64,000 nucleotides of DNA from a virus. The notes beneath the pieces are model-generated. The model was not told the DNA's origin, searched no databases, and saw nothing but the letters and a program-made list of their open reading frames with translations. Positions 1 to 64,000 of the stretch are shown in pieces. The position numbers were made by a program, and so were the translations under genes. The DNA is taken from the IMG/VR virus record IMGVR_UViG_3300032315_001604, positions 131,164-195,163 of that record; one strand, written 5' to 3'. Numbering within the stretch: position 1 is the first letter of the stretch; each line of letters begins with the position of its first letter.

Positions 1-1
1 A

Positions 2-1216
2 GACCCCCTTTCAAGAAATACCGCAAGTGGTACATCAAGTCATGCTGAAGGGAGGGGAACAGTAGCAAGTGGTCTTGCATCTCATGCTGAAGGTGTATCG
101 ACTCAAGCTGTAGGTATAGCTTCCCATGCTGAAGGTGTATCGACTCAAGCTTTAGGTTTAGCTTCTCATGCTGAAGGGTTATCATCTATTGCTGTTGGAG
201 ATTATAGTCATGCAGCGGGTCAAAATACATATGCTACAGGGATAAGAGCTTATACAACAGGGCAAAACACATCAGCTACAAGAGTTACTAGTTATGCTCA
301 TGGTAGATTTGCTCTTGCCAACAATGCAAGATCTTGGATCTGGCAAGGAACTGGAACAGAAAACTTAGTTTTTACATCTACAAGAAATGATCAATTTGCC
401 ATAAGACCTGAAGGTGGATTTTATGTTTCTGGTAATGTTGGTATAAACACAGACAGAAATGATAATGCTTTAAGTGTTGTTGGTCATATATCTGCAAGTG
501 GAAATGTTACATCTAATAATTCTATTAATTGGGATACGGCATACAATAGAACAACAAATGTAAGTACTGTTTCTAGTAATTGGGATTCAGTTTATAGTAA
601 TGTAAATTCAAATAGTGCTAATAATCAATCGGTTTATAGTAATGTAAATTCAAATAGTGCTAATTGGAGTTCTGTTTACAGTAATGTAAATTCAAATAGT
701 GCTAATAATCAATCGGTTTATAGTAATGTAAATTCAAATAGTGCTAATTGGAGTTCTGTTTATAGTAATGTTAATAGTGCTTCTGCTAATTGGCAATCTG
801 CGGCAAATCTTCTTACTACAGTTCCGATAACAACCTCTTTTTATGTGCCGAGTTACAGCTTAACACAAACTACAGGTACTCCAAGCAATTTAAGAGTTTT
901 TACGGTTCCTGCTGGAAGAAGGTTTATTGCTAAAATGCTATTAGGAGTTACAGCAACAGCTACATTAACAGGGGTAGCAACTGCACCTACCTTAAGACTT
1001 GTAAACGTAACTCAAGGTAATACAGGCATGATAGGTAGCTGGACTCCTGCAACAGCCACTTTAGTAACTTCACCTGTACCTGGCGCACACACAACAACAA
1101 ACGCAAATAGTATTATTGCCCAAGCAGGAGAAGACGTTGCTCTAAGATTAATAACGGCGGCTGGAGGATTTTCGGTATTAACCGTAGATGTTGTAGTAGA
1201 CGGGTTTCTGATATAA
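2..1216 (+). CDS. Tail fibre/adhesin-like virion protein, 5'-truncated by the window edge; the 845..1216 ORF is only its C-terminus
   Basis: Manual translation of frame 2 is open from base 2 to TAA 1214-1216. It contains SHAEG YadA-head-like repeats, a GNVGINT motif and 14-aa SANW..VYSNVNS repeats. Confidence 0.85.
   Translation, partial: DPLSRNTASGTSSHAEGRGTVASGLASHAEGVSTQAVGIASHAEGVSTQALGLASHAEGLSSIAVGDYSHAAGQNTYATGIRAYTTGQNTSATRVTSYAHGRFALANNARSWIWQGTGTENLVFTSTRNDQFAIRPEGGFYVSGNVGINTDRNDNALSVVGHISASGNVTSNNSINWDTAYNRTTNVSTVSSNWDSVYSNVNSNSANNQSVYSNVNSNSANWSSVYSNVNSNSANNQSVYSNVNSNSANWSSVYSNVNSASANWQSAANLLTTVPITTSFYVPSYSLTQTTGTPSNLRVFTVPAGRRFIAKMLLGVTATATLTGVATAPTLRLVNVTQGNTGMIGSWTPATATLVTSPVPGAHTTTNANSIIAQAGEDVALRLITAAGGFSVLTVDVVVDGFLI
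590..790 (+). repeat. In-frame 42-bp (14-aa) tandem repeat, about 5 units
   Basis: GTTTAYAGTAATGT starts at 590, 632, 674, 716 and 758; units encode VYSNVNSNSAN(NQS/WSS). Confidence 0.9.
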
Positions 1217-1293
1217 CTTATTGACATTTAAAAGCATTTATTTAAATATTTTATAATATTGTGGCTAATAATGGTATTCTTTAACTCTATTGA

Positions 1294-1301
1294 TATAAAT
1301 A
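1294..1301 (+). promoter_or_regulatory. T4-type late promoter TATAAATA, representative of many TAA(A/G)TA sites
   Basis: Exact T4 late consensus 7 nt before the gp13 ATG; the TAA(A/G)TA core recurs in front of most structural genes. Confidence 0.75.
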
Positions 1302-1308
1302 TAATAAG

Positions 1309-2187
1309 ATGTCCGTTTTACCAAATTCATTTCATGGCAGTACAACTTTTAATTCTAAGATTAAAAGTTATGATTTATTAGCACAAAGAATTCGCCGTTC
1401 TTTGGGTGAACCTTTAGTACAAATTGAAATTAGCAGCGAACAAATATATGAATTAATAGACATATCTTTAGAATGGTTTACTAAATTTGCTGGTGTTACA
1501 GAAGAGTATTTGGTTTTTAGAAATGATTTATATGAAAGAGGTGTTGGTCTAAGAATAGATCGTTTGTTTAACATCACACCTAACATGTACAATTCGATGT
1601 CTCCAACGACATCAGGTATGCCTACTTTAAGTGCAGATTATGATTACGATTTAGATGACTACAGAAAGGTTGTAGATGTATTTTCATTTGAAGAAGGAAG
1701 TAATAACGGAGTAAACACACTTTTTACTATTGAACATACTATTGCACAACAAGCATACTTTGGACATTTGTTAGGAAATGTTGGTTATGATTTAGTAACA
1801 TGGCATACTCTTAAAAATTGGTTAGATACTAGAGAAAAAATGTTAGCATTAAGACCCTATATAAGGTTTTATCCTGAAGATCAAATTTTAAGATTAATTC
1901 CAGAACCAGCACAAAACAATCGGTATTATGGTTTAGTGGGATGTAAAGTCCAAAAGCCGATAAAACAACTTGTAGATCAATTGTGGGTATATCGATATAC
2001 ATTAGCACAAACTAAAATTGCCATAGGACATATCAGAGGAAAATATTCAGGCACAAATTTATTTGGAGGTCAAACAGTCAATGCATCTGATATGTTAAGA
2101 CAAGGTGAAAAAGAAAAAGACGAATTGGAAAAAGAATTAATGTCAGATATGGTTGATAGAGATCCAGTTAGATTTTTTATTGGCTAA
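1309..2187 (+). CDS. gp13: Neck protein, T4 gp13-like
   Basis: RRSLGEPLVQIEISSEQIYELID and C-terminal LFGGQTVNASDMLRQGEKEKDELEKEL..DPVRFFIG resemble gp13 (RRLGAPIINVEL..QIYDCI; LPGGVTIDGQRLIEEA..PFGILVG). Confidence 0.85.
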   Translation: MSVLPNSFHGSTTFNSKIKSYDLLAQRIRRSLGEPLVQIEISSEQIYELIDISLEWFTKFAGVTEEYLVFRNDLYERGVGLRIDRLFNITPNMYNSMSPTTSGMPTLSADYDYDLDDYRKVVDVFSFEEGSNNGVNTLFTIEHTIAQQAYFGHLLGNVGYDLVTWHTLKNWLDTREKMLALRPYIRFYPEDQILRLIPEPAQNNRYYGLVGCKVQKPIKQLVDQLWVYRYTLAQTKIAIGHIRGKYSGTNLFGGQTVNASDMLRQGEKEKDELEKELMSDMVDRDPVRFFIG

Positions 2188-2190
2188 TTA

Positions 2191-2649
2191 ATGAATAAAA
2201 ATTTAGGTAAAAAGAATAGAAATTACACTCAAGGAATTTTTAAACCAAAAAATTCAAACAAATATATAGGCTCTACTCCAGTATATAGATCCACAATGGA
2301 GCTAAAAGCATTTAGATATCTGGATAACAACCCTAATGTCTTAACTTGGTCTTCAGAATCTGTTGTAATTCCTTATATATCACCCGCAGATGGAAAAATG
2401 CACAGGTATTTTGTAGATTTAGTTGCAAAACTTAAATCTAAAGATGGAACTATAAAAAATCTTTTAATAGAAGTTAAACCAGAAAAACAAACATTACCTC
2501 CAGTAGACACAGGAAGGAAAAAACAAAGTACTATTCTTTATGAAAGATATCAATTTGCCGTAAATTCTGCTAAATGGCAAGCAGCCAGATCTTGGTGTGA
2601 ACAAAAAGGGTTTACTTTTATAATTTTAAATGAAAAGCATTTAAATTGA
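2191..2649 (+). CDS. gp4: Head completion protein, T4 gp4-like (TnsA-like PD-(D/E)xK fold)
   Basis: QGIFKPKNSNKY..YRS..E, WSSESVVIPYISP.DGK.HRYFVD, LIEVKP.KQT, VNSAKWQAA..WC. Confidence 0.9.
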   Translation: MNKNLGKKNRNYTQGIFKPKNSNKYIGSTPVYRSTMELKAFRYLDNNPNVLTWSSESVVIPYISPADGKMHRYFVDLVAKLKSKDGTIKNLLIEVKPEKQTLPPVDTGRKKQSTILYERYQFAVNSAKWQAARSWCEQKGFTFIILNEKHLN

Positions 2650-2682
2650 ATAAATACTTGGTAAGTACTAAATAGAGAATAT

Positions 2683-3351
2683 ATGAGTAATGTTTATAAC
2701 TTGTTGGTGGAAACACCGAACTACGAATTAAAATATTTAGTAGAAGAAAAAAACCGTAATTCACCATCAAATCTTTTTATTCAAGGACCATTTTTAATGG
2801 CAGATAAAGCAAATCGCAATAATCGCGTTTATCCTTTACAACAAATGGTGGAAGAAGTCAATCGTTACTCATCTGAAATGATTGCAAATAATCGTGCAAC
2901 AGGTGAATTAAATCACCCATCATCTCCAGAAGTAAATTTAGAAAGAGCGTGTCATATTGTTACAGAATTAAAACAAGATGGAAATATTTTTGAAGGAAAA
3001 TCAAAAATTCTTTCAACTCCAATGGGTCAAGTTGTTCGTTCATTAATTATGGATGGCGTTAAACTTGGCGTTTCATCAAGAGCACTCGGCAGAGTAGATG
3101 AAAAAAATGGTGTTGGTCATGTTTCCGATTTTCGTTTGGTTGCTATCGATGTTGTAGCAGATCCTTCTGTACCAACAGCATTTGTAAATGGTATCTTAGA
3201 ATCTAAAAAATGGGTTCTTGCAGATAATGGAGATTTTGAACCATTTTATGAAAAATTTGAAAGAAGTATAGCAAATCTTCCTAAGAAAAACACAGATCAA
3301 TATCTGAAAGAACAGTTCATCAGTTTTATTAATGCACTTAAAACATTGTAA
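2683..3351 (+). CDS. gp21: Prohead core protease, T4 gp21-like
   Basis: IQGPFLMADKANRNNRVYP, GELNHP, LGVSSRALG, DVVADPSVPTAFVNGILE. Confidence 0.95.
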   Translation: MSNVYNLLVETPNYELKYLVEEKNRNSPSNLFIQGPFLMADKANRNNRVYPLQQMVEEVNRYSSEMIANNRATGELNHPSSPEVNLERACHIVTELKQDGNIFEGKSKILSTPMGQVVRSLIMDGVKLGVSSRALGRVDEKNGVGHVSDFRLVAIDVVADPSVPTAFVNGILESKKWVLADNGDFEPFYEKFERSIANLPKKNTDQYLKEQFISFINALKTL

Positions 3352-3386
3352 TTTGTATATAATAAAGATAAATAATAATATAACAT

Positions 3387-3623
3387 ATGGAATTACGTAA
3401 ATTAATCTCAAAGTTTATCACACAAATTTGTGAAAAAAACTATTCTAAAGCAGATAAAGCATTAGAAACTATTGTAAGCGAAAAATTAAAAACTCGCATT
3501 AAAGACATCGACAGCAAAGTAAAAAATAAAAAAGATTGCGGCTGTGGTCGTGGCGACAAATGCAAAGAAAAAAATTCCAAAAAAACAAAAAAAGTTACTA
3601 AAAAGGTAACTAAGAAAGGATAA
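3387..3623 (+). CDS. Small basic protein between gp21 and gp22, possible prohead core component
   Basis: TAAATA at 3369-3374 upstream; Lys-rich tail; position within the head operon. Confidence 0.6.
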   Translation: MELRKLISKFITQICEKNYSKADKALETIVSEKLKTRIKDIDSKVKNKKDCGCGRGDKCKEKNSKKTKKVTKKVTKKG

Positions 3624-3640
3624 GTTTTTATATACATTAT

Positions 3641-4546
3641 ATGAATAAGTTTTCAGAGATCTTAAGTAAAGTTGATTCAAACGTAATCAACGAAGAAACC
3701 GCAAAAGCAATCACAGAAGCTTTTGATGCTGCTGTTGAAGAAAAAGTTAATTCAAGAGTTGAATTAGAACTTGAAAGTTCTTTATCTAAACAAGACGAAG
3801 AACATGCAGCAAAACTTGGAAAACTTTTAGAAGCTATTGATGCAGATCATACTGAAAAGTTACAAAAAGTTGTAAACACAATCACAGAAAATCATACAGG
3901 TAAATTAGAACAACTTGTATCTTTCTATCGTAAAGCTTTAAATGAAAAAGCAGAATCTTTTTCAAATAAAATTGTTAGCGAGATTAGCAACTACCTTGAT
4001 CTTTATTTAGAAAATAAAGTTCCTTCTCTTCAATTAGAAGAAGCAGTTGCTAATACATATGCTCGTAAACAATTATCGAAAATTCGTGAAATGGTCGGAA
4101 TCGATCCAGAAACTATTAACGAAGAAGTAAAAAACATGATTGCTAAAGGTAAAAAGAAAATTGATGAACTCAATGAAAAACTCAATGAGTCATATAAAGA
4201 AAATCATCAACTTTTTCAGCAAATCAAGAAAAATTCCACATCGATTGTTCTTGAACAAAAGACAAAAGGAATGCCAGCAGCTAAAAAAGAATTTGTTTTT
4301 AATTTATTGAACGACAAAGACTCTTCATACATTGAAGAGAATTTTAATTATGTCGTTGAGATGTTTGAACGTAGCGAAGATGAAAGAGCTACGACTCTTG
4401 TAGAAGAGGCGAAGAAAAAGGCAGTTAGCCTTAAAGCTTCAATTCCTACAAAAGCCGTAATCAAAGAATCTGTTGCTACAGAAACAGAAGTAGAAAATTC
4501 TACTCCAGTTTCAGGATATCTTAGAGAATTAAATAAAAAATATTAA
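3641..4546 (+). CDS. gp22: Prohead core scaffold protein, T4 gp22-like
   Basis: Helical Glu/Lys-rich protein (AFDAAVEEKV, SNYLDLYLE) located between the protease and the major capsid gene. Confidence 0.85.
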   Translation: MNKFSEILSKVDSNVINEETAKAITEAFDAAVEEKVNSRVELELESSLSKQDEEHAAKLGKLLEAIDADHTEKLQKVVNTITENHTGKLEQLVSFYRKALNEKAESFSNKIVSEISNYLDLYLENKVPSLQLEEAVANTYARKQLSKIREMVGIDPETINEEVKNMIAKGKKKIDELNEKLNESYKENHQLFQQIKKNSTSIVLEQKTKGMPAAKKEFVFNLLNDKDSSYIEENFNYVVEMFERSEDERATTLVEEAKKKAVSLKASIPTKAVIKESVATETEVENSTPVSGYLRELNKKY

Positions 4547-4559
4547 AGAATTTCTGTTG

Positions 4560-4602
4560 AAGAAAGACAATCGTCTTTCTTGATTCTTAAATCCATAGGA
4601 GG
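4560..4602 (+). promoter_or_regulatory. 9-bp leader hairpin (AAGAAAGAC-AATC-GTCTTTCTT) plus Shine-Dalgarno GGAGG of gp23
   Basis: Perfect inverted repeat at 4560-4581; GGAGG at 4598-4602, 10 nt before ATG 4613. Confidence 0.7.
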
Positions 4603-4612
4603 TAAAGAAATT

Positions 4613-6064
4613 ATGAGAAATGTAAATCCAGCCACAGGCTATATTGATCGTTCTCGCGCTCAACAACTCGTTGAAAAATGGGCACCAGTCCTCGATTACA
4701 CATCCGATAAGGTTGCGCCAATCGAAGACGAACATGCTCGTTTAACAACAGCGATTCTGATGGAAAACCAAGAACGTTGGTGCATTGAAGAAAGCGGAAA
4801 TTCCGCTGGTTCAGGAGGTGCTTTCGGCACACCAGGAACCGCTATCTATTCACCACCTTCAACAGTTACATCAGGAGATCGCTACGCAACAGGTGACAGT
4901 CGCTTGCCAAAGGTATTAATACCAATGGTTCGTCGTACATTCCCTGAGTTGATCACGAATGAGATCGTCGGTGTTCAGCCAATGAGTGGTCCAGTTGGTT
5001 TAGCTTTCGCTCTTCGTTACCGCTATGAGGCAGATAGTTTAGGTGCTAACGGCGTTGACGGATACGTTACAGGTGCTACCAGCGATAACGGTGGTGGACA
5101 GTACAATCGTTCCGTTTCTGACGATAAAGAACTTGGCTATCAATACTTGGACACACGTTTCACAGGAACAAGTGCCGCATTTCTTTCAGGTGGACCAACA
5201 GGAGTCTTTGATTCCATTGGTTCTGACAGAGGTGTTGCTGCTCTCCTGAGTAACTTCGAATTAACAGGAAATATTCCTCAAGTAACTGTCGAATTCAGCA
5301 AAACAGCAGTAGAAGCTGGCACACGCCGTCTCGCTGCTCGCTGGTCAGTTGAACTCGAACAAGACTTGAAGAACATGAATGGACTCGATATCGACGGTGA
5401 ATTAACAAATGCTATGTCATATGAAATTCAAGCCGAAATTGACCGTGAAATGGTAATTCGTATGATTCAAGTCGCTCTCAATGCAGGTAACCCAAATGGA
5501 TACAGTTTCTGGTACGCAGCTTCAGCCGATGCACGTTGGCTCGGAGAGCGTAACCGCGACTTCTACAGCAAGGTAATTGTTGAAGCTAACCGCATCGCAA
5601 TCCGTAACCGTAGAGGCAGCGCAAACTTCATTATTGCCACACCTCGCGTGTGTGCAATTCTTGAAATGTTGCCAGAGTATCAATGGATGCCAGTGAATGG
5701 CAACGTCAATACACAACCAACAGGCATTGCCAAAGTTGGTACACTTGGCGGAAGATTCACTGTCTACCGTGACACTCGCACAGAAGCTCAGTATCTGAAT
5801 GGAGACAGAGCAAACTCATTAGAATATGCCCTACTCGGATATAAAGGAACAGAATACTATGACACAGGTATTGTATATTGCCCATACATTCCTGTCATGA
5901 TTCAACGCACAATCGGTCCTAACGACTTCTCACCAAGAGTTGGTCTTATGACTCGTTATGGTGTTGTTGATCATATCTTCGGTGCTAACTTGTATTATCA
6001 CGTTATCATCGTTAAGGGTCTTGGTACTTCCTTTAGTCCAGACAGCGGCAGAATCTATATGTAA
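4613..6064 (+). CDS. gp23: Major capsid protein, T4 gp23-like; start moved from the TTG at 4580 to ATG 4613
   Basis: LVEKWAPVLD, LIPMVRRTFPELITNEIVGVQPMSGPVGLAFALR, ELEQDLKNMNGLD, YCPYIP, FSPRVGLMTRYG. Confidence 0.98.
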   Translation: MRNVNPATGYIDRSRAQQLVEKWAPVLDYTSDKVAPIEDEHARLTTAILMENQERWCIEESGNSAGSGGAFGTPGTAIYSPPSTVTSGDRYATGDSRLPKVLIPMVRRTFPELITNEIVGVQPMSGPVGLAFALRYRYEADSLGANGVDGYVTGATSDNGGGQYNRSVSDDKELGYQYLDTRFTGTSAAFLSGGPTGVFDSIGSDRGVAALLSNFELTGNIPQVTVEFSKTAVEAGTRRLAARWSVELEQDLKNMNGLDIDGELTNAMSYEIQAEIDREMVIRMIQVALNAGNPNGYSFWYAASADARWLGERNRDFYSKVIVEANRIAIRNRRGSANFIIATPRVCAILEMLPEYQWMPVNGNVNTQPTGIAKVGTLGGRFTVYRDTRTEAQYLNGDRANSLEYALLGYKGTEYYDTGIVYCPYIPVMIQRTIGPNDFSPRVGLMTRYGVVDHIFGANLYYHVIIVKGLGTSFSPDSGRIYM

Positions 6065-6081
6065 TCAACAGACAAGATCGC

Positions 6082-6118
6082 AAAAAAACCCAACCATCGA
6101 AAGGTGGTTGGGTTTTTT
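6082..6118. terminator. Bidirectional intrinsic terminator after gp23
   Basis: A7-CCCAACCATC-GAAA-GGTGGTTGGG-T6, between convergent genes. Confidence 0.9.
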
Positions 6119-6136
6119 ATTTAATTAATAAAAAAA

Positions 6137-6421
6137 TTAACTTAAAATATCGTTTAAAAACGATTGATAATTTTTTTGAAACATTTTATTTAAAGATAAA
6201 TTAAAATGTTTGTTCAATTTCAATTCTTTTAAAAAATCATTTTTTATTACTTCATCATTTATTTTTAAAAAAATATTTTTAACATATTCAATAAAACCAA
6301 CATAATTTTGTTGGAATTTTTCCATTTTTAAATCGATATCTAATACTTTGCCACCATTAGAACTAAAGCTAATATGCGGCATTTCCATTAAAAGTGATTC
6401 TACTAAGTTATCAAATTTCAT
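6137..6421 (-). CDS. Hypothetical protein with MKFDxLxE leader, possible internal head protein
   Basis: TAAATA upstream (6428-6433 on minus strand); N-terminus MKFDNLVESLLMEM. Confidence 0.6.
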   Translation of the reverse strand: MKFDNLVESLLMEMPHISFSSNGGKVLDIDLKMEKFQQNYVGFIEYVKNIFLKINDEVIKNDFLKELKLNKHFNLSLNKMFQKNYQSFLNDILS

Positions 6422-6442
6422 TAATAATATTTATCAAATAAA

Positions 6443-6922
6443 TTATTCAATACGTTCAAAATCACCTTCAATCATATCAATGCTGTTTGATTTTTTCGAA
6501 GATTTATCAAACAATTGAGACATTATTTCGTCTCTTGTAGCAATTAAAACATTAGTTTGTGTTGATTTAAGAGCTTTACTATTTGATTCAATTTCCATTT
6601 TTTTAATTTCAACATCATTTATTGCTTGTTTGTTTTGAAGATTGATTTTATTTAATTGATCTAATGCTTTTGTTGCAGCATTTATTAGTTGTGATAAAGC
6701 AGCAATCTCTTTTGGATCACTTCCTGTAAGAACATTGTCTTTTAAAGATTGAACTGCTCCTAAAGTTGATTCTACCAATTCAGAAGATTTTTTATAAACA
6801 TAATCACTAACGTTTTCATCAGTAACTTTTTCTTTTAATTCAATTTTTGTTGTATTTTTTGTTTCAGGTACAGAATCATTTCTCAATTCTTCTATAATTG
6901 AATCTATTTCGTTGACAGCCAT
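6443..6922 (-). CDS. Probable terminase small subunit, gp16-like
   Basis: SDPKEIAALSQLINAATKALDQL and TNVLIATRDEIMSQL resemble the helix and C-terminal strand/helix of T4-like gp16; size fits. Confidence 0.55.
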   Translation of the reverse strand: MAVNEIDSIIEELRNDSVPETKNTTKIELKEKVTDENVSDYVYKKSSELVESTLGAVQSLKDNVLTGSDPKEIAALSQLINAATKALDQLNKINLQNKQAINDVEIKKMEIESNSKALKSTQTNVLIATRDEIMSQLFDKSSKKSNSIDMIEGDFERIE

Positions 6923-6973
6923 TTTATAGAAGTATTTATCAAAAATAAGAAGAATTCCATATGTTTTTAATGC

Positions 6974-7001
6974 TTGATTTATTCTTAAAATAACCTATAC
7001 T
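6974..7001 (+). promoter_or_regulatory. sigma70-type promoter for the clamp loader gene
   Basis: TTGATT-N16-TATACT, 8 nt before ATG 7010. Confidence 0.55.
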
Positions 7002-7009
7002 TCAAGAAG

Positions 7010-7936
7010 ATGACATCGTATAACTCTCTTTGGGTTGAAAAGTATCGCCCAAAAACTTTAAAAGAAATTGTTTTAGACGAAGACAATTACGCATTTTTTT
7101 CATCTTTAAGTGATGAAACCCCTCATATTATGCTATGGGGAACGCCAGGTATAGGAAAAACAACATTAGCAAAAATAATTGTTAATGATATTTTAAAATG
7201 TCAATATCTTTACATTAACGCTTCAGATGAAAACGGCGTTGATACTATTAGAAATAAAGTAGTTTCTTTCTCTCAAATTAAGTCATTTGATGGTAATAAA
7301 AAGGTTGTTATTTTAGATGAGTCTGATGGTTTGACAAATGAAGGTCAAAGAATTTTAAGAAATGTAATGGAAGAATATGCAGAAAACACAAGATTCATTT
7401 TGACTGCAAATTATTTCAATAAAATTATTGAACCGATACGTTCACGTTGTTTATTGTTTAATTTAAAACCACAAATACCTCAAATCTTAGAAAGATGTCT
7501 TTATATCTTAAAAGAAGAGAATATACAAATTGATGAAAAAACTAAAAATGATCTTTCTTTTTTTATTGCAAAAAGATATCCCGATTTGAGAAGAATTATT
7601 AACGATCTTCAAAAATATTCAATTGATAAAAATTTTGACGTAGAAGATAAAACAGAATTTACAAATTTTGTAGTTGATATACTTAGAAATCTCTTAAAAA
7701 AAGAAAACGTATTGGCAATCCGTAAAACTATTATTGAAAAAGAAAATATTTTTGAGGGAGATTATCAAAAATTATTGGGTGAATTTTTTAATATAATCTA
7801 TCAATCAAAACTTGATGATAAAAAGAAAAAGTCGGTTTTAGTAGAAATTGGCGAATATATGTATCGTGACAATTTTGTTTTAGATCACGAAATCAATTTC
7901 TTTTGCTGTTTATTAGCAATTGAAAATATTTTTTAG
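7010..7936 (+). CDS. gp44: Sliding clamp loader ATPase subunit (gp44/RFC small subunit)
   Basis: LWVEKYRP, Walker A GTPGIGKTT, INASDENG, Walker B VILDESD, IRSRC. Confidence 0.95.
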   Translation: MTSYNSLWVEKYRPKTLKEIVLDEDNYAFFSSLSDETPHIMLWGTPGIGKTTLAKIIVNDILKCQYLYINASDENGVDTIRNKVVSFSQIKSFDGNKKVVILDESDGLTNEGQRILRNVMEEYAENTRFILTANYFNKIIEPIRSRCLLFNLKPQIPQILERCLYILKEENIQIDEKTKNDLSFFIAKRYPDLRRIINDLQKYSIDKNFDVEDKTEFTNFVVDILRNLLKKENVLAIRKTIIEKENIFEGDYQKLLGEFFNIIYQSKLDDKKKKSVLVEIGEYMYRDNFVLDHEINFFCCLLAIENIF

Positions 7937-8484
7937 GCGTATCTTCTTTCAACTGCTGGTGAAGCAGGAATAGCAGTATTTTTTAATGGCAAATTGCTAT
8001 CTTTAGGTTGATTACCAATATTAATTTCTATTTTTACTGGTTCTGGTTTAGTTCCAATAGGTTTTTCGTATTTATTAGGTACTCCTTGCACAGGGGGAAG
8101 ATTTACCCCAAAGTTTAACACTTCAACATAGTCCCAATTACCAGGAACGGTAAATTCACTAATTTCTGTTGGAGTTGACACAGTTCTAGGATCATTCTTC
8201 AAAATTAAATAACATGTTCCTGTTCCTTCGTTATCGTTAGCATCCTTAACATTTTGTTCTGCGCCTCTTCCTGCAACTCTTTTGATAAAGAAAAAGTAAT
8301 CATTCTCGATCATGTTAGTTAACCAATTTACAAAATCAGTGTCTTTACCATAATGTTCTTGACAATAGGGGCTGCTTAAAAATGCTTTTTTAACTTTAAC
8401 TGGCGAACCTTCTCTGAAGCCACCATTTGAATAATGAGCAAAAGCTGTTTCTAAAAGAGTATCAAACTTATTAAATTTCTTCAT
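7933..8484 (-). CDS. Hypothetical protein, possible virion/internal protein
   Basis: TAAATA upstream (8495-8500 on minus strand); N-terminus MKKFNKFDTLLE. Confidence 0.7.
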   Translation of the reverse strand: MKKFNKFDTLLETAFAHYSNGGFREGSPVKVKKAFLSSPYCQEHYGKDTDFVNWLTNMIENDYFFFIKRVAGRGAEQNVKDANDNEGTGTCYLILKNDPRTVSTPTEISEFTVPGNWDYVEVLNFGVNLPPVQGVPNKYEKPIGTKPEPVKIEINIGNQPKDSNLPLKNTAIPASPAVERRYA

Positions 8485-8519
8485 ATACTGTTAATATTTA
8501 CCATAAGTATTTACCTAAA

Positions 8520-9026
8520 ATGGCTACAGTTCGACTAGATAATTTAATTAAACCTAGACAAGCAAATTCTCCTTTAACTACTCTTTCCAAAGAAGAAGAA
8601 AAAAATTTATCAGTTTTTACAGATTTAAAGTTAGATTTAGAATTGGCAAACTCTATAGGGGTTGGTATAAATCCAACACAAGCTAAAGATATTGTAGTAT
8701 CAAATGATATAGAAGCAATAAGAAATGCTTTATATAACATTTTTACCACAAAAAAAGGACAAAAATTACTAGATCCTGAATTTGGTTCATCTTTAGAACA
8801 ATATTTGTTCGAAAGTGTTAGTCCAATTATCGGTAAAATCATCGGTGATTCTATAGTCAATTCAATTGAAACATATGAGCCAAGAGTCGAAGTTTTAAAT
8901 GTTACAGTTTATCCAAATCCTGAAGAAAATCTTTATAAAATCAAATTAACTTTTAAATTTGTTGATATAAATAAAACATCATCAATAGATATTTTAATTG
9001 AGAAAAACGGACAAATAACTCTCTAA
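8520..9026 (+). CDS. gp25: Baseplate wedge protein, gp25-like
   Basis: [46 protein letters not shown]. Confidence 0.92.
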
Positions 9027-9027
9027 T

Positions 9028-10656
9028 ATGAGAAGAAGAATAACAATTGACAGTTCCAGAAGCAATGACTTAAATAAAAAGATTGCCATTGTTAAAAATC
9101 TTGGATCTAATGAAATTAAAAGAGCACCTGCAAATGCTTTTTTAAATGTAAATGATGCTGTCAGTAACACATTAGGTCGAAGACAACCTGTATTTTTTGA
9201 AGTTGATGTTGATTTAAATCAAAAAGTAGAAAACGTTCTACCCAAAAAACCTTTCAGAGATATTATTCAACCATTAGAATTAGAAGAAAACAGAAATGAT
9301 ATTATAGTTACTGCAAGTCGTTTGGAACCGATCCCAACACCAACACCTACACCAACTCCTACCCCTACACCAACCCCACCACCTGCTATTTGTGTTTTTG
9401 GTGCAGGTACAAGTATTGTTAATGGAACTTATACATATTCATCAAACTTAACATATAGCAATATATATGGAATTGTTTTAAAAAGAAACGCAACAACATT
9501 AAAATGGGAAATAAATCAAAATTCAACCAATTTATACGATAACAATTATTCAGGATATGAACTTCCAACGTTTGGATGGAATGTAACAAACGGTTTGCCT
9601 AATGAGCCATCTATTTCACTTTTCCCTTGCCCGACACCTACACCATACGTAGATTTGAATATCAGTTGGAATATGTGCGGATATACTGTTACAGCATATA
9701 ATCCTTTATATAATGAAAACGACAGACCTAGAATAAACACATTTAGAACCGATGGTTCTTATGTTGTTTATATGTCAGCAGGTTATGTTTTATATAACCC
9801 ATACACATCATTAACAAGTATAGCACCATGGGGTAACAGAACTGTTGGAACAGAAAGTATAAGCATACCATTAACAGAAGGACTTTCCGCAGGAATTGAC
9901 TTATTTACAGCAATTAGCAGTATGCCAATTCCTATTTTTTCTCCAGATATATCAAATTGGTCTGTAGTTGATACAGGAAATTATAGAGAAAGAAAATATC
10001 AATTTATTGTTGGAAGTGAAGGAACATATAATATTTCTATAAATTATTGTGTACCTGTACCTACCCCAACACCAACACCAACACCTACCCCAACACCTAC
10101 CCCAACACCAACACCTACTCCTACCCCAACACCAACACCTACCCCAACACCTACCCCAACACCAACACCTACCCCAACACCTACACCTACACCAACACCA
10201 ACACCAAGTTATACCCCAACTCCTACACCAACTCCTTCTATTACACCTACCCCAACACCTACACCTACACGCACACCTGAACCATCACCTACTCCAACAC
10301 CACCCCCTACCCCAACACCGCCGCCGCCAACACCTAGTATTACTCCAACACCATCACCAAGTCCTTCACTTTCGCCATCACCAAGTCCTTCACCAAGTCC
10401 TTCACCAAGTCCTTCACTTTCGCCATCACCAAGTCCTTCACCAAGTCCTTCACCAAGTCCTTCACCAAGTCCTTCACCAAGTCCTTCACCAAGTCCTTCA
10501 CCAAGTCCTTCACCAAGTCCTTCACCAACACCGCCACCTCCTTCATCAACACCGCCACCTCCTTCATCAACACTGCCACCTCCTTCATCAACACCGCCAC
10601 CGCCAACTGAACCGCCACCTACGAAAAACGTAACAACAGCGTCAATGCCTTGGTAA
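9028..10656 (+). CDS. Pro/Thr/Ser-rich probable virion protein with long (PT)n and (PS)n tracts
   Basis: Two small beta-rich domains flanked by PT runs, and a C-terminal PT/PS/PPPSST tract; lies in the baseplate cluster. Confidence 0.7.
10060..10620 (+). repeat. Coding low-complexity repeat (CCNACN)n then (CCAAGTCCTTCA)n
   Basis: Directly visible; the PS tract uses a near-perfect 12-bp unit. Confidence 0.9.
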
Positions 10657-10671
10657 TAATAAATAATATAA

Positions 10672-12489
10672 ATGCCATACTACTATCAACAAAAAATAGC
10701 AGAAAGATATTTCACATATCATAATCTATGTCATGATGGTGAAAAAATAGAAAACAATAAGTTATATACTTTATTAGCACCTCAAAAATTTGGAACACTA
10801 GCTAAAAGTATTCCACCGTATATAACAACTAGTTTTTTATTATCTGGTGGATTGCCAACATATTATAACAACCTTGGAGCACCTGATCCTACTATCAAAT
10901 GGAGTATAGTAGAAATACCAAATCAAATACCCGATTTAAATTTGATTACACCATCAGTAACATCATCAATTCCTATAAAAATATCAACAAGAAATCAATT
11001 TAGCTATCCGTTTTCGATGGTCATAAGAAATATGTATTTCAAATTTAGATATTATATGACGCATCCCGCATCAGCAGCAAAGTTAAATCAGCCGAATCCT
11101 ACTGGACGTTGGATATATAGCAGAAAACCAGCATTTATAGAATATTTTACAAGATTTAATTATTTTAATTACGACTTTAAAAGAAAATATACCAATAATA
11201 CTGTTTTATCTGCATATGGTGTAGATTTAGATTCATATTATTATAACATTGTAGCATCAGACAGTAATAAAAATGTAACATATAAAGAAGTTAATGTTAC
11301 ATCAACAGATTTTATTGATAATAATACAATAAAAGAATCTTTAAGTGGTTCATTTTTAAGTAATAATATAAATTCAAATATTAGAATATATCCTTTTAAT
11401 TATGATTTATCAACACATCCTATTGATTTAAATACAGCCTTTGGCCATAAAGTTCGTTTATCAGAAAAAAATTTATTAGTTAGTGATCCTTTATCAGGCA
11501 ATGGTAGAATATATGTTTATGCTTTAAACAAATATATAACAGGAAATAAAATATTGCCTGATAAAATTTTGACATCAAATTTTGTTTTATCAGGATTTGG
11601 TAATGTTATAGAATATAAAGAAGTTAGAGATAAATCTAACAAAACATATAAAGAAGTTCTTGCCGTTTCAACACAAACAGCAAACAATTCAAGCGTTGAA
11701 ATTTTTAGTAATAATTTTGTTACTAAGATAAGTGGAGTAAAAATGTTTAATCTTTTGAATATTTCTATAAGCGGTCAAAGATTTAGAAACGTTTGGTTTT
11801 CCAAAGGAATTAATCAAGAAAACTTAAGTGGTACTGGTTATTATGGTTATGATTTAGGATTACAAGTACCAGATACTACTTTTAATAAAACAACAAACGT
11901 TTTATATGTCAGTGAACCATATAACAATCAAGGAATTGTATATGTTTATGGTTATCATAATTTTACAAATACTTGGAATTATATCACATCATTATCTTCC
12001 GCAAGTGCATTAAATTATGGAAAAAGTATTTCAGTAAGTGGACCATATGCAATTGTATCTGCTCCAAATAGTATTATAAGCGGTGTTACAGGAGCATTAA
12101 TAGATGTTTATAAATTTAGCACCTCAGATTTAAACGGTGTTCCATTATCCGCAGGTACAGCATTATTTTTAGACGGTGAACAATACGGTTTTTACACTTT
12201 AGAAAAAACCGATGAAATTTTTATTCCGTCAAATAAAAATTTAGGAAAACATATTGATTATAATGAAAATCAGTTAACAACTAATTTTTTAAATAGAAAA
12301 AATATAAATTTTTACGGAAACCATTTAGCTATTACTGGAGATAATAAAACAGAAATATACACAAGATATTTTGATAAATTTGAAAAAAATTGTCAAATAT
12401 CTTCTGCAACAAAAAGTAAAATTTGGGAAAATATAACATATCAAATAAGTAATAGTGCAGTATTTTTAAATGCTGCAAGAGTTCTTTGA
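10672..12489 (+). CDS. Probable virion structural protein with FG-GAP-like propeller repeats
   Basis: FGHKVRLS..LLVSDP..GRIYVY, YGKSISVSGPYAIVSAP; TAAATA at 10660-10665. Confidence 0.65.
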   Translation: MPYYYQQKIAERYFTYHNLCHDGEKIENNKLYTLLAPQKFGTLAKSIPPYITTSFLLSGGLPTYYNNLGAPDPTIKWSIVEIPNQIPDLNLITPSVTSSIPIKISTRNQFSYPFSMVIRNMYFKFRYYMTHPASAAKLNQPNPTGRWIYSRKPAFIEYFTRFNYFNYDFKRKYTNNTVLSAYGVDLDSYYYNIVASDSNKNVTYKEVNVTSTDFIDNNTIKESLSGSFLSNNINSNIRIYPFNYDLSTHPIDLNTAFGHKVRLSEKNLLVSDPLSGNGRIYVYALNKYITGNKILPDKILTSNFVLSGFGNVIEYKEVRDKSNKTYKEVLAVSTQTANNSSVEIFSNNFVTKISGVKMFNLLNISISGQRFRNVWFSKGINQENLSGTGYYGYDLGLQVPDTTFNKTTNVLYVSEPYNNQGIVYVYGYHNFTNTWNYITSLSSASALNYGKSISVSGPYAIVSAPNSIISGVTGALIDVYKFSTSDLNGVPLSAGTALFLDGEQYGFYTLEKTDEIFIPSNKNLGKHIDYNENQLTTNFLNRKNINFYGNHLAITGDNKTEIYTRYFDKFEKNCQISSATKSKIWENITYQISNSAVFLNAARVL

Positions 12490-12851
12490 TAGATAACATT
12501 TAAGATTGGGAGAATTCGGTGAAACTCTTCTAAAGAAGACAATACCGAGCCGAGCCGTTTTTAGGATAAAGGGAAACGGAAGGTGTAGAGACTAGAGGAT
12601 GAGCCTAACAATAAGCCTCACAAGAACCCAACAATTTTATATTTGCGAAAATATAAAAATTGAAGATATAGTCCAAACTTTATGGTGACATAAAGATTAA
12701 TAAAATGACGCTTCTAAACGGCAACGTCCACGGACATCAGCGCAAACTGGAGGTACGCCCCTTTGGCGGCGTTACCAAAAGGGCTTAGAAACAGTGGCTG
12801 GCTCCACCAAGGTACAAAAACGTGCCACATTAAATGTTATCTATTAAAGAA
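12482..12851 (+). ncRNA. Group I self-splicing ribozyme, predicted circularly permuted (break in loop L2)
   Basis: P4 UUCGGU 12515-20/ACCGAG 12544-49; P5 UCUUC-UAAA-GAAGA; P6/P6a; P7 GAGACUA 12588-94/UAGUCC 12669-74; J8/7 GAAGAUA; P3 UUGGG 12506-10/CCCAA 12627-31; P8 with GCGA loop; P9 CUUUAUG-GUGA-CAUAAAG; omega-G 12707; downstream P1 12811-26; 22-bp closing helix 12482-12503/12830-12851. Confidence is high for the group I core and somewhat lower for the permutation. Confidence 0.88.
12708..12813 (+). ncRNA. Predicted 106-nt circularised exon, a structured GC-rich RNA
   Basis: Lies between omega-G and the P1 U.G pair; stems UUCUAA/UUAGAA, GCCCcUUUGG/CCAAAaGGGC, GUGG/CCAC, UCAG/CUGG. Confidence 0.6.
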
Positions 12852-13425
12852 ACTTAACTTTTTTCTGTTTATACAATTTTTGTATAATATTTTTTTCCCA
12901 ATCTCCATCATGTTCTTTGGGTTTAGTATAAGATTTTTTAACCCAATAATGATGTTGATTTGACAAATCTTTTGAGAAATTATCAAGTCCTGCAATATAC
13001 ACGCTATCGTATAAATTTTCTAAAAGCCAAGAAATAACTAAAACTCCACTAGAAGGAATTAAATTATCCGCTTTTTCTTTTAATAAAGTTTCTTCTTTTA
13101 ATTTTTTTCTTAAACTATGATAAAACGATAAAGGAATTCTCCATATTTGTTTTGGCGTATAGGGAGGATTTCCAGAATCTCCATGAACATAAAGAATTTT
13201 GTTGGGTCGAATATCATCATCTGTCGGTATTTGTTTATCTCCCAAAGTACACCATACTGTTGTTTTACTGCCTACATATTTCTCATAACCTTTTATAGCA
13301 AATTTATTAAATCTAAAAATTGTATCAAAACTATCAATTATTTTACCTTTTTTTTGAAACAGTAAAGAAGGTCCATTTCCTATAATAATAGCAGAATTTT
13401 CTTTTTTTAATTCTAATGGATTCAT
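12844..13425 (-). CDS. GT29 (sialyltransferase-like) glycosyltransferase family protein; start at 13425 or 13452
   Basis: AIIIGNGPSLL..GKIIDSFDTIFRFN, PSSGVLVI, VYIAGLD, HHYW, HD..WE. Confidence 0.75.
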   Translation of the reverse strand: MNPLELKKENSAIIIGNGPSLLFQKKGKIIDSFDTIFRFNKFAIKGYEKYVGSKTTVWCTLGDKQIPTDDDIRPNKILYVHGDSGNPPYTPKQIWRIPLSFYHSLRKKLKEETLLKEKADNLIPSSGVLVISWLLENLYDSVYIAGLDNFSKDLSNQHHYWVKKSYTKPKEHDGDWEKNIIQKLYKQKKVKFL

Positions 13426-13430
13426 ATAGA

Positions 13431-13454
13431 TTTTGCGTAAATAATTACGCAAAA
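13431..13454. promoter_or_regulatory. Perfect 10-bp inverted repeat between divergent genes
   Basis: TTTTGCGTAA-ATAA-TTACGCAAAA. Confidence 0.5.
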
Positions 13455-13483
13455 GTAAAAAAACTCTATAAGTATTGAAATAA

Positions 13484-16348
13484 ATGGCTACTAAAAACTT
13501 TACACAGTTTGATCTTAGAACACCTTTGTTAACTTCAGACTATATTGTCGGATATACCACAAATGGTCTTGCAGAATTAAAAACAACAGTTCAAGATATT
13601 ATAAATTTAGTCCCTGTAAGCGACTCGACAATCATTCAAAACGCTTCTGCCAATTGGAATTCTGTTTATAGCTACACAAATGCCAATAGTTCTTTAGATC
13701 AATCTGCTAGAAGTTTTGTAAACTCCAATAGTGCTAATATTTTAAATTCATACAAAGGATCTAATTGGGTTTTTGCTAATAGTGCTACAGAACTTTCAGT
13801 TACAAGTGTAGTCAATAGTACATCTGCCAATTGGAATTCTGTTTATAGCTACACAAATGCCAATAGTTCTTTAGATCAATCTGCTAGAAGTTTTGTAAAC
13901 TCCAATAGTGCTAATATTTTAAATTCATACAAAGGCTCAAATTGGGTTTTTGCTAATAGTGCTACAGAACTTTCAGTAACTTCCGTTGTTAATAGTACTT
14001 CTGCTAACTGGAATAGTGTTTACAGTAACGTAAATGCAAATAGTGCAACATATGCCACTATCCTTTTTAGCAATAACAAATTTTTACCACTTTCTGGTGG
14101 TCAAATTACAGGAAGTTTAAATATAACAAATAATTTATTAGTTGGAGGAAATACAACAATAACTGGCAACTTAACAGGCAATAATATTTTTGCAAAAACT
14201 TTTACAACAGATAAGCCACAAACAATTTATCAAGGTGAAAGAAGAGATTTAACTATTAATAATGCAACAACAGTCAGTCAAGAACGTTTAGGTAGATTGA
14301 CGATGCTAACAATATTTAACGCAGGAGCAACATCGGTTTTAAATTTATCAGAAAGTGAAAACAATAGATTTTTAGAAGGCGATGTTGTCGGAATATGGGC
14401 AAGACAAGCTTTAAGTTTTACAGTAACTTATACTCCATATGGAGGTAGTGCTGTTACGGTATCAACATTTACAGGAAGTGGTGGATATAATACAGGAAGT
14501 GTTGCATTGTATTATAAAAATGGAACATTTATAACCCAAACTTTTGATGAACAAAATATAAAAGGCATTGCTTCTGAACTTAGAATTGAATCAATCCAAC
14601 CAAATGATCCAGGTGAACCATTTTCCACAATAGGTCGTGGATCTTTTGTTCATGCATTAACATTAAACGCAGGACATCCCAAATTTACAAATGGCTCTGA
14701 CCACTTTCATTTATTACATAACGGTACTGGTGGAAATTGGCAAACTTTAAATGGTGGATACAATTGGACACCACAAAGAATAACTCAACATACTTTAGCT
14801 TTTCGAGGAGCAGAAACAACAGCAAATATTGTTGCTGCTTATGGTGCTTCTTTAACAGCAAACCAAGTAACTCCACCGTATGGAGTTTATCCTAATCAGG
14901 CAAGCAATTATTTAACATTGTGGACAAGTAGCTATAGTTCATCATTAACAGTCGGAAAAATTGTATATTTTTCTGTAAGTCCTGCTGGTAGTGAAAATGC
15001 ATCATTAAGAAAAATAGGATTTACCGCATCATCTTTTCCTGCAAAGATTATATCAGTTAATGATATAGGATCAGCAGAATCTAATGCAGATATTCCTGCT
15101 GGAAATACGTTGCCAGGAACGGCAGTAAAACATTTTCGAGTTCAGCCTTTAAATTTAGCTGTTGATAACTGGTTAGGTGCTGCATTACTTTCAAATGGAT
15201 CTTTAAGATATAGTACAGTTCCTTCTTTTACTAATAGTATTACAAATACAGGAGAAGTTATTCGCTTACCAGGTGATACATTATTAGTTCCAGACACCCA
15301 AAGCACATCATTAAGTGCTAAAGGCGGTTATAACTATGTCTCAATGAGAAATGGTTGTGAACTTGTTTTTGATTTATCATTAACACCTTTACTATCCACA
15401 AGACAGCCATTTTTATATGAAGGATTGCCTGTTATTGTTTTATTATCAGAAATAACATCTTTAACTGCTACAAACTATAATGGGTTGACACCAAATTCTG
15501 CTAAATGTCAATACGGCTTACCTGTAGATTCAACATCTGGAAGTGCATATTTGGGAGAATTTACAAACTCTGTTGGTGGTTATTTACAACAAACATATGA
15601 TGGTTACATTTATAGATCAACACCAACTCAAGTTATTATTAGATTAGGACAAATTAGAGGTACTGAAGAGTCTAGAATGCAAAAACATGCAAGTCCAAAT
15701 ATAGACTATTTCGTAGGAAGATCTGGTATAGGAATTACTACTTCTACATTTGCAAAATCGTTACCTCCAGGCGGACTTTCTGCTGTAGAATTTAACGGTT
15801 ATCGTCTTACAGGAGTTTCTTCTGACAATAGATATGGTAGTTGGGCTAATTGTAGCACTGGAGCGGTTTACACATTACCCCCAATAATGAAAAGCGGAAT
15901 AGAATTTTCATCGTTCCCTGCAATTTCTTCATCTGACCTTCAACTATTTGTTTATGCAGGAAATAAAGACCCTGTTCATAGACCTGTTGCAGGAATGCAA
16001 TTATTTTCATATGAAAGATATCCAAACATTCAACCAGAATTAAAAGAAACTGGTGCTGTGGTTTCTAAATTTGCATTAGGACCAAGCTGTGAAGGATTTG
16101 ATAGAGATACTGCTGTTGTAGGGTTTGGTTCTACAGCATATCACTATAGAAGTATGGCAATTGGTCATAGAGTAGAAACTCTTTCTGCACAAGAAATTGC
16201 AATCGGTATCGATGACAGCGTTTTTAGAGTAGGATTAAGTAGTTTGTCAATATCACCAGCAATGTTAAGCTCTAATGGAGTAGATACATTCCTTAAAATT
16301 AAAAATGATAAGGGTCCATTATATGGATTGAAACTACAATTACTTTAA
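13484..16348 (+). CDS. Tail fibre-like virion protein
   Basis: SANWNSVYS repeats shared with the first ORF, FLPLSGGQITGSLNI fibre motif, and a 59-aa tandem duplication. Confidence 0.75.
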   Translation: MATKNFTQFDLRTPLLTSDYIVGYTTNGLAELKTTVQDIINLVPVSDSTIIQNASANWNSVYSYTNANSSLDQSARSFVNSNSANILNSYKGSNWVFANSATELSVTSVVNSTSANWNSVYSYTNANSSLDQSARSFVNSNSANILNSYKGSNWVFANSATELSVTSVVNSTSANWNSVYSNVNANSATYATILFSNNKFLPLSGGQITGSLNITNNLLVGGNTTITGNLTGNNIFAKTFTTDKPQTIYQGERRDLTINNATTVSQERLGRLTMLTIFNAGATSVLNLSESENNRFLEGDVVGIWARQALSFTVTYTPYGGSAVTVSTFTGSGGYNTGSVALYYKNGTFITQTFDEQNIKGIASELRIESIQPNDPGEPFSTIGRGSFVHALTLNAGHPKFTNGSDHFHLLHNGTGGNWQTLNGGYNWTPQRITQHTLAFRGAETTANIVAAYGASLTANQVTPPYGVYPNQASNYLTLWTSSYSSSLTVGKIVYFSVSPAGSENASLRKIGFTASSFPAKIISVNDIGSAESNADIPAGNTLPGTAVKHFRVQPLNLAVDNWLGAALLSNGSLRYSTVPSFTNSITNTGEVIRLPGDTLLVPDTQSTSLSAKGGYNYVSMRNGCELVFDLSLTPLLSTRQPFLYEGLPVIVLLSEITSLTATNYNGLTPNSAKCQYGLPVDSTSGSAYLGEFTNSVGGYLQQTYDGYIYRSTPTQVIIRLGQIRGTEESRMQKHASPNIDYFVGRSGIGITTSTFAKSLPPGGLSAVEFNGYRLTGVSSDNRYGSWANCSTGAVYTLPPIMKSGIEFSSFPAISSSDLQLFVYAGNKDPVHRPVAGMQLFSYERYPNIQPELKETGAVVSKFALGPSCEGFDRDTAVVGFGSTAYHYRSMAIGHRVETLSAQEIAIGIDDSVFRVGLSSLSISPAMLSSNGVDTFLKIKNDKGPLYGLKLQLL
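13646..14010 (+). repeat. 177-bp (59-aa) tandem duplication inside the fibre gene
   Basis: TCTGCCAATTGGAATTCTG at 13646 and 13823; the differences I checked are synonymous. Confidence 0.9.
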
Positions 16349-16377
16349 TTCTTAAACTTTTAAACTAAATATTAATA

Positions 16378-18180
16378 ATGGACGAAAACTTCATTTTTAA
16401 TAAAAATTCTTATGTTGCTTTTGATGGCACTAGTTTAAAAAACATCATAATTGATCGTTTAAATCGCGGTCAAGTCTTTACAGACCAAAATTATCAAGGT
16501 TCTAATCTTGCTGCAATCATAGATGTTATTTCATATTCATTCAGCAATTTATTATTTTATTTAAATAAAACATCATCAGAAAGCTTATTCTCAGAATCTC
16601 AGATATATGAGAATATGAACAGAATTGTTAAACTTTTAAATTATAGACCTGTCGGACCACAAGCACAAACAATTCCTATTAGAGTATCTGTAGCCAATTT
16701 AAATAAAGGAAATTATATTATACCAAGATATAGCTATATCAATGCAGGATCGACTACATACTCATTCAATGAAGATGTATCTTTTTCAAAATTGACAGAT
16801 AGTACAACAGAACAAATTATTGATATTAATGACAAGTATTCCTTATCACAAGGAGTATATAACGAATATCCAATTTATACATCAGGTGGAATAGATAATG
16901 AAAAAATTTATCTTGCAGTTGATGATACGGTTGTTGTTGACTATTTTAATATTCATGTCTATGTTAAACCATATAACACCACAACTTGGCAAAAATGGAC
17001 AAGAGTGCAAGATTTATTTTTATACGTAGCCAATGATACCGTTTATGATGTAAGATATAACGAAAATAAAAGATATGAAATATCTTTTGGAGATGACATC
17101 AACGGCAAAAAATTACAACAAGGTGATCAAGTAGCAATATATTATTTAAGAACCACTCCAAATGTTCAAAGTTTAGGTATTGGAGCATTAAATAACACCA
17201 ATATTGTATATTATAATTCTTTACAATTTTCTGAGGTTTTAGATGACACAGGATTAGATTTTGGAAATTACTTAAATGCAAACGGTCTTTCAAATGTTTT
17301 TCTCAATAATGAATATCCATCAACAGAATATGCATCAGAAGAAACAGTCGATGATATTCGTAAAAATGCACCAAAAAGTTTTAGAACACAATACAGATTA
17401 GTTACAATAACTGATTATGAAACATATATTAGAACAAATTATAGCAATTTGCTAACAGATGTTAAAGTTTTAAACAATGAAGAATATTTAAAACAACACC
17501 TAAAATATTTATATAACTTGGGATTAAATAATCCACAAGAAAACACAACAGTTTTATATAATCAAGTTAAATTTGCAAATACATGCAATTTTAACAATTT
17601 ATACATTTATTTGGTTCCAAAAAACTCAAATCAAGAATTTCTCACACCATCACAAAAAGAATTTATTTTAGAAGGTGTAAACGAAACTAAAACAGTAACC
17701 ACACAAATAGTTCCTACAGATCCTGTTTATGTATATCTTGATTTTTATTTGAAAAGTCCTACATCATCTTTAACAATTGATGATATCGATCAAACCAAAT
17801 TAAGAATTATTAAAAATGAAAATACAAGAAGATCTTCTTCTGCAATTGCATTAGACGTTAAAAACATTTTTGAAGAAAGTTTTGCTAGATTAACTTCACG
17901 TTTAGGTCAGGTAATCGATATATACGAAGTAGCAAATCGCATTTTAAATATTGATGGCGTTGATAACGTTCAAACACATCGAGCCGATGTAAACATTACA
18001 ATAGAAGGTATATCTTTATTGATTTGGAATCCTGTTTATCCTGACAAAGATATTAATGTTTATACACAAAATTTAGTTATTGATAATTTTAAATATCCTA
18101 TTTTTAATAATTTAAATTTTATTTTAGATAGAATAGAAATAGTAGAAAAAACAGGAGTTATCAAAATAGCTGATTTCTAA
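16378..18180 (+). CDS. gp6: Baseplate wedge protein, gp6-like
   Basis: FTDQNYQGSNLAAIIDVISY, ESLFSESQ, YEISFGDDINGKKL, ETVDDIRKNAP..QYRLVTITDYE. Confidence 0.9.
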   Translation: MDENFIFNKNSYVAFDGTSLKNIIIDRLNRGQVFTDQNYQGSNLAAIIDVISYSFSNLLFYLNKTSSESLFSESQIYENMNRIVKLLNYRPVGPQAQTIPIRVSVANLNKGNYIIPRYSYINAGSTTYSFNEDVSFSKLTDSTTEQIIDINDKYSLSQGVYNEYPIYTSGGIDNEKIYLAVDDTVVVDYFNIHVYVKPYNTTTWQKWTRVQDLFLYVANDTVYDVRYNENKRYEISFGDDINGKKLQQGDQVAIYYLRTTPNVQSLGIGALNNTNIVYYNSLQFSEVLDDTGLDFGNYLNANGLSNVFLNNEYPSTEYASEETVDDIRKNAPKSFRTQYRLVTITDYETYIRTNYSNLLTDVKVLNNEEYLKQHLKYLYNLGLNNPQENTTVLYNQVKFANTCNFNNLYIYLVPKNSNQEFLTPSQKEFILEGVNETKTVTTQIVPTDPVYVYLDFYLKSPTSSLTIDDIDQTKLRIIKNENTRRSSSAIALDVKNIFEESFARLTSRLGQVIDIYEVANRILNIDGVDNVQTHRADVNITIEGISLLIWNPVYPDKDINVYTQNLVIDNFKYPIFNNLNFILDRIEIVEKTGVIKIADF

Positions 18181-18185
18181 TATAA

Positions 18186-21100
18186 ATGAGCAATCCGTTA
18201 TCTATTAATTTAAACAAATATGGTGGATATACAAACGCAAGCAAGTTTGTTTTTTCTACAATATATAATACTTTAAGTGATTTAAAGTTTATTAAATGGA
18301 ATTTGGGAGACGGTACAATTTTTTATAATCAAAGAGAAGTTGAACATTATTACGAATTACCAGGCGAGTATAACATTACATTAGTTGGACAAACAAACAG
18401 TACATTTTTATCAGCAGTTAGTACCATAACAGTTGAAAATTTTTTAAAAGAATCTGTATATTTTGATTTTATCCCACCTCCAACTTTTGCAGGGCATTAT
18501 AATAGATATCCTTTTAGAATTAAGATAACATCATCAACAACAGATAATCATTATGTAGATTTATATGCTCAGTTTTCTAGATCTTATCCGTACCAAGAAC
18601 CACAAAATAAATGGTCTTTTCTTAGACCACAATGGAGATTTTTAGATTTAAGTGGAAATCAAATATGGAATATTAAAACTACAGACTATCCAATAAAAAT
18701 TACAGAAAATAACGCAATTAGCGCAACAGGATTAACAGTAGGAGTAACAGGTTTTGCTGATTTTTATTTTATAGATGACATTTACAATTATGATTTAGCT
18801 TTATCAGGAGCACCATATACAACAATATGGGCTACTTTACAAACGAGTGCAATTCGTGTAAAAAGTGACGGATTTAATACAGACCTTACAATGCCAAGCT
18901 ATGCAAACAGCACTTCAATAGCAATGGCTCCATATGTTGTTTTAAGAAGAACACCAGAATTATTAGACATCAGAGAAAACGGAATTAAAAATTATAGTAA
19001 TCCAAGATGGACTGATGCTAAACAACCAATACTAATTAAAGCAGGATTTGCAGACGGTTATCCTGATGAATGGGTAGATGGTATAGGAATTCGAGAATAC
19101 GATAAAGATGCTAACTTTGCAAGATACATTCCACTCGAAGCACCTAATATACCATTGAGTGCAGGTGTTTTGGGACTATCAGGAGTTGAATTTTTTGATA
19201 AACCAGAATTTCAATGGATAGATGATACAACATATAAAGCTGCGGGTTATTATAAAGGAAATTTTACAACAACACAACCTTACGCATTTGGAGCATATGT
19301 TACAGCATATGCAAATATACCAACTCCAGCAACATCTGGTTCTTTTTACAATCCTTTAATTTGGCTTTCAAACCCACAAGCTGGAACATTTTCTATTGCA
19401 CAATATTATTATAATAATACATCAATATTTCAACAAATATCAACACCAAATTTAAATAAAGCCCAAGTCAAAACATTTAATATGCCGATTATTCAAAATG
19501 TAGATTTTGATATGGATGCAATGGCCCTTTCGGGATTTCATGGAATATATTCTATTGCTGCTTTACCTGCGCCACAATATCATGCATGGATGTCTGATTC
19601 AGAATTAGATAAACTTTATAGAATTAACTCATTAGGCCAAATTTTATGTTCAATTGATTTAAAATCAATTGTAGAAGAAAATAATTTGGGATTTTTAATC
19701 AATAAAAAAGTAAGTCCCGCCCAAATTGCTTTAGATGGCAATAGAAATATATTGGTTACTTTATATGATACGGTTTCTGTTTTAAAATTTGATCAAGTTG
19801 GAAACTTTTTATATGCCATTAATCCATTTCAAGTAATGACATATGATACTCCTTATAGCGAGTTAAGATGGTTTTTAGAATCATCTTATTATGATTCGTC
19901 TACAAGTGGAGATTATGATTATAATCTTATAGAGCCAACTGGGATTGATACTGATAAAGACAATAATATTTGGGTATCTTATTCAAATTCTTTAAGCGGT
20001 TTTGTTTTAAAATATAATTCCACAGGAAATGTGGTGTATTCTTTAGCAGCACCACTTTGCTCAACACCACAAGAAATTGTAACAGATAAAGATGGTAACG
20101 TTTGGATTTGTTATAGTGGTTTAAATTGGAATACTCTCGGTAAAATAGAAAAAAGAAGTTCAAATGGCACTTTACTTAGAGCAATTACAGGATTAAGAAA
20201 TCCGAATTATCTTACACTTGATACGGATCAAAACTTATGGTTTTCTTTTGCATTTCATAATGTTGGAACTATTAATACAAGAACTGGTACATTTTTCCAA
20301 TATACTGTTATCGGTCAAGATTTAAAACCAAACGATTTTCCTAAAAAGAATCGACCATTTGATTCCAAAGAAAGTACAGAACCTTGGTTTGATGTTCTAC
20401 AAAATGCAGATGAAACAGCAATCGAAGGAATCGCGTGTGACATGCGAGGTTATTTGTATATTATTAATTCCATAGAAAATCAAGTTTATGTATTTAACAC
20501 AAAAACTAGAAAGGTTATAGATAGATTTTATGTTAACCCCCAAGGATTTTTATTCTATCAACACGATCAAAGAGAGCCTACAATTATGGCATACTATCTT
20601 TGGAATAAGTCTTTACAAGCAGCAGGAGATTGGACAGGATGGAGATGGACAAACAAATATGGTGTAAATTATTTGCCTTACTACACAAATACAGCTAGAA
20701 ATTTTTATACTAGCGGCATTTCTCTACCACTAGATTTTTATGATCGCTCAGTTTATACGGCATTTAAAATAAACGAAGATTTTAATTTTTCTGAAAAAAT
20801 GTACAATGTGGCAAATATGCCAATTTTACAAGAGAGTACAAATTTTTTCCAAAACTTTTTAGGAAGTATTTTTGGAAAAGAACCTTTTTATCATGATGAT
20901 TTGGGAGTAACAGCATATGAAAAAATTGCAAACTTTGTTACCAATCAAGCAGATGTAGATACTTGTGAAATTTCTCAGTTATACAGTTTATCAGAAATGG
21001 TAGATTTAGATTCTGACGATTTTCAATTAAACTATCCACCAAGTATCAAAAGAGTCATGAATTTAGCAAGTGTAAATTTATCCAAGTTGATTGGTGTTAA

Positions 21101-21563
21101 ATGTGGATGTGGAGTATCTTTTAATAAACCAAACGATTGTGCAAAAGCAGCAATATGTTCATATTGTAAAAAAGAAAAATTAAATAACAGAGGAGATATA
21201 CTGTCATCTTTAACATATCAAGTTAGTGCAGGTACGCCTGTTGTTATGAAAGTTAAATCGATAGATACGTATCGTTTAATACCTACAGGGTTTGTTAACG
21301 GAGTTTCAGCATATAGTTTAAACTCTTTAGCAACATCAATAGGATTAACAACAAATTGGCAAGACTATTACGAATTCTATTCTTATTTAAATGTAACTAA
21401 TAATAGTATTATTGAAAATTTGATAGATTGGTCTTCAGACCAAACAACAATTTCTAGAAATCTTTCTACTTTTAATGATTGGTATAAACAAGAAGGAATT
21501 TTAGATATGTTTTTTAATTATGAATTATATAATGGTTTAGGTTTATTGGATCAAAACGATTAA
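18186..21563 (+). CDS. Large baseplate-associated protein (PKD domain, NHL-like propeller)
   Basis: WNLGDG..VEHYYELPGEYNITL; repeated P.GI.TD.DNNIWV; directly follows gp6. Confidence 0.7.
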   Translation: MSNPLSINLNKYGGYTNASKFVFSTIYNTLSDLKFIKWNLGDGTIFYNQREVEHYYELPGEYNITLVGQTNSTFLSAVSTITVENFLKESVYFDFIPPPTFAGHYNRYPFRIKITSSTTDNHYVDLYAQFSRSYPYQEPQNKWSFLRPQWRFLDLSGNQIWNIKTTDYPIKITENNAISATGLTVGVTGFADFYFIDDIYNYDLALSGAPYTTIWATLQTSAIRVKSDGFNTDLTMPSYANSTSIAMAPYVVLRRTPELLDIRENGIKNYSNPRWTDAKQPILIKAGFADGYPDEWVDGIGIREYDKDANFARYIPLEAPNIPLSAGVLGLSGVEFFDKPEFQWIDDTTYKAAGYYKGNFTTTQPYAFGAYVTAYANIPTPATSGSFYNPLIWLSNPQAGTFSIAQYYYNNTSIFQQISTPNLNKAQVKTFNMPIIQNVDFDMDAMALSGFHGIYSIAALPAPQYHAWMSDSELDKLYRINSLGQILCSIDLKSIVEENNLGFLINKKVSPAQIALDGNRNILVTLYDTVSVLKFDQVGNFLYAINPFQVMTYDTPYSELRWFLESSYYDSSTSGDYDYNLIEPTGIDTDKDNNIWVSYSNSLSGFVLKYNSTGNVVYSLAAPLCSTPQEIVTDKDGNVWICYSGLNWNTLGKIEKRSSNGTLLRAITGLRNPNYLTLDTDQNLWFSFAFHNVGTINTRTGTFFQYTVIGQDLKPNDFPKKNRPFDSKESTEPWFDVLQNADETAIEGIACDMRGYLYIINSIENQVYVFNTKTRKVIDRFYVNPQGFLFYQHDQREPTIMAYYLWNKSLQAAGDWTGWRWTNKYGVNYLPYYTNTARNFYTSGISLPLDFYDRSVYTAFKINEDFNFSEKMYNVANMPILQESTNFFQNFLGSIFGKEPFYHDDLGVTAYEKIANFVTNQADVDTCEISQLYSLSEMVDLDSDDFQLNYPPSIKRVMNLASVNLSKLIGVKCGCGVSFNKPNDCAKAAICSYCKKEKLNNRGDILSSLTYQVSAGTPVVMKVKSIDTYRLIPTGFVNGVSAYSLNSLATSIGLTTNWQDYYEFYSYLNVTNNSIIENLIDWSSDQTTISRNLSTFNDWYKQEGILDMFFNYELYNGLGLLDQND

Positions 21564-21604
21564 TTTGTCATTGATAATGCGTATTTTATTCTAAATATTA
21601 ATAA

Positions 21605-24600
21605 ATGTCGAATCAAGGATTCAGTATAGTAGAGCAAGGATTTTGGCCTAGAGAAACATATTCAGTTTCTCCAATACTGTCTGCAATTCCTTTAAATTTG
21701 GGACTTTTGCCATATAAAAACACGTTTCATCAGATAAAAAACACATATCTTCAATTAGAGTCTTTAACTGCATCATATTGGCCATTTAATTCAACTGTTG
21801 GTTTAGAGTCATGGCAAGGAGATATATCTCAAGCAGTAGATTTTTTAACCAATCAATCAAAGTTTGTTGTTAATACTTCGGCATTTAGAATTTATGATTT
21901 AGGTTCTTATGTTAATATATTTAGAGTTACTTTAAATGATTTGGATGCTGATGCGGGACAAAGTACTGATACTATATATGATGATATAGTATATGGATAT
22001 CTTTTTTATCCAAAAAGATTATTTTTACAACCTATTAGTGCTCAAAAAATTAATGCAAATTCTTATAAGTTGACTTGTTCTGCCGTTTTAATTAAACCAA
22101 CGGTTATTAACTTTAAAGATCCTGTACCAGAGAGAAGAACAGTAACACCATATTACCATGAAAGATTTTTAACCAATCCTCCATCTCTTGAACCGTTAAG
22201 TATATCTAAAAATAATGAATGTGTTTTATTTTATGGTTTAAGTTCTACGCAAACACATATAAACAGACCTATTTTAAACTATGCTCTGAATCAAAACAAT
22301 GCTTCATTTTCTTTCAACTTAGAAAATAATTCTTATAACAATTTACTTAGAAAAGATTTTAATTTTTTAAGTTTTGCTTTAAACTATCAAGCATTCGATA
22401 GATTTACAGGATTGCCTTATATTGAAACTTTTGAAAATTATTATTACGATACACCAAATTTTGGTATTTTACCATTTAGTAGACCCATAAGATTTTCATA
22501 TGACCCACAAAATAATCCTCTTCTTCAAACTTTTTACATTGTACAAAGCGGAATATCTTACACTGGAACACCAGGTACACTACTTCCTTTACAAGATCCC
22601 AGAAATTCTATTTTTTATGTTAATTTAAATTTACAAACAACAAATATTAGACATACCATAAAACAATTTTCTTTAGCAAGTACATTATATAATGCTGTTA
22701 CTGGAAAAGCAGGTACACCATTTAGCGTTTCTTATATTAACGACTCATCTAATATAAGACATAGCACAGAACCAGTTCAAGGTACAATTTCTAATTTTTA
22801 TGTTCATGGGGATTCGTCCAGCACATTAGGAGTTCGAGTTTCTTCAACTGTTGCTAAATGTGATACCGTTACTTTTACAACAAAACACCCACCACATTAT
22901 TATGCATATAATTTGGCTATGGAAGCAATGCCAAATTCAGCAGGAGTTCAAAATAATTTTACAGAACTTACTGAAATTAATAATTTAACATTTCATTTAA
23001 GTTCTTTACCAATTAATAGAACAGCTTCATCTGTATTTGTTTCAACATATCTTTATTCAGATTTTAATTGTTTAACTTTAGATCTTCCAACATATGCAAC
23101 GAATGATAAAATAAAATATGTTCAGCAAGGAAATGATGACTTTTTAGTACAATCTATTTCGGCTTACACATATCCAGATGGTGTTAAAACATATTATAAT
23201 TTTAATACATCTCCTTGGCTTAATGCTAATAAAAACAGTGATTTAGAAATCACATATCCAACTACATATCAAGACACAATTAACTTTACCATTAGAGCTT
23301 CTTTATCAACATTAGCTGGAAATAAAGATGCAATATTAAATTCATCCATACCGTTAATAGGTTTATATAATCCTCCTGCATATCCTCTACTTTTAAATAA
23401 AATTGTAGAAGGAGATGATTTTATGGATGTAACGGCGGAATCACTTACATCGATATTTGTTTATCCAGGAGTAGATTTAACAGACACCAATATATCTTGG
23501 AGGGTTAATCCTAATAGTAATGATTTTAAATTAAACTATTTAATTAAAGATACAAACGGTGTTTATAAGCCAGTTAATTTTTTAAATAAAAATACCAGTA
23601 TTAATTTCGATAATTTTTCTTGGGCTGTTAGAATTTCTGGATATGGACCTACTCCAATTGCTCTTACATTATCTTCACAACAATATAATAATTTTGTAAC
23701 AATTTCTTCTGACCCTTCGTTTTTTGATTTTTTTGTAGAAAAAAGAATTATTATAGGACAAAAAGTAGTTTATGATAATTCTTTAGAAACAAGAACAGTA
23801 ACATTAACAACAAGTGTTCCTTATAAGGGAAGATTATACAATCTTCCTTTAAATCTTCCTGTTTTTTGGAGTTGGACTTATAACAATAATACAATTACGC
23901 CAACAATTACTGCATTATATACAATACCACCTTTACTTGATGATGTGTACGAAGCAGGAGAGAATTTAAATTCTCAAACTTTAAGTTCTTTAAAGTTTTT
24001 GATAAAACCTAGACAAACATCCAATACGCCAATAGGAAATAGTGTAAAAATAAACTTTTATACCACAGATACTATTTTACCTTATAGTGGAACATTCCAA
24101 TTTGTTGCAGACGATTTTCCAAATAAAACCATATTCAATTCTGATTTTGATATCAGATACAGAAGTTTTCCAACTGTTAAAATTTTGGATACTAGGAATA
24201 ACCAATTCGTTTTAACAAGACCAGATACAGGAAATTCAAAATATACATTAAGAGCAAATACAGACATTATCCCATTATTGAATTCTGAAAATTATAGTTG
24301 GGATATTACTAAAAGTACAACTCCGAGTGTTTCTACAGTATATGGTTTGACCGCAATTAATTTGGATACTGATGGCGTATACGAAACTACAGTAACATTC
24401 ACTGCAATATCTGCTACTGCTCTAGGCTGGTCGTATCCACACAACGCAACACAAACAGTAAAAATATATACTTTAAATAGTACGGATTTTAATAGATCTC
24501 CATCATTTATATTATATCCAGAATTTGCATGGCAAAATGCAAAACTTCAAATTTTAAATGATTCTAATTTTAGAACTTATGCAGCATCTACAAGTTCTTA

Positions 24601-27409
24601 CGGGTATAAGAAAACAAGTACAGAGTTTTATTATATTTCAACCTTTCCTACATATACAAAATATAATTTTTCATATGGATATGATCGTCAACCGATAGCA
24701 ACATCATTTACAAATAATAGAGGAACTATAGAAATCCCATATAATACACAATTTTATTCAAACACAGGAATAACATTACAGTTAACAGCATTTAATATTT
24801 TTTATCCAGAAAACACACCTTTAAGATATCAAATAGTTGAAGGTGCATCTTTAGTTACAAAGACTTATAATATTACAGCACAAACAGTACCATATAGTAC
24901 TGGCACAAGTTCTGCATTAAGATTCTCACAAAATCCTAAATTAATGGATTATAATAGTATATCACATACTTTTACAGCAACGATTACGTCTTTTGATTTA
25001 GATGTCAATAGAGTTATATACGTAGATCAAAGAATAGAAACAAATCCAAAAAATAGAGCAGCATTTCCACAAGAAAACATTTCAACTATCACCTATATAC
25101 TTTCTACTCCTCAATGGAAATCTTATAAAAATGTACCAGCATTGAACGGTTTATATCCAATTTATACATTAAAAGTTGGGGATGAATTTAGTCCATTAAC
25201 TCTTAATGGGTCGAAATATAATACATTAAGATTAAATGCATCCGCTGACTTAAACATCAAAATACCACCAGAAACATTTGATAATTATGCGTTTTTTCAA
25301 TATACAGGAAATAGAGATTTATGGGACACTAAAAATATTGTTTTAACATCTGATTTAGGTCCAATATCAAAATGGAGAACCTTAGTTGCATATTCAACTT
25401 CAACATCACCTCAAATATATTTTAGTACATACTATACAATTACTGGATATAACATATTCGTAGAGTTTGAGACTCCTGATTATCAATCAAATCCAATTAC
25501 TAGTTATTCTGTAAATTTTGGTGATAGTACTATTCTTACACAAAATAAAAATACAACATTTAATCATCAGTATAGCAGTGTTGGTACATTTTTTATAACG
25601 TATAGTGCCATTCGACAAGATTCTTCATTTACCAAATACTTTGCACAAGTTCCTTTTATAGTAAAAGATAAGTGGCCTGAATATAATCAAGAAAATATTA
25701 GAATTTTAAATGAGGCTGTTTTGAATTTGCCATATACTTTAGATGAAATTTTAATACAACCAAATGAATTTGGAGACAATGATATTTTTAATACATGTAT
25801 TACACGATTAAACGAATGTTTAGAATACTTAAAAAGTAATACACAAACCATGAATATAGATGCACCGATTCTTTATTATGGTTGGTTAGGAAGTAATCTT
25901 GAAAATCAAAGTGATGGTATCAGATGGTATACTTCTACCTATGGTTCAAATTACTATAATCTTTTAGATAATGCCATAAGCAGTGGGAAAAATTATTTTG
26001 AAGATATTCGTAGTATAAAATTCGATAACAAATACATTTACGTTTTAGATAATTCAAAATTTAGACTTTTTAATAAAGATAAAGATGCAAGTGAAATTTT
26101 GTTTGATAATGCATCAGAATTAAACGGAATTTTTGCTGATCCTAAATCAATCGCAATTTCACAAAATAGTCAGTCTATATATGTTGCAGATTCTATACGT
26201 CATAAAGTATATAGATTTGATTTTGATTTTACAGATCTTAATAAACCAATCTTTTCATTAGTTTTAACAATAGGATCTTTTGGAGGATTAAACGATAATA
26301 ATAGATTTGATTATCCATCAGAATTACAATACAGATCAGACAGTTTATACGTTTTAGATTACAATAACAACTGTGTTAAACAATATAACAAAGATTTATC
26401 TTGGATTCATACATATTATGATGATTTATTTGTAAATGACCAAATTCAAAATATTGCAGTTCATCCTACAAATTTATTATATGTTTTAGGAAAAACTTTA
26501 AAAGTTTATGTTTTTGATACATTAGGAGAAACTTCTTTTAAAACTTTTGATTTACCAGAAATATCTAAAAACAGTGAAATAGCAAGCATATTTTTTGATG
26601 ATGCTGGAGAATTTTTATATGTTTTAACAGATAAAAATGTTTTTAAATATACAGCAGTTGGTGAATATATTACAACTTTAAACATACCTCAAAATAGTCT
26701 TGCGTTTGTATCAGGAGATATATCAGAAAATAAATCAATTAATATTGCTTCTAAAAATTCAATATTACGCTTTCAAGATTTTGTTGAAATATTTAAAATC
26801 GGTGAAGGATTATCTACATCTTATTGGTCTTTAAATCAAATGCATCTTGCTAAAGAGGAATTTGCACAAGATTTAAATTATAATGCGGCATTGATAAAAG
26901 TTGCACAAAATTTAAAAACTTTTAGAACATCATTAAATGCAAAATTCGCACTTGTATCCGAACAAACATCAAAAGGTACTGTAACATATTTTTCAATTAT
27001 TCCGATAAATGTCGAAGATAGACCAGCATTTGAAGATGATATCGAACTTGAAAGATTAAGAATCGGAACTAACGAATTTCATATACCTACAGTTATTAAT
27101 AGAGAGTTAACAAAATTATATAACGCTTTGTTTGATTTAACATCATATTTAAATATAGTAAGTACAAATACCGATTCATCAACTACAGATAATAATGGGG
27201 GATCTGGATGTACAGGTAGTTTTTGTTGGTCATGGAAATCGATGGCTTGTTATAACTTAAGTTTACCGATTATCCGTTTATGTAATATCAATCCAATTAC
27301 ATATGCAGAATTGATTAATACATTCCCAATTAATTATGCACCAACAAAAACTTGGGGTGAAGCATATGCAAATTGTTGCAGTGATTATGTTTCTCCTTTA
27401 GATAAGTAA
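21605..27409 (+). CDS. 1934-aa virion protein (PKD domain, NHL-like repeats)
   Basis: VNFGD..FNHQYSSVGTFFIT; DPKSIAI..IYVADS..KVYRF; FDYPSEL; TAAATA at 21592-21597. Confidence 0.7.
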   Translation: MSNQGFSIVEQGFWPRETYSVSPILSAIPLNLGLLPYKNTFHQIKNTYLQLESLTASYWPFNSTVGLESWQGDISQAVDFLTNQSKFVVNTSAFRIYDLGSYVNIFRVTLNDLDADAGQSTDTIYDDIVYGYLFYPKRLFLQPISAQKINANSYKLTCSAVLIKPTVINFKDPVPERRTVTPYYHERFLTNPPSLEPLSISKNNECVLFYGLSSTQTHINRPILNYALNQNNASFSFNLENNSYNNLLRKDFNFLSFALNYQAFDRFTGLPYIETFENYYYDTPNFGILPFSRPIRFSYDPQNNPLLQTFYIVQSGISYTGTPGTLLPLQDPRNSIFYVNLNLQTTNIRHTIKQFSLASTLYNAVTGKAGTPFSVSYINDSSNIRHSTEPVQGTISNFYVHGDSSSTLGVRVSSTVAKCDTVTFTTKHPPHYYAYNLAMEAMPNSAGVQNNFTELTEINNLTFHLSSLPINRTASSVFVSTYLYSDFNCLTLDLPTYATNDKIKYVQQGNDDFLVQSISAYTYPDGVKTYYNFNTSPWLNANKNSDLEITYPTTYQDTINFTIRASLSTLAGNKDAILNSSIPLIGLYNPPAYPLLLNKIVEGDDFMDVTAESLTSIFVYPGVDLTDTNISWRVNPNSNDFKLNYLIKDTNGVYKPVNFLNKNTSINFDNFSWAVRISGYGPTPIALTLSSQQYNNFVTISSDPSFFDFFVEKRIIIGQKVVYDNSLETRTVTLTTSVPYKGRLYNLPLNLPVFWSWTYNNNTITPTITALYTIPPLLDDVYEAGENLNSQTLSSLKFLIKPRQTSNTPIGNSVKINFYTTDTILPYSGTFQFVADDFPNKTIFNSDFDIRYRSFPTVKILDTRNNQFVLTRPDTGNSKYTLRANTDIIPLLNSENYSWDITKSTTPSVSTVYGLTAINLDTDGVYETTVTFTAISATALGWSYPHNATQTVKIYTLNSTDFNRSPSFILYPEFAWQNAKLQILNDSNFRTYAASTSSYGYKKTSTEFYYISTFPTYTKYNFSYGYDRQPIATSFTNNRGTIEIPYNTQFYSNTGITLQLTAFNIFYPENTPLRYQIVEGASLVTKTYNITAQTVPYSTGTSSALRFSQNPKLMDYNSISHTFTATITSFDLDVNRVIYVDQRIETNPKNRAAFPQENISTITYILSTPQWKSYKNVPALNGLYPIYTLKVGDEFSPLTLNGSKYNTLRLNASADLNIKIPPETFDNYAFFQYTGNRDLWDTKNIVLTSDLGPISKWRTLVAYSTSTSPQIYFSTYYTITGYNIFVEFETPDYQSNPITSYSVNFGDSTILTQNKNTTFNHQYSSVGTFFITYSAIRQDSSFTKYFAQVPFIVKDKWPEYNQENIRILNEAVLNLPYTLDEILIQPNEFGDNDIFNTCITRLNECLEYLKSNTQTMNIDAPILYYGWLGSNLENQSDGIRWYTSTYGSNYYNLLDNAISSGKNYFEDIRSIKFDNKYIYVLDNSKFRLFNKDKDASEILFDNASELNGIFADPKSIAISQNSQSIYVADSIRHKVYRFDFDFTDLNKPIFSLVLTIGSFGGLNDNNRFDYPSELQYRSDSLYVLDYNNNCVKQYNKDLSWIHTYYDDLFVNDQIQNIAVHPTNLLYVLGKTLKVYVFDTLGETSFKTFDLPEISKNSEIASIFFDDAGEFLYVLTDKNVFKYTAVGEYITTLNIPQNSLAFVSGDISENKSINIASKNSILRFQDFVEIFKIGEGLSTSYWSLNQMHLAKEEFAQDLNYNAALIKVAQNLKTFRTSLNAKFALVSEQTSKGTVTYFSIIPINVEDRPAFEDDIELERLRIGTNEFHIPTVINRELTKLYNALFDLTSYLNIVSTNTDSSTTDNNGGSGCTGSFCWSWKSMACYNLSLPIIRLCNINPITYAELINTFPINYAPTKTWGEAYANCCSDYVSPLDK

Positions 27410-27482
27410 TATTAAGCTTAATCTAAAATAGTAACTCAGAAATGGGTTCTTGGAAAAAATTCCATAGGCTTGCGATTAACTT

Positions 27483-30400
27483 ATGAGCAATAGATTTCAC
27501 AATAAATGGCATAGAAAAAACCATCATACGTATGGAAATGCATCAAATCCTGATGCAGCGCATGACCCAATCGCAAGTAAAGATCAACCATTTTTAGGAG
27601 AATTTGTTTTACAAGGAGCATTGTGTGCAGTAGCTCCTATGAGTGCTTTTGCTGGTTATTTTTACTCTAACTTTACAGGTCTTTGTGCATTTGCTGGTTA
27701 TAGAGCAATTCAAGCAAAGGCTTTTAGCTTTCCAGGCGGTGATAGCATCGGTCTTCAAGTAGATTCACAAAACATTGCTATCAGTGCTTATGCTCCTTGG
27801 GTTGGTTTGAATGTTTATAGCATGACCCATGCAATTTCTGCTTATGGCAAAGGTCGTGGTGCATTTATTGGTTCTGACATAAAAGGGGCCGAAATTGAAG
27901 GTGGATCAATAGGAGCAGAAATTTACAGTGATAATAAGGCTATTAGTGCTAATGGCTTTTTAATGGGTGCAGAAATTTACAGTAATCGCAGAGCAATTTC
28001 TGCATATGGTAGTTATACTGCTGCGGAACTTTATGGAGCAGTAAGAGCAATATCTGCCATGAGTCCAAATCTAGGCATTGAGGTTTATAGTAATAATAGA
28101 GCAATTTCTGCATATGGAACATCAATCGGTTTAGAAACAGCAAGTCCACAAGTGGCTTTATCAGCTTATAGTCCAAAAATTGCTATTCGTGCATATGCTC
28201 CAATTTATACTCAAAATAGCGATGGTGTTCGTGCATTAGATGTAAGAGGATTTAGTTTTTTTGATGGAGATGTAACAATTTCAGGAAACTTAACGGCTGC
28301 TGGAGCTTTGACATATCTTGATACTAAAGTTCAAATTACATCATCTCTTTATGTTAAGAATGAAGGAACGGATACGGCATGTACAGTTATTCAAACTGGA
28401 AATGTACCTGTTGCTCATTTTTATGATGATAGCAACTCGGCATTTTTTATTGATGGAAGTACAACGGCTCCAGGATTTGTTGGAATTAATACCGCAACAC
28501 CAAATCAAAGATTAACAGTTGTTGGAAATATTTCAGGTTATAGTGATGAAGTATCATTTAATGCAAGCCGTGCAAGCGGTAGATGGAGTTTTGCTTCTGG
28601 TACTAGCAGAGCAACAAACAATCTTAGCAATGCAGAAGGTTCTTCTACATTAGCTTCTGGAATAGCAAGCCACTCACAAGGTATTAGAGCAGTTGCTTCT
28701 GGAGAAGCAAGCCATGCGGCAGGATTTGAAACTTTAGCTTCTGGACAATACGCTACATCAATAGGAATTGTAACATCTGCCACGACACAATATAGTTTTG
28801 CAGGTGGTGTAAACTCTATAGTAAAAGACAGGTATAATGGATTTGCGTTTGGTAATACTAATAGAGTGACACACGATTCTGCTGTTGCTCTAGGTGGTAA
28901 CGCTAACTTAGCTAGTGGTCCTAGAGCACACTCATCTGGATCATCAGGTTCTATAGCATCTGGATATGAAAGTTATACAGAAGGAACAAGAACAGGTACA
29001 GGAAATAGAGTTCCTTTCCAGTCATACAACCCTGTAACAAAAACATTTACATTCAGTCCAGCAAATTCAGCACTCTTTTTTGGACAATTTTATGGCAATT
29101 TGCAAGTAACTTTAAGAGGTTGCATAACAGGTGGTGGTCTAGGATCCTTTCACGAAGGAGATTTTTTTGATATTCAAGTACAGCCTAATAGTGAAGCAGC
29201 AGTAACACCATTTAACACACTTTCGGCTCTTGGAGTTTATCCTTTATCTGGTGGAGAAATCACATGGAGTATCGGAAGCGGTAAAGGTTGGATTCAAAAT
29301 GGCTCTGGTTGGGAAAGTCATGCAGAAGGATACGAATCAGTCGCATCTGGTTTTCGTAGCAGTCATGCAGAAGGAGTTAGAACATTAGCAAGGGGGGATA
29401 ATGGCTCACATTCTGAAGGTTATGAAACGGTTGCTTCAGGTAGATTTGGATCACACGCAGAAGGATATGAAACAGTAGCTTCTGGATATTATGGAAGTCA
29501 TGCAGAAGGTGAATTCACAGAGGCTTTTGGAAATTCTAGTCATGCCGAAGGATCTGGTACAATAGCTGGTGGAGAAGATAGTCATGCGGAAGGACAAAAC
29601 ACATCAGCTTCTGGAATAGCAAGTCATGCAGAAGGAAACGGTACAACAGCATCTGGAGATTATAGTCATGCAGAAGGATCTAATACAAGAGCTTCAGGAA
29701 TAGCAAGCCATGCAGAAAACGCTCTCACATTAGCTTCTGGAGATGCAAGTCATGCAGAAGGATATCAAACAAGAGCTAGAGGATATGCTTCTCATGCAGC
29801 AGGATATAAATCAGAAACTCCATATGATTATTCTTATGCATGGTCTGGAGATAACACATTAGTTCGAAATGTATCATCTTCTTTACCAAGACAATATTTT
29901 ATATATGCTCCAAGCGGAGTATATGTTCCTCTCGGAATGGTCGGTATTGGAACAGGAACAGATTATCCTAATAATAATTATGGGTTTCCTCTTACTGTAA
30001 ACGGTGGAATAAGTTCAAAAGGATTAAGACTCTGGGATAATAGTCAATTAATATTTGGATATTATCCATCATCAAATGACGGAGCAGCAATATTTTATCA
30101 ACCAGAAGCTGCTGATCGTGGAACTTTAACTATTCAAACAATAGATAATGCAGATTCTAAAATTGTATTAAGACAATTTGATCAAACATCAACAAACAAT
30201 TATAATAGATTAATAGTTGGATCAGATGGAAATGTTGGTATTGGAACAGGAACAGCAACAGCAATAGATACATTTAATACCACGCTTGCGGTATATGGAA
30301 CATTGAGTTCTTATAATTCTTATGTTGGCGAAAAACTTTATTTTGGTTCATCTACTACACCAGATGTCAATTTATATAAAAGCGCAGCATCTACTCTTAA

Positions 30401-30887
30401 AACCGATGATAATTTATTGGTTACAGGAACTGTAAGTGCTGTTAATTTTATATCATCAAATGGAATTACACCAGTAGCAGTTTCTATTCCATTTAACTTT
30501 AGAGGAGAGTTGGGTACATTGTGGCCTTCTAATTTAACAGTTCCATATGGGTATAGATTTGTCATCACAGGCACAGGACCAGTTGCTTTTTTTGAAACAG
30601 TAGTTGGAAGTGCTCCAGCAGGTAACTATCCACAAGTGCAACTTATAAGAACCCCCACAGCAGGAAGCGGTATTGTGACAGGAACATACTTTGGGGATGC
30701 AGTATCTACTATCATTGCTGGTGAATTTACAAATAGAACTTTTGGTTCACCAACTTCTGTTAGAGCATCAGCACAAGCTGGAGATACGGTTCGCGCACAG
30801 ATTACTGTAGGCTCAACTATAACAGGATATACAACATTATCTGGAAAATTGATATTCAATGGAGTATTAATCCCAACAAACATTTAA
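27483..30887 (+). CDS. Tail fibre/adhesin with beta-helix and YadA-head-like SHAEG repeats
   Basis: About 10 AISAYG..GAEIYS repeats, GFVGINTATP, more than 10 SHAEG repeats, GNVGIGT. Confidence 0.8.
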   Translation: MSNRFHNKWHRKNHHTYGNASNPDAAHDPIASKDQPFLGEFVLQGALCAVAPMSAFAGYFYSNFTGLCAFAGYRAIQAKAFSFPGGDSIGLQVDSQNIAISAYAPWVGLNVYSMTHAISAYGKGRGAFIGSDIKGAEIEGGSIGAEIYSDNKAISANGFLMGAEIYSNRRAISAYGSYTAAELYGAVRAISAMSPNLGIEVYSNNRAISAYGTSIGLETASPQVALSAYSPKIAIRAYAPIYTQNSDGVRALDVRGFSFFDGDVTISGNLTAAGALTYLDTKVQITSSLYVKNEGTDTACTVIQTGNVPVAHFYDDSNSAFFIDGSTTAPGFVGINTATPNQRLTVVGNISGYSDEVSFNASRASGRWSFASGTSRATNNLSNAEGSSTLASGIASHSQGIRAVASGEASHAAGFETLASGQYATSIGIVTSATTQYSFAGGVNSIVKDRYNGFAFGNTNRVTHDSAVALGGNANLASGPRAHSSGSSGSIASGYESYTEGTRTGTGNRVPFQSYNPVTKTFTFSPANSALFFGQFYGNLQVTLRGCITGGGLGSFHEGDFFDIQVQPNSEAAVTPFNTLSALGVYPLSGGEITWSIGSGKGWIQNGSGWESHAEGYESVASGFRSSHAEGVRTLARGDNGSHSEGYETVASGRFGSHAEGYETVASGYYGSHAEGEFTEAFGNSSHAEGSGTIAGGEDSHAEGQNTSASGIASHAEGNGTTASGDYSHAEGSNTRASGIASHAENALTLASGDASHAEGYQTRARGYASHAAGYKSETPYDYSYAWSGDNTLVRNVSSSLPRQYFIYAPSGVYVPLGMVGIGTGTDYPNNNYGFPLTVNGGISSKGLRLWDNSQLIFGYYPSSNDGAAIFYQPEAADRGTLTIQTIDNADSKIVLRQFDQTSTNNYNRLIVGSDGNVGIGTGTATAIDTFNTTLAVYGTLSSYNSYVGEKLYFGSSTTPDVNLYKSAASTLKTDDNLLVTGTVSAVNFISSNGITPVAVSIPFNFRGELGTLWPSNLTVPYGYRFVITGTGPVAFFETVVGSAPAGNYPQVQLIRTPTAGSGIVTGTYFGDAVSTIIAGEFTNRTFGSPTSVRASAQAGDTVRAQITVGSTITGYTTLSGKLIFNGVLIPTNI

Positions 30888-30926
30888 AATACTTTATTTT
30901 TTAGGTTTTTCTATTAAGTATTAATA

Positions 30927-31601
30927 ATGTTAGAATTTGGCACAGATATATTATTAAGATCCGCTACAAATAATACAGTATTAACTGGTTATGCTCCTTT
31001 TACTTTAAGTATTAATCCATCAGCAATAACTCCCCCAGTAGGTCGTAAAATTTACAAAATAGAATATATTTTTGATGATTTGGAAACAAAAGTACAATCT
31101 TTGTTTATTGCTCCTACAGGTAACACAAATTTAGCTTTTAATTTTGAAGTTGGTGATCCTAGAAATTATAAACAGAAAAAAACTTTTTATTTACCAAATG
31201 TTTATAAAAAAGATTATCAAATTACATCTAAAACATATTTTATAGGTGTATCAAATCCAACAACAATTTCTTTTTATCTAAGTTTATCTGCACCAGTAAT
31301 GGACGGTACATTAAATGGATTTTTTAGTTCTGTAAATTTAGTACACAGTAGAATGTTTGGTATAGATAATAATATTTTATATGTATTTGAAACAAAAAAT
31401 CCTGATTATTTTATACCTGTTATTTTTAATTGGAAATCAAGACCTGTTGTACCAGAGCCTATAGTCATTGATGAAGGGTATAGACCATTTAGATTATTTG
31501 AACCATACGAAGATCAAAGATCAACAAATATCTATACGAATATAGATTTTGTAAACGAACAAGGAAATTATGATGATGCACCTGAATATCCGCATTATTA
31601 A
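30927..31601 (+). CDS. Hypothetical virion-associated protein
   Basis: TAAGTA at 30915-30920; within the structural cluster. Confidence 0.6.
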   Translation: MLEFGTDILLRSATNNTVLTGYAPFTLSINPSAITPPVGRKIYKIEYIFDDLETKVQSLFIAPTGNTNLAFNFEVGDPRNYKQKKTFYLPNVYKKDYQITSKTYFIGVSNPTTISFYLSLSAPVMDGTLNGFFSSVNLVHSRMFGIDNNILYVFETKNPDYFIPVIFNWKSRPVVPEPIVIDEGYRPFRLFEPYEDQRSTNIYTNIDFVNEQGNYDDAPEYPHY

Positions 31602-31609
31602 TTTTATAT

Positions 31610-32329
31610 ATGACTAAATTTGAAAAAAATAATGAAATTGGAGAATTGTGGTTAAGAACACCATCAGGTGCAATTTATCCAGCAACTTCCGCATTATCCG
31701 CAGTGTATTCAAAATATAAAATTGTAGATAGTACTTTTTATTCAGAATTATCAAACAACCAAATCAAAAAATTTGATTTTTTCTATGATGTTGTGTTTGT
31801 AGAAACAAACTCAGGACATATCTTTGATAAAATAGAAATAGTAGATAACCGTATTGTTCCTGTAAATCAGGACAATAGATTTTTTGATACTAGAAATCAA
31901 CCCGCTTTTCCTGATTATTGGTTAGACGAAACCAATAAAAAAATATATAATGTAATCAATAAAATTTATAGCTGGACTTTAAGTTCTACACATATAGATG
32001 TTATTGTAGAACAGTTTGATATTGTTAGAAATCTTTTTAGTTTAAAGTTAAATTATCAAATAAATTTAAATTTTGGTCAAAACATATATGGTTCTAAACC
32101 AATATTAGAACCACCAAAAATAACATATAATATTGATACTAAAACTTTTAATGTATCATTTATTTTTAGAGGACCAAACAAGGATTTTGGATTAATTAGC
32201 ACCAACTTAATTAAAGAACAATTTTTAAATGTATCTGAAGTTTATAGTATTTTGCCGTATACGAGTTCTAAAAATATGACTGTTGATATAATAGAACAAA
32301 AAACTTTAGAAACAGATTTTTATAGTTAA
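31610..32329 (+). CDS. Hypothetical virion-associated protein
   Basis: Tightly packed ORF within the structural cluster. Confidence 0.6.
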   Translation: MTKFEKNNEIGELWLRTPSGAIYPATSALSAVYSKYKIVDSTFYSELSNNQIKKFDFFYDVVFVETNSGHIFDKIEIVDNRIVPVNQDNRFFDTRNQPAFPDYWLDETNKKIYNVINKIYSWTLSSTHIDVIVEQFDIVRNLFSLKLNYQINLNFGQNIYGSKPILEPPKITYNIDTKTFNVSFIFRGPNKDFGLISTNLIKEQFLNVSEVYSILPYTSSKNMTVDIIEQKTLETDFYS

Positions 32330-32343
32330 GTATTATAAATAAA

Positions 32344-35300
32344 ATGGAAACTGCTGTAAAAGAATTATCATCAATTTATAGTTACCCTGTTAATTTTTAT
32401 TTAGCAGGAGATAAATTTGTTTGTAAACAAACACCCTTTTATTTCAGTAATGATTTTTATTGTAATATTCATTCTTTTTTAAAAGAAGCAGAAGATGTTA
32501 AATTTAATAAAAAAACAGGTTTATTTTTAACAAATTTGTTATCTAGTGTAGAAATTTTTAAAGACAAAGAACTTCCAGCAAATACTGAAAATTTATCTTA
32601 TATTGAAACACCGATATCACATCCTCTTTTATGGGTTGTTTCATTATCAGGAACACCACCTTTTAAAAAACTAGCATTATATCCTAAAAAAGATTTTAAC
32701 GAAAGTGATAAGATTAAGTTTGTCTTTAATGAAGACAACACTGTAACTGTTGAATCACAAGAAGGCACGATCTTAACACACAATGATACAGTAGGAACAA
32801 ATAGTTTATTTTTTACAAATAAAGAAACTCCTATACCCGCTACACAAAAATTTGATTATTTGTTAAGTGATCAATCAATTATATTATATAAATACGGTTC
32901 AAATTATGGAATTACTGTTCGAAAAGGTTCGAATAATATATACGAATTAAGCAGTTCTATACCTAACAGAAACATTCCCACACCACAAGATATAATTTTA
33001 AACTTTTTATCATTTAAAAATGAGACATATGAATTTGATACAGTAGAAAACAGTTATTTGGTCAGATATGTTTCAAGTCCTTTAATAAGCCAAAAAGATA
33101 TTACACCAACCGAAGATTCTGCAAAAGAAGCATATAATCAAAACTATATGTCTTTATTTCCAGTAGAAAATCCTATCATCGAAAACGAAGTAGCAACATA
33201 TGATTTACATATACACGGTTTAAAAAATTATCAAACACCAGAATATAACTATAGTAAAGGCGCGAAATATATTCCTAGTTCTTCTTCAATTAGAAGATTA
33301 TATAGAAATATTTTTTCAGGTACTAATCAATTAAAAGGCAGTGAAAATGTATATTTAGGATATACAACAAACACTTTTGAAAAGGTGTTTGCGCCTGATA
33401 CGTATACAAGTTTTAGATATCCACCAGTATCAGAAAAAGTATTTTTACCCTTCTCTGGTTTAATTGAAGATGGATCTTACGCAGGAGAAGTTCCTTATAC
33501 ATCAGATAGAATGTACGTTAAACAAATCAATTATGAGGAAACAATACCTGGCCAGCCACAACCCGAATCTATAAAAAGACAAAATGGTACATGGTTATGT
33601 AGTTGGCTTAATGAAGGTCCATTTGGTCCTCGTTGGTTAGACCGATATTATAACTCAGCATATTACACAATAGAACAAGCTTTATCAGCTACAACAATGG
33701 TTTATAATAAAAAACTAAATCCAAATGTTGATTATGAAGTATGGGATGAACCAACGACAATGATTTTAGATCCAGGCGTACAATATTCATATTTTAGATC
33801 TGGTAAAGAAACATCAAAAGAATTTTTAAAATTTTTAAATTACGATTTTAATAAACCGTTGGGTGCAAAAGTTTTAGATATTCAAACATACCCTGCATCA
33901 GCAACTTATTTAGTAGATCAATCCAATTATAAAAACAATGGGTTGCTTTACAATAATAAATCTGAAAACTTAAAAAATTCTTATATACAATTAGACGGTA
34001 CAAATCATGCAGTTTTTCCAGCTAAAAATATTTTATTGGAACAAAACTATTTAACGCTTTCTTTATGGTTAAATGTCAATGATTGGTCAAACATCAATGG
34101 AGATCAAATTATAGGAAATTATTACGAAAGTGGTTTTGGATTAATTAACGATTCTGCAATTACTGCGCCAATTTTTACAGTTATTGACAGTACATCAGGA
34201 ATATTTTATAACTTAAATTATAAAATGATACAAGTAGATAACATATCTTTACCTACTGTTGCAAATGCACAAAATTATTTTGTGCAAAGGTTATCTGATT
34301 ATAGCTATTGGATTGTAGATGCATATAACAGAGTATTAAGAAAATATACGGTAGAAGGCAAAGTTCTTTATGAAACAACAGTACCAGACTTTAGAATAAC
34401 ATATATAGATCAAATCGAAATTGATTCTAAAGAAAACTTATATCTTTTTGATGTTAAAAGAAGCCGAATCGCTGTTGTTAATACTTTGGGAGTTGCATTT
34501 AGTTCGATACAAATAGGGTCAGAATATAAAAGAATTGAAATAAACTTAAACAATGCAATTATTCCTTCTTATGGAAACTGTTCTTGTATAGATAATGATA
34601 ACAATTTATGGGAAGTTGTTGGTGGCAATCTTTACAAAAATAGAAATATATATGCAAATTTAGGACCGATGCAGCAAATTACGTGTGATACAAGCAATAA
34701 TCTATGGCTTGTTCATCAAAAAGATAAACTTACAAAATTCAATATAAATACAGACAGATTCGAATTTACCAAAAGTATAGGAACCAACAGTTTAATCGAT
34801 GACGAATGTTTTGATTTTACAAATCAGTTTAGATTTTTAAACTTTATTAAAGCACCAAAGACAGGGGTTGAATGTAATCCAACCAACGAAAAAACTCAAG
34901 ACTTGGCGATATTCATAGATGATTGGGATAAACAAGCTTACCTTCTTACAGATGAAGGTCTTTTAGCATCAAAATTGAATTTAAATGCATTGTTCACAAC
35001 AAATTTAAATGAAATACAAGTACAAAGATCGTTTAAAGCAAACGGAGATTTTACGGGTTATCAATATCTTAGAAAATTTGGAAGATCTAATAAAAATTTA
35101 AGTTGGAAATTTAAAATTGCCGATATTAATGGACAAAGAAGCCAATTGCTTAGTTTAAGTTCTAACGTTCAAAATCTTCCTGATGGTTGGCATAATTTTG
35201 TTTTTAATTTTGATAGCGAAAAAGGTACAGCTAAATTCTATATCGATACATTTTTAGTAAATAGTGTTTCATTCGAAAAGAATAGATATCAGTTATATTA

Positions 35301-35715
35301 CGATTATCGATCATCTATTCTTTTGGGCGCATCAAATATCAAAAACACAACATTAAACGATTTAATTAAAATCGATGATGCATATAAATTTGTTGGATTA
35401 GTAGGTCCAATTATGATGTATTCTAAATCTTTAACAAAAGGTGAAATAGAACAAATTTATTATTCTTCTGAGTTTTCTATACCAAGAGGACCGTTAAAAT
35501 GGAATGTTAATATAGGAGAAAGAAACTACATAGAAGAAATTGAACATTGGTTCCAAATGCAATTACCATCAAACAAAAGCAAATACTTTAACATAAACAT
35601 TCACAATTTACCTGCTAATGATGAAGTTAAACAAGCGATAGAAACGGCTATAAAAAACAATATAGCTAAAATTAGCCCTGCTTATACTAGCTTGTATAAA
35701 ATTAATTGGTTATAA
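32344..35715 (+). CDS. Virion protein with split LamG/ConA-like domain and propeller repeats
   Basis: YIQLDGTNHAVF..LTLSLWLNV; GWHNFVFNFD..GTAKFYID; TATAAATA at 32334-32341. Confidence 0.7.
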   Translation: METAVKELSSIYSYPVNFYLAGDKFVCKQTPFYFSNDFYCNIHSFLKEAEDVKFNKKTGLFLTNLLSSVEIFKDKELPANTENLSYIETPISHPLLWVVSLSGTPPFKKLALYPKKDFNESDKIKFVFNEDNTVTVESQEGTILTHNDTVGTNSLFFTNKETPIPATQKFDYLLSDQSIILYKYGSNYGITVRKGSNNIYELSSSIPNRNIPTPQDIILNFLSFKNETYEFDTVENSYLVRYVSSPLISQKDITPTEDSAKEAYNQNYMSLFPVENPIIENEVATYDLHIHGLKNYQTPEYNYSKGAKYIPSSSSIRRLYRNIFSGTNQLKGSENVYLGYTTNTFEKVFAPDTYTSFRYPPVSEKVFLPFSGLIEDGSYAGEVPYTSDRMYVKQINYEETIPGQPQPESIKRQNGTWLCSWLNEGPFGPRWLDRYYNSAYYTIEQALSATTMVYNKKLNPNVDYEVWDEPTTMILDPGVQYSYFRSGKETSKEFLKFLNYDFNKPLGAKVLDIQTYPASATYLVDQSNYKNNGLLYNNKSENLKNSYIQLDGTNHAVFPAKNILLEQNYLTLSLWLNVNDWSNINGDQIIGNYYESGFGLINDSAITAPIFTVIDSTSGIFYNLNYKMIQVDNISLPTVANAQNYFVQRLSDYSYWIVDAYNRVLRKYTVEGKVLYETTVPDFRITYIDQIEIDSKENLYLFDVKRSRIAVVNTLGVAFSSIQIGSEYKRIEINLNNAIIPSYGNCSCIDNDNNLWEVVGGNLYKNRNIYANLGPMQQITCDTSNNLWLVHQKDKLTKFNINTDRFEFTKSIGTNSLIDDECFDFTNQFRFLNFIKAPKTGVECNPTNEKTQDLAIFIDDWDKQAYLLTDEGLLASKLNLNALFTTNLNEIQVQRSFKANGDFTGYQYLRKFGRSNKNLSWKFKIADINGQRSQLLSLSSNVQNLPDGWHNFVFNFDSEKGTAKFYIDTFLVNSVSFEKNRYQLYYDYRSSILLGASNIKNTTLNDLIKIDDAYKFVGLVGPIMMYSKSLTKGEIEQIYYSSEFSIPRGPLKWNVNIGERNYIEEIEHWFQMQLPSNKSKYFNINIHNLPANDEVKQAIETAIKNNIAKISPAYTSLYKINWL

Positions 35716-35733
35716 TTATAAATATAACATATC

Positions 35734-36207
35734 ATGAATAATAGCGATAGCAATATTAGTATAACATTTATATCTAACCAAGTTGAAAGTACTTTAGATT
35801 CAACAAGAAATTTCGGAATATTTTTAAATAAGTCATTATCTATAATTAAAATGTGTCATTGGTATACAGAAGATTATAATGCACATAAAATACTTGGAAA
35901 AGTTTATGATAATCTTTCAGATCTTTTTGATTCATTACAAGAAGAAATTATTGGAACATCCAAACAACAAGGAAAACCATTTCCTGAAATTTTTATAGAA
36001 ATAGATTTAGAAAATATACAAAACTACAGACCCGTAGAAGGTATCAATATGCAATCTTATTATAAAGCAAGTCAAGCTATTATAACGACATTAACATGTC
36101 AAGAAATGACAGCTTATACATCATCCGTAATATCAGGTATAAACAATACAAAAGAAGAAATTATTTCGGTATTAAACAATGCTAACTATTTGTTAGCTAT
36201 GATTTAA
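35734..36207 (+). CDS. Ferritin/Dps-like four-helix protein (DUF5856-type)
   Basis: CHWYTEDYNAHKILGKVYDNLSDLFDSLQEEIIG..KEEIISVLNNANYLL. Confidence 0.65.
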   Translation: MNNSDSNISITFISNQVESTLDSTRNFGIFLNKSLSIIKMCHWYTEDYNAHKILGKVYDNLSDLFDSLQEEIIGTSKQQGKPFPEIFIEIDLENIQNYRPVEGINMQSYYKASQAIITTLTCQEMTAYTSSVISGINNTKEEIISVLNNANYLLAMI

Positions 36208-39200
36208 ACTAAAATTAAATATTGTTCTATATCTAGAACTTTTGTTAAGATCGGCGTGGATGGTTTGTTTTGATCTAGTGATATATAAACATATAGTTTT
36301 TTATCTACACTACTATAGTCAATCCAGTTATAAAGATATTTGTTTATTCCTGTACTACCACACATATCAAATCCCACAGTACTTTGAATTGCTATTGACG
36401 ATGTTACATTACCATCTACATCAATTTCTATATGATTGTTATTTGGATCGTATGGAGCATTTGTGAAAGTATCATATAAAATACCAACACTATTTGGTAT
36501 ACCTTGATATCCCATACCAAAACCGCCACCACCTTCATTTGTACTATTACTTTGTAATATAAAACCAAGACCATCGGCTCTAGTTCCTCCACCCATAGAA
36601 GATATAAAATAAACAGACCAATCAATTAATTGTCCTAAATTGTTTTTAATAAAAACTGGAACATTATAGTTTACATTACCTGTTTTTCCTTGTAATGCTC
36701 TAGTTAATTTTATACTACCATTTTCAACTTCGACATCACCTAAGAATGTACTGTCATTTAAAAATTGTGTAAATTCAATAACATTAAATTCACTCGACCA
36801 TCTTGCATAATGAATCCAATGTTGATTTGTTAAAGCACCAGTTCCTGCACAGAAACCAATATATGTAGAATTTTGACCTACTATAGGTTGTGTTGGAATT
36901 ATATATGGTGTTGGCGATCCTTTGAATAAACCATACTCGTTTCCATATATATCACTTCTCCATTGTGATAATTCACCTTTGTTAACCAAAAGACCTCTTT
37001 TTCTTAAATCATAAACAGAAGCCATTAATTCTCTACGATATGTTAAAGGATAATTTTTTTCATCATTCCAAACAGCAGGATATGTATCAGTCCAAAATTC
37101 TATTTTATCATTTTGTCTAGATAATCCGTGATGATTTTTATTTAAAATTTCATATGTTGTCTGATATGGAGTAAATTTTTGATTTTCTCTTGTATTGATT
37201 AACATGCCTTTACGTTGTCCAGAATTAAATGATTCCACTAACCATCTATTATCTATAGATTTTATTGACACTGGAGCAATCTGATCTTTTTTAGTTAATC
37301 CTCTGTTTCTTCCGCCATATTTTTGTGTACTGAAAAATGTTTTTTCGGCACTTAATGTTTCAAACAAAGTAATTTGATTTTTGTCAACTTCTATTTCATA
37401 CCCCTTTCCTCTGTAAAAAGATACTCCTAAATGAATCGGTGTCAAATATCCACCATATTGTTTTTCTGAAACCAAATTTTTTGGTACAAAAACTGTAGCC
37501 AATGTCGGATAATGCATGTTTAATAAGTTTACATAAGGTTCTGTTGGTGTTACAATAGCACCAGTATTAAACACGACAAACGTATTATCACATCGATTTA
37601 TATTGTATAAATCTTGAGTATAAGTAAATGATTTTCTTGCGTAATAATTGTATCTAGACAATCTAAAATTCGAATAGCTTTCGAGAATCGTGTCACTCGG
37701 TTCATCAGAACCATATCCGTAAAAGTTAAATTCTCCGTTTTTTAATATTTCATTTAAATTATAATAATCTTTTTCAAAAACCAATTTATTCCATTGATGG
37801 TCTGATAAAGTAGAAGTCAATGTAACAGGCTGTTTCCATTCCATTGATGCGTTCTTTCTTCTAAAATACTGTATAAAATCTCCACTATTGATAACCATAG
37901 TAGAAACATCGGGCTGTCTTATTGGAACATATTCATATACAAAACGAACATTTCCTCCAAAATGGTTTGTTTCTTTTTTAAAATCATCATTTAAAACTGC
38001 AACCGATACTGCCCAATATGGTTTTGCGCCATAATCTTCACCTATATTGCTTAAACTAAATGTATTTGTATTATAGTTCCAACCATTTAATTTTGTATTG
38101 ATTGCAAAACTAATTCCACTGGTAGTAAACCCTGAATCTAAATCCTCTCCAATATAACTAATATTTTCACGGTGAACATAGATTAGATAATCTCCTGGAC
38201 TTAAAACCATATCTGAAGGTTCGTTTAAACCAATCCAAGAACCACTACTATTTCTAATTGCTTTATTCCAGCTTGGTACAACTGATGTACATTGGTTTAC
38301 AACAGCAGCTATTCTCTGAGAAAGAGAAAATTCATCACCATTTCCTTCTGTTAAATATTTTTGTAAATTAAAATAATAACCAGTACCAGAAACAATTTGT
38401 TCAATTACATTATTACTGGATGATAACAATCCTATATCTACACCATAAATTTGAATTCCAGAATTTTTTAATCTTGTTGCTTCGGGTATAACTAAATTTG
38501 CATCTATATTACTTTCGCCATCGCTTATCAACAATATTTTTTTACCACAATTTTGTGGTAGATTTAAAAGCTTGGCTTGGTCGTTATCACTCGCAACAAT
38601 TGTATTGAGATTATTACACAAATCTTGTAAATCAATTCCTGAACCACTATCAGTGGGTATTCTGTTTTTTAATAAAAATTCAGCTAATACTAAAGCATTT
38701 TTTATATTTGTTTTGTAATTTGGAGATGTTGTTGGTATTGCAAAACTTCTTAAATTAAATTCTAAAGCTCCTGATTTTTTTGTCAAATATGATACTAAAG
38801 AAGCTTCGCGGTTAAAAACAACCAAACCTATTTGTATATTTGGATTTTTTCCATTTAATAGCGTTTTTGATATTTCAATTGCTAAAGTTTTACTCTGTTC
38901 AACAGTAAGTTTTTGAGAATTACTAATATCTAACGCTATAATTAAATCATAACATCCTTGTGTCAGAGGATCTGGAGAGCATACGCCTCTTAATTCTTTA
39001 TAAGAATATTTAACAACATAATACGGTGATATAATCCCATCAGCTACTGTAGATGTTGCATCTTTTCTTAGAGAAGAACGAATATATGTATATCTTCTTC
39101 CTGTTTTTAAAATCATGGATTGATCTGTTCCTGTTTTCCAATATCCTTCACCCCAACCAACTTTCGAATCTCCTTTTGTTAATTTATAAAAAGAAAACTG

Positions 39201-41402
39201 AGGACTATTTAAATAGTTTAACCCTCTTGTATCAGACCAATTATCAAAATTAAATTCTTCTTGAAGACCATCAGGATCTGCAAAAAGTAAATCAGTCATG
39301 GTGCTATAGTCTGTTGGTATGTTTCCTTCATGTCCTATCGGAGAATAATAAACAGATTTGCAGCTACATTTAGTCCAATGATTTAAATCTTTTAATTGTT
39401 TAGGATTTTGATAATCTTGATCGTCATAATAGTTATGAGATTCTTTACCATATGGGCAATTTGGTGCATGTTCAAAAAACTTAAATACATCATCAGCAGG
39501 TGTATCTTTATCATTCCAAACAAAAGAAACTGCTTCAGATCCTTCGATTAAAATAGATAATGATGGTTGTACTGGTCCATCAATATATTTTGCACATTTT
39601 ATGGCAGGATCATCATAAATTTTGTAAGTGTTTGTGGATATATCTAAATTTTGAATTGATGTTGAGGCAAGCCATGCTGCTTCAATTGGACTACTGGTTC
39701 TAGAATTTAGTTTATAAACAACATCAGCAGTATTAAAATCTAAACCAGCCACGGCTCCTGGCATAACTTCAGCTACATTCAAATTAGCCAAACTGACGGG
39801 TATGCTAGTATCTTGTAAAACCGTAAGAGGAATATTATCAGAATTTTCAAAAGCTTTAAGTGGCCAATATATTTGATTTAAACCTAAAGTAATTGGAATG
39901 TTTGTTCTTTGAAATTTATATAAATATGCAACTTCCGTATTTCCTAAATCTTCATCGTTGTATACCAAGTCGATTTGATTTTCTGGATTATTTCTGCGAA
40001 TTAAAACATCTCCATCAATAGTAAATTCTCCAGCTTGAGCACCCCCTTTTATTAATGTAGATTGATTTATATAAAAAAGAGAAGAACTACTATTTGGAAG
40101 AGTTTCGGTAAAATATCTTTTTAAGATATCTTTCTTTTTTGTATCGTCTAATAAATCATATATCCCTGAACTTTCATCTGTAATCGCATGACCTAACCAA
40201 TTTGCACCTTTAGTAGTTAAATTAAAACCAACATATGGGAATATAAATTCTTTAACATCTAAAGGTCCGATTTTAACACTGGCTGTAACAGGAGAAGAAA
40301 TAGATCTATATCCTCTTAACCATGCACCTTCAACAATTCCGTTTTTATCAGTAAAAACTAAATCAGATTCTTCATAAGATCCTCTGCCAGTAGCACTAGA
40401 TGCCACAAAATTAGAATTATTAATTAAGATAGGTTTTAAATAATTTTCACTAACTGAAGCATCTATCGCTTTACTACCACTTGGCCAGACAAACCAATTA
40501 TTTCCTTCTGTAAAGTTTAAATTTAAAATCTGGTCTGGTAAATTTAAATCTCTGAGCCTAATAGCGGTTAAACCATATAAGGTTTCGCCCATATATTTTT
40601 CGGTAGCAGCGATTTGATAATTGATTAAATCTGTAGCTTTTACTTGTGCAGGACCATCAGAAGCAACTTCATTAGAAGAAATAAAATCCAAATATGCTTG
40701 ATATACTTGACTTAAAGGATTTTCAGCAACTCTTGGTAAAAACCTAGTGTTTAGTATACCTATAATTTCATCTTCTGTTAAATCTTCATATGGATAAGAG
40801 TTTAAAATATCATTGATGTTTACATAATCTGTAACAGGAACCGTTGGATCTGAATCCAAGTAATTGTTCGTATCATATAACTCTTCTACTTCTATAAAAA
40901 AATTGTCTTTAACAGCAGATAAATTTGGAAAAAATGCTTGAAGAGGAGAAGCAGGAACTTGTGTTATAAAGTTTTCAGTTTTTGTAAAGGATCTTAAAAC
41001 ATATTCATAAAGTAAGGTTTCTAAACCATCATGTGATCCATTTAAATTATGTTTTAATTTTGATTTTTTAACAGATGTTCTTTTTGCATTTAATACCTTT
41101 GCAATTTCCTTTAATTTTCTTGAAAAATAAGGTATAGCAAAAATTAATTCTTCAGGATTATTATAATCAATATCTTTTAAAAACCTATCTTTTTCTTCTT
41201 GATTAAACAAATAACTTAAATCTTTTATAAGCTGTAGATATTCTTGTTTTATTTGCTCTTGGGGTTTGATAAAGTTTTTAGTTTTACTCAAATACCAATT
41301 TTTTAAATAATCCATGTATGCTTTTTGTGGATCTTCGGTTATTCCTATTTTTTGAATAGCTAACCAGTTTTTATAAGAATATGGATTTTGCGTGTCGGTC
41401 AT
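36204..41402 (-). CDS. 1732-aa virion protein with vWA domain and C-terminal legume-lectin-like domain
   Basis: vWA MIDAS DLIIALDISNS..TNIKNAL..ILLISDG; lectin ADGLGFILQ..GMGYQGIPNSVGILYDTF.N.PYDPNNNHI. Confidence 0.8.
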   Translation of the reverse strand: MTDTQNPYSYKNWLAIQKIGITEDPQKAYMDYLKNWYLSKTKNFIKPQEQIKQEYLQLIKDLSYLFNQEEKDRFLKDIDYNNPEELIFAIPYFSRKLKEIAKVLNAKRTSVKKSKLKHNLNGSHDGLETLLYEYVLRSFTKTENFITQVPASPLQAFFPNLSAVKDNFFIEVEELYDTNNYLDSDPTVPVTDYVNINDILNSYPYEDLTEDEIIGILNTRFLPRVAENPLSQVYQAYLDFISSNEVASDGPAQVKATDLINYQIAATEKYMGETLYGLTAIRLRDLNLPDQILNLNFTEGNNWFVWPSGSKAIDASVSENYLKPILINNSNFVASSATGRGSYEESDLVFTDKNGIVEGAWLRGYRSISSPVTASVKIGPLDVKEFIFPYVGFNLTTKGANWLGHAITDESSGIYDLLDDTKKKDILKRYFTETLPNSSSSLFYINQSTLIKGGAQAGEFTIDGDVLIRRNNPENQIDLVYNDEDLGNTEVAYLYKFQRTNIPITLGLNQIYWPLKAFENSDNIPLTVLQDTSIPVSLANLNVAEVMPGAVAGLDFNTADVVYKLNSRTSSPIEAAWLASTSIQNLDISTNTYKIYDDPAIKCAKYIDGPVQPSLSILIEGSEAVSFVWNDKDTPADDVFKFFEHAPNCPYGKESHNYYDDQDYQNPKQLKDLNHWTKCSCKSVYYSPIGHEGNIPTDYSTMTDLLFADPDGLQEEFNFDNWSDTRGLNYLNSPQFSFYKLTKGDSKVGWGEGYWKTGTDQSMILKTGRRYTYIRSSLRKDATSTVADGIISPYYVVKYSYKELRGVCSPDPLTQGCYDLIIALDISNSQKLTVEQSKTLAIEISKTLLNGKNPNIQIGLVVFNREASLVSYLTKKSGALEFNLRSFAIPTTSPNYKTNIKNALVLAEFLLKNRIPTDSGSGIDLQDLCNNLNTIVASDNDQAKLLNLPQNCGKKILLISDGESNIDANLVIPEATRLKNSGIQIYGVDIGLLSSSNNVIEQIVSGTGYYFNLQKYLTEGNGDEFSLSQRIAAVVNQCTSVVPSWNKAIRNSSGSWIGLNEPSDMVLSPGDYLIYVHRENISYIGEDLDSGFTTSGISFAINTKLNGWNYNTNTFSLSNIGEDYGAKPYWAVSVAVLNDDFKKETNHFGGNVRFVYEYVPIRQPDVSTMVINSGDFIQYFRRKNASMEWKQPVTLTSTLSDHQWNKLVFEKDYYNLNEILKNGEFNFYGYGSDEPSDTILESYSNFRLSRYNYYARKSFTYTQDLYNINRCDNTFVVFNTGAIVTPTEPYVNLLNMHYPTLATVFVPKNLVSEKQYGGYLTPIHLGVSFYRGKGYEIEVDKNQITLFETLSAEKTFFSTQKYGGRNRGLTKKDQIAPVSIKSIDNRWLVESFNSGQRKGMLINTRENQKFTPYQTTYEILNKNHHGLSRQNDKIEFWTDTYPAVWNDEKNYPLTYRRELMASVYDLRKRGLLVNKGELSQWRSDIYGNEYGLFKGSPTPYIIPTQPIVGQNSTYIGFCAGTGALTNQHWIHYARWSSEFNVIEFTQFLNDSTFLGDVEVENGSIKLTRALQGKTGNVNYNVPVFIKNNLGQLIDWSVYFISSMGGGTRADGLGFILQSNSTNEGGGGFGMGYQGIPNSVGILYDTFTNAPYDPNNNHIEIDVDGNVTSSIAIQSTVGFDMCGSTGINKYLYNWIDYSSVDKKLYVYISLDQNKPSTPILTKVLDIEQYLILV

Positions 41403-41406
41403 TTTA

Positions 41407-41568
41407 TTAATTTTCAGAGATAGCTTCTAAGTCTTGTTTAAGTTGATCTTCGGAACTTACAGCATCATCGGTAGCACAAGTAATCTCACTAGAAAAAACG
41501 GGGAAAGCACCCTCAAAGGTTTTTCCATTTACTGTAAAACTTGTAAAATTTTTTACTTTTATTGCCAT
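41407..41568 (-). CDS. 53-aa protein missed by the ORF track (MAIKVKNFTSF...AISEN)
   Basis: Manual translation; TAAATA on the minus strand at 41576-41581; fills the gap upstream of the 1732-aa gene. Confidence 0.55.
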   Translation of the reverse strand: MAIKVKNFTSFTVNGKTFEGAFPVFSSEITCATDDAVSSEDQLKQDLEAISEN

Positions 41569-41595
41569 AAACTATTATTTAGTATAATTATTAAT

Positions 41596-42018
41596 ATGAA
41601 TAATAAAGATATATCTAATCTTTCTAATATTTACCAAAATATCTTAAAAGAGGCACAAATGGGTTCAGGTTTATCCCAACCTATACAATTGGGTTCGGGA
41701 ATTAATAAAGGAGGTTCAAATTCTGATGTTGTAGTTAAAGTTAAAAAAAGTAAGAAAAAAATCAAAAATAAAAGAATATTTGAAGGGTTTATAGGTGGTT
41801 TCTTAAAAGGAATTGATATGGCAAAAAAAGGCCAAATACCAACATTTTCAAAAAACAAAGACAAGAAAAAAAGCAATTATCAAAAAACACCAAAAAATAA
41901 AAACAATTACAAAAAACCTTCAAAAAAGAAAGGAAATTATAATAACCCAAACCCTAGTGCTAACCCAAACCCTAATGCTAACCCAAACACTAGCGGCAAT
42001 TTAAATAATACACCTTAA
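41596..42018 (+). CDS. Basic Lys/Asn-Pro-rich protein with MxxKDxxxLxxxY leader; start moved to 41596
   Basis: ATG at 41596; N-terminus MNNKDISNLSNIYQNILKEA. Confidence 0.65.
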   Translation: MNNKDISNLSNIYQNILKEAQMGSGLSQPIQLGSGINKGGSNSDVVVKVKKSKKKIKNKRIFEGFIGGFLKGIDMAKKGQIPTFSKNKDKKKSNYQKTPKNKNNYKKPSKKKGNYNNPNPSANPNPNANPNTSGNLNNTP

Positions 42019-42057
42019 TGTCTTTGTTTTTTTTAAAAAGTTAATAAATATAATTTC

Positions 42058-42849
42058 ATGGCAACTTTAGAATTTGATAAAATAGAAGAGACATGTGGAA
42101 ATGTTTATCTAATTGATGAAAATTTGTGTTTATCGAATTCTTATCAAATCATCAATAAAAATTTTGCTACTCTCTCTGCTTCTTTAGTAAAATTAGATTC
42201 TTATGGTAATAGTTTTAATATTTTGTATGCAAACTTTGCATCAAATAGTGCAAAATGGATTACTTCGATTAATAATTGGGAAACGCTTTCTGCTAAATGG
42301 ATTAGTGCAGAAACAACCGTCAGACAATTAAGTTCTAACTGGCAAACCACTATCAATTTGATTTATAACAAAATTATAAATTTGCAAACATATTATGCAG
42401 ATGAAAATTTTTATAAAACAACAATTTTAAATTGGTTGACTACTAATTTTATCAATTACTTTCCAGAAAATCAAATTATTAACGTTAACGTTTACTTAAG
42501 TAATCCAGAATCTTTTACTTGGCTTTTTTTTAGAGAATATTACGAAAATTGTCTACCACCTAATACAGGAAGATCTGGTAATTGTGCAGTAAGCTTACCC
42601 GCACATCCATGCAACGAAGTTGTTGTTTCTGGTGCTGTACAAGAAGGCGGTAGATGTACAAACGCAACCAAATATTGTACACAAAGTTCTGCAACTACTG
42701 TTGGAGGATTAAACAATATTCAATGTCCTGTTTTTGGAGCAAAAAGCATTTCTTTTAATATACCATATTCTACAACAGATTTAAGCTTAACAAGAGTTAT
42801 AAGCATAAAATATATTAAAGGAAAAACAAATATTCAACTTTATACGTAA
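42058..42849 (+). CDS. Fibre/collar-like protein, paralog 1 of 3
   Basis: IDENLCLSNSYQIINKNF..L, SAKW repeats, Cys-rich C-terminus. Confidence 0.6.
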   Translation: MATLEFDKIEETCGNVYLIDENLCLSNSYQIINKNFATLSASLVKLDSYGNSFNILYANFASNSAKWITSINNWETLSAKWISAETTVRQLSSNWQTTINLIYNKIINLQTYYADENFYKTTILNWLTTNFINYFPENQIINVNVYLSNPESFTWLFFREYYENCLPPNTGRSGNCAVSLPAHPCNEVVVSGAVQEGGRCTNATKYCTQSSATTVGGLNNIQCPVFGAKSISFNIPYSTTDLSLTRVISIKYIKGKTNIQLYT

Positions 42850-42850
42850 A

Positions 42851-43639
42851 ATGTCATATACAATTATACCAACAGTTTCGACGCAATTTATAGGAAATAG
42901 TTTATCATCAATAAACATTTCCTATAAAAGTTTAGAATTTTGGACAAATAATATCAATTTTAGCACAACGAACTATTTTGAACCTTTAGTTAATTTTTAT
43001 TTATATTATGGAGATTTTTGGAAACAAACAATTAATTATGCAATTTCAATTGATGCTCCTGCTAGATTAAGCTCATTTAAAACAAACGTTCAATCTAACA
43101 GTTCACAATGGCTAAAATCTATAACATATTTTTATCCTGAAGTTTTTCGTTATGACGCATTAACAATTAACAATTATATTACAAGTGCTATAAACTGGTT
43201 TACAAATAAATTTCCTATTTTTAATCCAAATATACAAGTTTTCCCATTACCACAAAATTCTCCAAATTTTGTTGAAGGTACTAAAGCAACCTTACACTTT
43301 CTTAGTTATGATATAAATGTAAAAGTAGACCAAAACGTAACTCATACAAACTCAACGGTATGTAGTACTCAAGACAGAAGTGGTACAGCCTATTGTAATA
43401 TTGTATGGAACAATAATGTTTCTTGTTATGGATCAGGAAACATATGTCCAAGATACAACGGAACATATGCAAAAACTTTTACGGTTATATGTAATTATGA
43501 AAACAATCTAAAGAGTGTTACAAGAAATGGCATAGTGAATATAGATAGAGAATTTATAGATCGTAGCGAAAGGCCAGATTTAGGAACAATCGTTCTACAA
43601 GTTAAAAATTGTGAATGGCAGTTTGTAAAACTACTTTGA
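42851..43639 (+). CDS. Fibre/collar-like protein, paralog 2 of 3
   Basis: QFIGNSLSSINISY..L, Cys-rich C-terminus. Confidence 0.6.
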   Translation: MSYTIIPTVSTQFIGNSLSSINISYKSLEFWTNNINFSTTNYFEPLVNFYLYYGDFWKQTINYAISIDAPARLSSFKTNVQSNSSQWLKSITYFYPEVFRYDALTINNYITSAINWFTNKFPIFNPNIQVFPLPQNSPNFVEGTKATLHFLSYDINVKVDQNVTHTNSTVCSTQDRSGTAYCNIVWNNNVSCYGSGNICPRYNGTYAKTFTVICNYENNLKSVTRNGIVNIDREFIDRSERPDLGTIVLQVKNCEWQFVKLL

Positions 43640-43693
43640 TATCTTATTAGAGAATCATATGGCTTTTTTAAAAAAAGAGTAAATATAAAATAA

Positions 43694-44314
43694 ATGAGCA
43701 ATCAATTAGTATATAACATTTCATTAGATGAATGTGTCGGAGACTCTGTAAGTAAACACAATTACAATGTGTTATCTTTAGATACAAATATTTGTAATTT
43801 GTCTTCTACGTTTTTTAACATACAAAACAATTATTTGAGTATTTTTAGTGATCTTTGTGCAAATATAGAAAATTTTAACGATTTTGCTTCTACTTTTTAT
43901 GAACCTTCTGATATAACAGAAGCTTCTACAGCAACATCATATTTAAGTAGCTATTGGCAAAGAAATGAAATCACAATTACATATCCTGTAAACATATATA
44001 CTTTAGATGGCGCAACCAAATATTATGTAGATGACAATGTATCAGATGCTACATTAATACAGTATGGTTTAATCATTTTAAATAAAAATTATCCTTCAAC
44101 AGGATTTATTCCAAGAACAATCGCAAACGTTGTATTTTTAATGTATAGTAATACTGGTGCTGTAACTCAAACAGAAACTAGTAGTTTTGGAGTTACAAAC
44201 AAAATTTTTAATGTTACACAAAGAAAAAATGATGTTCATATTGCTAAGATAAAAGTATTGAAATTTATCAACAGTTCAAGTAGAGTTTGGACATTTAATC
44301 AAAATGTGGTATAA
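43694..44314 (+). CDS. Fibre/collar-like protein, paralog 3 of 3
   Basis: ISLDECVGDSVSKHNYN..L. Confidence 0.6.
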   Translation: MSNQLVYNISLDECVGDSVSKHNYNVLSLDTNICNLSSTFFNIQNNYLSIFSDLCANIENFNDFASTFYEPSDITEASTATSYLSSYWQRNEITITYPVNIYTLDGATKYYVDDNVSDATLIQYGLIILNKNYPSTGFIPRTIANVVFLMYSNTGAVTQTETSSFGVTNKIFNVTQRKNDVHIAKIKVLKFINSSSRVWTFNQNVV

Positions 44315-44322
44315 TTTTTTTT

Positions 44323-44733
44323 ATGTACGCAGTTTTTGATGAAAATAAAAACTTTATAAGTTATAGTGATACTGTATTTCAAACACAAGGTAGTCTTTCT
44401 TTTAAAGAAATATCTTTAGACAAATCTGATTTATTAAAATGGAGGTGGGAAGGGGACTGTGATACAGGACAAATGGTATTGATATCTGAAAACGCATATC
44501 CCGAAACTTATAATCAAAATACATTTGAATCGAAATTTCCATTTTCTGTCTTTTTATCTATAATATTAAAACAACTATTTTTAATTTCAGAAAAACTAGA
44601 TTCTACAGATATAGTTTTTAAACAAATGATTAAAGAATATCTTCATTCGTTTGAAAACGAATCATCATATATAGATTTATTACAAGAAGCGAATAAAATA
44701 AAACGTGAAAACAAAAACCGACCCAATTCTTAA
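44323..44733 (+). CDS. Hypothetical protein
   Basis: ORF behind TGGACA-N16-TATAAT (44288-44315). Confidence 0.6.
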   Translation: MYAVFDENKNFISYSDTVFQTQGSLSFKEISLDKSDLLKWRWEGDCDTGQMVLISENAYPETYNQNTFESKFPFSVFLSIILKQLFLISEKLDSTDIVFKQMIKEYLHSFENESSYIDLLQEANKIKRENKNRPNS

Positions 44734-45142
44734 ATTACGATATTGTTATGGTTTAGGCGATATTTTAAGATGTTTTTTACATTCTAAATATATTGGACCT
44801 ATTGTATTTTTCTTAACAAAGAAAGACAAAACATGCAAAACTTGCTCAAATAGAGCAATCGCATTAAATATGCTATTTCCTATTCCTGTTTGGAAAATGT
44901 TTTTTACGTCTGAAGAAAAAATGAAAGAATCTTTAATTAAAGATTTAAGGGATTATGGATATTCAGTAACTGATGATGCATTTAATCCAAAAAATATAGA
45001 TAACGGAAGCGTTATAGAATCTAAAGATTCTCCTCATATTAAAGTAGACTGCATAGGTTACGATGGATATCATTTAATAGAAAAAAATGAAATATGTGAA
45101 ACGGATTTTAAAACTATAAAATTAGTTTTTAAAAAAATCTAG
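44705..45142 (+). CDS. Hypothetical protein with CxxC
   Basis: CKTCSNR motif; overlaps the end of the previous gene. Confidence 0.55.
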   Translation: MKTKTDPILKLRYCYGLGDILRCFLHSKYIGPIVFFLTKKDKTCKTCSNRAIALNMLFPIPVWKMFFTSEEKMKESLIKDLRDYGYSVTDDAFNPKNIDNGSVIESKDSPHIKVDCIGYDGYHLIEKNEICETDFKTIKLVFKKI

Positions 45143-45173
45143 ACGTATTATTTTTTTGTGATATTATCATTGC

Positions 45174-45926
45174 ATGGCAAAAATAAATTTTTTAGCTTCT
45201 TCAAAAGAAGTATTAAGCGATTTTCCGCATCCTGAACCATCAAATAAATTTGTACCAAACTGGTACAAAGACATGCCTTCTTTTACAACCAAAGAAAAAT
45301 ATATTACCGATGCAGGAAACATAAACGGTACAGTTAAATTGTGTGTGCCATTTAGAGATGCAATGTTTGCAGGGTATTCTATACCTTTACCTTTTGATGT
45401 TTATTTTAAAAGAATGGGGAAAGATTTAAATATAAATTCATCATATTGTGGAGACTTTCAAATTGTATATAATCACGAACCAGAACAATTTTTTATGTAT
45501 CCAATCCCAAAGGAATATGAACCAATAGCTTTTAAGTGGAATAATCCTTGGATTGTTCAAACCCCGAAAGGTTGGTCTACTCTTTTTACGACACCAACTC
45601 ATCATGATTTACCTTTCATAAATCTGAGTGGTATTGTTGATACCGATAAACACCCTTTGCCTGTTGCAATAATATTTTTTATCAGAAAAGACTTTGAAGG
45701 TATTATACCGAAAGGCACTCCAATTGCTCAATGTATTCCTATTAAAAGAGATAATTTTATAGGTTATATCGGACAACGAACAGAAAATTTATATAGTAAA
45801 TGGCGTAAGGCAACAACTCAAGCTATGGATAGATATAAAGATTATTTTCATACGCCCAAAGTTTATAAAATCGATAAAACAGAATCTAAATGTCCGTTTG
45901 CGAAAATGTTTAAAAATAATTCTTGA
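45174..45926 (+). CDS. Conserved phage protein, DUF6065-like/dUTPase-fold-like
   Basis: PNWYK.MP, TVKLCVPFRDAM..GY.IPLP, NPWIVQTPKGWSTLF..P, GIVDTD, IPKGTPIAQ.IP.KR. Confidence 0.5.
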   Translation: MAKINFLASSKEVLSDFPHPEPSNKFVPNWYKDMPSFTTKEKYITDAGNINGTVKLCVPFRDAMFAGYSIPLPFDVYFKRMGKDLNINSSYCGDFQIVYNHEPEQFFMYPIPKEYEPIAFKWNNPWIVQTPKGWSTLFTTPTHHDLPFINLSGIVDTDKHPLPVAIIFFIRKDFEGIIPKGTPIAQCIPIKRDNFIGYIGQRTENLYSKWRKATTQAMDRYKDYFHTPKVYKIDKTESKCPFAKMFKNNS

Positions 45927-45956
45927 AAAGAAAAAAAACTAGTATATAATATACAT

Positions 45957-46163
45957 ATGAATCAAGCAAAAACAGATACGGTCAAAATCCAATTAAAACC
46001 AGCTTCAAATTTTAATCAAAGAGAAAAAATGATTAATGTTGAAATTCAAAAAACTATTGATCTTTATAATACCAAAGGCTATACAGTTTTAAATCATGAA
46101 ACTGTAAATAAAACTGATAGCTTTGCAACTGTTAAATTTACTCTTAAAAGAATGATTGGTTAA
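45957..46163 (+). CDS. Hypothetical protein
   Basis: Behind TTGAAA-N16-TATAAT (45923-45950). Confidence 0.6.
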   Translation: MNQAKTDTVKIQLKPASNFNQREKMINVEIQKTIDLYNTKGYTVLNHETVNKTDSFATVKFTLKRMIG

Positions 46164-47269
46164 TGGTTGATATTATTTTAGAATCAGATATTGTACATGA
46201 TTCTTATACTGAAGAAGCATGTCGATACTTTGATGTTCCATTTGAGGAAAAAAGTAGAGTTGTTGTTAAAAACAACATAGAATATCCTGCCGATTGGCAA
46301 GTAGGATTAATATATGGACCATCTGGTTCAGGTAAAACAACACTTTTAAAAAGTATAGGAAAAATTAAAACAAATGAATGGGATCCGACTAAAGCAGTTA
46401 TATCTAATTTTGCTCCAAAAGATTTCGAATCTGTTTCTTTGGCTTTATGTTCAGTGGGCTTATCCACTATTCCTTCTTGGTATCGGTCTTACCACAATTT
46501 ATCTAATGGAGAAAAATTTCGGGCTGATCTTGCAAAAACCTTGATTTCTGATGACAAAATTCATCTTGTGGATGAATTTACATCAGTAGTAGATCGAACA
46601 GTAGCAAAAAGCGTTTCTTATGCTGTGTCCAAATGGATTAGAAATAATCCAAATAAAAAAACAATCTTTGCCTCATGTCATGAGGACATCATAGATTGGC
46701 TACAACCCGATTGGATATACAATCCTCTGGAAGGCACAACAGTCTATCCAAGAGGCTGTCTTCAGCGACCACCAATTAATCTCAAAATTTTCAGAGTCAA
46801 ATACGAAGCGTGGGAATTGTTTAAACAACATCATTATTTAACTCAATCATTGAATAAAGCAGCAAAAAGCTTTATGGTTACTTGGAATGATAGACCTGTT
46901 GCTTTTAATGCAACATTGTCTTTTCCTCATCCTTATTTAAAAAAAGCTTGGAGAGGAAGCCGTACTGTTGTATTGCCAGATTATCAAGGGTTAGGCATAG
47001 GCTCTTGGCTTTCGGATTACATCGGATCTATGGTCAAAGCAAACGGAGGAAGATTTTTTTCTAAAACAACACATCCTGCCATGATTTCTTATAGACTAAA
47101 AAGCCAAAGCTGGAAAGAAACAACACACTCAAGAAAAGCACGTAAATCTAATAATGTAAGTATGCTTGCTCGAAATTGGGTAGCAACTGAAAGATATTGT
47201 TATGCATTTGAATATGTAGGACCGTCCTCCACAAGAGAAGAATCTCATTTATTTTGGGAAAAGTGTTGA
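46163..47269 (+). CDS. ABC-type ATPase fused to a GNAT acetyltransferase
   Basis: Walker A GPSGSGKTT, signature LSNGEKFRA, Walker B LVDEFTS, GNAT acetyl-CoA motif VVLPDYQGLGIG. Confidence 0.85.
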   Translation: MVDIILESDIVHDSYTEEACRYFDVPFEEKSRVVVKNNIEYPADWQVGLIYGPSGSGKTTLLKSIGKIKTNEWDPTKAVISNFAPKDFESVSLALCSVGLSTIPSWYRSYHNLSNGEKFRADLAKTLISDDKIHLVDEFTSVVDRTVAKSVSYAVSKWIRNNPNKKTIFASCHEDIIDWLQPDWIYNPLEGTTVYPRGCLQRPPINLKIFRVKYEAWELFKQHHYLTQSLNKAAKSFMVTWNDRPVAFNATLSFPHPYLKKAWRGSRTVVLPDYQGLGIGSWLSDYIGSMVKANGGRFFSKTTHPAMISYRLKSQSWKETTHSRKARKSNNVSMLARNWVATERYCYAFEYVGPSSTREESHLFWEKC

Positions 47270-47305
47270 CATATTAATATATCTAGCTAAACTAAATAGC
47301 ATAAT

Positions 47306-47893
47306 ATGGCAAGAAGTAAAAAAAAGCTAAAAAATAAAAAGCCAAAACCTAAAAATAAAAAAATAAAAAACAACTCAAAAGTTGTTAAAAATATGGATAA
47401 AAAATATCCTATTGATCAATTTGAAGATTTAAATGGTTGGGTGGAATTCTATAAAGAAAACAAAAAATTTCCTCATCAAAGGGTATTATGCGGAATTTGC
47501 CATTCAGGATTTGCTTCCATGAAAGGATTGGGCATGACCAAAGCCTTTGAAAGATGTGAAGGTGATGTTCTTCGTGTTTTAAGCGAAACCAAATGTAAAG
47601 AGTGTAAAGATCTTGAACCGAAAGAAAAAAAACCACCCAAAGTTTTAACTCAAGAAGAAATAGAAGCAAGAGCAGAAGAAATTCGTAGAAATTTACCAAA
47701 AATAGACTTTCATAAAGAAAGGCAAGTTATTGATTTAACAAAAGATAAAGATGCATGTGCCTTATATACACAGTTTGCGTGTTTAAGACCTGATATTTAT
47801 TTAGATAATGATAAGACTTGCGATTTCTGTAGTATAAATAAATACTGCGCTTGTCCAATTAAAAAATTCTCCAAAAATTTTAAGAAAAAATGA
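47306..47893 (+). CDS. Basic Cys-rich (Zn-finger-like) protein
   Basis: CGICH, CKEC, CDFC..CAC; promoter TTGACA-N16-TAAACT at 47266-47293. Confidence 0.6.
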   Translation: MARSKKKLKNKKPKPKNKKIKNNSKVVKNMDKKYPIDQFEDLNGWVEFYKENKKFPHQRVLCGICHSGFASMKGLGMTKAFERCEGDVLRVLSETKCKECKDLEPKEKKPPKVLTQEEIEARAEEIRRNLPKIDFHKERQVIDLTKDKDACALYTQFACLRPDIYLDNDKTCDFCSINKYCACPIKKFSKNFKKK

Positions 47894-48066
47894 AAGATGA
47901 TATTATTACTATTTTGATAGCAGTTACTATTAGTTTAAATGCTTTTTATTTGTCAAAGATAAATCAAAAGATAGAAAATCTTCATAATATGATGATAGAA
48001 TATTATGAACCTATTATGCCCGATTATAATATACATGAGGAAGCAGAAGATGGTAGACAAAAATAA
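47890..48066 (+). CDS. 58-aa small membrane protein missed by the ORF track
   Basis: Manual translation MKDDIITILIAVTISLNAFYL...; ATGA overlap with the previous stop codon. Confidence 0.5.
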   Translation: MKDDIITILIAVTISLNAFYLSKINQKIENLHNMMIEYYEPIMPDYNIHEEAEDGRQK

Positions 48067-48259
48067 ACGTTACAAAGTCAATTTAACTTTTAAGAATGTT
48101 AAATGTAATATTTTAATTAAAAATATTGACGATTATGAATTTGAAATTTACGTCAAAGCCAATAAAAAACTAGAATCCAAAGATTTGCAAGCTTTAAAAA
48201 ACTATTTAGAATCTGAAGGATTTAATGATGAAGCAAGGAAATACAATTTATATCAATAA
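48050..48259 (+). CDS. Hypothetical protein
   Basis: Likely start MVDKNKRY at 48050, after GAGG. Confidence 0.55.
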   Translation: MVDKNKRYKVNLTFKNVKCNILIKNIDDYEFEIYVKANKKLESKDLQALKNYLESEGFNDEARKYNLYQ

Positions 48260-48265
48260 AATATT

Positions 48266-48805
48266 ATGTCTATTATAAATGCACCAGCAGATCAGTGTTC
48301 AGGATATGGTTTAATCGAACTTTTAAAAGATAAAGGTAAAATTAAAGGATTAGAAATAGGTTGTGCAGAAGGCACAACATCAGAATTTTTATTAAAAAGT
48401 TTACCAGATTTAGATCTTTGGGGTGTTGATCCGTATGAAGATTATACGGATTGGAACGGAAACCATTTAGATAAATTAAATGAAAAATTTATTAATACTT
48501 TAAATCTTCTAAAACCTTTTGAAAGTCGTTTTAAATTAATAAGAAAATATTCTGATAATGCGGTTGGGGATTTTGAAGATGAAAGTTTAGATTTTATTTT
48601 TGTCGATGGTCTTCATACATACGATCAAGTTAAAAAAGATTTGGAGAACTTTTATCCTAAACTTAAAAAAGGTGGTTTGTTTTCAGGACATGACTTTCAT
48701 AACATTAAAGAGGTAAAAGATGCAGTTAAAGAATTTGCAATTCAACAAGGACTGCAACAAATCAATTCCACTCTTTATGATGTTTGGTATTGGTGGAAAA
48801 ATTAA
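48266..48805 (+). CDS. Class I SAM-dependent methyltransferase (Methyltransf_24-like)
   Basis: GLEIGCAEG, LWGVDPY, DFIFVDGLHTY..V..DL, LKKGGLFSGHD. Confidence 0.85.
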   Translation: MSIINAPADQCSGYGLIELLKDKGKIKGLEIGCAEGTTSEFLLKSLPDLDLWGVDPYEDYTDWNGNHLDKLNEKFINTLNLLKPFESRFKLIRKYSDNAVGDFEDESLDFIFVDGLHTYDQVKKDLENFYPKLKKGGLFSGHDFHNIKEVKDAVKEFAIQQGLQQINSTLYDVWYWWKN

Positions 48806-50142
48806 AGCTCTAAAGGAGCATCAACACCAGTTAATTTATATTCGATTGCACGATATCTTGTGCTTTCTATTCTATCTATTTGTTCTGGCGTAAGAGCTTT
48901 TAATAATTTTTTGGAAGGATCTCTTGATTGACTTTGTGCTAAAATATTCAAGTAATCATTTTTTCTTTCTTTGCTTAATCTTAAGAAAGATGAAACAGGA
49001 ATGTCTTGACCCATAGAAATAAACTCATATTGATCTTTGTCATCCATTTGTAAGAAAGCTTCTTCATCAAAACTTCTTCCAAGTCTATCAAAGAAATTCA
49101 TCTTTTTGATTTCCGATTCACTTAATGGTTTATATACAAAAAGCTCTTTATGTTTTTTGATTGATGGAACCAATCTAACAATTTCTTCCCACTCTTTTCT
49201 TGCAGTTCCATTTGGTCTTGGAGTAATTTCAAACTCTCCGTCTTTTCTTCTTGCTACAGCACTCCATACATAAGGATCTGTATTATCTTTTTTCTTGTCT
49301 AATACAAAATAAAAACTTAAAGGTTGTTGGCTTCCAACTTTACCTTGTCTGTAAGAACTAAAATAATTTGTTACTCCTGAATTAAGAGGATAACTGATAC
49401 ACCAAGTAATTTGAGTGCCACCCAATCTTTTAGATACAGCATGACCAATATTGATTGATTTTCCTACATTATCAATATCCCAAATAGCAATTTCCTTATC
49501 TTCGTATATTGGATCAACTCCAACTTTAATGTTTTGACTTTCTTCTTCTGTTGCATTTTTAGCTTCTTCGTTATGAATAAATTCTGCAAAATCAAAAAAT
49601 TTATTATATAACCCTAAATCACTTGCACCTTCTACGTTTTGTTCTTTATACTCTAAAAATTTTTCATATGCATTGATGATTTCAGAATTTGGAAATCTTC
49701 CTTTTAATTCTTTAATCCATTTGGCAATAATACCAGAATCTCTTTTGCCTAAACTTTTATCTAAGTTTAAAAGTCTTTTTGTTTCATCAGAATCTTTTAA
49801 AATCTTTTGAGCATCTTCACTATTTAATTTTGCCAAGATCTTTTCCAAATCTTTTAAAGATTTAAATCCTTGAAAGTCTCTGGTTTCTGCTGCTCCTTTG
49901 TTTTTGAATTTAACAAACTCTTTATAAAGATTAATAATTTGATCTAAAGATAAATCTGACGATGAAACAAATTCTCCAAGTTTAATTGCATCGGATTTTT
50001 GTTTGGTTATATCGACTTCAATTAATTTTTTAATGTCTTCGTCATTAAGGTTCAAAGACTTTAATCTTTTTTCTGTCTCTGAAAGTCCTTCAGCAATAAG
50101 ACAATACAAAGATTCTAAAATTATTGTATCTTTATCTCTCAT
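48802..50142 (-). CDS. Probable internal head protein with leader motif
   Basis: MRDKDTIILESLYCLIAEG; WCIS..NYFSSY..FYFVLD domain. Confidence 0.6.
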   Translation of the reverse strand: MRDKDTIILESLYCLIAEGLSETEKRLKSLNLNDEDIKKLIEVDITKQKSDAIKLGEFVSSSDLSLDQIINLYKEFVKFKNKGAAETRDFQGFKSLKDLEKILAKLNSEDAQKILKDSDETKRLLNLDKSLGKRDSGIIAKWIKELKGRFPNSEIINAYEKFLEYKEQNVEGASDLGLYNKFFDFAEFIHNEEAKNATEEESQNIKVGVDPIYEDKEIAIWDIDNVGKSINIGHAVSKRLGGTQITWCISYPLNSGVTNYFSSYRQGKVGSQQPLSFYFVLDKKKDNTDPYVWSAVARRKDGEFEITPRPNGTARKEWEEIVRLVPSIKKHKELFVYKPLSESEIKKMNFFDRLGRSFDEEAFLQMDDKDQYEFISMGQDIPVSSFLRLSKERKNDYLNILAQSQSRDPSKKLLKALTPEQIDRIESTRYRAIEYKLTGVDAPLEL

Positions 50143-50143
50143 T

Positions 50144-51367
50144 TTATGCTAATTGTTTATCGTCTTCGTCTTCTCCAGAAATTTCTTTATCTTGATATTC
50201 TTCGACTTCTTCTCCTGTTTCAGGATCTAAACCAAATTCATCAGCCATATCTTTTATAATCTGATCGATAATAGATCTTGCTCTGCCACCACCAGCTTGA
50301 ACTTCTTTGAGATCTTCCATAGGAAGTTGCATTAACTGTTGATAGATATAATATTTGTGTTTGATAAATTGTGCAGGAATTAACTGTAATATTTGTTTAA
50401 CTTGTTCTTGAGCAAATCTTGCTTTTCTTGTTTCTCCTTCTAATGAAGCAGTTTTTTCTACGTTTCTTAATTCATCCATCATAGTAATGTATTGCATAAT
50501 ACCTTTTACTATTTCATGAATTAAGAAACTAAAAGTCATTGCTCTTGCTTTAACCACATATTTTCCTTCACCTTCTTCTCCTCTACCTTCTTCAGGTTGA
50601 GTTTCAGCACTTCCGAGTGCTGCGCCTGGAGTTTTTGCCGCCATACCTTCAATCCCTTGAGGTGCATAATAATACATGACTTGAACAATAGCAGATGCTA
50701 ATCCATACATGTTTGCCAAGTCTGGATTCATTTCATCAATTTGATCTCTGACTAAATTGTAAGAATACAAATGATTGAATGCTTCTCCATATTTTAAAAT
50801 ATCAGCAAAACTTTTTCTTTCTTTAATTTCTTCTTCTCCCATTATATTCATAGCCAATGCTATGTTTAGTTTTTCTTCATCTGACAAACCTTCACCTTCT
50901 ACAACAGGTTCATCTTGCTCGTCTTTTTGTTCTGCTTCTCTGACTTGTGCTTCTAAATCGGTAATTGCATTTTCTAATTCACCACCAGTTCCAGTAATTT
51001 TTGCATCGATCTTTAAAACACCATCAGCAATTGCTTCACGAACAGGTTGCATTTCATCTAAATTTAAAACCATTTTAACTGCAAGATCTTCTAACTTTTC
51101 TTTGTTCGCAGTTTCTATTCTTTTTATCTTATTTAAAAGATCTACTGCGGATGTTAATAAAGGATAGTTACCAAGCTCTTCAGGATTTTTACCAGTGTAT
51201 TGACACAATCTTTCAATTATCTTTTGATAGTTTTTAGAATAAAGCATATGCTTATATTCTTCTACTGCTTCGTCTTCTGTTAATTTATCTGGATTATAAA
51301 AGTTTGGATTACCTTCTCCAATATCAATCGCTTCGTTAATTTTTTTTAATACTTTATCAAATTTCAT
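50144..51367 (-). CDS. Probable internal head protein with leader motif
   Basis: MKFDKVLKKINEA; acidic; FLIHEIVKG segment. Confidence 0.6.
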   Translation of the reverse strand: MKFDKVLKKINEAIDIGEGNPNFYNPDKLTEDEAVEEYKHMLYSKNYQKIIERLCQYTGKNPEELGNYPLLTSAVDLLNKIKRIETANKEKLEDLAVKMVLNLDEMQPVREAIADGVLKIDAKITGTGGELENAITDLEAQVREAEQKDEQDEPVVEGEGLSDEEKLNIALAMNIMGEEEIKERKSFADILKYGEAFNHLYSYNLVRDQIDEMNPDLANMYGLASAIVQVMYYYAPQGIEGMAAKTPGAALGSAETQPEEGRGEEGEGKYVVKARAMTFSFLIHEIVKGIMQYITMMDELRNVEKTASLEGETRKARFAQEQVKQILQLIPAQFIKHKYYIYQQLMQLPMEDLKEVQAGGGRARSIIDQIIKDMADEFGLDPETGEEVEEYQDKEISGEDEDDKQLA

Positions 51368-51582
51368 AATTTTATTCCATGTCTTTTAGCAAAAGCATCT
51401 CTTTCTTTTTGAATTCTAGATTTTTTAGCATCAGGATTTGGGCTGTGTCCTGGCTTTGGTCTACGAAAAGGTGCTCTTTTTGGTTTTGTGTCAGGTTTTG
51501 TTGTAGGTTCTGTAGTAGGTTTCGTAGGAGTTTCTACTGGTTGCTCTTCTAAAACCTTTAAAATAAAATTTTCCAGATTCAT
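51364..51582 (-). CDS. Small probable internal head protein
   Basis: MNLENFILKVLEE; PTTKP repeats; TAAATA at 51591-51596 on the minus strand. Confidence 0.6.
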   Translation of the reverse strand: MNLENFILKVLEEQPVETPTKPTTEPTTKPDTKPKRAPFRRPKPGHSPNPDAKKSRIQKERDAFAKRHGIKL

Positions 51583-51642
51583 ATTAGATATATTTACCTT
51601 TTTTTTTCCAAAAAGATAATAATATATTGTAAATATATGTGT

Positions 51643-52962
51643 ATGAATTTCGATAAGCTTATTAAAAAATATATCACCGAGGCAGCAGGAGATATACCAC
51701 CAAACATTAGAGAGTTTGGAGGAACAGCACTCACACCATCTGGAGCATTAGGCTTATTCTTGGCAAAAAGAGACATCGAACAACTTTCAGCATCGCGTGG
51801 AAAAGCAAGAGAAGAAGAATCGGGTGAAACATTTCGTAAAAAACTTTTAGGATATAAAGCTGCAATCGCAGAAGGATATAAAAGATTAAAGGGAGAAAAT
51901 TTTACTGCAAAAGATGATTACGAAAAACAAGCAGTAGAAGAATTCAAAACATGGGGAATCGGGGAAGAAGCCGCTGAAGTACTTTATGTTTTAGGTGGAA
52001 AGATTGCCAAAAACCTTTGGAGCCTAAACGATTTAAATGCTACTCCTAAAGATAAAAAAATTCCTATCATTGACGAAAATGGTAATAAAGTAGCAGATTT
52101 AACTATACAAAGTGTTGCAAGAGAAGCACTTGATACTTTTTATGATCTTTACCAAGAAAACGCAGAACCAACACAAGTAAATGGTAAAACCGTTTTAATG
52201 TGGAAAGAATTAAGTCCTGCATTATACATGGAAAAGAAAGGTGATCCTATTATCTTTATTAAAGGAAAAGGGGAAGGTGAAGAATTAGAAACTACAAAAA
52301 TTGATCCAATAACAAGAGGACGTTTAGCTTTTAAACAACTCATTGACGTTTTAAGAAATTTTACAAAATCTTCAAAAATTGCAGAAAAAAATAAAATGTT
52401 TGGTTGGTCATTAACTACAAGACAAACTAAAGGATCAAACAACTTTTTTGCATTGGATGCACGTTCTACTCCTAATAATTGGATTATTTACACAAATAAA
52501 AAAGCAAAAGAAGGCGGTCCTTTAAGATCAATTTATGGTGCTATAGATAACAAGAAAAAAATCTATAGATTACAAAGTGATTATCCAGATGACACAAAGA
52601 ATAGAGCAAATACCTTACCTTTAAAGTTTGAGGGGGGTGTTCCTAAATTCGGAACTCAGTTGACAGAACCAGAAATGTATACAACGATTGAGCAATTCTT
52701 GAACATTATTGGTTATGATACAATTTATAATGCATTATATGCAAAGTATGTTGAAAAGAAAAAAGATTTTGTATTACCTAATGGTAACAAAATTGATTTG
52801 GAAAAATTAAAAGTTTCAGAATATCGTTTGACTGTTCCTTCTGTTGAAAGAAGATCAAAAGAAGAAACCGTAGCAAAAACAGGTTTAAGACCTGAATACA
52901 GACCAAAACCAATGGGCGAATCTTTGGAAGCAGCTTACGATCAAGTCTTAATCAAAGAGTAA
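51643..52962 (+). CDS. Probable internal head protein with leader motif
   Basis: MNFDKLIKKYITEA; TAAATA at 51630-51635. Confidence 0.6.
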   Translation: MNFDKLIKKYITEAAGDIPPNIREFGGTALTPSGALGLFLAKRDIEQLSASRGKAREEESGETFRKKLLGYKAAIAEGYKRLKGENFTAKDDYEKQAVEEFKTWGIGEEAAEVLYVLGGKIAKNLWSLNDLNATPKDKKIPIIDENGNKVADLTIQSVAREALDTFYDLYQENAEPTQVNGKTVLMWKELSPALYMEKKGDPIIFIKGKGEGEELETTKIDPITRGRLAFKQLIDVLRNFTKSSKIAEKNKMFGWSLTTRQTKGSNNFFALDARSTPNNWIIYTNKKAKEGGPLRSIYGAIDNKKKIYRLQSDYPDDTKNRANTLPLKFEGGVPKFGTQLTEPEMYTTIEQFLNIIGYDTIYNALYAKYVEKKKDFVLPNGNKIDLEKLKVSEYRLTVPSVERRSKEETVAKTGLRPEYRPKPMGESLEAAYDQVLIKE

Positions 52963-52970
52963 ATAATAAT

Positions 52971-53303
52971 ATGAAAAACAAAGACCAAATTTTTCTCGAA
53001 AGTTTATATAACAAAGTAATTCAAGAACAAATGGACGATATCGGAGATGATCAACTCGAATCAGAGTATGAACTTCGCACAGATGTCGGTGATGAAGAAA
53101 CTTCAATAGAAGATATTGAAGCCAAATTGGAGAATGAAAAAGGATCAGAAGAAGAAGAAGAAGAAACACCAGAAGTAGAAGGTGAAGCAGAAACTCCTTT
53201 GGAAAAGGAAGCAGAAGAAGAGCTTCCAGAAGATGCTCCAGATGAAGGATTAACAGACGATCAAGTTGATCTCTTCAGTCAATTAATCAAACAAGAAAAT
53301 TAA
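52971..53303 (+). CDS. Highly acidic probable internal head/core protein
   Basis: MKNKDQIFLESLYNKVIQEQ; very Glu/Asp-rich. Confidence 0.65.
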   Translation: MKNKDQIFLESLYNKVIQEQMDDIGDDQLESEYELRTDVGDEETSIEDIEAKLENEKGSEEEEEETPEVEGEAETPLEKEAEEELPEDAPDEGLTDDQVDLFSQLIKQEN

Positions 53304-54019
53304 TTTTTTAACTTAAAGAAATTACGGAAACTTTCTTTTACCGTAACTCCTGTGTGCCATTTGGCACGAATTGTTTTAGGATCTTTAATGTTCTTTAGAA
53401 TCTCTTCAGGAGTTTCATCAACATATGGCTGAACGAAGTGTGCAAATCTTGATGCCAATCTTGAATCTCTTGCAATAGCTTCAATCAAGTTTTTATCTAA
53501 GTCTTTATATTTTTTAATTCTGTTTTGTAATTGTTGGATAACAATATTGTATGCTGCTTGTGGATTATATTTAAGCAAGGCAACCATTTCATCTGGTAAC
53601 TGTACTCTTGGATTATCTTGTAAAATATTAACAGCAAATGATTGTGCATTAGCATCATCTTGCATGATAGCATTGAATATTTCTGCTTCTATTTCTGCTT
53701 CAGAATCTTCCGATAACACAGCCATTGCATAATCATAAGAACGAGAACCATTACTGGAAATTATATCTATAAGTTTTTTTGGAACTTCCAACCCCTTTAC
53801 CTTTAAAATTGCAGCGATAGTAACAAGTTTACCATAATTTGCAGTATTGGTTGATATAATATTCACAAGCACTTCAGGCAACTCATGATCATTTCGGACA
53901 AGAAACTTTGCATAGTCTGTTGCAGCGTCAAGTTTTTTTGAAAAGAGTTTTTCGATGATAGCAGGTTCTTGTTCGCTTTTTCTGCGAACTATTTCCATTT
54001 CGTAATTCGATAGAGCCAT
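53300..54019 (-). CDS. Helical-repeat protein
   Basis: Repeats of type SYDYA..VL, AQSFAVNIL, AAYNIV, ASRFA. Confidence 0.55.
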   Translation of the reverse strand: MALSNYEMEIVRRKSEQEPAIIEKLFSKKLDAATDYAKFLVRNDHELPEVLVNIISTNTANYGKLVTIAAILKVKGLEVPKKLIDIISSNGSRSYDYAMAVLSEDSEAEIEAEIFNAIMQDDANAQSFAVNILQDNPRVQLPDEMVALLKYNPQAAYNIVIQQLQNRIKKYKDLDKNLIEAIARDSRLASRFAHFVQPYVDETPEEILKNIKDPKTIRAKWHTGVTVKESFRNFFKLKN

Positions 54020-54069
54020 ATATATTATTTATCATTTTAATTAGCTAATACTAAGATAAATAATACATA

Positions 54070-54744
54070 GTGAGAACCCGCGACGAAAAAATTATAGGAC
54101 AAGTATATTTGAAAGAAAATGTGGAAAAACCATTGTATATGTGGTTGAGTGAAAGACTTGGAAAAAATCTTCCACAAGATGAAGGTCAAAGACCTTATCT
54201 TTTAAAATTATTAAAAACATTGATCAAAGACGAACAAAGCGCATTGAAAGGCAGAAAGAAAACTTTTCCAAAAGTTCCATTGACAAGACCAGTTTCTACT
54301 GCTAGTGTTGATATTAGTCCTGATTCTTTTCCTAAATCAACTTTAAAAAAAGAATCCAAAACATTGAGACAAGCATATCAAAATATGTATTTAAAAGAAG
54401 AAGAAGATCCAGCCGAATATCAATCAAAGTATTACGATGATAGTTATAAAAACTATGACGGCTTGAAAGATGATTTCAGAGTCGCTTATCAAGATCAAGA
54501 ATACTATGTTGATATCGCCTACGATATCGAAGAAATTTACCATGAAGGAGATGATGTTACTCCTCCAGATTGGGATTATGATGTGAAAGAATTAGAAGTA
54601 GTTTTTATCGCTTACAATGATCCAAATACTGACGAACAGGTTCCGCTTCAAAAGGAAGCAAATCCTGAACTCTGGAATGCAATTGCACAAAAGGCTGAAG
54701 GGGATTTTATGTCCGACTCTTCAAATTGGAATCCAAACGTCTAA
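54070..54744 (+). CDS. Probable internal head protein with leader motif
   Basis: MRTRDEKIIGQVYLKE and internal KTLRQAYQNMYLKEE; TAAATA at 54057-54062. Confidence 0.6.
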   Translation: MRTRDEKIIGQVYLKENVEKPLYMWLSERLGKNLPQDEGQRPYLLKLLKTLIKDEQSALKGRKKTFPKVPLTRPVSTASVDISPDSFPKSTLKKESKTLRQAYQNMYLKEEEDPAEYQSKYYDDSYKNYDGLKDDFRVAYQDQEYYVDIAYDIEEIYHEGDDVTPPDWDYDVKELEVVFIAYNDPNTDEQVPLQKEANPELWNAIAQKAEGDFMSDSSNWNPNV

Positions 54745-55139
54745 GGATAATTCAAAGTAATTGTCGGTTCAAGAAACTTGGCCGAAGAAATAAAGAGTTT
54801 TGGATAGGCTATTTCTGCAAGCTGTACAGGATCATACAAAGGATAAGCAGCCGCAACATAACTTCCCTTTGCAGGATCGTAAATGAATGTTATGTTTTTG
54901 TAAACGAATACAAGGATGGCATGACCGAGAATTGCCCCATTAAACTGTATGGCAATAATTCGACTCCAAAGATAAGGTTGTAATCTTTCATTTGCCTCTA
55001 TGATCATTTTATGATGTAAAGCATAGACAAGACATCCGTTTTCCAATTGATGAACAATTTTTACTTCTTTGTGCTGATGACCTAATACCAAAAAATAAAA
55101 AAGAAAAAACAAAACAAAAGCAGGTAAAAACTTCAGCAC
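54741..55139 (-). CDS. Membrane-anchored protein with Cys/His pair (papain/transglutaminase-like fold possible)
   Basis: Hydrophobic N-terminus; NGCLVYA..GHAILVF..IYDP. Confidence 0.45.
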   Translation of the reverse strand: MLKFLPAFVLFFLFYFLVLGHQHKEVKIVHQLENGCLVYALHHKMIIEANERLQPYLWSRIIAIQFNGAILGHAILVFVYKNITFIYDPAKGSYVAAAYPLYDPVQLAEIAYPKLFISSAKFLEPTITLNYP

Positions 55140-55157
55140 AAAAGTACTTACATACTT

Positions 55158-55850
55158 TTAAATCCAGTGTTTTAAAATTATCGGATCCTTGACACTATCC
55201 AAGGTTGGAGTGCCATGAAAGGCAAAGAAGGAAGTATCTTTCGGCACTTCAGGGTTTTTGATATCCTTGAAAAAATAAATTTTGTTTTCTGTATCCACAA
55301 GATCAGAACTGCTCCGAACTTCCCATTTGTAGCTCTTGACCCAATCGACAGGAAAGAATGTGGTTACTTCAAACAAAAGATCATCGATATAATCTTGATC
55401 ACTGCGATATGTTTTCATCAAACTTTGATTCAAGTTAACCAGATCCCAAACCTTGTCAAAGTTTCCCTTCCAGCGGAAAATATAATTGGCAAGTCCCTTT
55501 CTTTTGATGGGAGCAAGACAACTCATATAACAAGAAGAAGGTTCATGGGTAAAGAACTTGTCAATGTTATCGACAATCACCATATCCAAGTCGATATAAA
55601 GGTTGGTGTCCTTTTCATCAAAGAGTCCTTCCTTGTGCAAGTATGCCTTCCACCACCATGCTTTTATAAAAGGATAGTCCTTGACAGGAAGCTCATGGAT
55701 TATCATATCCCCATCCAAATAGGAATCGTCTTCTGTGAAACAGTGGAACTTGAAATCAATAGTCAAGTTTCTTTTACAGGCACGATAAAGTTTGTTGACA
55801 TAATCAGAGTTATATTTGTCTCCGACCTTTAAACAAACAACATTGTTCAT
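55158..55850 (-). CDS. GT-A fold glycosyltransferase (GT8-like); start moved to 55850
   Basis: NVVCLKVGDKY..YVNKLY, WWWK, LYIDLD, SDQDYI, FHGTP. Confidence 0.8.
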   Translation of the reverse strand: MNNVVCLKVGDKYNSDYVNKLYRACKRNLTIDFKFHCFTEDDSYLDGDMIIHELPVKDYPFIKAWWWKAYLHKEGLFDEKDTNLYIDLDMVIVDNIDKFFTHEPSSCYMSCLAPIKRKGLANYIFRWKGNFDKVWDLVNLNQSLMKTYRSDQDYIDDLLFEVTTFFPVDWVKSYKWEVRSSSDLVDTENKIYFFKDIKNPEVPKDTSFFAFHGTPTLDSVKDPIILKHWI

Positions 55851-55990
55851 AGAGGGAGCATCTTGAAAAGAAACATCAAACCTGTCATGACAAAGGCAAA
55901 GTACATGACCTTGGCATTTCCTGTCTGCGATGCGACCCAACCACAAACCAACCAGATGAAGATGAACAGCACAACAATCGGCTGTGCCAT
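55847..55990 (-). CDS. Small two-helix membrane protein
   Basis: MAQPIVVLFIFIWLVCGW..VMYFAFVMTGLMFLF; GAGGTG ribosome-binding site. Confidence 0.55.
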   Translation of the reverse strand: MAQPIVVLFIFIWLVCGWVASQTGNAKVMYFAFVMTGLMFLFKMLPL

Positions 55991-56039
55991 GAACACCTCT
56001 AATTTATCCCATTGATTATACATTGGATTATACATTGTG

Positions 56040-56399
56040 TTAACTCATCGGATGCTCTTGCACCCATTTGTTATTGATCGTAAAGATATCCTCAATCATG
56101 ACGAAATCATTGACAATCTCTACAATCGGATCTTCCTTGTGTTCCTTAACCTTACAGTAAGAAACCATACCCATAGACTGATTAGCCTTGATAAGCTCCT
56201 CAAACTGAGAAGCAATAGTCAAAGAAGGCATATCAAAATACTTTGTCTTACCTTGAACATAACACGGCTTTACTTTCTTATATCTCTTTTCCAATTCGGC
56301 ATAAGAACCGACATAGACAGATAGTTTATTTAACATATGGTGGACATTCTTACATACATTTATAAGGTTGTCAACATTATAAATGTGCTTACTTTCCAA
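56040..56399 (-). CDS. Hypothetical protein
   Basis: ORF packed between same-strand genes. Confidence 0.6.
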   Translation of the reverse strand: MESKHIYNVDNLINVCKNVHHMLNKLSVYVGSYAELEKRYKKVKPCYVQGKTKYFDMPSLTIASQFEELIKANQSMGMVSYCKVKEHKEDPIVEIVNDFVMIEDIFTINNKWVQEHPMS

Positions 56400-56976
56400 G
56401 AATCAAGTTCTCAGGATTGACCAAAAGCTGGCGAAAGTTTCGAAGTTTGCTTTGGATATAATCTATCTTGCTGTCGTGTTCAATACAGAACAAAGAGACA
56501 CGATCCCAAAAAGAAGAGGGTATTTGGTCAAAGATCTGAATGTTGGTTGATTCGGTATCCAAGGAAAGAAAATCAATATCATTCCCCCATTTTAAGAAAA
56601 ATTCCTCCGTAGAAACCAAATCCACGGTTATCTTTTTGTATTGTATGGCACTTCCCTTTTCCCATTTATCTTTATGTCCAAGATCCAAAGTACTGATGGC
56701 ATCTCCTTGCGAATCATAAAAATCTACCTTTCCATTATGACTACCAAGAGCACAATTAAATAACTGTATATCAGAACTATCCTTATAAACCTTTTCAAAA
56801 GAAGAAAAACAAACAGGGCTTGGTTCCACATAAATGCCCTTCCAACCAATCTCCACCAACTTTCGGGTATTAGATAAAGAAAAAGGATTATAACCCCCAA
56901 TATCCAAAAACTTTCCAATTTTTCCATCAAAGTAATTTAAAATAACTTCTTCTTCATTGTTCTGAGAATATTTCAT
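56389..56976 (-). CDS. FkbM-family methyltransferase; start moved to 56976
   Basis: YSQNNEEEVI..FLDIGG..SNTRKL..GWKGIYVEP, DFLSLDTE, LFCIEH. Confidence 0.85.
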   Translation of the reverse strand: MKYSQNNEEEVILNYFDGKIGKFLDIGGYNPFSLSNTRKLVEIGWKGIYVEPSPVCFSSFEKVYKDSSDIQLFNCALGSHNGKVDFYDSQGDAISTLDLGHKDKWEKGSAIQYKKITVDLVSTEEFFLKWGNDIDFLSLDTESTNIQIFDQIPSSFWDRVSLFCIEHDSKIDYIQSKLRNFRQLLVNPENLILGK

Positions 56977-57451
56977 ACCTATACTTAGATTTAATACAAC
57001 ACTATGTAAAAACACAACATGGTGTAGCATTACCACACTATATTACCTATCAAAAAAGAATAAGTATACATAGAATGAAAAAGAAAGAAAACCTACCAAG
57101 GATTCAATCTTTATAGTATTTCCTTTATAAGACAATAAAGAAATATAATTTCAAATCATTCTAACACTATGAATACAATCGGAGCATTTCTACTAATCTT
57201 CATGATTATTTTTACAATAAGCTATATATTTGAAGAAAGAAAATAAGGTAAAAAAGTCAAAAAAGTACCCAAAAAGTGGGGGAAAGTGGGCCAAAATGGG
57301 GGAAAAGTTAGGCCAAAGGCCCAAAAAAATTACCCCAAAATAAAAAGCCTTCTCTATAGAATAAGAGAAATAGATAAAATATAGGGATTTATAAGATGAA
57401 AAGGCTAGAAATAATCTACAGAGAGAAAAATAGGTTAGAGGGAAGGATGCC

Positions 57452-57558
57452 GAAAACCTTTTCGGGAACCCTCTCGGAAACCTTGTGAAAACCCTTTCGG
57501 AAACTTTATAAAACCCTTCTCGGAACCCTTTCGGAACCCTTTCGGAAACTTTATAAAA
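57452..57558. repeat. Cluster of about 6 AACC(C/T)..TCGG repeats and two CGGAAACTTTATAAAA copies
   Basis: Units near 57452, 57466, 57488, 57510, 57524 and 57535. Confidence 0.8.
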
Positions 57559-57771
57559 ATTAGTTGTCAATATAATTTTTAGAAAAAATTTCTTGAAAAA
57601 TTTTCTAAAATGTTTTGAGAACCCCCTCTCAAAAGGCTTTTGGTATATTTTTCTGTATCTTCTCAAGAATATACCCCTTTAGGAAAGGTGTCAAGGAGAA
57701 TCTTATAATCTTCTAAGAAGAAACTTATAATCTTCTAAAGGTTTTTAATGTTAAAAAATTTATTACATAAT

Positions 57772-57815
57772 ATGGTGTAGCAATACAACATGGTGTAGCA
57801 ATGCAACATGGTGTG
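57772..57815. repeat. Three 18-bp-period repeats ATGGTGT(AGCAAT), with a fourth copy at 57014-57029
   Basis: ATGGTGT starts at 57772, 57790 and 57808; ACAACATGGTGTAGCA is identical at 57014 and 57785. Confidence 0.8.
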
Positions 57816-57825
57816 AAAATACCGC

Positions 57826-57853
57826 TTGACGTATCCATACAGTATGTTATAGT
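57826..57853 (+). promoter_or_regulatory. Early sigma70-type promoter
   Basis: TTGACG-N16-TATAGT with TG extension. Confidence 0.75.
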
Positions 57854-57859
57854 AGGAGT

Positions 57860-58036
57860 ATGAACAGTGGATTTTGGTGGAACAAACAATGTATGAAGGC
57901 AGACGATAGTTTCTGGCCTCATTTGTCAAAAGATTCAAGAAAGCAAATGCTTGGAACTTATGATGAATATCTTCGTTCACAGAAGAAGATTAAGAATACT
58001 AAAAGATTTGTAGAACAAGAGGAAGGAGGTGAATAA
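57860..58036 (+). CDS. 58-aa early protein missed by the ORF track (MNSGFWWNKQ...)
   Basis: Manual translation; AGGAG ribosome-binding site; directly after the promoter. Confidence 0.6.
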   Translation: MNSGFWWNKQCMKADDSFWPHLSKDSRKQMLGTYDEYLRSQKKIKNTKRFVEQEEGGE

Positions 58037-58039
58037 TAA

Positions 58040-58261
58040 ATGACAAAAGAAATCCGTTATAACTTGGTAGATTTCACAAATGGTGAGATCAATCGTAATA
58101 CCCCAAGAGATGAGAAGATGGAAGTTCTTGCTGAGTACATCAACCCTGAACGCTATACGTTCCTCGGTTTTGACAAGAATGGTTCTATCTTGCGTCTGCG
58201 TCCTCGCTTTCACAATGTCCGTGATTGCAAAGGCCGCTTCGCAGTTCGCCGTAAACGATAG
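58040..58261 (+). CDS. Small early protein ending RFHNVRDCKGRFAVRRKR
   Basis: GGAGGTGA ribosome-binding site; followed by a terminator. Confidence 0.7.
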   Translation: MTKEIRYNLVDFTNGEINRNTPRDEKMEVLAEYINPERYTFLGFDKNGSILRLRPRFHNVRDCKGRFAVRRKR

Positions 58262-58275
58262 TCAAATCTCTAATT

Positions 58276-58337
58276 GAGGGTTCGCCCTCTTTTCTAACAA
58301 AAAAGCCTTATGGGAATCGCATCTCATAAGGCTTTTT
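58276..58337 (+). terminator. UUCG terminator hairpin plus a second long hairpin
   Basis: GAGGG-TTCG-CCCTC-TTTT; AAAAAGCCTTATG..CATAAGGCTTTTT. Confidence 0.75.
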
Positions 58338-58442
58338 CCTTTTCTTTGAGATACTATTCTCAAGAAACTTGCAATCTTCTAAAACCCTTTGATAAATGAT
58401 TCTCGCAAAACTTACAATCTTCTAAAAAATATCTTCGAAGTT

Positions 58443-58475
58443 TTAGAAGATTTCATGAATCTTGTAATCTTCTAA
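58443..58475. promoter_or_regulatory. 33-bp palindromic element, copy 1 (others at 59419-59451 and 63126-63158)
   Basis: TTAGAAGATT-N4-GAATC-N4-AATCTTCTAA. Confidence 0.75.
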
Positions 58476-58510
58476 AGATTTCGGCCTACGAAAAAAACGA
58501 AAAAAAGTCC

Positions 58511-58538
58511 TTGACGGATATTTTGGTTCTGGTAGAGT
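58511..58538 (+). promoter_or_regulatory. Early sigma70-type promoter
   Basis: A-tract, TTGACG-N16-TAGAGT. Confidence 0.75.
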
Positions 58539-58547
58539 TATTACGTT

Positions 58548-58754
58548 ATGGGACACACCTCTAAAGAGTTTATAAACAAGGTCGAAGAAGCCAAAAGTCT
58601 TGGTTTCCGTATCGAAGAAAAAGGCAACACCATCAAACTGTTTCCCCCTGATCCTACCTATCCGTTCTATACGGCTCATAGGGGAGAAAGAGCAGTTCAC
58701 CCTATCCGCAGATATTTGAAAAAATATCTTGCATCCATCAACAACAACCAATAG
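58548..58754 (+). CDS. Small HicA-like (dsRBD-fold) protein
   Basis: Pattern LGFRIEEKGNTIKLFPPD..YTAH..IRRYLKK and 68-aa size fit HicA, but the usual GSH motif is absent. Confidence 0.4.
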   Translation: MGHTSKEFINKVEEAKSLGFRIEEKGNTIKLFPPDPTYPFYTAHRGERAVHPIRRYLKKYLASINNNQ

Positions 58755-58768
58755 ATTACGTATACTAT

Positions 58769-58930
58769 ATGCACCAATACAAAGTCCACCTGCCCCAAAA
58801 AAACAATTGGGACTACGATGATAATATGCTTGACAGCTTCTTTATGTCAGGCTTGAACCGAAGCTCCTCATCTCATGAGGAAGAACAAGAGATTCGCCTT
58901 GACGAATCCTTGGACATGGATAAGAATTAA
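58769..58930 (+). CDS. 53-aa acidic early protein
   Basis: Manual translation MHQYKVHLPQKNNWDYDD...; fills the gap before the tRNA. Confidence 0.45.
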   Translation: MHQYKVHLPQKNNWDYDDNMLDSFFMSGLNRSSSSHEEEQEIRLDESLDMDKN

Positions 58931-58936
58931 CTTTAC

Positions 58937-59012
58937 GGCGCAGTAGTCCAATGGCAGAGACAACAGACTTAAAATCTGTCAAGTGTGGGTTCGAGTCCCA
59001 CCTGCGCTACCA
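58937..59012 (+). tRNA. trnL: tRNA-Leu(UAA) with short variable loop, CCA encoded
   Basis: Acceptor GGCGCAG/CTGCGCT; anticodon arm ACAGA-CTTAAAA-TCTGT; T arm GTGGG-TTCGAGT-CCCAC; ends ACCA. Confidence 0.9.
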
Positions 59013-59015
59013 CCT

Positions 59016-59240
59016 ATGACAATAAAACGAAACCACTGGCAAAACGAAGAGGTCATTCAAATTCTGAAACATCTCCGACTTGATTCAACATACGAACACT
59101 ACAACTATGCCCTTGATCAGGTGAATAGTATCTTTGCAAGATTCGAGCAACATTATACAGAACCTTCTGCGCTTGCATACTTGACCGACCAAGATTCAAT
59201 CATAGGAGTAGGCCCAAAAAAGTATGAACATCAAAGCTAA
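59016..59240 (+). CDS. Hypothetical early protein
   Basis: ATG just after the tRNA; the ORF-track start at 58983 lies inside the tRNA. Confidence 0.55.
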   Translation: MTIKRNHWQNEEVIQILKHLRLDSTYEHYNYALDQVNSIFARFEQHYTEPSALAYLTDQDSIIGVGPKKYEHQS

Positions 59241-59337
59241 CGAAATCATGAAAAAAACATCTCTCTTCATTGCATTTGTTTGGTGCATAATTTTTTGGGC
59301 ACTTATCGGCTATGGCATCCTCCATTTGCTGAAATAA
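59224..59337 (+). CDS. 37-aa membrane peptide
   Basis: MNIKANEIMKKTSLFIAFVWCIIFWALIGYGILHLLK, ending just before a terminator. Confidence 0.45.
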   Translation: MNIKANEIMKKTSLFIAFVWCIIFWALIGYGILHLLK

Positions 59338-59357
59338 AAAATCCAAACAACAAAAGC

Positions 59358-59389
59358 AAAAGGCGAATCTTTCGAGGTTCGCCTTTTTT
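59358..59389 (+). terminator. Intrinsic terminator with UUCG loop
   Basis: AAAAGGCGAATCT-TTCG-AGGTTCGCC-TTTTTT. Confidence 0.85.
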
Positions 59390-59764
59390 GTTTTTCACGG
59401 AAACGGCGGAAGCACCTTTTAGAAGATTGCATGAATCATTCCATCTTCTAAACCATGGCGGAAAGCTCCTAACATAAGGCGGAAGGGATGTCAAACCCTT
59501 TTAGAAGATGGTAAGATTCTTTTGAAAAAAAACTATTGACAGCTTTCTCCCCTTGTGAAAGACTTGGGCATGTTCAAACCAACGGACAAATACAAGATCG
59601 TGAAAAGCGACAAGCTCCAAGACCATCTTGACATGGAATTAAAAAATATCCTTGACATGTGGCTCAACCCTGAGTATGTTCGCGCTATTCAAAAATTGGA
59701 GGAAATCTACTCAAAACAAAATTATCTTTACAACTAACCAAAAACAACCTAACCTAAAAACACC

Positions 59765-61777
59765 ATGAAACTAAACACCACTACCAACACCATTGAACGT
59801 ATCGGCAACGTGTCCAACGAGGCACAGTTCCGTATGAAAACCTCGCAGAAGGCATTTCAGATTCTCTCTGACTTGTATTCTGACAAACCTCTCGCCGTTG
59901 TGCGTGAGTTGGGATGTAATGCTGCTGACAGCATGAGTGCTGCTGGCAAAGCAGACCAACCCTTCAACATCCATCTTCCTAACTCTCTGGAACCTTGGTT
60001 GACCATTCAAGACTTTGGGACAGGCATTTCCCATAAAGACATCTATGACATCTATACTGTCTATTTTGCTTCGACCAAGACCAACAGCAATAGTCAGATT
60101 GGTTGCCTTGGTCTTGGCAGTAAGTCTCCCTTCTGCTATACGGACAACTTCTCTGTGACCTCTATCGTCAACGGAGAGAAGCGCATCTACAATGCTTACT
60201 TCAATGAAGAAGGCACTCCTGCGATTGCGGTTATGTCCACGACCAACACCACTGAATCCAATGGGGTCGCCGTCCAGATTCCGATTAAGGCTACGGACTT
60301 CAACGACTTTACTGTTGCTGTCGAGAAGGCATTTCGTTTCTTCGATGTCAAGCCTAACATCACTGGTGGAAAGATTGCATGGAATACGGACAAGCCTCTC
60401 TTTGTGGCAGACGATTGGGCTTTCTATGAGAAGATGGCAGACCGCTATCACGGCGAATCCTTCGCTATCATGGGCGGCGTGACCTATCCTATCAATACCT
60501 ACCAAGTGCGTGATGAAGAAGGCGAGTATCATCAGATGCTTCGTAATGGTCTGGTCTTGAAGTTTGCGATGGGAGAGTTGGACTTCACTCCTGCGAGGGA
60601 TGCTCTCTCCTATACTCCTATGACAATCAAGGCGATTCACGATAAGCTCGCCAAAGTCAAGGCAGAGTTGCCCATCAAGGTCACGGAGATTATCGACCAG
60701 AAAGATACTCTCTTGGAAGGAATCCGTGCTACCTTGTTCTTCATCGAGAAGTTCTACTTCCTCAACATGAATCGCATTGGTTCAAACAAGAATGTCAAGA
60801 TCACTTGGAAAGGTATTGACATTACAGAACCTACTGGCTTTTTCAAAAAGCTCGCGCCTGACATGGAGTTGTTCAGCAAACGATCCTATCATCGTCGCAA
60901 GATCAGCGTCAGCACTCAACCACAATTCGGTAGTGAGATCGAATGGTATGTCAATGACATGAATCGTGGTGGAGAACGTCGAGTGCGCTCCTATGTTTCT
61001 ACCACAAGCAAGACTGTCATGGTATTCAATGCTGTTGACTATAACAATCTGCTCCAAAACAATTTTGCAGCCGATATGTTCAAGATGGCATCTTCGCTTC
61101 CTTCTCCTACTGTTCACCGCAAGGTTCGTAGTAATGGAACAGTTGTGCAAAAAGCCAAGGAAGATATTACTATCTACAACTTTGGGGAAATGCACAAAGA
61201 GAAGTGGGACAGTGAAGTGATCGAACCTTCCGAGAATCTTCCTAAATACTACTTTGTCAAAGAGACAGATGGTTGGGGATTGAAGCTCAAGCTCAACGGC
61301 ATCCGAGTTCTTTCTACCAAGGGAGAGTTGGCAAACATTCTCGCCGCTTTCGGTATCTCGCGTGATGAAGTCTGCATGGTTTCCTCGCGTGAGGAGAAGA
61401 AGATTATCCAACGTGGAGGATGCAAGAATCTTGCAACGTGGTGGAACACTAACATCAAAGTCGAGTTCGATGCGAATGAGTTGAAAACTCTGGAAGAATA
61501 CGAGTTCTACCACATGGACAATATCATTGGTCATAAGAAGTTCAAAGACCTTGACGATTCCAATTCCATCAAGGTTGCAATCAATACGCTCAAGACCTTG
61601 AAAGCAAAGTATGTCAAGATCAAAGATGTCTCGCACTACTTGGAAAACTTCAAGAACGGAAAGAAAGTCAAGTTCCCTCTTACGGAAGCGGAAGCGATTG
61701 TGTTTGACTTCATCCGTAATTGCGGTCACTACGATTGCGACAAGTATATGGTGCTTGCCAAAGCACTTGAAAAATAA
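59765..61777 (+). CDS. rIIA: rIIA-like protein (N-terminal GHKL/HSP90-like ATPase)
   Basis: AFQILSDLYSDKPLAVVRELGCNAADS, IQDFGTGI, YFASTK..IGCLGLGSKSPF, G..YP; adjacent to rIIB. Confidence 0.9.
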   Translation: MKLNTTTNTIERIGNVSNEAQFRMKTSQKAFQILSDLYSDKPLAVVRELGCNAADSMSAAGKADQPFNIHLPNSLEPWLTIQDFGTGISHKDIYDIYTVYFASTKTNSNSQIGCLGLGSKSPFCYTDNFSVTSIVNGEKRIYNAYFNEEGTPAIAVMSTTNTTESNGVAVQIPIKATDFNDFTVAVEKAFRFFDVKPNITGGKIAWNTDKPLFVADDWAFYEKMADRYHGESFAIMGGVTYPINTYQVRDEEGEYHQMLRNGLVLKFAMGELDFTPARDALSYTPMTIKAIHDKLAKVKAELPIKVTEIIDQKDTLLEGIRATLFFIEKFYFLNMNRIGSNKNVKITWKGIDITEPTGFFKKLAPDMELFSKRSYHRRKISVSTQPQFGSEIEWYVNDMNRGGERRVRSYVSTTSKTVMVFNAVDYNNLLQNNFAADMFKMASSLPSPTVHRKVRSNGTVVQKAKEDITIYNFGEMHKEKWDSEVIEPSENLPKYYFVKETDGWGLKLKLNGIRVLSTKGELANILAAFGISRDEVCMVSSREEKKIIQRGGCKNLATWWNTNIKVEFDANELKTLEEYEFYHMDNIIGHKKFKDLDDSNSIKVAINTLKTLKAKYVKIKDVSHYLENFKNGKKVKFPLTEAEAIVFDFIRNCGHYDCDKYMVLAKALEK

Positions 61778-61829
61778 TTGAAAAAATCTATTGACAACAA
61801 ACAACAAACCATATAACCTAAAAGACGAT

Positions 61830-62819
61830 ATGAATAACCATACCACAGCAGTTACTATTACAGGCAACGGCAAGATTGCCGCTGTTATCGACGGCACGGC
61901 TTACTCCGTGGAAACCGATCACCCGAACCATGCCAAGGCACTTGACGCTATTCGCAACAGCGATTGGGAAGCCTTCTTGGATTGTGTTGACCTTTCTCGC
62001 AAAGTCCGTGATTACACTCACAACACCAACGTCGAGATTAAGGACGGCATCATCGTGTTCGATGGTGAGCCAGTTCACAACACCTTGACCAAGAGGGTCA
62101 TTAGCTTCATGCAGCAAGACTTGCCCTTCAAGCCTATGCTCAACTTCCTCTGCAACCTCATGGAGAATCCCTCCAAGAGAGCCGTGGATGAGTTGTATGA
62201 TTTCCTTGAGGCAGGTGAGTTGCCCCTTACTGAAGATGGTCACTTCCTCGCCTTCAAGAATGTCAAGTCTGACTACAAAGACATCTACTCTGGCAAGTTT
62301 GACAATGCGGTTGGTGCTATCTGTGAAATGAAGCGCAACCAAGTTGACGAGGACAAAGATCGCACTTGCAGCTACGGCTTGCACTTCTGCTCTATTGCTT
62401 ACCTTCCTCACTTCCGAGACAGCAACGGAGGAAAGACTATGATCGTCAAGATCAATCCAAAGGATGTTGTGGCGATTCCCGCCGATTACAACAACACCAA
62501 AGGACGCACTTGCCGCTACGAAGTTATTGGTGAATACACCGAAAACTGGCGCGAGAAGATTGGCCGTGGAGAATCTGGTTGGGATGCTGACCTCTACTCC
62601 TCCGATGGTGGAGAGTATGAGGATGAGGATTCCGATGAGTGGAACGATTGCTGCGATGACGGCAACTGCTACTGCAACGAAGATGATCAAGCCTATGATG
62701 ATCACTTGGATGAAGTCAGCAACGGATACTCTCCCGATGTTTATGGAGTCAAACCTAACGGAGACAGATACCACAATGTCCGTGGCGATGATGGGAAGTT
62801 CCAGAAGAAGAATGTGTAG
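61830..62819 (+). CDS. rIIB: rIIB-like protein; start moved to ATG 61830
   Basis: NFLCNLMENPSKRAVDELYDFL..LPLTEDGHFLAFK.V, CSYGLHFCS..YL, VKINPKDVVAIP.DYNNTKGRTCRYEV. Confidence 0.92.
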   Translation: MNNHTTAVTITGNGKIAAVIDGTAYSVETDHPNHAKALDAIRNSDWEAFLDCVDLSRKVRDYTHNTNVEIKDGIIVFDGEPVHNTLTKRVISFMQQDLPFKPMLNFLCNLMENPSKRAVDELYDFLEAGELPLTEDGHFLAFKNVKSDYKDIYSGKFDNAVGAICEMKRNQVDEDKDRTCSYGLHFCSIAYLPHFRDSNGGKTMIVKINPKDVVAIPADYNNTKGRTCRYEVIGEYTENWREKIGRGESGWDADLYSSDGGEYEDEDSDEWNDCCDDGNCYCNEDDQAYDDHLDEVSNGYSPDVYGVKPNGDRYHNVRGDDGKFQKKNV

Positions 62820-62837
62820 TGGTGCTGGTTAGTGGGT

Positions 62838-62870
62838 AGGGGGAGAGAGTTGTGGTGGCTCTCTCCCCCT
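62838..62870 (+). other. 12-bp GC-rich hairpin between rIIB and the tRNAs
   Basis: AGGGGGAGAGAG/CTCTCTCCCCCT with no U-tract. Confidence 0.6.
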
Positions 62871-62923
62871 CTACTATTGAAACATGCAATCTTCTAAACA
62901 CCACATTAAGTATTTTATATTTT

Positions 62924-62996
62924 GCGTTTGTAGCTCAGTGGATAGAGCAGTAGCCTTCTAAGCTATTGGTCGCAGGTTCGATCCCTGCCAAACGCG
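62924..62996 (+). tRNA. trnR: tRNA-Arg(UCU), CCA not encoded
   Basis: Acceptor GCGTTTG/CAAACGC; anticodon loop CTTCTAA; T loop TTCGATC. Confidence 0.95.
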
Positions 62997-63000
62997 CATA

Positions 63001-63072
63001 GGGTTGGTAGCTCAAAGGTAGAGCAGTGCCCTTTTAAGGCATTGGTTGAGAGTTCGAATCTCTCCCAACCCA
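63001..63072 (+). tRNA. trnK: tRNA-Lys(UUU), CCA not encoded
   Basis: Acceptor GGGTTGG/CCAACCC; anticodon loop CTTTTAA; T loop TTCGAAT. Confidence 0.95.
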
Positions 63073-63079
63073 TTTTTTT

Positions 63080-63104
63080 ACCCGCCAAATTTGGCGGGTT
63101 TTTT
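63080..63104 (+). terminator. Intrinsic terminator after the tRNAs
   Basis: ACCCGCCA-AATT-TGGCGGGT followed by a T-tract. Confidence 0.85.
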
Positions 63105-63183
63105 ATTTTTACGGGCAAAGACGTTTCAGAAGATTGCAAGAATCATTTAATCTTCTAAAACTTTTCGATCAGGAAAAAAAGAT

Positions 63184-63211
63184 TTGACAGAATATCTCTA
63201 CCTGATAGAGT
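63184..63211 (+). promoter_or_regulatory. Early sigma70-type promoter; similar sites at 59652, 61791, 63412 and 63693
   Basis: A-tract, TTGACA-N16-TAGAGT. Confidence 0.75.
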
Positions 63212-63212
63212 C

Positions 63213-63455
63213 ATGGACGATATGAAAAACATCACCCTACTCATCAATGTTGTTGTGGAATACTTTCAAAATAACTTTGAAAGGATTTACTTCCGCAAAC
63301 ACGTTCCGTCATTCCTCGCATACAGCGTTTCCACCTTTACCAACGAATCTTGGTTGGATGGTATTGTTCGCCAAGGCAGACTGATGGAACAACTTTATTA
63401 TTACAAAACCCTTGACACATCTGAGGGTTCTGATAGACTTCTTAAAGTTGCATGA
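63213..63455 (+). CDS. Hypothetical early protein
   Basis: ATG immediately after the promoter, possibly leaderless. Confidence 0.5.
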   Translation: MDDMKNITLLINVVVEYFQNNFERIYFRKHVPSFLAYSVSTFTNESWLDGIVRQGRLMEQLYYYKTLDTSEGSDRLLKVA

Positions 63456-63500
63456 TGGTCATGTGACTTTACAGACTAACAATAAACAGATAAAAAATTA

Positions 63501-63686
63501 ATGAAACATATTCCAACCCTTACTCTGGTCTTCTTTAAAGAGACGGAGCTTTACGGATACGAATACGATGATGTAGATGGTCTTACTCAAGTTGAGTATG
63601 GCTATCCCAATGTGGACGCTGCTCTTGGCAGTGCCTTCAAACACCTCAAGACATTCATTGTCTTGGAGGATGTCGAAACCAAATAA
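63501..63686 (+). CDS. Hypothetical early protein
   Basis: Behind the promoter at 63412-63439. Confidence 0.6.
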   Translation: MKHIPTLTLVFFKETELYGYEYDDVDGLTQVEYGYPNVDAALGSAFKHLKTFIVLEDVETK

Positions 63687-63728
63687 AACTTGTTGACAAA
63701 CTCTTTGTCACTTTATAGTCTTAAGACG

Positions 63729-63974
63729 ATGAAACGATATATCTACAAAGTCTCGTTCTCTGTCGAGGTTATCGCGGAGAACAAGACCGATGCAGATGGA
63801 GCCATTCAAGAGTTGGATTACAACTTCTTGGAGACAACTGGATGCGCTTCACTTCAATCATTCGAGATGAGTGATATGGAAGTCGAACACATTCATCCAC
63901 TAACTGAAAAAGAAATGGAACAATACTTCGATGATGCCAATAGGCTCATCCCTGTTGAACAACTAACCAAATAA
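63729..63974 (+). CDS. Hypothetical acidic early protein; start moved to 63729
   Basis: The track start TTG 63690 overlaps a -35 box; an in-frame ATG lies at 63729. Confidence 0.6.
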   Translation: MKRYIYKVSFSVEVIAENKTDADGAIQELDYNFLETTGCASLQSFEMSDMEVEHIHPLTEKEMEQYFDDANRLIPVEQLTK

Positions 63975-63978
63975 CAAT

Positions 63979-64000
63979 ATGCCTAACTGGTGCAACAATA
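63979..64000 (+). CDS. Start of a truncated ORF, MPNWCNN (DUF1281/YubB-like N-terminus)
   Basis: MPNWCxN is a recurrent N-terminus of that family; only 7 codons are visible. Confidence 0.4.

What the first reader, a model, noticed from the sequence alone, without database searches (positions are those of the whole stretch)
12482..12851. Candidate natural circularly permuted group I intron that would produce a circular RNA
Seen: a full group I catalytic core (P3-P9, G-binding P7 GAGACUA/UAGUCC, J8/7 GAAGAUA, GNRA loops on P8 and P9) sits between two convergent genes instead of splitting an ORF. After omega-G 12707 come 106 nt and then a P1-like hairpin, GGU|AC-AAAAAC-GUGCC (12811-12826), with U12813.G12824. 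The guide CGU (12821-23) is complementary to the first exon bases ACG (12708-10), which would form P10. After a 3-nt linker, 12830-12851 pairs with 12482-12503 over 22 bp with one G.U, and the upstream strand ends 2 nt before P3. That is exactly the P1-J1/2-P2-J2/3-P3 topology of a normal intron opened at loop L2. Established: permuted intron-exon constructs engineered from group I introns (T4 td, Anabaena tRNA-Leu) circularise their exon, and natural permuted group II introns are known. I do not recall a described natural group I case. Inference: GTP attack at U12813 and ligation to A12708 give a 106-nt circle with the junction CCAAGGU|ACGCUUC.
Basis: partly seen in the sequence, partly recalled or inferred. 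Interest (0 to 1): 0.96.

Follow-up and report, generated by a model that had tools for sequence, protein, structure and literature searches.

The report
Back-to-front self-splicing ribozyme in phage
A family of uncultured T4-like phages encodes a group I self-splicing ribozyme with its two halves in swapped order around a small structured RNA, a layout that should release that RNA as a circle, which is the trick engineers use to make circular RNA.

Summary
Rfam Intron_gpI matches 12452-12695 at 80.3 bits, and 65.4 bits without the upstream hairpin. I collected 12 lineages of the same locus from metagenomes; the flanking protein is down to about 35% identical or less. All 12 keep the complete permuted layout:
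- core P3-P9;
- omega-G 8-12 nt after P9;
- a 72-130 nt exon that is GC-rich in 11 of 12 lineages;
- a downstream hairpin GGGU|A..UGCCC with an invariant U.G;
- a guide that also pairs with the first exon bases (P10, 2-7 bp, fully compensated in L013);
- a long closing helix (95.6% paired, 7 of 22 pairs changed on both sides).

The rival upstream P1 (U12461.G12472), which Rfam aligns, is not conserved. Using it would also delete protein-conserved C-terminal residues. Conventional relatives of the core, tRNA-Phe introns in MAG contigs, have an ordinary capped P2 and follow the same P1/P10/omega-G rules.

The exon is a covarying structured RNA. It is non-coding and not tRNA-like.

No RNA evidence could be obtained, so catalysis and the circle remain inferred (confidence about 0.7). 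The only published precedent I found is the coral mitochondrial ND5-717 intron, which is permuted only in its transcript. This scan has already noted permuted group I ribozymes on other DNA, but those have coding exons.

The parts
10672..12489 (+). 605-aa structural-module ORF whose mRNA carries the ribozyme at its 3' end. Its last codons and stop codon lie in the long helix.
   Evidence: ORF list. 11 homologues plus distant ones, all followed by the ribozyme. No Pfam or PHROG family.
12456..12477 (+). Upstream hairpin that Rfam aligns as P1 (U12461.G12472). It is not a conserved family feature and is probably not the splice site.
   Evidence: It adds about 15 bits. Its inner six pairs are only 66.7% paired across relatives, and the U.G is lost in L011, L012, L013 and L007. 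Rfam picks non-homologous helices in L013, L007 and L018.
12482..12503 (+). 3' strand of P2 (the opened-L2 closing helix). It contains the stop codon at 12487-12489.
   Evidence: 22 bp with 12830-12851. 95.6% of cells paired, 7 pairs with double-sided changes, 0 of 500 shuffles reach this.
12504..12505 (+). J2/3 (GA)
   Evidence: Read from the sequence. The same spacing holds in all lineages.
12506..12695 (+). Group I catalytic core P3-P9, with the P7 G-site, J8/7, a P7.1-type insert, and GNRA-capped P8 and P9.
   Evidence: Rfam RF00028 at 65.4-80.3 bits here and 73-84 bits in five relatives. P3 is 100% paired with 2 double-sided changes.
12696..12707 (+). J9/10 ending in omega-G (G12707), the 3' splice site.
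   Evidence: The G followed by (A/G)C is conserved in 12 of 12 lineages, 8-12 nt after P9. Conventional tRNA-Phe introns have 10-12 nt.
12708..12813 (+). Exon: a 106-nt GC-rich structured non-coding RNA, the predicted circle, with junction ..CCAAGGU|ACGCUUC..
   Evidence: GC 0.57 against 0.26 in the flank. A covarying long-range stem and hairpins. No reading frame. Not tRNA- or tmRNA-like.
12811..12826 (+). P1 hairpin. The 5' splice site follows U12813 (U.G with G12824). The internal guide 12821-12826 serves both P1 and P10.
   Evidence: U.G in 12 of 12 lineages, with an outer pair G-C to A-U swap in L009. P10 is 2-7 bp and fully compensated in L013.
12827..12829 (+). J1/2 (ACA; 2 nt in most relatives)
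12830..12851 (+). 5' strand of P2. It overlaps the last 8 nt of the minus-strand GT29 gene.
   Evidence: It is conserved also in L004, L011, L018 and L020, which lack the GT29 gene.

Best explanation
This is a DNA-encoded, circularly permuted group I ribozyme: a natural permuted intron-exon unit opened at loop L2. It sits at the 3' end of a structural-gene mRNA in a deep-branching T4-like phage.

Order on the transcript: ORF end / P2 3' strand, J2/3, P3-P9, omega-G12707, exon 12708-12813, P1 (5' splice site after U12813), J1/2, P2 5' strand.

Inferred mechanism:
1. The 22-bp P2 brings the two intron pieces together.
2. Free GTP in the P7 site attacks after U12813.
3. The guide then exchanges its P1 extension for P10 with A12708-C-G.
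4. Omega-G enters the G site, and the 3'-OH of U12813 attacks after G12707.

Predicted products: a 106-nt non-coding circular RNA; the ORF mRNA ending in the folded ribozyme core at G12707; and a short 3' fragment that begins with the added G.

Because the stop codon lies inside P2, terminating ribosomes should melt the helix, so translation and circle formation are probably coupled (speculative).

Shown here: the core, the layout, and its conservation and covariation. Inferred: catalysis, the circle, and any function of the circle.
For: - Core: Rfam RF00028 scores 80.3 bits, and 65.4 bits without the upstream hairpin.
- Conservation: 12 lineages of the locus, with the flanking protein down to about 35% identity or less, all keep the permuted layout.
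- P2: 95.6% of cells paired; 7 of 22 pairs changed on both sides; 0 of 500 shuffles and no slid register come close. It is long in every lineage, with 2-3 nt junctions.
- Downstream P1: U.G in 12 of 12 lineages, with one compensated outer pair in L009.
- P10: contiguous with P1 on the same guide, 2-7 bp. In L013 the exon ACUUUUG pairs with the guide UAAAAGU, which fits no other lineage's partner.
- Omega-G: conserved, at the same distance from P9 as in conventional relatives.
- Conventional comparator: tRNA-Phe(GAA) introns L023-L025 share the core collinearly. They have a local GAAA-capped P2 and obey the same P1/P10 rule.
- Exon: an independently covarying structured RNA, with double-sided changes at 5 of the 6 pairs of its long-range stem.
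- Protein tail: the ORF's C-terminal tail is conserved as protein in distant homologues, so it is not removed by splicing.
Against:
- P1 is nearly invariant, so it offers little covariation: one swap in L009, and an A.A mismatch in the window itself.
- P10 is only 2-3 bp in 6 of 12 lineages. Own guide-exon pairs are only modestly better than mismatched ones (mean 4.2 against 3.4).
- In the window's close relatives an upstream hairpin with a U.G and one compensated pair exists, so some conventional or aberrant use cannot be excluded.
- Ribosomes reaching the stop codon inside P2 might prevent folding in vivo.
Confidence: 0.7

Rival explanations
1. The ribozyme is active, but its selected role is mRNA processing: cutting the late transcript at U12813 and/or G12707 to create a stable, structured 3' end or to separate cistrons. 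On this view the circle is an unselected by-product, or is not made at all because only the first step or omega-G hydrolysis happens.
For: The element always sits at the end of the same ORF, with the stop codon in or next to P2. In L004, L011, L018 and L020 the next gene is co-directional, so cleavage would separate cistrons. Exon length (72-130 nt) and sequence vary between deep lineages.
Against: The exon is GC-rich in 11 of 12 lineages and has its own covarying stems, which points to selection on the exon RNA itself. The P10 complementarity, compensated in L013, is needed only for exon ligation.
Confidence: 0.15
2. It is a conventional group I intron. It splices from the upstream P1 (after U12461) to omega-G12707, and the downstream hairpin and long helix are peripheral structure.
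For: Rfam aligns the full model using this hairpin, which adds 15 bits. The hairpin has 9-10 bp with a U.G in the window and its close relatives, and a U-A to C-G swap through two synonymous changes in L004.
Against: - The inner six pairs are only 66.7% paired across the family, and the U.G is lost in L011, L012, L013 and L007.
- Rfam's P1 is a different helix in L013, L007 and L018, and none is evident in L020.
- Splicing would delete C-terminal residues conserved as protein in distant homologues. It would append a non-conserved tail: RF* in the window, and a long read-through in L004 (sequence).
- P10 with this guide is 1 bp.
- The hairpin hangs on the far end of a 22-bp P2, away from the core.
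- No intron-less allele was found among the 12 lineages.
Confidence: 0.05
3. It is an inactive relic of an intron lying next to an unrelated structured small RNA gene. On this view the conservation reflects RNA structure used for something other than catalysis, such as transcript stability or termination.
For: No catalytic evidence exists. The upstream hairpin plus a T-rich tract is the only terminator-like site found.
Against: The catalytic elements are nearly invariant across lineages whose flanking protein has diverged to about 35% identity. These are the P7 strands, J8/7, J4/5-type segments, omega-G and the U.G pair. Rfam scores stay at 73-84 bits. A relic would decay.
Confidence: 0.07

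Closest known systems
Engineered permuted intron-exon (PIE) constructs from T4 td and Anabaena pre-tRNA group I introns (established knowledge; reviewed in e.g. PMC4344496 and PMC11394858)
   Same: The order is the same: 3' intron half, exon, 5' intron half. The predicted two-step chemistry and the circular exon are the same. A long helix holds the halves together, as designed homology arms do, and an exon-internal stem brings the splice sites close.
   Different: This one is natural and conserved in a phage lineage. It is opened at L2 rather than at the loops used in the engineered constructs (from my own recollection, P6a for T4 td and P8 for Anabaena; not checked here). The exon is a small structured non-coding RNA. 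The 5' piece is the end of a translated mRNA, with the stop codon inside P2.
ND5-717 group I intron of corallimorpharian mitochondria (Chi et al. 2019, PMC6545197)
   Same: A natural group I ribozyme that back-splices from a permuted precursor and gives a circular exon-containing RNA.
   Different: In that case the DNA order is conventional: a giant 18-19 kb intron holding most of a circular mitochondrial genome within P8. Only a small primary transcript is permuted, and the circle is an intermediate of ND5 mRNA maturation. Here the permutation is in the DNA, the unit is about 400 nt, and the exon is non-coding.
Natural circularly permuted group II introns of bacteria (Roth et al. 2021, PMC8637638)
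   Same: A compact, DNA-encoded permuted self-splicing ribozyme that does not interrupt an ORF and releases a small RNA circle of unknown function.
   Different: A different ribozyme class and chemistry: branching versus attack by an exogenous G. Roth et al. state that those elements never precisely abut an ORF, whereas this one always overlaps an ORF's stop codon.
Conventional bacterial tRNA-Phe(GAA) group I introns (L023-L025, MAG contigs) and HNH-carrying phage introns (Vibrio phage 1.193.O, Shewanella phage 1/40)
   Same: The P3-P9 core sequence is closely related and collinear, including the P7.1-type insert. The distance from P9 to omega-G is the same, and so is the P1/P10 guide logic.
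   Different: Those have P1 and a capped local P2 upstream of P3. They interrupt a tRNA or protein gene and restore it by splicing.
Permuted group I ribozymes with stop-less coding exons noted earlier in this scan (e1-2303837, e1-4042705, e1-4042550, e1-4043049; AI notes)
   Same: The same idea: swapped halves around a short exon in phage or bacterial DNA.
   Different: Those exons are read as endless circular mRNAs. Here the exon has no usable frame: its length is not a multiple of 3 in 7 of 12 lineages, and every frame carries stops in 8 of 12. I did not compare the sequences directly; a word look-up found no shared stretch.

Membership tests
Group I intron (Rfam RF00028) | Conserved catalytic core P3-P9 with the P7 G-binding site and J8/7 | tested here: met
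   80.3 bits with the upstream hairpin and 65.4 bits without it, against a gathering score of 50. 73-84 bits in L007, L011, L012, L013 and L018.
Group I intron (Rfam RF00028) | P1 helix with a U.G wobble at the 5' splice site, formed with an internal guide sequence | tested here: met
   Present in 12 of 12 lineages, but downstream of the core (12811-26 in the window).
Group I intron (Rfam RF00028) | Terminal omega-G, and P10 between the guide and the 3' exon | tested here: met
   The G is conserved 8-12 nt after P9. P10 is 2-7 bp, contiguous with P1 on the guide, and compensated in L013.
Group I intron (Rfam RF00028) | Linear order P1-P2-P3...P9, inserted in a host gene whose exons are rejoined | tested here: not met
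   P1 and one P2 strand lie 3' of the exon. No gene is interrupted: the flanking ORF is complete and its tail is conserved as protein. All 12 lineages carry the element, and no intron-less allele was found.
Group I intron (Rfam RF00028) | GTP-dependent self-splicing | not testable with these tools
   Needs biochemistry.
Permuted intron-exon (circle-forming) ribozyme | The 3' intron part lies upstream of the exon and the 5' intron part downstream, joined by a helix interrupted at a loop | tested here: met
   The layout is in 12 of 12 lineages. P2 covaries. The conventional comparator has a capped P2 at the same place.
Permuted intron-exon (circle-forming) ribozyme | A covalently closed exon product | not testable with these tools
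   No RNA data were accessible. Contig L003 ends exactly at the predicted 5' splice site, but contig ends are unreliable here.
Circular mRNA type of permuted group I (earlier notes of this scan) | The exon carries a stop-less frame whose length is a multiple of 3 | tested here: not met
   the length is not a multiple of 3 in 7 of 12 lineages, every frame carries stops in 8 of 12, and 5 of 12 (the window among them) have no ATG.

The most novel reading that the evidence does not exclude
T4-like phages have evolved their own permuted intron-exon device whose selected product is a small, nuclease-resistant, non-coding circular RNA. That RNA would have a role of its own in infection, for example as a decoy or regulator. 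Its production would be gated by ribosomes terminating inside P2, so that circle output reports on translation of a late structural gene.
Probability: 0.3. Interest if true: 0.92.

Novelty: new variant of a known kind. Interest (0 to 1): 0.85.

Why it matters
Permuted group I introns are the standard way to manufacture circular RNA, and they have been regarded as a laboratory invention. A compact natural version, conserved across a whole phage lineage, would matter for several reasons.
- It would show that evolution reached the same design.
- It would add group I to the natural circle-forming ribozymes, alongside permuted group II introns.
- It would offer a new scaffold: opened at L2, with a long P2 and a short exon, probably active at low temperature given its apparently cold and marine sources.
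- It would define a new class of phage non-coding circular RNA whose function can be tested.
- It shows that standard Rfam annotation mislabels such elements as ordinary introns, or misses them altogether.

Tried and rejected
- Circle as a permuted tRNA or tmRNA (suggested by the tRNA-intron relatives): ARAGORN finds nothing in the doubled exons of all 12 lineages, while the control finds tRNA-Phe with its intron. Rejected.
- Circle as an endless mRNA (as in earlier scan notes): rejected.
- Known RNA family for the exon: no Rfam hit of any weight. A permuted match cannot be excluded.
- Antisense target or second copy in the 195-kb phage genome: only chance-level matches of 10-15 nt.
- The AGGUACGC repeat inside the exon (note e1-5772730): present in the window but not conserved in relatives (exon list), so probably coincidence.
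- Contig ends as evidence of RNA ends: L003 ends exactly at the 5' splice-site U and L016 one base before it. But contigs here also break at repeats and at variable loops, and the run types are unknown. Not used as evidence.
- Viral-contig scans and INPHARED searches: no further members. No cultured phage carries the element or the flanking gene.
- Literature searches: no compact natural permuted group I ribozyme in bacteria or phages. All 'circularly permuted group I' hits were group II, because the search matches word starts.
Full report
**What is there**

The window is part of a 195-kb IMG/VR virus record with 31% GC. It encodes T4-type gp23 capsid, scaffold, gp44 clamp loader and baseplate wedge proteins. 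Its capsid is only about 34% identical to the nearest cultured phages, the cyanomyophages.

Between ORF 10672-12489 (605 aa, no family) and a minus-strand GT29 glycosyltransferase gene (12844-13452) lies a stretch that folds far better than shuffles (z = -7.55). Rfam's Intron_gpI model matches 12452-12695 at 80.3 bits (E 8e-21) when the region is scanned on its own. The window-wide scan with default filters missed it. It is the only such match in the genome.

- omega-G12707;
- the hairpin 12811-12826 with U12813.G12824;
- CGU 12821-23 complementary to ACG 12708-10;
- a 22-bp helix 12482-12503/12830-12851 with one G.U, ending 2 nt before P3.

**Two candidate 5' splice sites**

Rfam's alignment uses a conventional hairpin upstream (12456-12477, U12461.G12472), inside the last codons of the ORF. 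Without it the core still scores 65.4 bits, so it contributes about 15 bits, roughly what any 9-bp hairpin placed there would add.

**Comparative data**

The ORF has homologues of about 600 aa in metagenomes and more distant ones by profile search. I recovered the DNA for 12 distinct lineages: the window, L002, L004, L006, L009, L010, L011, L012 (same as L017), L013 (close to L016), L007 (same as L008), L018 (same as L019) and L020. Every one has a 340-435 nt gap after the gene. Every gap contains the ribozyme core, either by Rfam at 73-84 bits or by near-identity in the alignment. No allele without the element was found.

**The permuted layout is conserved and covaries**

In all 12 lineages the order is: ORF end, one strand of a long helix, 2 nt, P3-P9, a G 8-12 nt after P9, an exon of 72-130 nt, GGGU|A..UGCCC, 2-3 nt, the other strand of the long helix.

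- Long helix: 95.6% of cells are paired, and 7 of 22 pairs show changes on both sides. No shuffle (0 of 500) and no slid register (38-43% paired) approaches this. The helix is also kept in the four lineages that lack the GT29 gene, so coding constraint from that gene does not explain it.
- Downstream hairpin: the U.G is kept in 12 of 12 lineages. The outer pair is G-C in ten, A-U in L009 and A.A in the window.
- P10: the guide bases immediately 5' of the wobble G pair with the first exon bases, over 2-7 contiguous pairs. In L013 the exon starts ACUUUUG and the guide reads UAAAAGU, a combination that fits no other lineage's partner. Averaged over all lineages, own pairs beat mismatched ones only modestly (4.2 against 3.4), because A-U and C-G are invariant.

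**The upstream hairpin is not conserved**

Its inner six pairs, which include the putative splice-site wobble, are 66.7% paired with no double-sided change. The U.G is U.U in L011 and L012 and is absent in L013 and L007. In L013 Rfam's P1 is instead a pairing with the long helix's own strand. In L007 and L018 it contains several non-canonical pairs. In L020 the stop codon is 8 nt before P3 and no upstream hairpin is evident.

The residues it encodes (..SAV.LNAA..) continue a C-terminal tail that is conserved as protein in distant homologues (..SNVIRGNFAKLQN..NNTIIASLANKL..SNIIEMNVARQI). Splicing from U12461 would delete this tail and attach a non-conserved one. P10 for that guide is a single pair. 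Within the window's own sub-lineage the hairpin is kept, with one compensated pair in L004, so a local role cannot be excluded: stacking on the open end of P2, or a minor alternative site.

**A conventional comparator**

An invariant core motif also hit three MAG contigs. These carry tRNA-Phe(GAA) genes interrupted at position 34 by 245-248 nt group I introns. Their cores align collinearly with the phage element from P3 to P9. They have P1, then a local P2 hairpin capped by GAAA, then P3. Their omega-G lies 10-12 nt after P9. Their 3' exon GAAAA pairs with the guide UUUUC next to the wobble G. The phage element is therefore what this kind of intron looks like when L2 is opened and the exons are joined on the other side.

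Two cultured-phage matches (Vibrio phage 1.193.O and Shewanella phage 1/40) are ordinary HNH-carrying introns splitting genes.

**The exon**

- Composition: 45-62% GC in 11 of 12 lineages, against 26-36% in the flanking gene.
- Structure: a consensus fold of nine members gives a 6-bp long-range stem near the exon's 5' end, pairing with a segment about 25 nt before its 3' end, with double-sided changes at 5 of 6 pairs. There is also a small UNCG-type hairpin with a C-G/U-A swap, and a hairpin whose sequence differs in every lineage. The stem brings the two splice sites close together.
- Not coding, not tRNA- or tmRNA-like when circularised in silico, and without a known Rfam family.
- No antisense target in the phage genome. 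Its function is unknown.

**Mechanism proposed, and what is inferred**

Shown: a group I core, and a conserved, covarying permuted arrangement containing every element needed for both transesterifications.

Inferred:
1. GTP attacks after U12813.
2. P1 is exchanged for P10 on the same guide.
3. U12813-OH attacks after G12707.
4. This yields a 106-nt circle, an ORF mRNA ending in the folded core, and a short G-capped 3' fragment.

In 10 of 12 lineages the stop codon lies inside the P2 strand, which suggests that ribosome traffic and ribozyme folding interfere with each other. This is speculation. In lineages where the next gene is co-directional, the reaction would also separate cistrons, which supports the weaker rival that processing, not the circle, is the selected outcome.

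**Comparison with what is known**

- Engineered PIE constructs work this way.
- Natural permuted group II introns are known (PMC8637638).
- The one published natural group I back-splicing case is ND5-717 of mushroom corals (PMC6545197). There the DNA order is conventional and only the transcript is permuted.
- Five searches of the paper library found no compact, DNA-level permuted group I ribozyme in bacteria or phages. The library lacks most subscription journals, so this is not proof of absence.
- Earlier notes of this scan report permuted group I elements on other DNA with stop-less coding exons. The present family differs in having a non-coding structured exon and in being fused to the end of an ORF.

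**Verdict**

I put 0.7 on a circle-forming permuted ribozyme, 0.15 on a processing-only role, 0.05 on conventional splicing from the upstream hairpin and 0.07 on an inactive relic. It is a new variant of a known kind, of high interest.

Noticed in passing
window 10059-10601 (inside ORF 9028-10656): The gene upstream of the 605-aa ORF ends in about 190 residues of (TP)n/(SP)n repeats, encoded by GC-rich 12-30 nt tandem repeats. Nearly all metagenomic contigs of this locus break 115-190 nt before the 605-aa gene, that is, in these repeats.
   Followed up: partly
L003 end (2267) and L016 end (2267): Contig L003 (Logan SRR28148174) ends exactly at the predicted 5' splice-site U (..CCACCAGGGT), and the Tara contig L016 ends one base before it. 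A sister run (L002) reads through. This could reflect an RNA end or junction, or strain variation in the L1 loop; the run types are unknown.
   Followed up: partly
window 12844-13452 (-): A GT29 (sialyltransferase-family) gene is inserted antisense right after the ribozyme in the window, L002, L006, L009, L010 and L007. It is absent in L004, L011, L018 and L020, where a co-directional gene follows. This is a moron-like presence/absence pattern.
   Followed up: partly
L023 265-582, L024 3328-3647, L025 92-412: tRNA-Phe(GAA) genes, in contigs binned as Candidatus Falkowbacteria and as an uncultured gammaproteobacterium, carry 245-248 nt group I introns at position 34. Their cores are closely related to the phage ribozyme.
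   Followed up: partly
L013 2784-2824: In L013 an upstream segment GCUGUUAAA can pair with UUUGACAGC, the 5' strand of the long helix. Rfam takes this pairing for P1. It is a possible competitor helix that would block P2.
   Followed up: no
window 12483-12492 and equivalents: The motif UCUUUGA(Y)AG is conserved at nucleotide level in 11 of 12 lineages, although it is read in different frames or lies after the stop codon. In L007 and L018 its outer part is not paired with the 3' strand. It may have a role beyond P2.
   Followed up: no
window 12452-12695; loci L002, L004, L006, L009, L010, L020: Rfam's default speed filters miss this ribozyme in long inputs, although it scores 80 bits when scanned alone. 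AT-rich group I elements of this kind are probably under-annotated.
   Followed up: yes
window 58937-59009, 62924-63072: Three tRNA genes lie near the end of the window. The distant relative L007 also has tRNA clusters flanking its locus.
   Followed up: no

What the first reader, a model, noticed from the sequence alone, without database searches (positions are those of the whole stretch)
12708..12813. The predicted circle is a compact, GC-rich, multi-stem RNA of unknown function
Seen: in a very AT-rich genome this exon is GC-rich. It folds by eye into a multibranch: UUCUAA(12712-17)/UUAGAA(12785-90), ACG-GCAA-CGU, UCAG-CGCAAA-CUGG, GCCCcUUUGG/CCAAAaGGGC and GUGG-CUGGCU-CCAC. I cannot assign it to tRNA, tmRNA, RNase P, SRP or a small ribozyme. 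Inference: circularisation would make it exonuclease-resistant, which would suit a protein sponge or anti-defence decoy, an aptamer, or a virion-packaged RNA.
Basis: partly seen in the sequence, partly recalled or inferred. Interest (0 to 1): 0.75.

Follow-up and report, generated by a model that had tools for sequence, protein, structure and literature searches.

The report
Conserved non-coding RNA circle from permuted intron
The GC-rich 106-base stretch is a conserved, folded, non-coding RNA enclosed by a back-to-front self-splicing group I intron. This layout should release it as an RNA circle; I found no published natural example, and what the circle does is unknown.

Summary
Window 12708-12813 is real and unusual. 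It has 56.6% G+C in a 31% G+C phage genome, which puts it in the top 0.2% of 106-nt windows.

It lies between omega-G (12707) and a P1 hairpin with a U.G pair (5' splice site after U12813). Both belong to a complete group I ribozyme (Rfam RF00028, 80 bits). The ribozyme's halves are in swapped order and are clamped by a 22-bp P2 helix (12482-12503 / 12830-12851).

Through homologues of the upstream 605-aa gene I found the same element in about ten divergent metagenomic phage lineages. The swapped layout, P1, P10, omega-G and P2 are all kept, with many compensatory changes.

- **Non-coding:** exon lengths are 97-130 nt in all three length classes modulo 3.
- **Folded:** a covarying closing helix, a YACG-capped hairpin and a hairpin arm of unrelated sequence form a three-way junction.
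- **Constrained:** a 29-nt block holds 83% mean pairwise identity, against 49% at synonymous sites next door.
- **No match:** no Rfam, tRNA or tmRNA hit.

A second marks a conserved hairpin site. Folding energy alone is not significant.

Circle formation and function were not tested. This scan has reported permuted group I introns on other DNA, but all had coding exons.

The parts
12456..12477 (+). Upstream 9-bp hairpin in the last codons of the 605-aa ORF. It has a U.G pair at U12461. Rfam aligns it as 'P1'. Whether it belongs to the element is uncertain.
   Evidence: It is kept in most homologues, with one synonymous compensatory change in L119, but is degraded in L122, L124, L125 and L127.
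12482..12503 (+). P2 3' arm. It contains the ORF's TGA stop at 12487-89 and pairs with 12830-12851.
   Evidence: A 22-bp helix, unique among 81 same-subgroup introns, where the next best is 13 bp. Seven pairs carry compensatory changes and 95.6% of cells are paired.
12506..12695 (+). Ribozyme core of group IA type: P3, P4, P5, P6a, P7, P7.1, P8, J8/7 and P9.
   Evidence: RF00028, 80.3 bits, E 9e-21. Helices were located. P3, P5, P6a and P8 covary. Identity to homologues is 74-97%.
12696..12707 (+). Linker after P9, ending in omega-G (G12707). The 3' splice site is 12707|12708.
   Evidence: G12707, A12708 and C12709 are invariant in 13 sequences. The segment resembles the terminal ...AAUAAAAUUG of conventional relatives.
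12708..12813 (+). Exon, the predicted 106-nt circular RNA. It is non-coding.
   Evidence: It lies between omega-G and the 5' splice site. Homologous exons are 97-130 nt in all three length classes modulo 3. No Rfam or tRNA match.
12712..12717 (+). S1 5' strand, the closing helix of the three-way junction.
   Evidence: It pairs with 12785-12790. At least six different sequence versions exist, and five of six pairs covary.
12719..12747 (+). Conserved block A. It includes S2 (12721-22 / 12740-41) and hairpin S3 (12726-28 / 12733-35, loop CACG).
   Evidence: Mean pairwise identity is 83%, against 49% at synonymous sites of the adjacent gene. S3 covaries C-G to U-A, 6 to 6.
12747..12784 (+). Variable arm: a 2-4 bp basal stem, a small internal loop and a distal hairpin.
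   Evidence: Every homologue folds a hairpin here with unrelated sequence. Distal stems are 5-11 bp. The first basal pair is C-G, U-A or G-C.
12785..12790 (+). S1 3' strand.
12791..12813 (+). Conserved block B (ACAG..GCU.G.UCCAC..GGU), ending in the exon half of P1. After ligation, with 12708-12711, it forms the second lobe of the circle.
   Evidence: AACAG and GC are invariant in nine exons. AACAGAAGCUAG is kept even in the divergent L126 exon. No supported internal helix.
12811..12826 (+). P1 hairpin, GGU|AC-AAAAAC-GUGCC. U12813.G12824 marks the 5' splice site. The internal guide CGU (12821-23) can also pair with the exon's first bases ACG (P10).
   Evidence: GGGU|A...GUGCCC is kept in all ten homologues. 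The extra base pair changes G-C to A-U in L123. P10 changes from ACG/CGU to ACU/AGU in L126.
12830..12851 (+). P2 5' arm. It overlaps the stop codon of the antisense GT29-like gene.

Best explanation
The 106-nt segment is the exon of a natural circularly permuted group IA intron. The DNA order is P2 3' arm, P3-P9 core, omega-G, exon, P1, P2 5' arm. The element sits just after an FG-GAP-like structural gene in a family of AT-rich phages.

Inferred mechanism:
1. The + strand transcript folds, and the 22-bp P2 helix joins the two ribozyme halves.
2. Exogenous G attacks after U12813.
3. The freed 3'-OH of U12813 attacks after G12707.
4. This ligates U12813 to A12708 and releases a 106-nt covalently closed RNA.

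Shown by comparison: the exon is a conserved non-coding RNA. Helix S1 closes a three-way junction. That junction carries a near-invariant 29-nt block with a YACG-capped hairpin and an arm of free sequence. A second conserved segment of about 27 nt spans the ligation junction.

Inferred, not shown: the circle itself is the functional product. It would be a nuclease-resistant, trans-acting RNA that binds a conserved protein or RNA partner through its invariant unpaired bases during late infection.
For: Ribozyme core:
- RF00028 scores 80.3 bits in the window and 73-84 bits in four homologous loci.

Permuted layout, kept in about ten lineages whose flanking protein is 35-87% identical:
- 97.9% of 965 base-pair cells are canonical, against 38-47% when partners are slid.
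- 28 pairs carry double changes, and 0 of 500 shuffles reach this.
- P2 has 7 covarying pairs.
- Omega-G, the U.G pair and the guide sequence are kept, with one compensatory change in P1 and one in P10.

Exon structure:
- 97% of cells are paired against 76% in shuffles, and 21 cells carry double changes against 6.1.

Exon sequence constraint:
- Block A holds 83% identity, against 49% at synonymous sites.

Non-coding:
- Exon lengths fall in all three classes modulo 3, and the window's circle has stops in all frames.
- The phage hardly uses Shine-Dalgarno sites.

Block A is probably not needed for splicing:
- L126 has lost most of it, yet has the best-scoring ribozyme (83.6 bits) and intact P1, P10 and omega-G.

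Permuted group I constructs from phage T4 make circles in bacteria (Ford and Ares 1994, as cited in PMC13580324).
Against: - No RNA data. Neither splicing nor the circle has been observed.
- Folding energy of the exon is not better than shuffled sequence.
- No partner was found. The 195-kb genome holds no complementary site, and there is no covarying exon-intron helix.
- Exon identity overall (47-75%) is lower than that of the intron core.
- In natural permuted group II ribozymes the circles are poorly conserved and thought to be by-products (PMC8637638). A cis or by-product role is therefore a fair prior.
- Only 9-10 distinct exons are available, and they are phylogenetically related.
Confidence: 0.6

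Rival explanations
1. The exon is a cis-acting scaffold and the circle is a by-product. S1 and the end-to-end complementarity only bring the two splice sites together. The selected outcome is RNA processing: a structured 3' end for the upstream structural-gene mRNA, or cutting a polycistronic late transcript.
For: - The element always directly follows the 605-aa gene, and the gene's stop codon lies inside P2.
- In L119/L120 it lies between two co-directional genes.
- The exon's 5' and 3' ends are more complementary than shuffles give, mean 5.3 against 3.4 bp.
- Block B is kept even in L126.
- The circles of permuted group II ribozymes are regarded as by-products.
Against: - A processing role does not explain 83% identity of a 29-nt unpaired or weakly paired block far from both splice sites.
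- L126 keeps an intact ribozyme without that block.
- No exon-intron covariation was found.
Confidence: 0.22
2. The exon is a ligand-sensing, aptamer-like domain. Ligand binding stabilises S1. This frees the 5' splice site from pairing with the exon's 5' end and switches back-splicing on. Alternatively, the circle acts as a small-molecule sponge.
For: - The architecture is typical of riboswitch aptamers: a closing helix of free sequence, conserved junction nucleotides and a variable distal hairpin.
- S1's 5' strand can alternatively pair with the ...AGGGU 5' splice-site sequence.
- From my own knowledge: an allosteric group I ribozyme gated by a c-di-GMP-II aptamer is known in Clostridioides difficile (Lee et al. 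2010, Science).
Against: - No match to any Rfam riboswitch.
- The alternative pairing has no fixed register and no clean covariation.
- No ligand candidate and no metabolic gene context.
Confidence: 0.08
3. A decaying or inactive intron relic. The stretch is a structured 3' UTR without splicing, and the GC-rich part is kept only by descent.
For: - No homing endonuclease gene and no expression data.
- An earlier candidate in this scan turned out to be an orphan intron tail (e1-5323357).
Against: - All catalytic hallmarks and both splice sites are kept across lineages where synonymous sites are saturated.
- There are 28 compensatory pairs.
- A relic would not maintain the U.G pair, omega-G, P10 and a 22-bp long-range helix.
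Confidence: 0.05
4. An ordinary, non-permuted intron. It would use the upstream hairpin (5' splice site after U12461) as P1, and the GC-rich stretch would be its 3' exon or untranslated region.
For: - Rfam aligns 12456-12477 as P1 in a full-length match.
- The U.G pair is present in 8 of 13 sequences, and L119 shows a synonymous compensatory change.
Against: - The hairpin joins the distal end of the 22-bp P2, not its base.
- The U.G pair is lost in L124 and L125, there is no hairpin in L127, and L126 has no wobble pair.
- Splicing from there would give non-conserved C-termini.
- It leaves the conserved downstream P1 and the P2 5' arm unexplained.
Confidence: 0.03
5. A circular mRNA. The GGAGGU, 8-nt spacer and UUG at 12763 would start a 43-codon frame that crosses the ligation junction.
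For: - The Shine-Dalgarno-like motif and its spacing are present in the window.
- Other permuted group I introns found by this scan carry endless reading frames.
Against: - The motif and the frame are not conserved.
- Exon lengths fall in all three classes modulo 3.
- The window's circle has stops in all three frames.
- Only 11 of 179 ORFs in this phage have any Shine-Dalgarno-like 4-mer upstream.
Confidence: 0.02

Closest known systems
Canonical phage group IA self-splicing introns (Rfam RF00028), such as the T4 td intron. Also the 81 same-subgroup introns fetched from IMG/VR (L016-L095).
   Same: Same catalytic core: P3-P9, J8/7 AAGAUAUAGUCC, P7.1, GNRA loops on P8 and P9, omega-G, and P1 with a U.G pair plus internal guide. 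Rfam scores are 73-84 bits.
   Different: - The order is permuted, with P1 and the P2 5' arm lying 3' of the core.
- P2 is a 22-bp intermolecular-type clamp instead of a short hairpin.
- There is no P9.1/P9.2 and no homing endonuclease.
- The 'exon' is an internal 97-130 nt non-coding RNA, not a host gene.
Engineered permuted intron-exon (PIE) constructs (Puttaraju and Been 1992; Ford and Ares 1994, cited in PMC13580324).
   Same: Identical logic. The intron is split in a peripheral loop, the halves are swapped around an insert, and back-splicing circularises the insert.
   Different: This one is natural, conserved in about ten phage lineages, and split in P2. The insert is a conserved structured RNA rather than a chosen payload.
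Natural circularly permuted group II ribozymes (Roth et al. 2021, PMC8637638).
   Same: A natural permuted self-splicing ribozyme with reversed internal splice sites, giving small RNA circles (15-86 nt there). The biological role is unknown.
   Different: - A different ribozyme class and chemistry, with no branch.
- Phage-borne and tied to one structural gene.
- Here the circle has a strongly conserved sequence block and covarying structure. CP group II circles are poorly conserved.
Permuted group I introns with coding exons reported earlier by this scan on other DNA (e1-2303837, e1-3801096, e1-4043171, e1-3805400, e1-3805942, e1-4042550).
   Same: Swapped-half group I ribozyme predicted to release its middle piece as a circle. 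Those notes also found no published natural example.
   Different: Those exons are 135-336 nt, multiples of three and stop-free (endless ORF). This exon family is non-coding. Those notes are unchecked AI reports, and I did not compare their sequences.
Allosteric group I ribozyme with a c-di-GMP-II aptamer (Lee et al. 2010, Science; from my own knowledge).
   Same: A structured RNA domain next to a group I ribozyme, with alternative pairings that involve a splice site.
   Different: There the aptamer is upstream of a non-permuted ribozyme and its ligand is known. Here no ligand, no family match and no fixed alternative register are seen.

Membership tests
Group I intron (RF00028) | Conserved catalytic core (P3-P9, J8/7, P7 G-binding helix) scoring above the curated cut-off | tested here: met
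   80.3 bits against a gathering score of 50. Four homologous loci score 73-84 bits. P3, P5, P6a and P8 covary.
Group I intron (RF00028) | P1 with a U.G wobble at the 5' splice site, an internal guide that also pairs with the 3' exon (P10), and omega-G at the 3' splice site | tested here: met
   GGU|AC...GUGCC at 12811-26. P10 is ACG/CGU. G12707 is invariant. All are kept in ten homologues, with compensatory changes in L123 (P1) and L126 (P10).
Group I intron (RF00028) | Canonical 5'-to-3' order P1-P2-P3...P9, with the intron interrupting a host gene | tested here: not met
   P1 and the P2 5' arm lie 3' of P9 and the exon. The 22-bp P2 is long-range. The element follows the stop codon of the upstream gene.
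Group I intron (RF00028) | GTP-dependent self-splicing activity | not testable with these tools
Permuted intron-exon RNA cyclase / circular RNA | 3' splice site upstream of the 5' splice site on one transcript, with intron halves able to reassemble | tested here: met
   Omega-G at 12707 precedes the 5' splice site at 12813. The P2 clamp is conserved with covariation.
Permuted intron-exon RNA cyclase / circular RNA | Detected back-splice junction or exonuclease-resistant product | not testable with these tools
Circular mRNA with endless ORF (class seen earlier in this scan) | Exon length a multiple of 3, with a stop-free frame conserved among relatives | tested here: not met
   Lengths are 106, 114, 109, 97, 107, 114, 105, 108, 109 and 130 nt. 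The window's circle has stops in all frames.
Known non-coding RNA families (tRNA, tmRNA, RNase P, SRP, riboswitches, small ribozymes) | Covariance-model or ARAGORN match of the exon | tested here: not met
   No exon hit at E<=10 in the window or at E<=1 in nine homologous loci. ARAGORN finds nothing on the doubled exon.
Riboswitch-type aptamer | Junction architecture with conserved core nucleotides, a closing helix of free sequence and an alternative pairing to an expression platform | tested here: inconclusive
   The three-way junction and conserved block are met. The alternative pairing of S1 with the 5' splice site exceeds shuffles but has no fixed register. No ligand is known.

The most novel reading that the evidence does not exclude
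Phages of this family use a natural permuted group I ribozyme as an RNA cyclase. It would mass-produce, late in infection, a roughly 100-nt circular non-coding RNA. The RNA's invariant 29-nt core would bind and titrate a conserved host or phage factor: a protein, an RNA, or a small signalling molecule. That would make it a circular RNA decoy or sponge, a kind of phage effector not described so far.
Probability: 0.3. Interest if true: 0.9.

Novelty: new variant of a known kind. Interest (0 to 1): 0.8.

Why it matters
Group I introns have been studied for 40 years, and the permuted intron-exon trick is the workhorse of synthetic circular RNA. Yet six full-text searches found no natural permuted group I intron. 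Only permuted group II ribozymes are in print.

Here the permuted layout is conserved with abundant covariation across phage lineages whose neighbouring gene has saturated synonymous sites. Unlike the group II case, the excised piece is itself a conserved, folded, non-coding RNA.

That makes three things directly testable:
- Whether bacteria-infecting viruses make functional circular non-coding RNAs.
- What such an RNA binds.
- Whether nature's split site (P2, with a 22-bp clamp) and its exon-closing helix are good design rules for RNA circularisation.

Tried and rejected
Searches for homologues that found nothing useful:
- blastn against GenBank phages gave only 44-51 nt hits to other introns.
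- Exon 16-mer and 17-mer patterns in IMG/VR gave chance hits only.
- An intron-plus-P1 pattern found none in IMG/VR and one chance hit in JGI metagenomes.
- Protein-guided searches of IMG/VR with the 605-aa protein and with GT29 found none.
- Relatives found through the gp6-like baseplate protein lack the whole island.
- The 81 introns sharing GAAGATATAGTCCAAAC are conventional, not permuted.
- What finally worked was search for homologous proteins with the 605-aa protein, followed by the look-up of encoding contigs.

Readings rejected:
- **P9.1/P9.2-type extension:** the terminal AAUAAAAUG segment precedes the GC-rich part.
- **tRNA, permuted tRNA or tmRNA**.
- **Tandem duplication of two ACGC...AGGU units:** the inner parts are not similar (p=0.86).
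- **Internal AGGUACGC as a conserved alternative splice site:** it is absent from all homologues.
- **Coding circle**.
- **Antisense target in the phage genome**.
- **Exon-intron tertiary helix**.
- **Recurrent promoter motif AAATAAGTAATA:** 24 matches against 39 expected.

- The genome search cannot draw relatives for a virus record.
- I could not score a re-joined, un-permuted sequence against RF00028, because typed or rearranged sequence is not accepted.

Full report
**What is there**

The window is the last 64 kb of a 195,163-bp IMG/VR virus record with 31.4% G+C. Positions 12708-12813 have 56.6% G+C, and only 0.18% of 106-nt windows in the genome reach this.

The stretch lies in a non-coding gap of about 355 nt. 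On one side is a 605-aa + strand ORF (10672-12489) with no Pfam or PHROG family and a weak FG-GAP propeller lead. On the other is a minus-strand GT29-like glycosyltransferase gene (12844-13452; PF00777, 2.6e-22). Both sit inside a baseplate module, with a gp25-like gene at 8520 and a gp6-like gene at 16378.

**The surrounding ribozyme**

A whole-window Rfam scan at gathering threshold saw only three tRNAs. A scan of 12300-13000 found a full-length group I intron match at 12452-12695 (RF00028, 80.3 bits, E 9e-21). It is the only such match in the genome.

I located the helices:
- P3: 12506-10 / 12627-31
- P4: 12515-21 / 12543-49
- P5: 12526-30 / 12535-39
- P6a: 12555-60 / 12574-79
- P7: 12590-94 / 12669-73
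- P7.1: 12595-98 / 12616-19
- P8: 12635-44 / 12649-58
- P9: 12678-84 / 12689-95

The order of the outer parts is swapped. After P9 comes a 12-nt linker ending in G12707, then the GC-rich stretch. Next is a hairpin, GGU|AC-AAAAAC-GUGCC (12811-26), with a U12813.G12824 wobble. After it comes a 22-nt arm (12830-51) that pairs perfectly with 12482-12503, directly 5' of P3 (one G.U pair). That is the topology P1-J1/2-P2...P2'-J2/3-P3 with the P2 loop opened.

Three further points fit this reading:
- The guide CGU (12821-23) can also pair with the first exon bases ACG (P10).
- Among 81 introns of the same subgroup from IMG/VR, the best comparable long-range helix is 13 bp, against 22 here.
- Conventional relatives end ...UGAAUAAAAUUG after P9.1/P9.2. 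This resembles the window's AUUAAUAAAAUG and places the 3' splice site before the GC-rich part, not after it.

The whole 12485-12845 region folds far better than shuffles (z=-5.9).

**Finding relatives**

DNA searches of GenBank phages, IMG/VR and JGI metagenomes gave nothing. Relatives found through the gp6-like protein lack the whole island.

The 605-aa protein has eleven 90%-identity clusters of homologues in the large protein collection, at 98-35% identity. Their contigs carry a 260-430 nt gap after the gene. That gap aligns with the window's element at 78-91% identity.

Eight further complete versions are available (L117, L119, L121, L122, L123, L124, L125, L127), besides near-duplicates. 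L126 is cut just after P1, and L113-116 are cut inside the exon.

**The permuted ribozyme is conserved**

I counted the helices named above, together with P2 and the exon helices, on the 13-sequence alignment:
- 97.9% of 965 cells form standard pairs, against 38-47% when partners are slid by 1-3 columns.
- 28 pairs have changes on both sides, against 12.5 in shuffles. 0 of 500 shuffles reach this.
- P2 alone has seven compensated pairs. Examples are ...AACAUUUAA/UUAAAUGUU... in the window...AAUAUUCGA/UCGAAUAUU... in L121 and ...ACAAAAAUUAA/UUAAUUUUUGU... in L127.

G12707, A12708 and C12709 are invariant. All versions keep (G/A)GGU|A...GUGCC(C/U/A). The added pair is G-C in most, A-U in L123 and A.A in the window. 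P10 is ACG/CGU in most and ACU/AGU in L126.

Divergence of the element tracks that of the gene, with L117 nearest and L126 and L127 farthest. This argues for co-descent rather than recent spread.

**The exon itself**

Exon lengths are 106, 114, 109, 97, 107, 114, 105, 108, 109 and 130 nt. They fall in all three classes modulo 3. The window's circle has stops in every frame.

The GGAGGU-8 nt-UUG motif at 12749-65 is not conserved. Only 11 of 179 ORFs in this phage have any Shine-Dalgarno-like 4-mer upstream. The exon is therefore non-coding.

By energy alone it is unremarkable (z=+0.96 linear, +0.5 circular). Comparison reveals a defined fold:
- **S1 (12712-17 / 12785-90).** It exists as UUCUAA/UUAGAA, UCCUUG/CAAGGA, UCCUAG/CUAGGA, UGUUUA/UAAACA, GGGUCG/CGACUC and CUGCC/GGCAG. 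In L126 it is UUGAUCAU/AUGAUUAA. Five of six pairs covary.
- **S3 (12726-28 / 12733-35, GUY-YACG-RAC).** It switches C-G to U-A, 6 to 6.
- **S2 (12721-22 / 12740-41).** It is 2 bp in most sequences. By my reading of L127 it is a 4-bp GGAG/CUCC there.
- **Variable arm (12747-84).** Every sequence has a 2-4 bp basal stem, a small internal loop and a 5-11 bp distal hairpin of unrelated sequence. The first basal pair is C-G, U-A or G-C.

On the exon alignment alone, 97% of cells pair against 76% in shuffles. 21 cells carry double changes against 6.1, and 0 of 500 shuffles reach this. An all-against-all covariation screen returned only these helices and the intron's own.

The circle would thus be a helix (S1) with two lobes. 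One is a three-way junction. The other is a loop of about 27 nt that carries the ligation junction and the conserved ACAG..GCU.G.UCCAC block.

- The first stem is confirmed.
- The fourth marks the right place, but the homologues favour the competing register (12752-61 / 12765-76).
- The other three are not supported. ACG-GCAA-CGU conflicts with S3 and is broken in three sequences. UCAG/CUGG is inconsistent. GUGG/CCAC varies on one side only.

**Selection**

Against the window, gene DNA identity is 57-86%, intron core 74-97% and exon 47-75%. Within the exon the picture is split. Block A (12719-47) has a mean pairwise identity of 83%, and 90-97% to the window in six of eight lineages. Block B has 68%, and the intron core 91%. 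Synonymous third positions of the adjacent gene are at 49%.

So part of the exon is held almost as tightly as the catalytic core, while its helices drift with compensation.

L126 is informative. It has lost most of block A and gained about 50 nt before the 5' splice site. Yet it has the best Rfam score (83.6 bits) and intact P1, P10 and omega-G. This suggests block A is not needed for splicing, and it tilts me towards a function of the released RNA.

**What it is not**

- No Rfam family matches any exon.
- No tRNA or tmRNA is found, even on the doubled exon.
- There is no second copy or complementary site in the genome.
- The 47- and 59-nt halves are not a tandem duplication.
- The ligation-junction 8-mer AGGUACGC does recur at 12751-58 in the window, with a chance of about 0.002 by my estimate. 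It is absent from all homologues, so it is not a family feature.

**Open points**

- The exon's 5' end (AUCCU...) is complementary to its 3' end (...AGGGU) more than shuffles give, 5.3 against 3.4 bp. The register varies, and the pairing competes with S1 and P1. It could be a splice-site clamp, a switch, or a post-ligation hairpin with an ACG loop.
- The hairpin at 12456-77, which Rfam takes for P1, is kept in most lineages. L119 shows one synonymous compensatory change. The hairpin is degraded in four lineages.
- A conventional splice from that hairpin would join the distal end of P2 and give non-conserved protein tails. I rate that reading at about 3%.

**Literature and earlier notes**

Six full-text searches found no natural permuted group I intron. 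Natural permuted group II ribozymes are known. Their circles are 15-86 nt, poorly conserved and of unknown role (PMC8637638). Engineered permuted group I constructs make circles in bacteria (Ford and Ares 1994, cited in PMC13580324).

This scan's earlier notes report permuted group I introns on other DNA, all with stop-free coding exons. One candidate turned out to be an orphan intron tail. The present family differs in having a non-coding exon.

**Verdict**

The exon is a conserved, structured, non-coding RNA of no known family. It sits inside a conserved natural permuted group I intron and should be released as a circle of about 100 nt. Circle formation and function remain inferred.

- Best reading: a trans-acting circular RNA (0.6).
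- Main rival: a cis scaffold whose circle is a by-product (0.22).

Noticed in passing
window 12456-12477: A hairpin in the last codons of the 605-aa ORF with a U.G pair at 12461. Rfam aligns it as P1, and a terminator-like scan also picks it up. L119 keeps it through two synonymous, compensating changes (U-A to C-G). It is degraded in L122, L124, L125 and L127. The last 42 nt of the ORF are 77% identical on average, above the gene's level.
   Followed up: partly
window 1-64000: The Rfam gathering-threshold scan of the whole window missed an 80-bit group I intron. A small-region E-value scan found it. This is a filter artefact in AT-rich sequence.
   Followed up: yes
window 12844-13452 (minus strand): A GT29 (sialyltransferase-family) gene antisense to the tail module. 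Its stop codon lies inside the ribozyme's P2 5' arm. The same gene follows the element in L117, L121, L122, L123 and L127, but not in L119/L120 or L124.
   Followed up: partly
L119 2003-2436; L120 2005-2438: In these relatives the permuted intron lies between two co-directional genes: the 605-aa homologue, then a 600-aa protein that heads a gene order like the one following GT29 in L117 and L123. Splicing would cut a polycistronic transcript into two pieces that are still held together by P2.
   Followed up: no
window 9028-16348: A four-gene island (542 aa, 605 aa, GT29, 954 aa) plus the ribozyme sits between gp25-like and gp6-like baseplate genes. In relative L108 those two genes are adjacent. 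The island proteins have no relatives in the IMG/VR collection searched.
   Followed up: partly
L126 3019-3148: A divergent 130-nt exon in the lineage whose 605-aa protein is 43% identical. S1 is kept with a new sequence and AACAGAAGCUAG is kept. Block A is mostly gone, and about 50 nt including an AT-rich hairpin are inserted before the 5' splice site.
   Followed up: partly
whole genome (G000): Only 11 of 179 long ORFs have a Shine-Dalgarno-like 4-mer upstream, and G is not enriched there. This suggests a host with Shine-Dalgarno-independent initiation, such as Bacteroidota.
   Followed up: no
window 59888-62767 and genome 289-2303: Clusters of 106-nt windows with 52-62% G+C near the tRNA genes, and at the other end of the contig. 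An E-value Rfam scan of window 57500-64000 gives no significant hit beyond three tRNAs. The genome 289-2303 stretch was fetched but not scanned.
   Followed up: partly
window 12751-12758 and 21230-21237: The predicted ligation-junction 8-mer AGGTACGC occurs inside the exon and once more at 21230. Genome-wide there are 2 on the + strand and 0 on the - strand, against about 1.5 expected. The internal copy is not conserved in homologues.
   Followed up: yes
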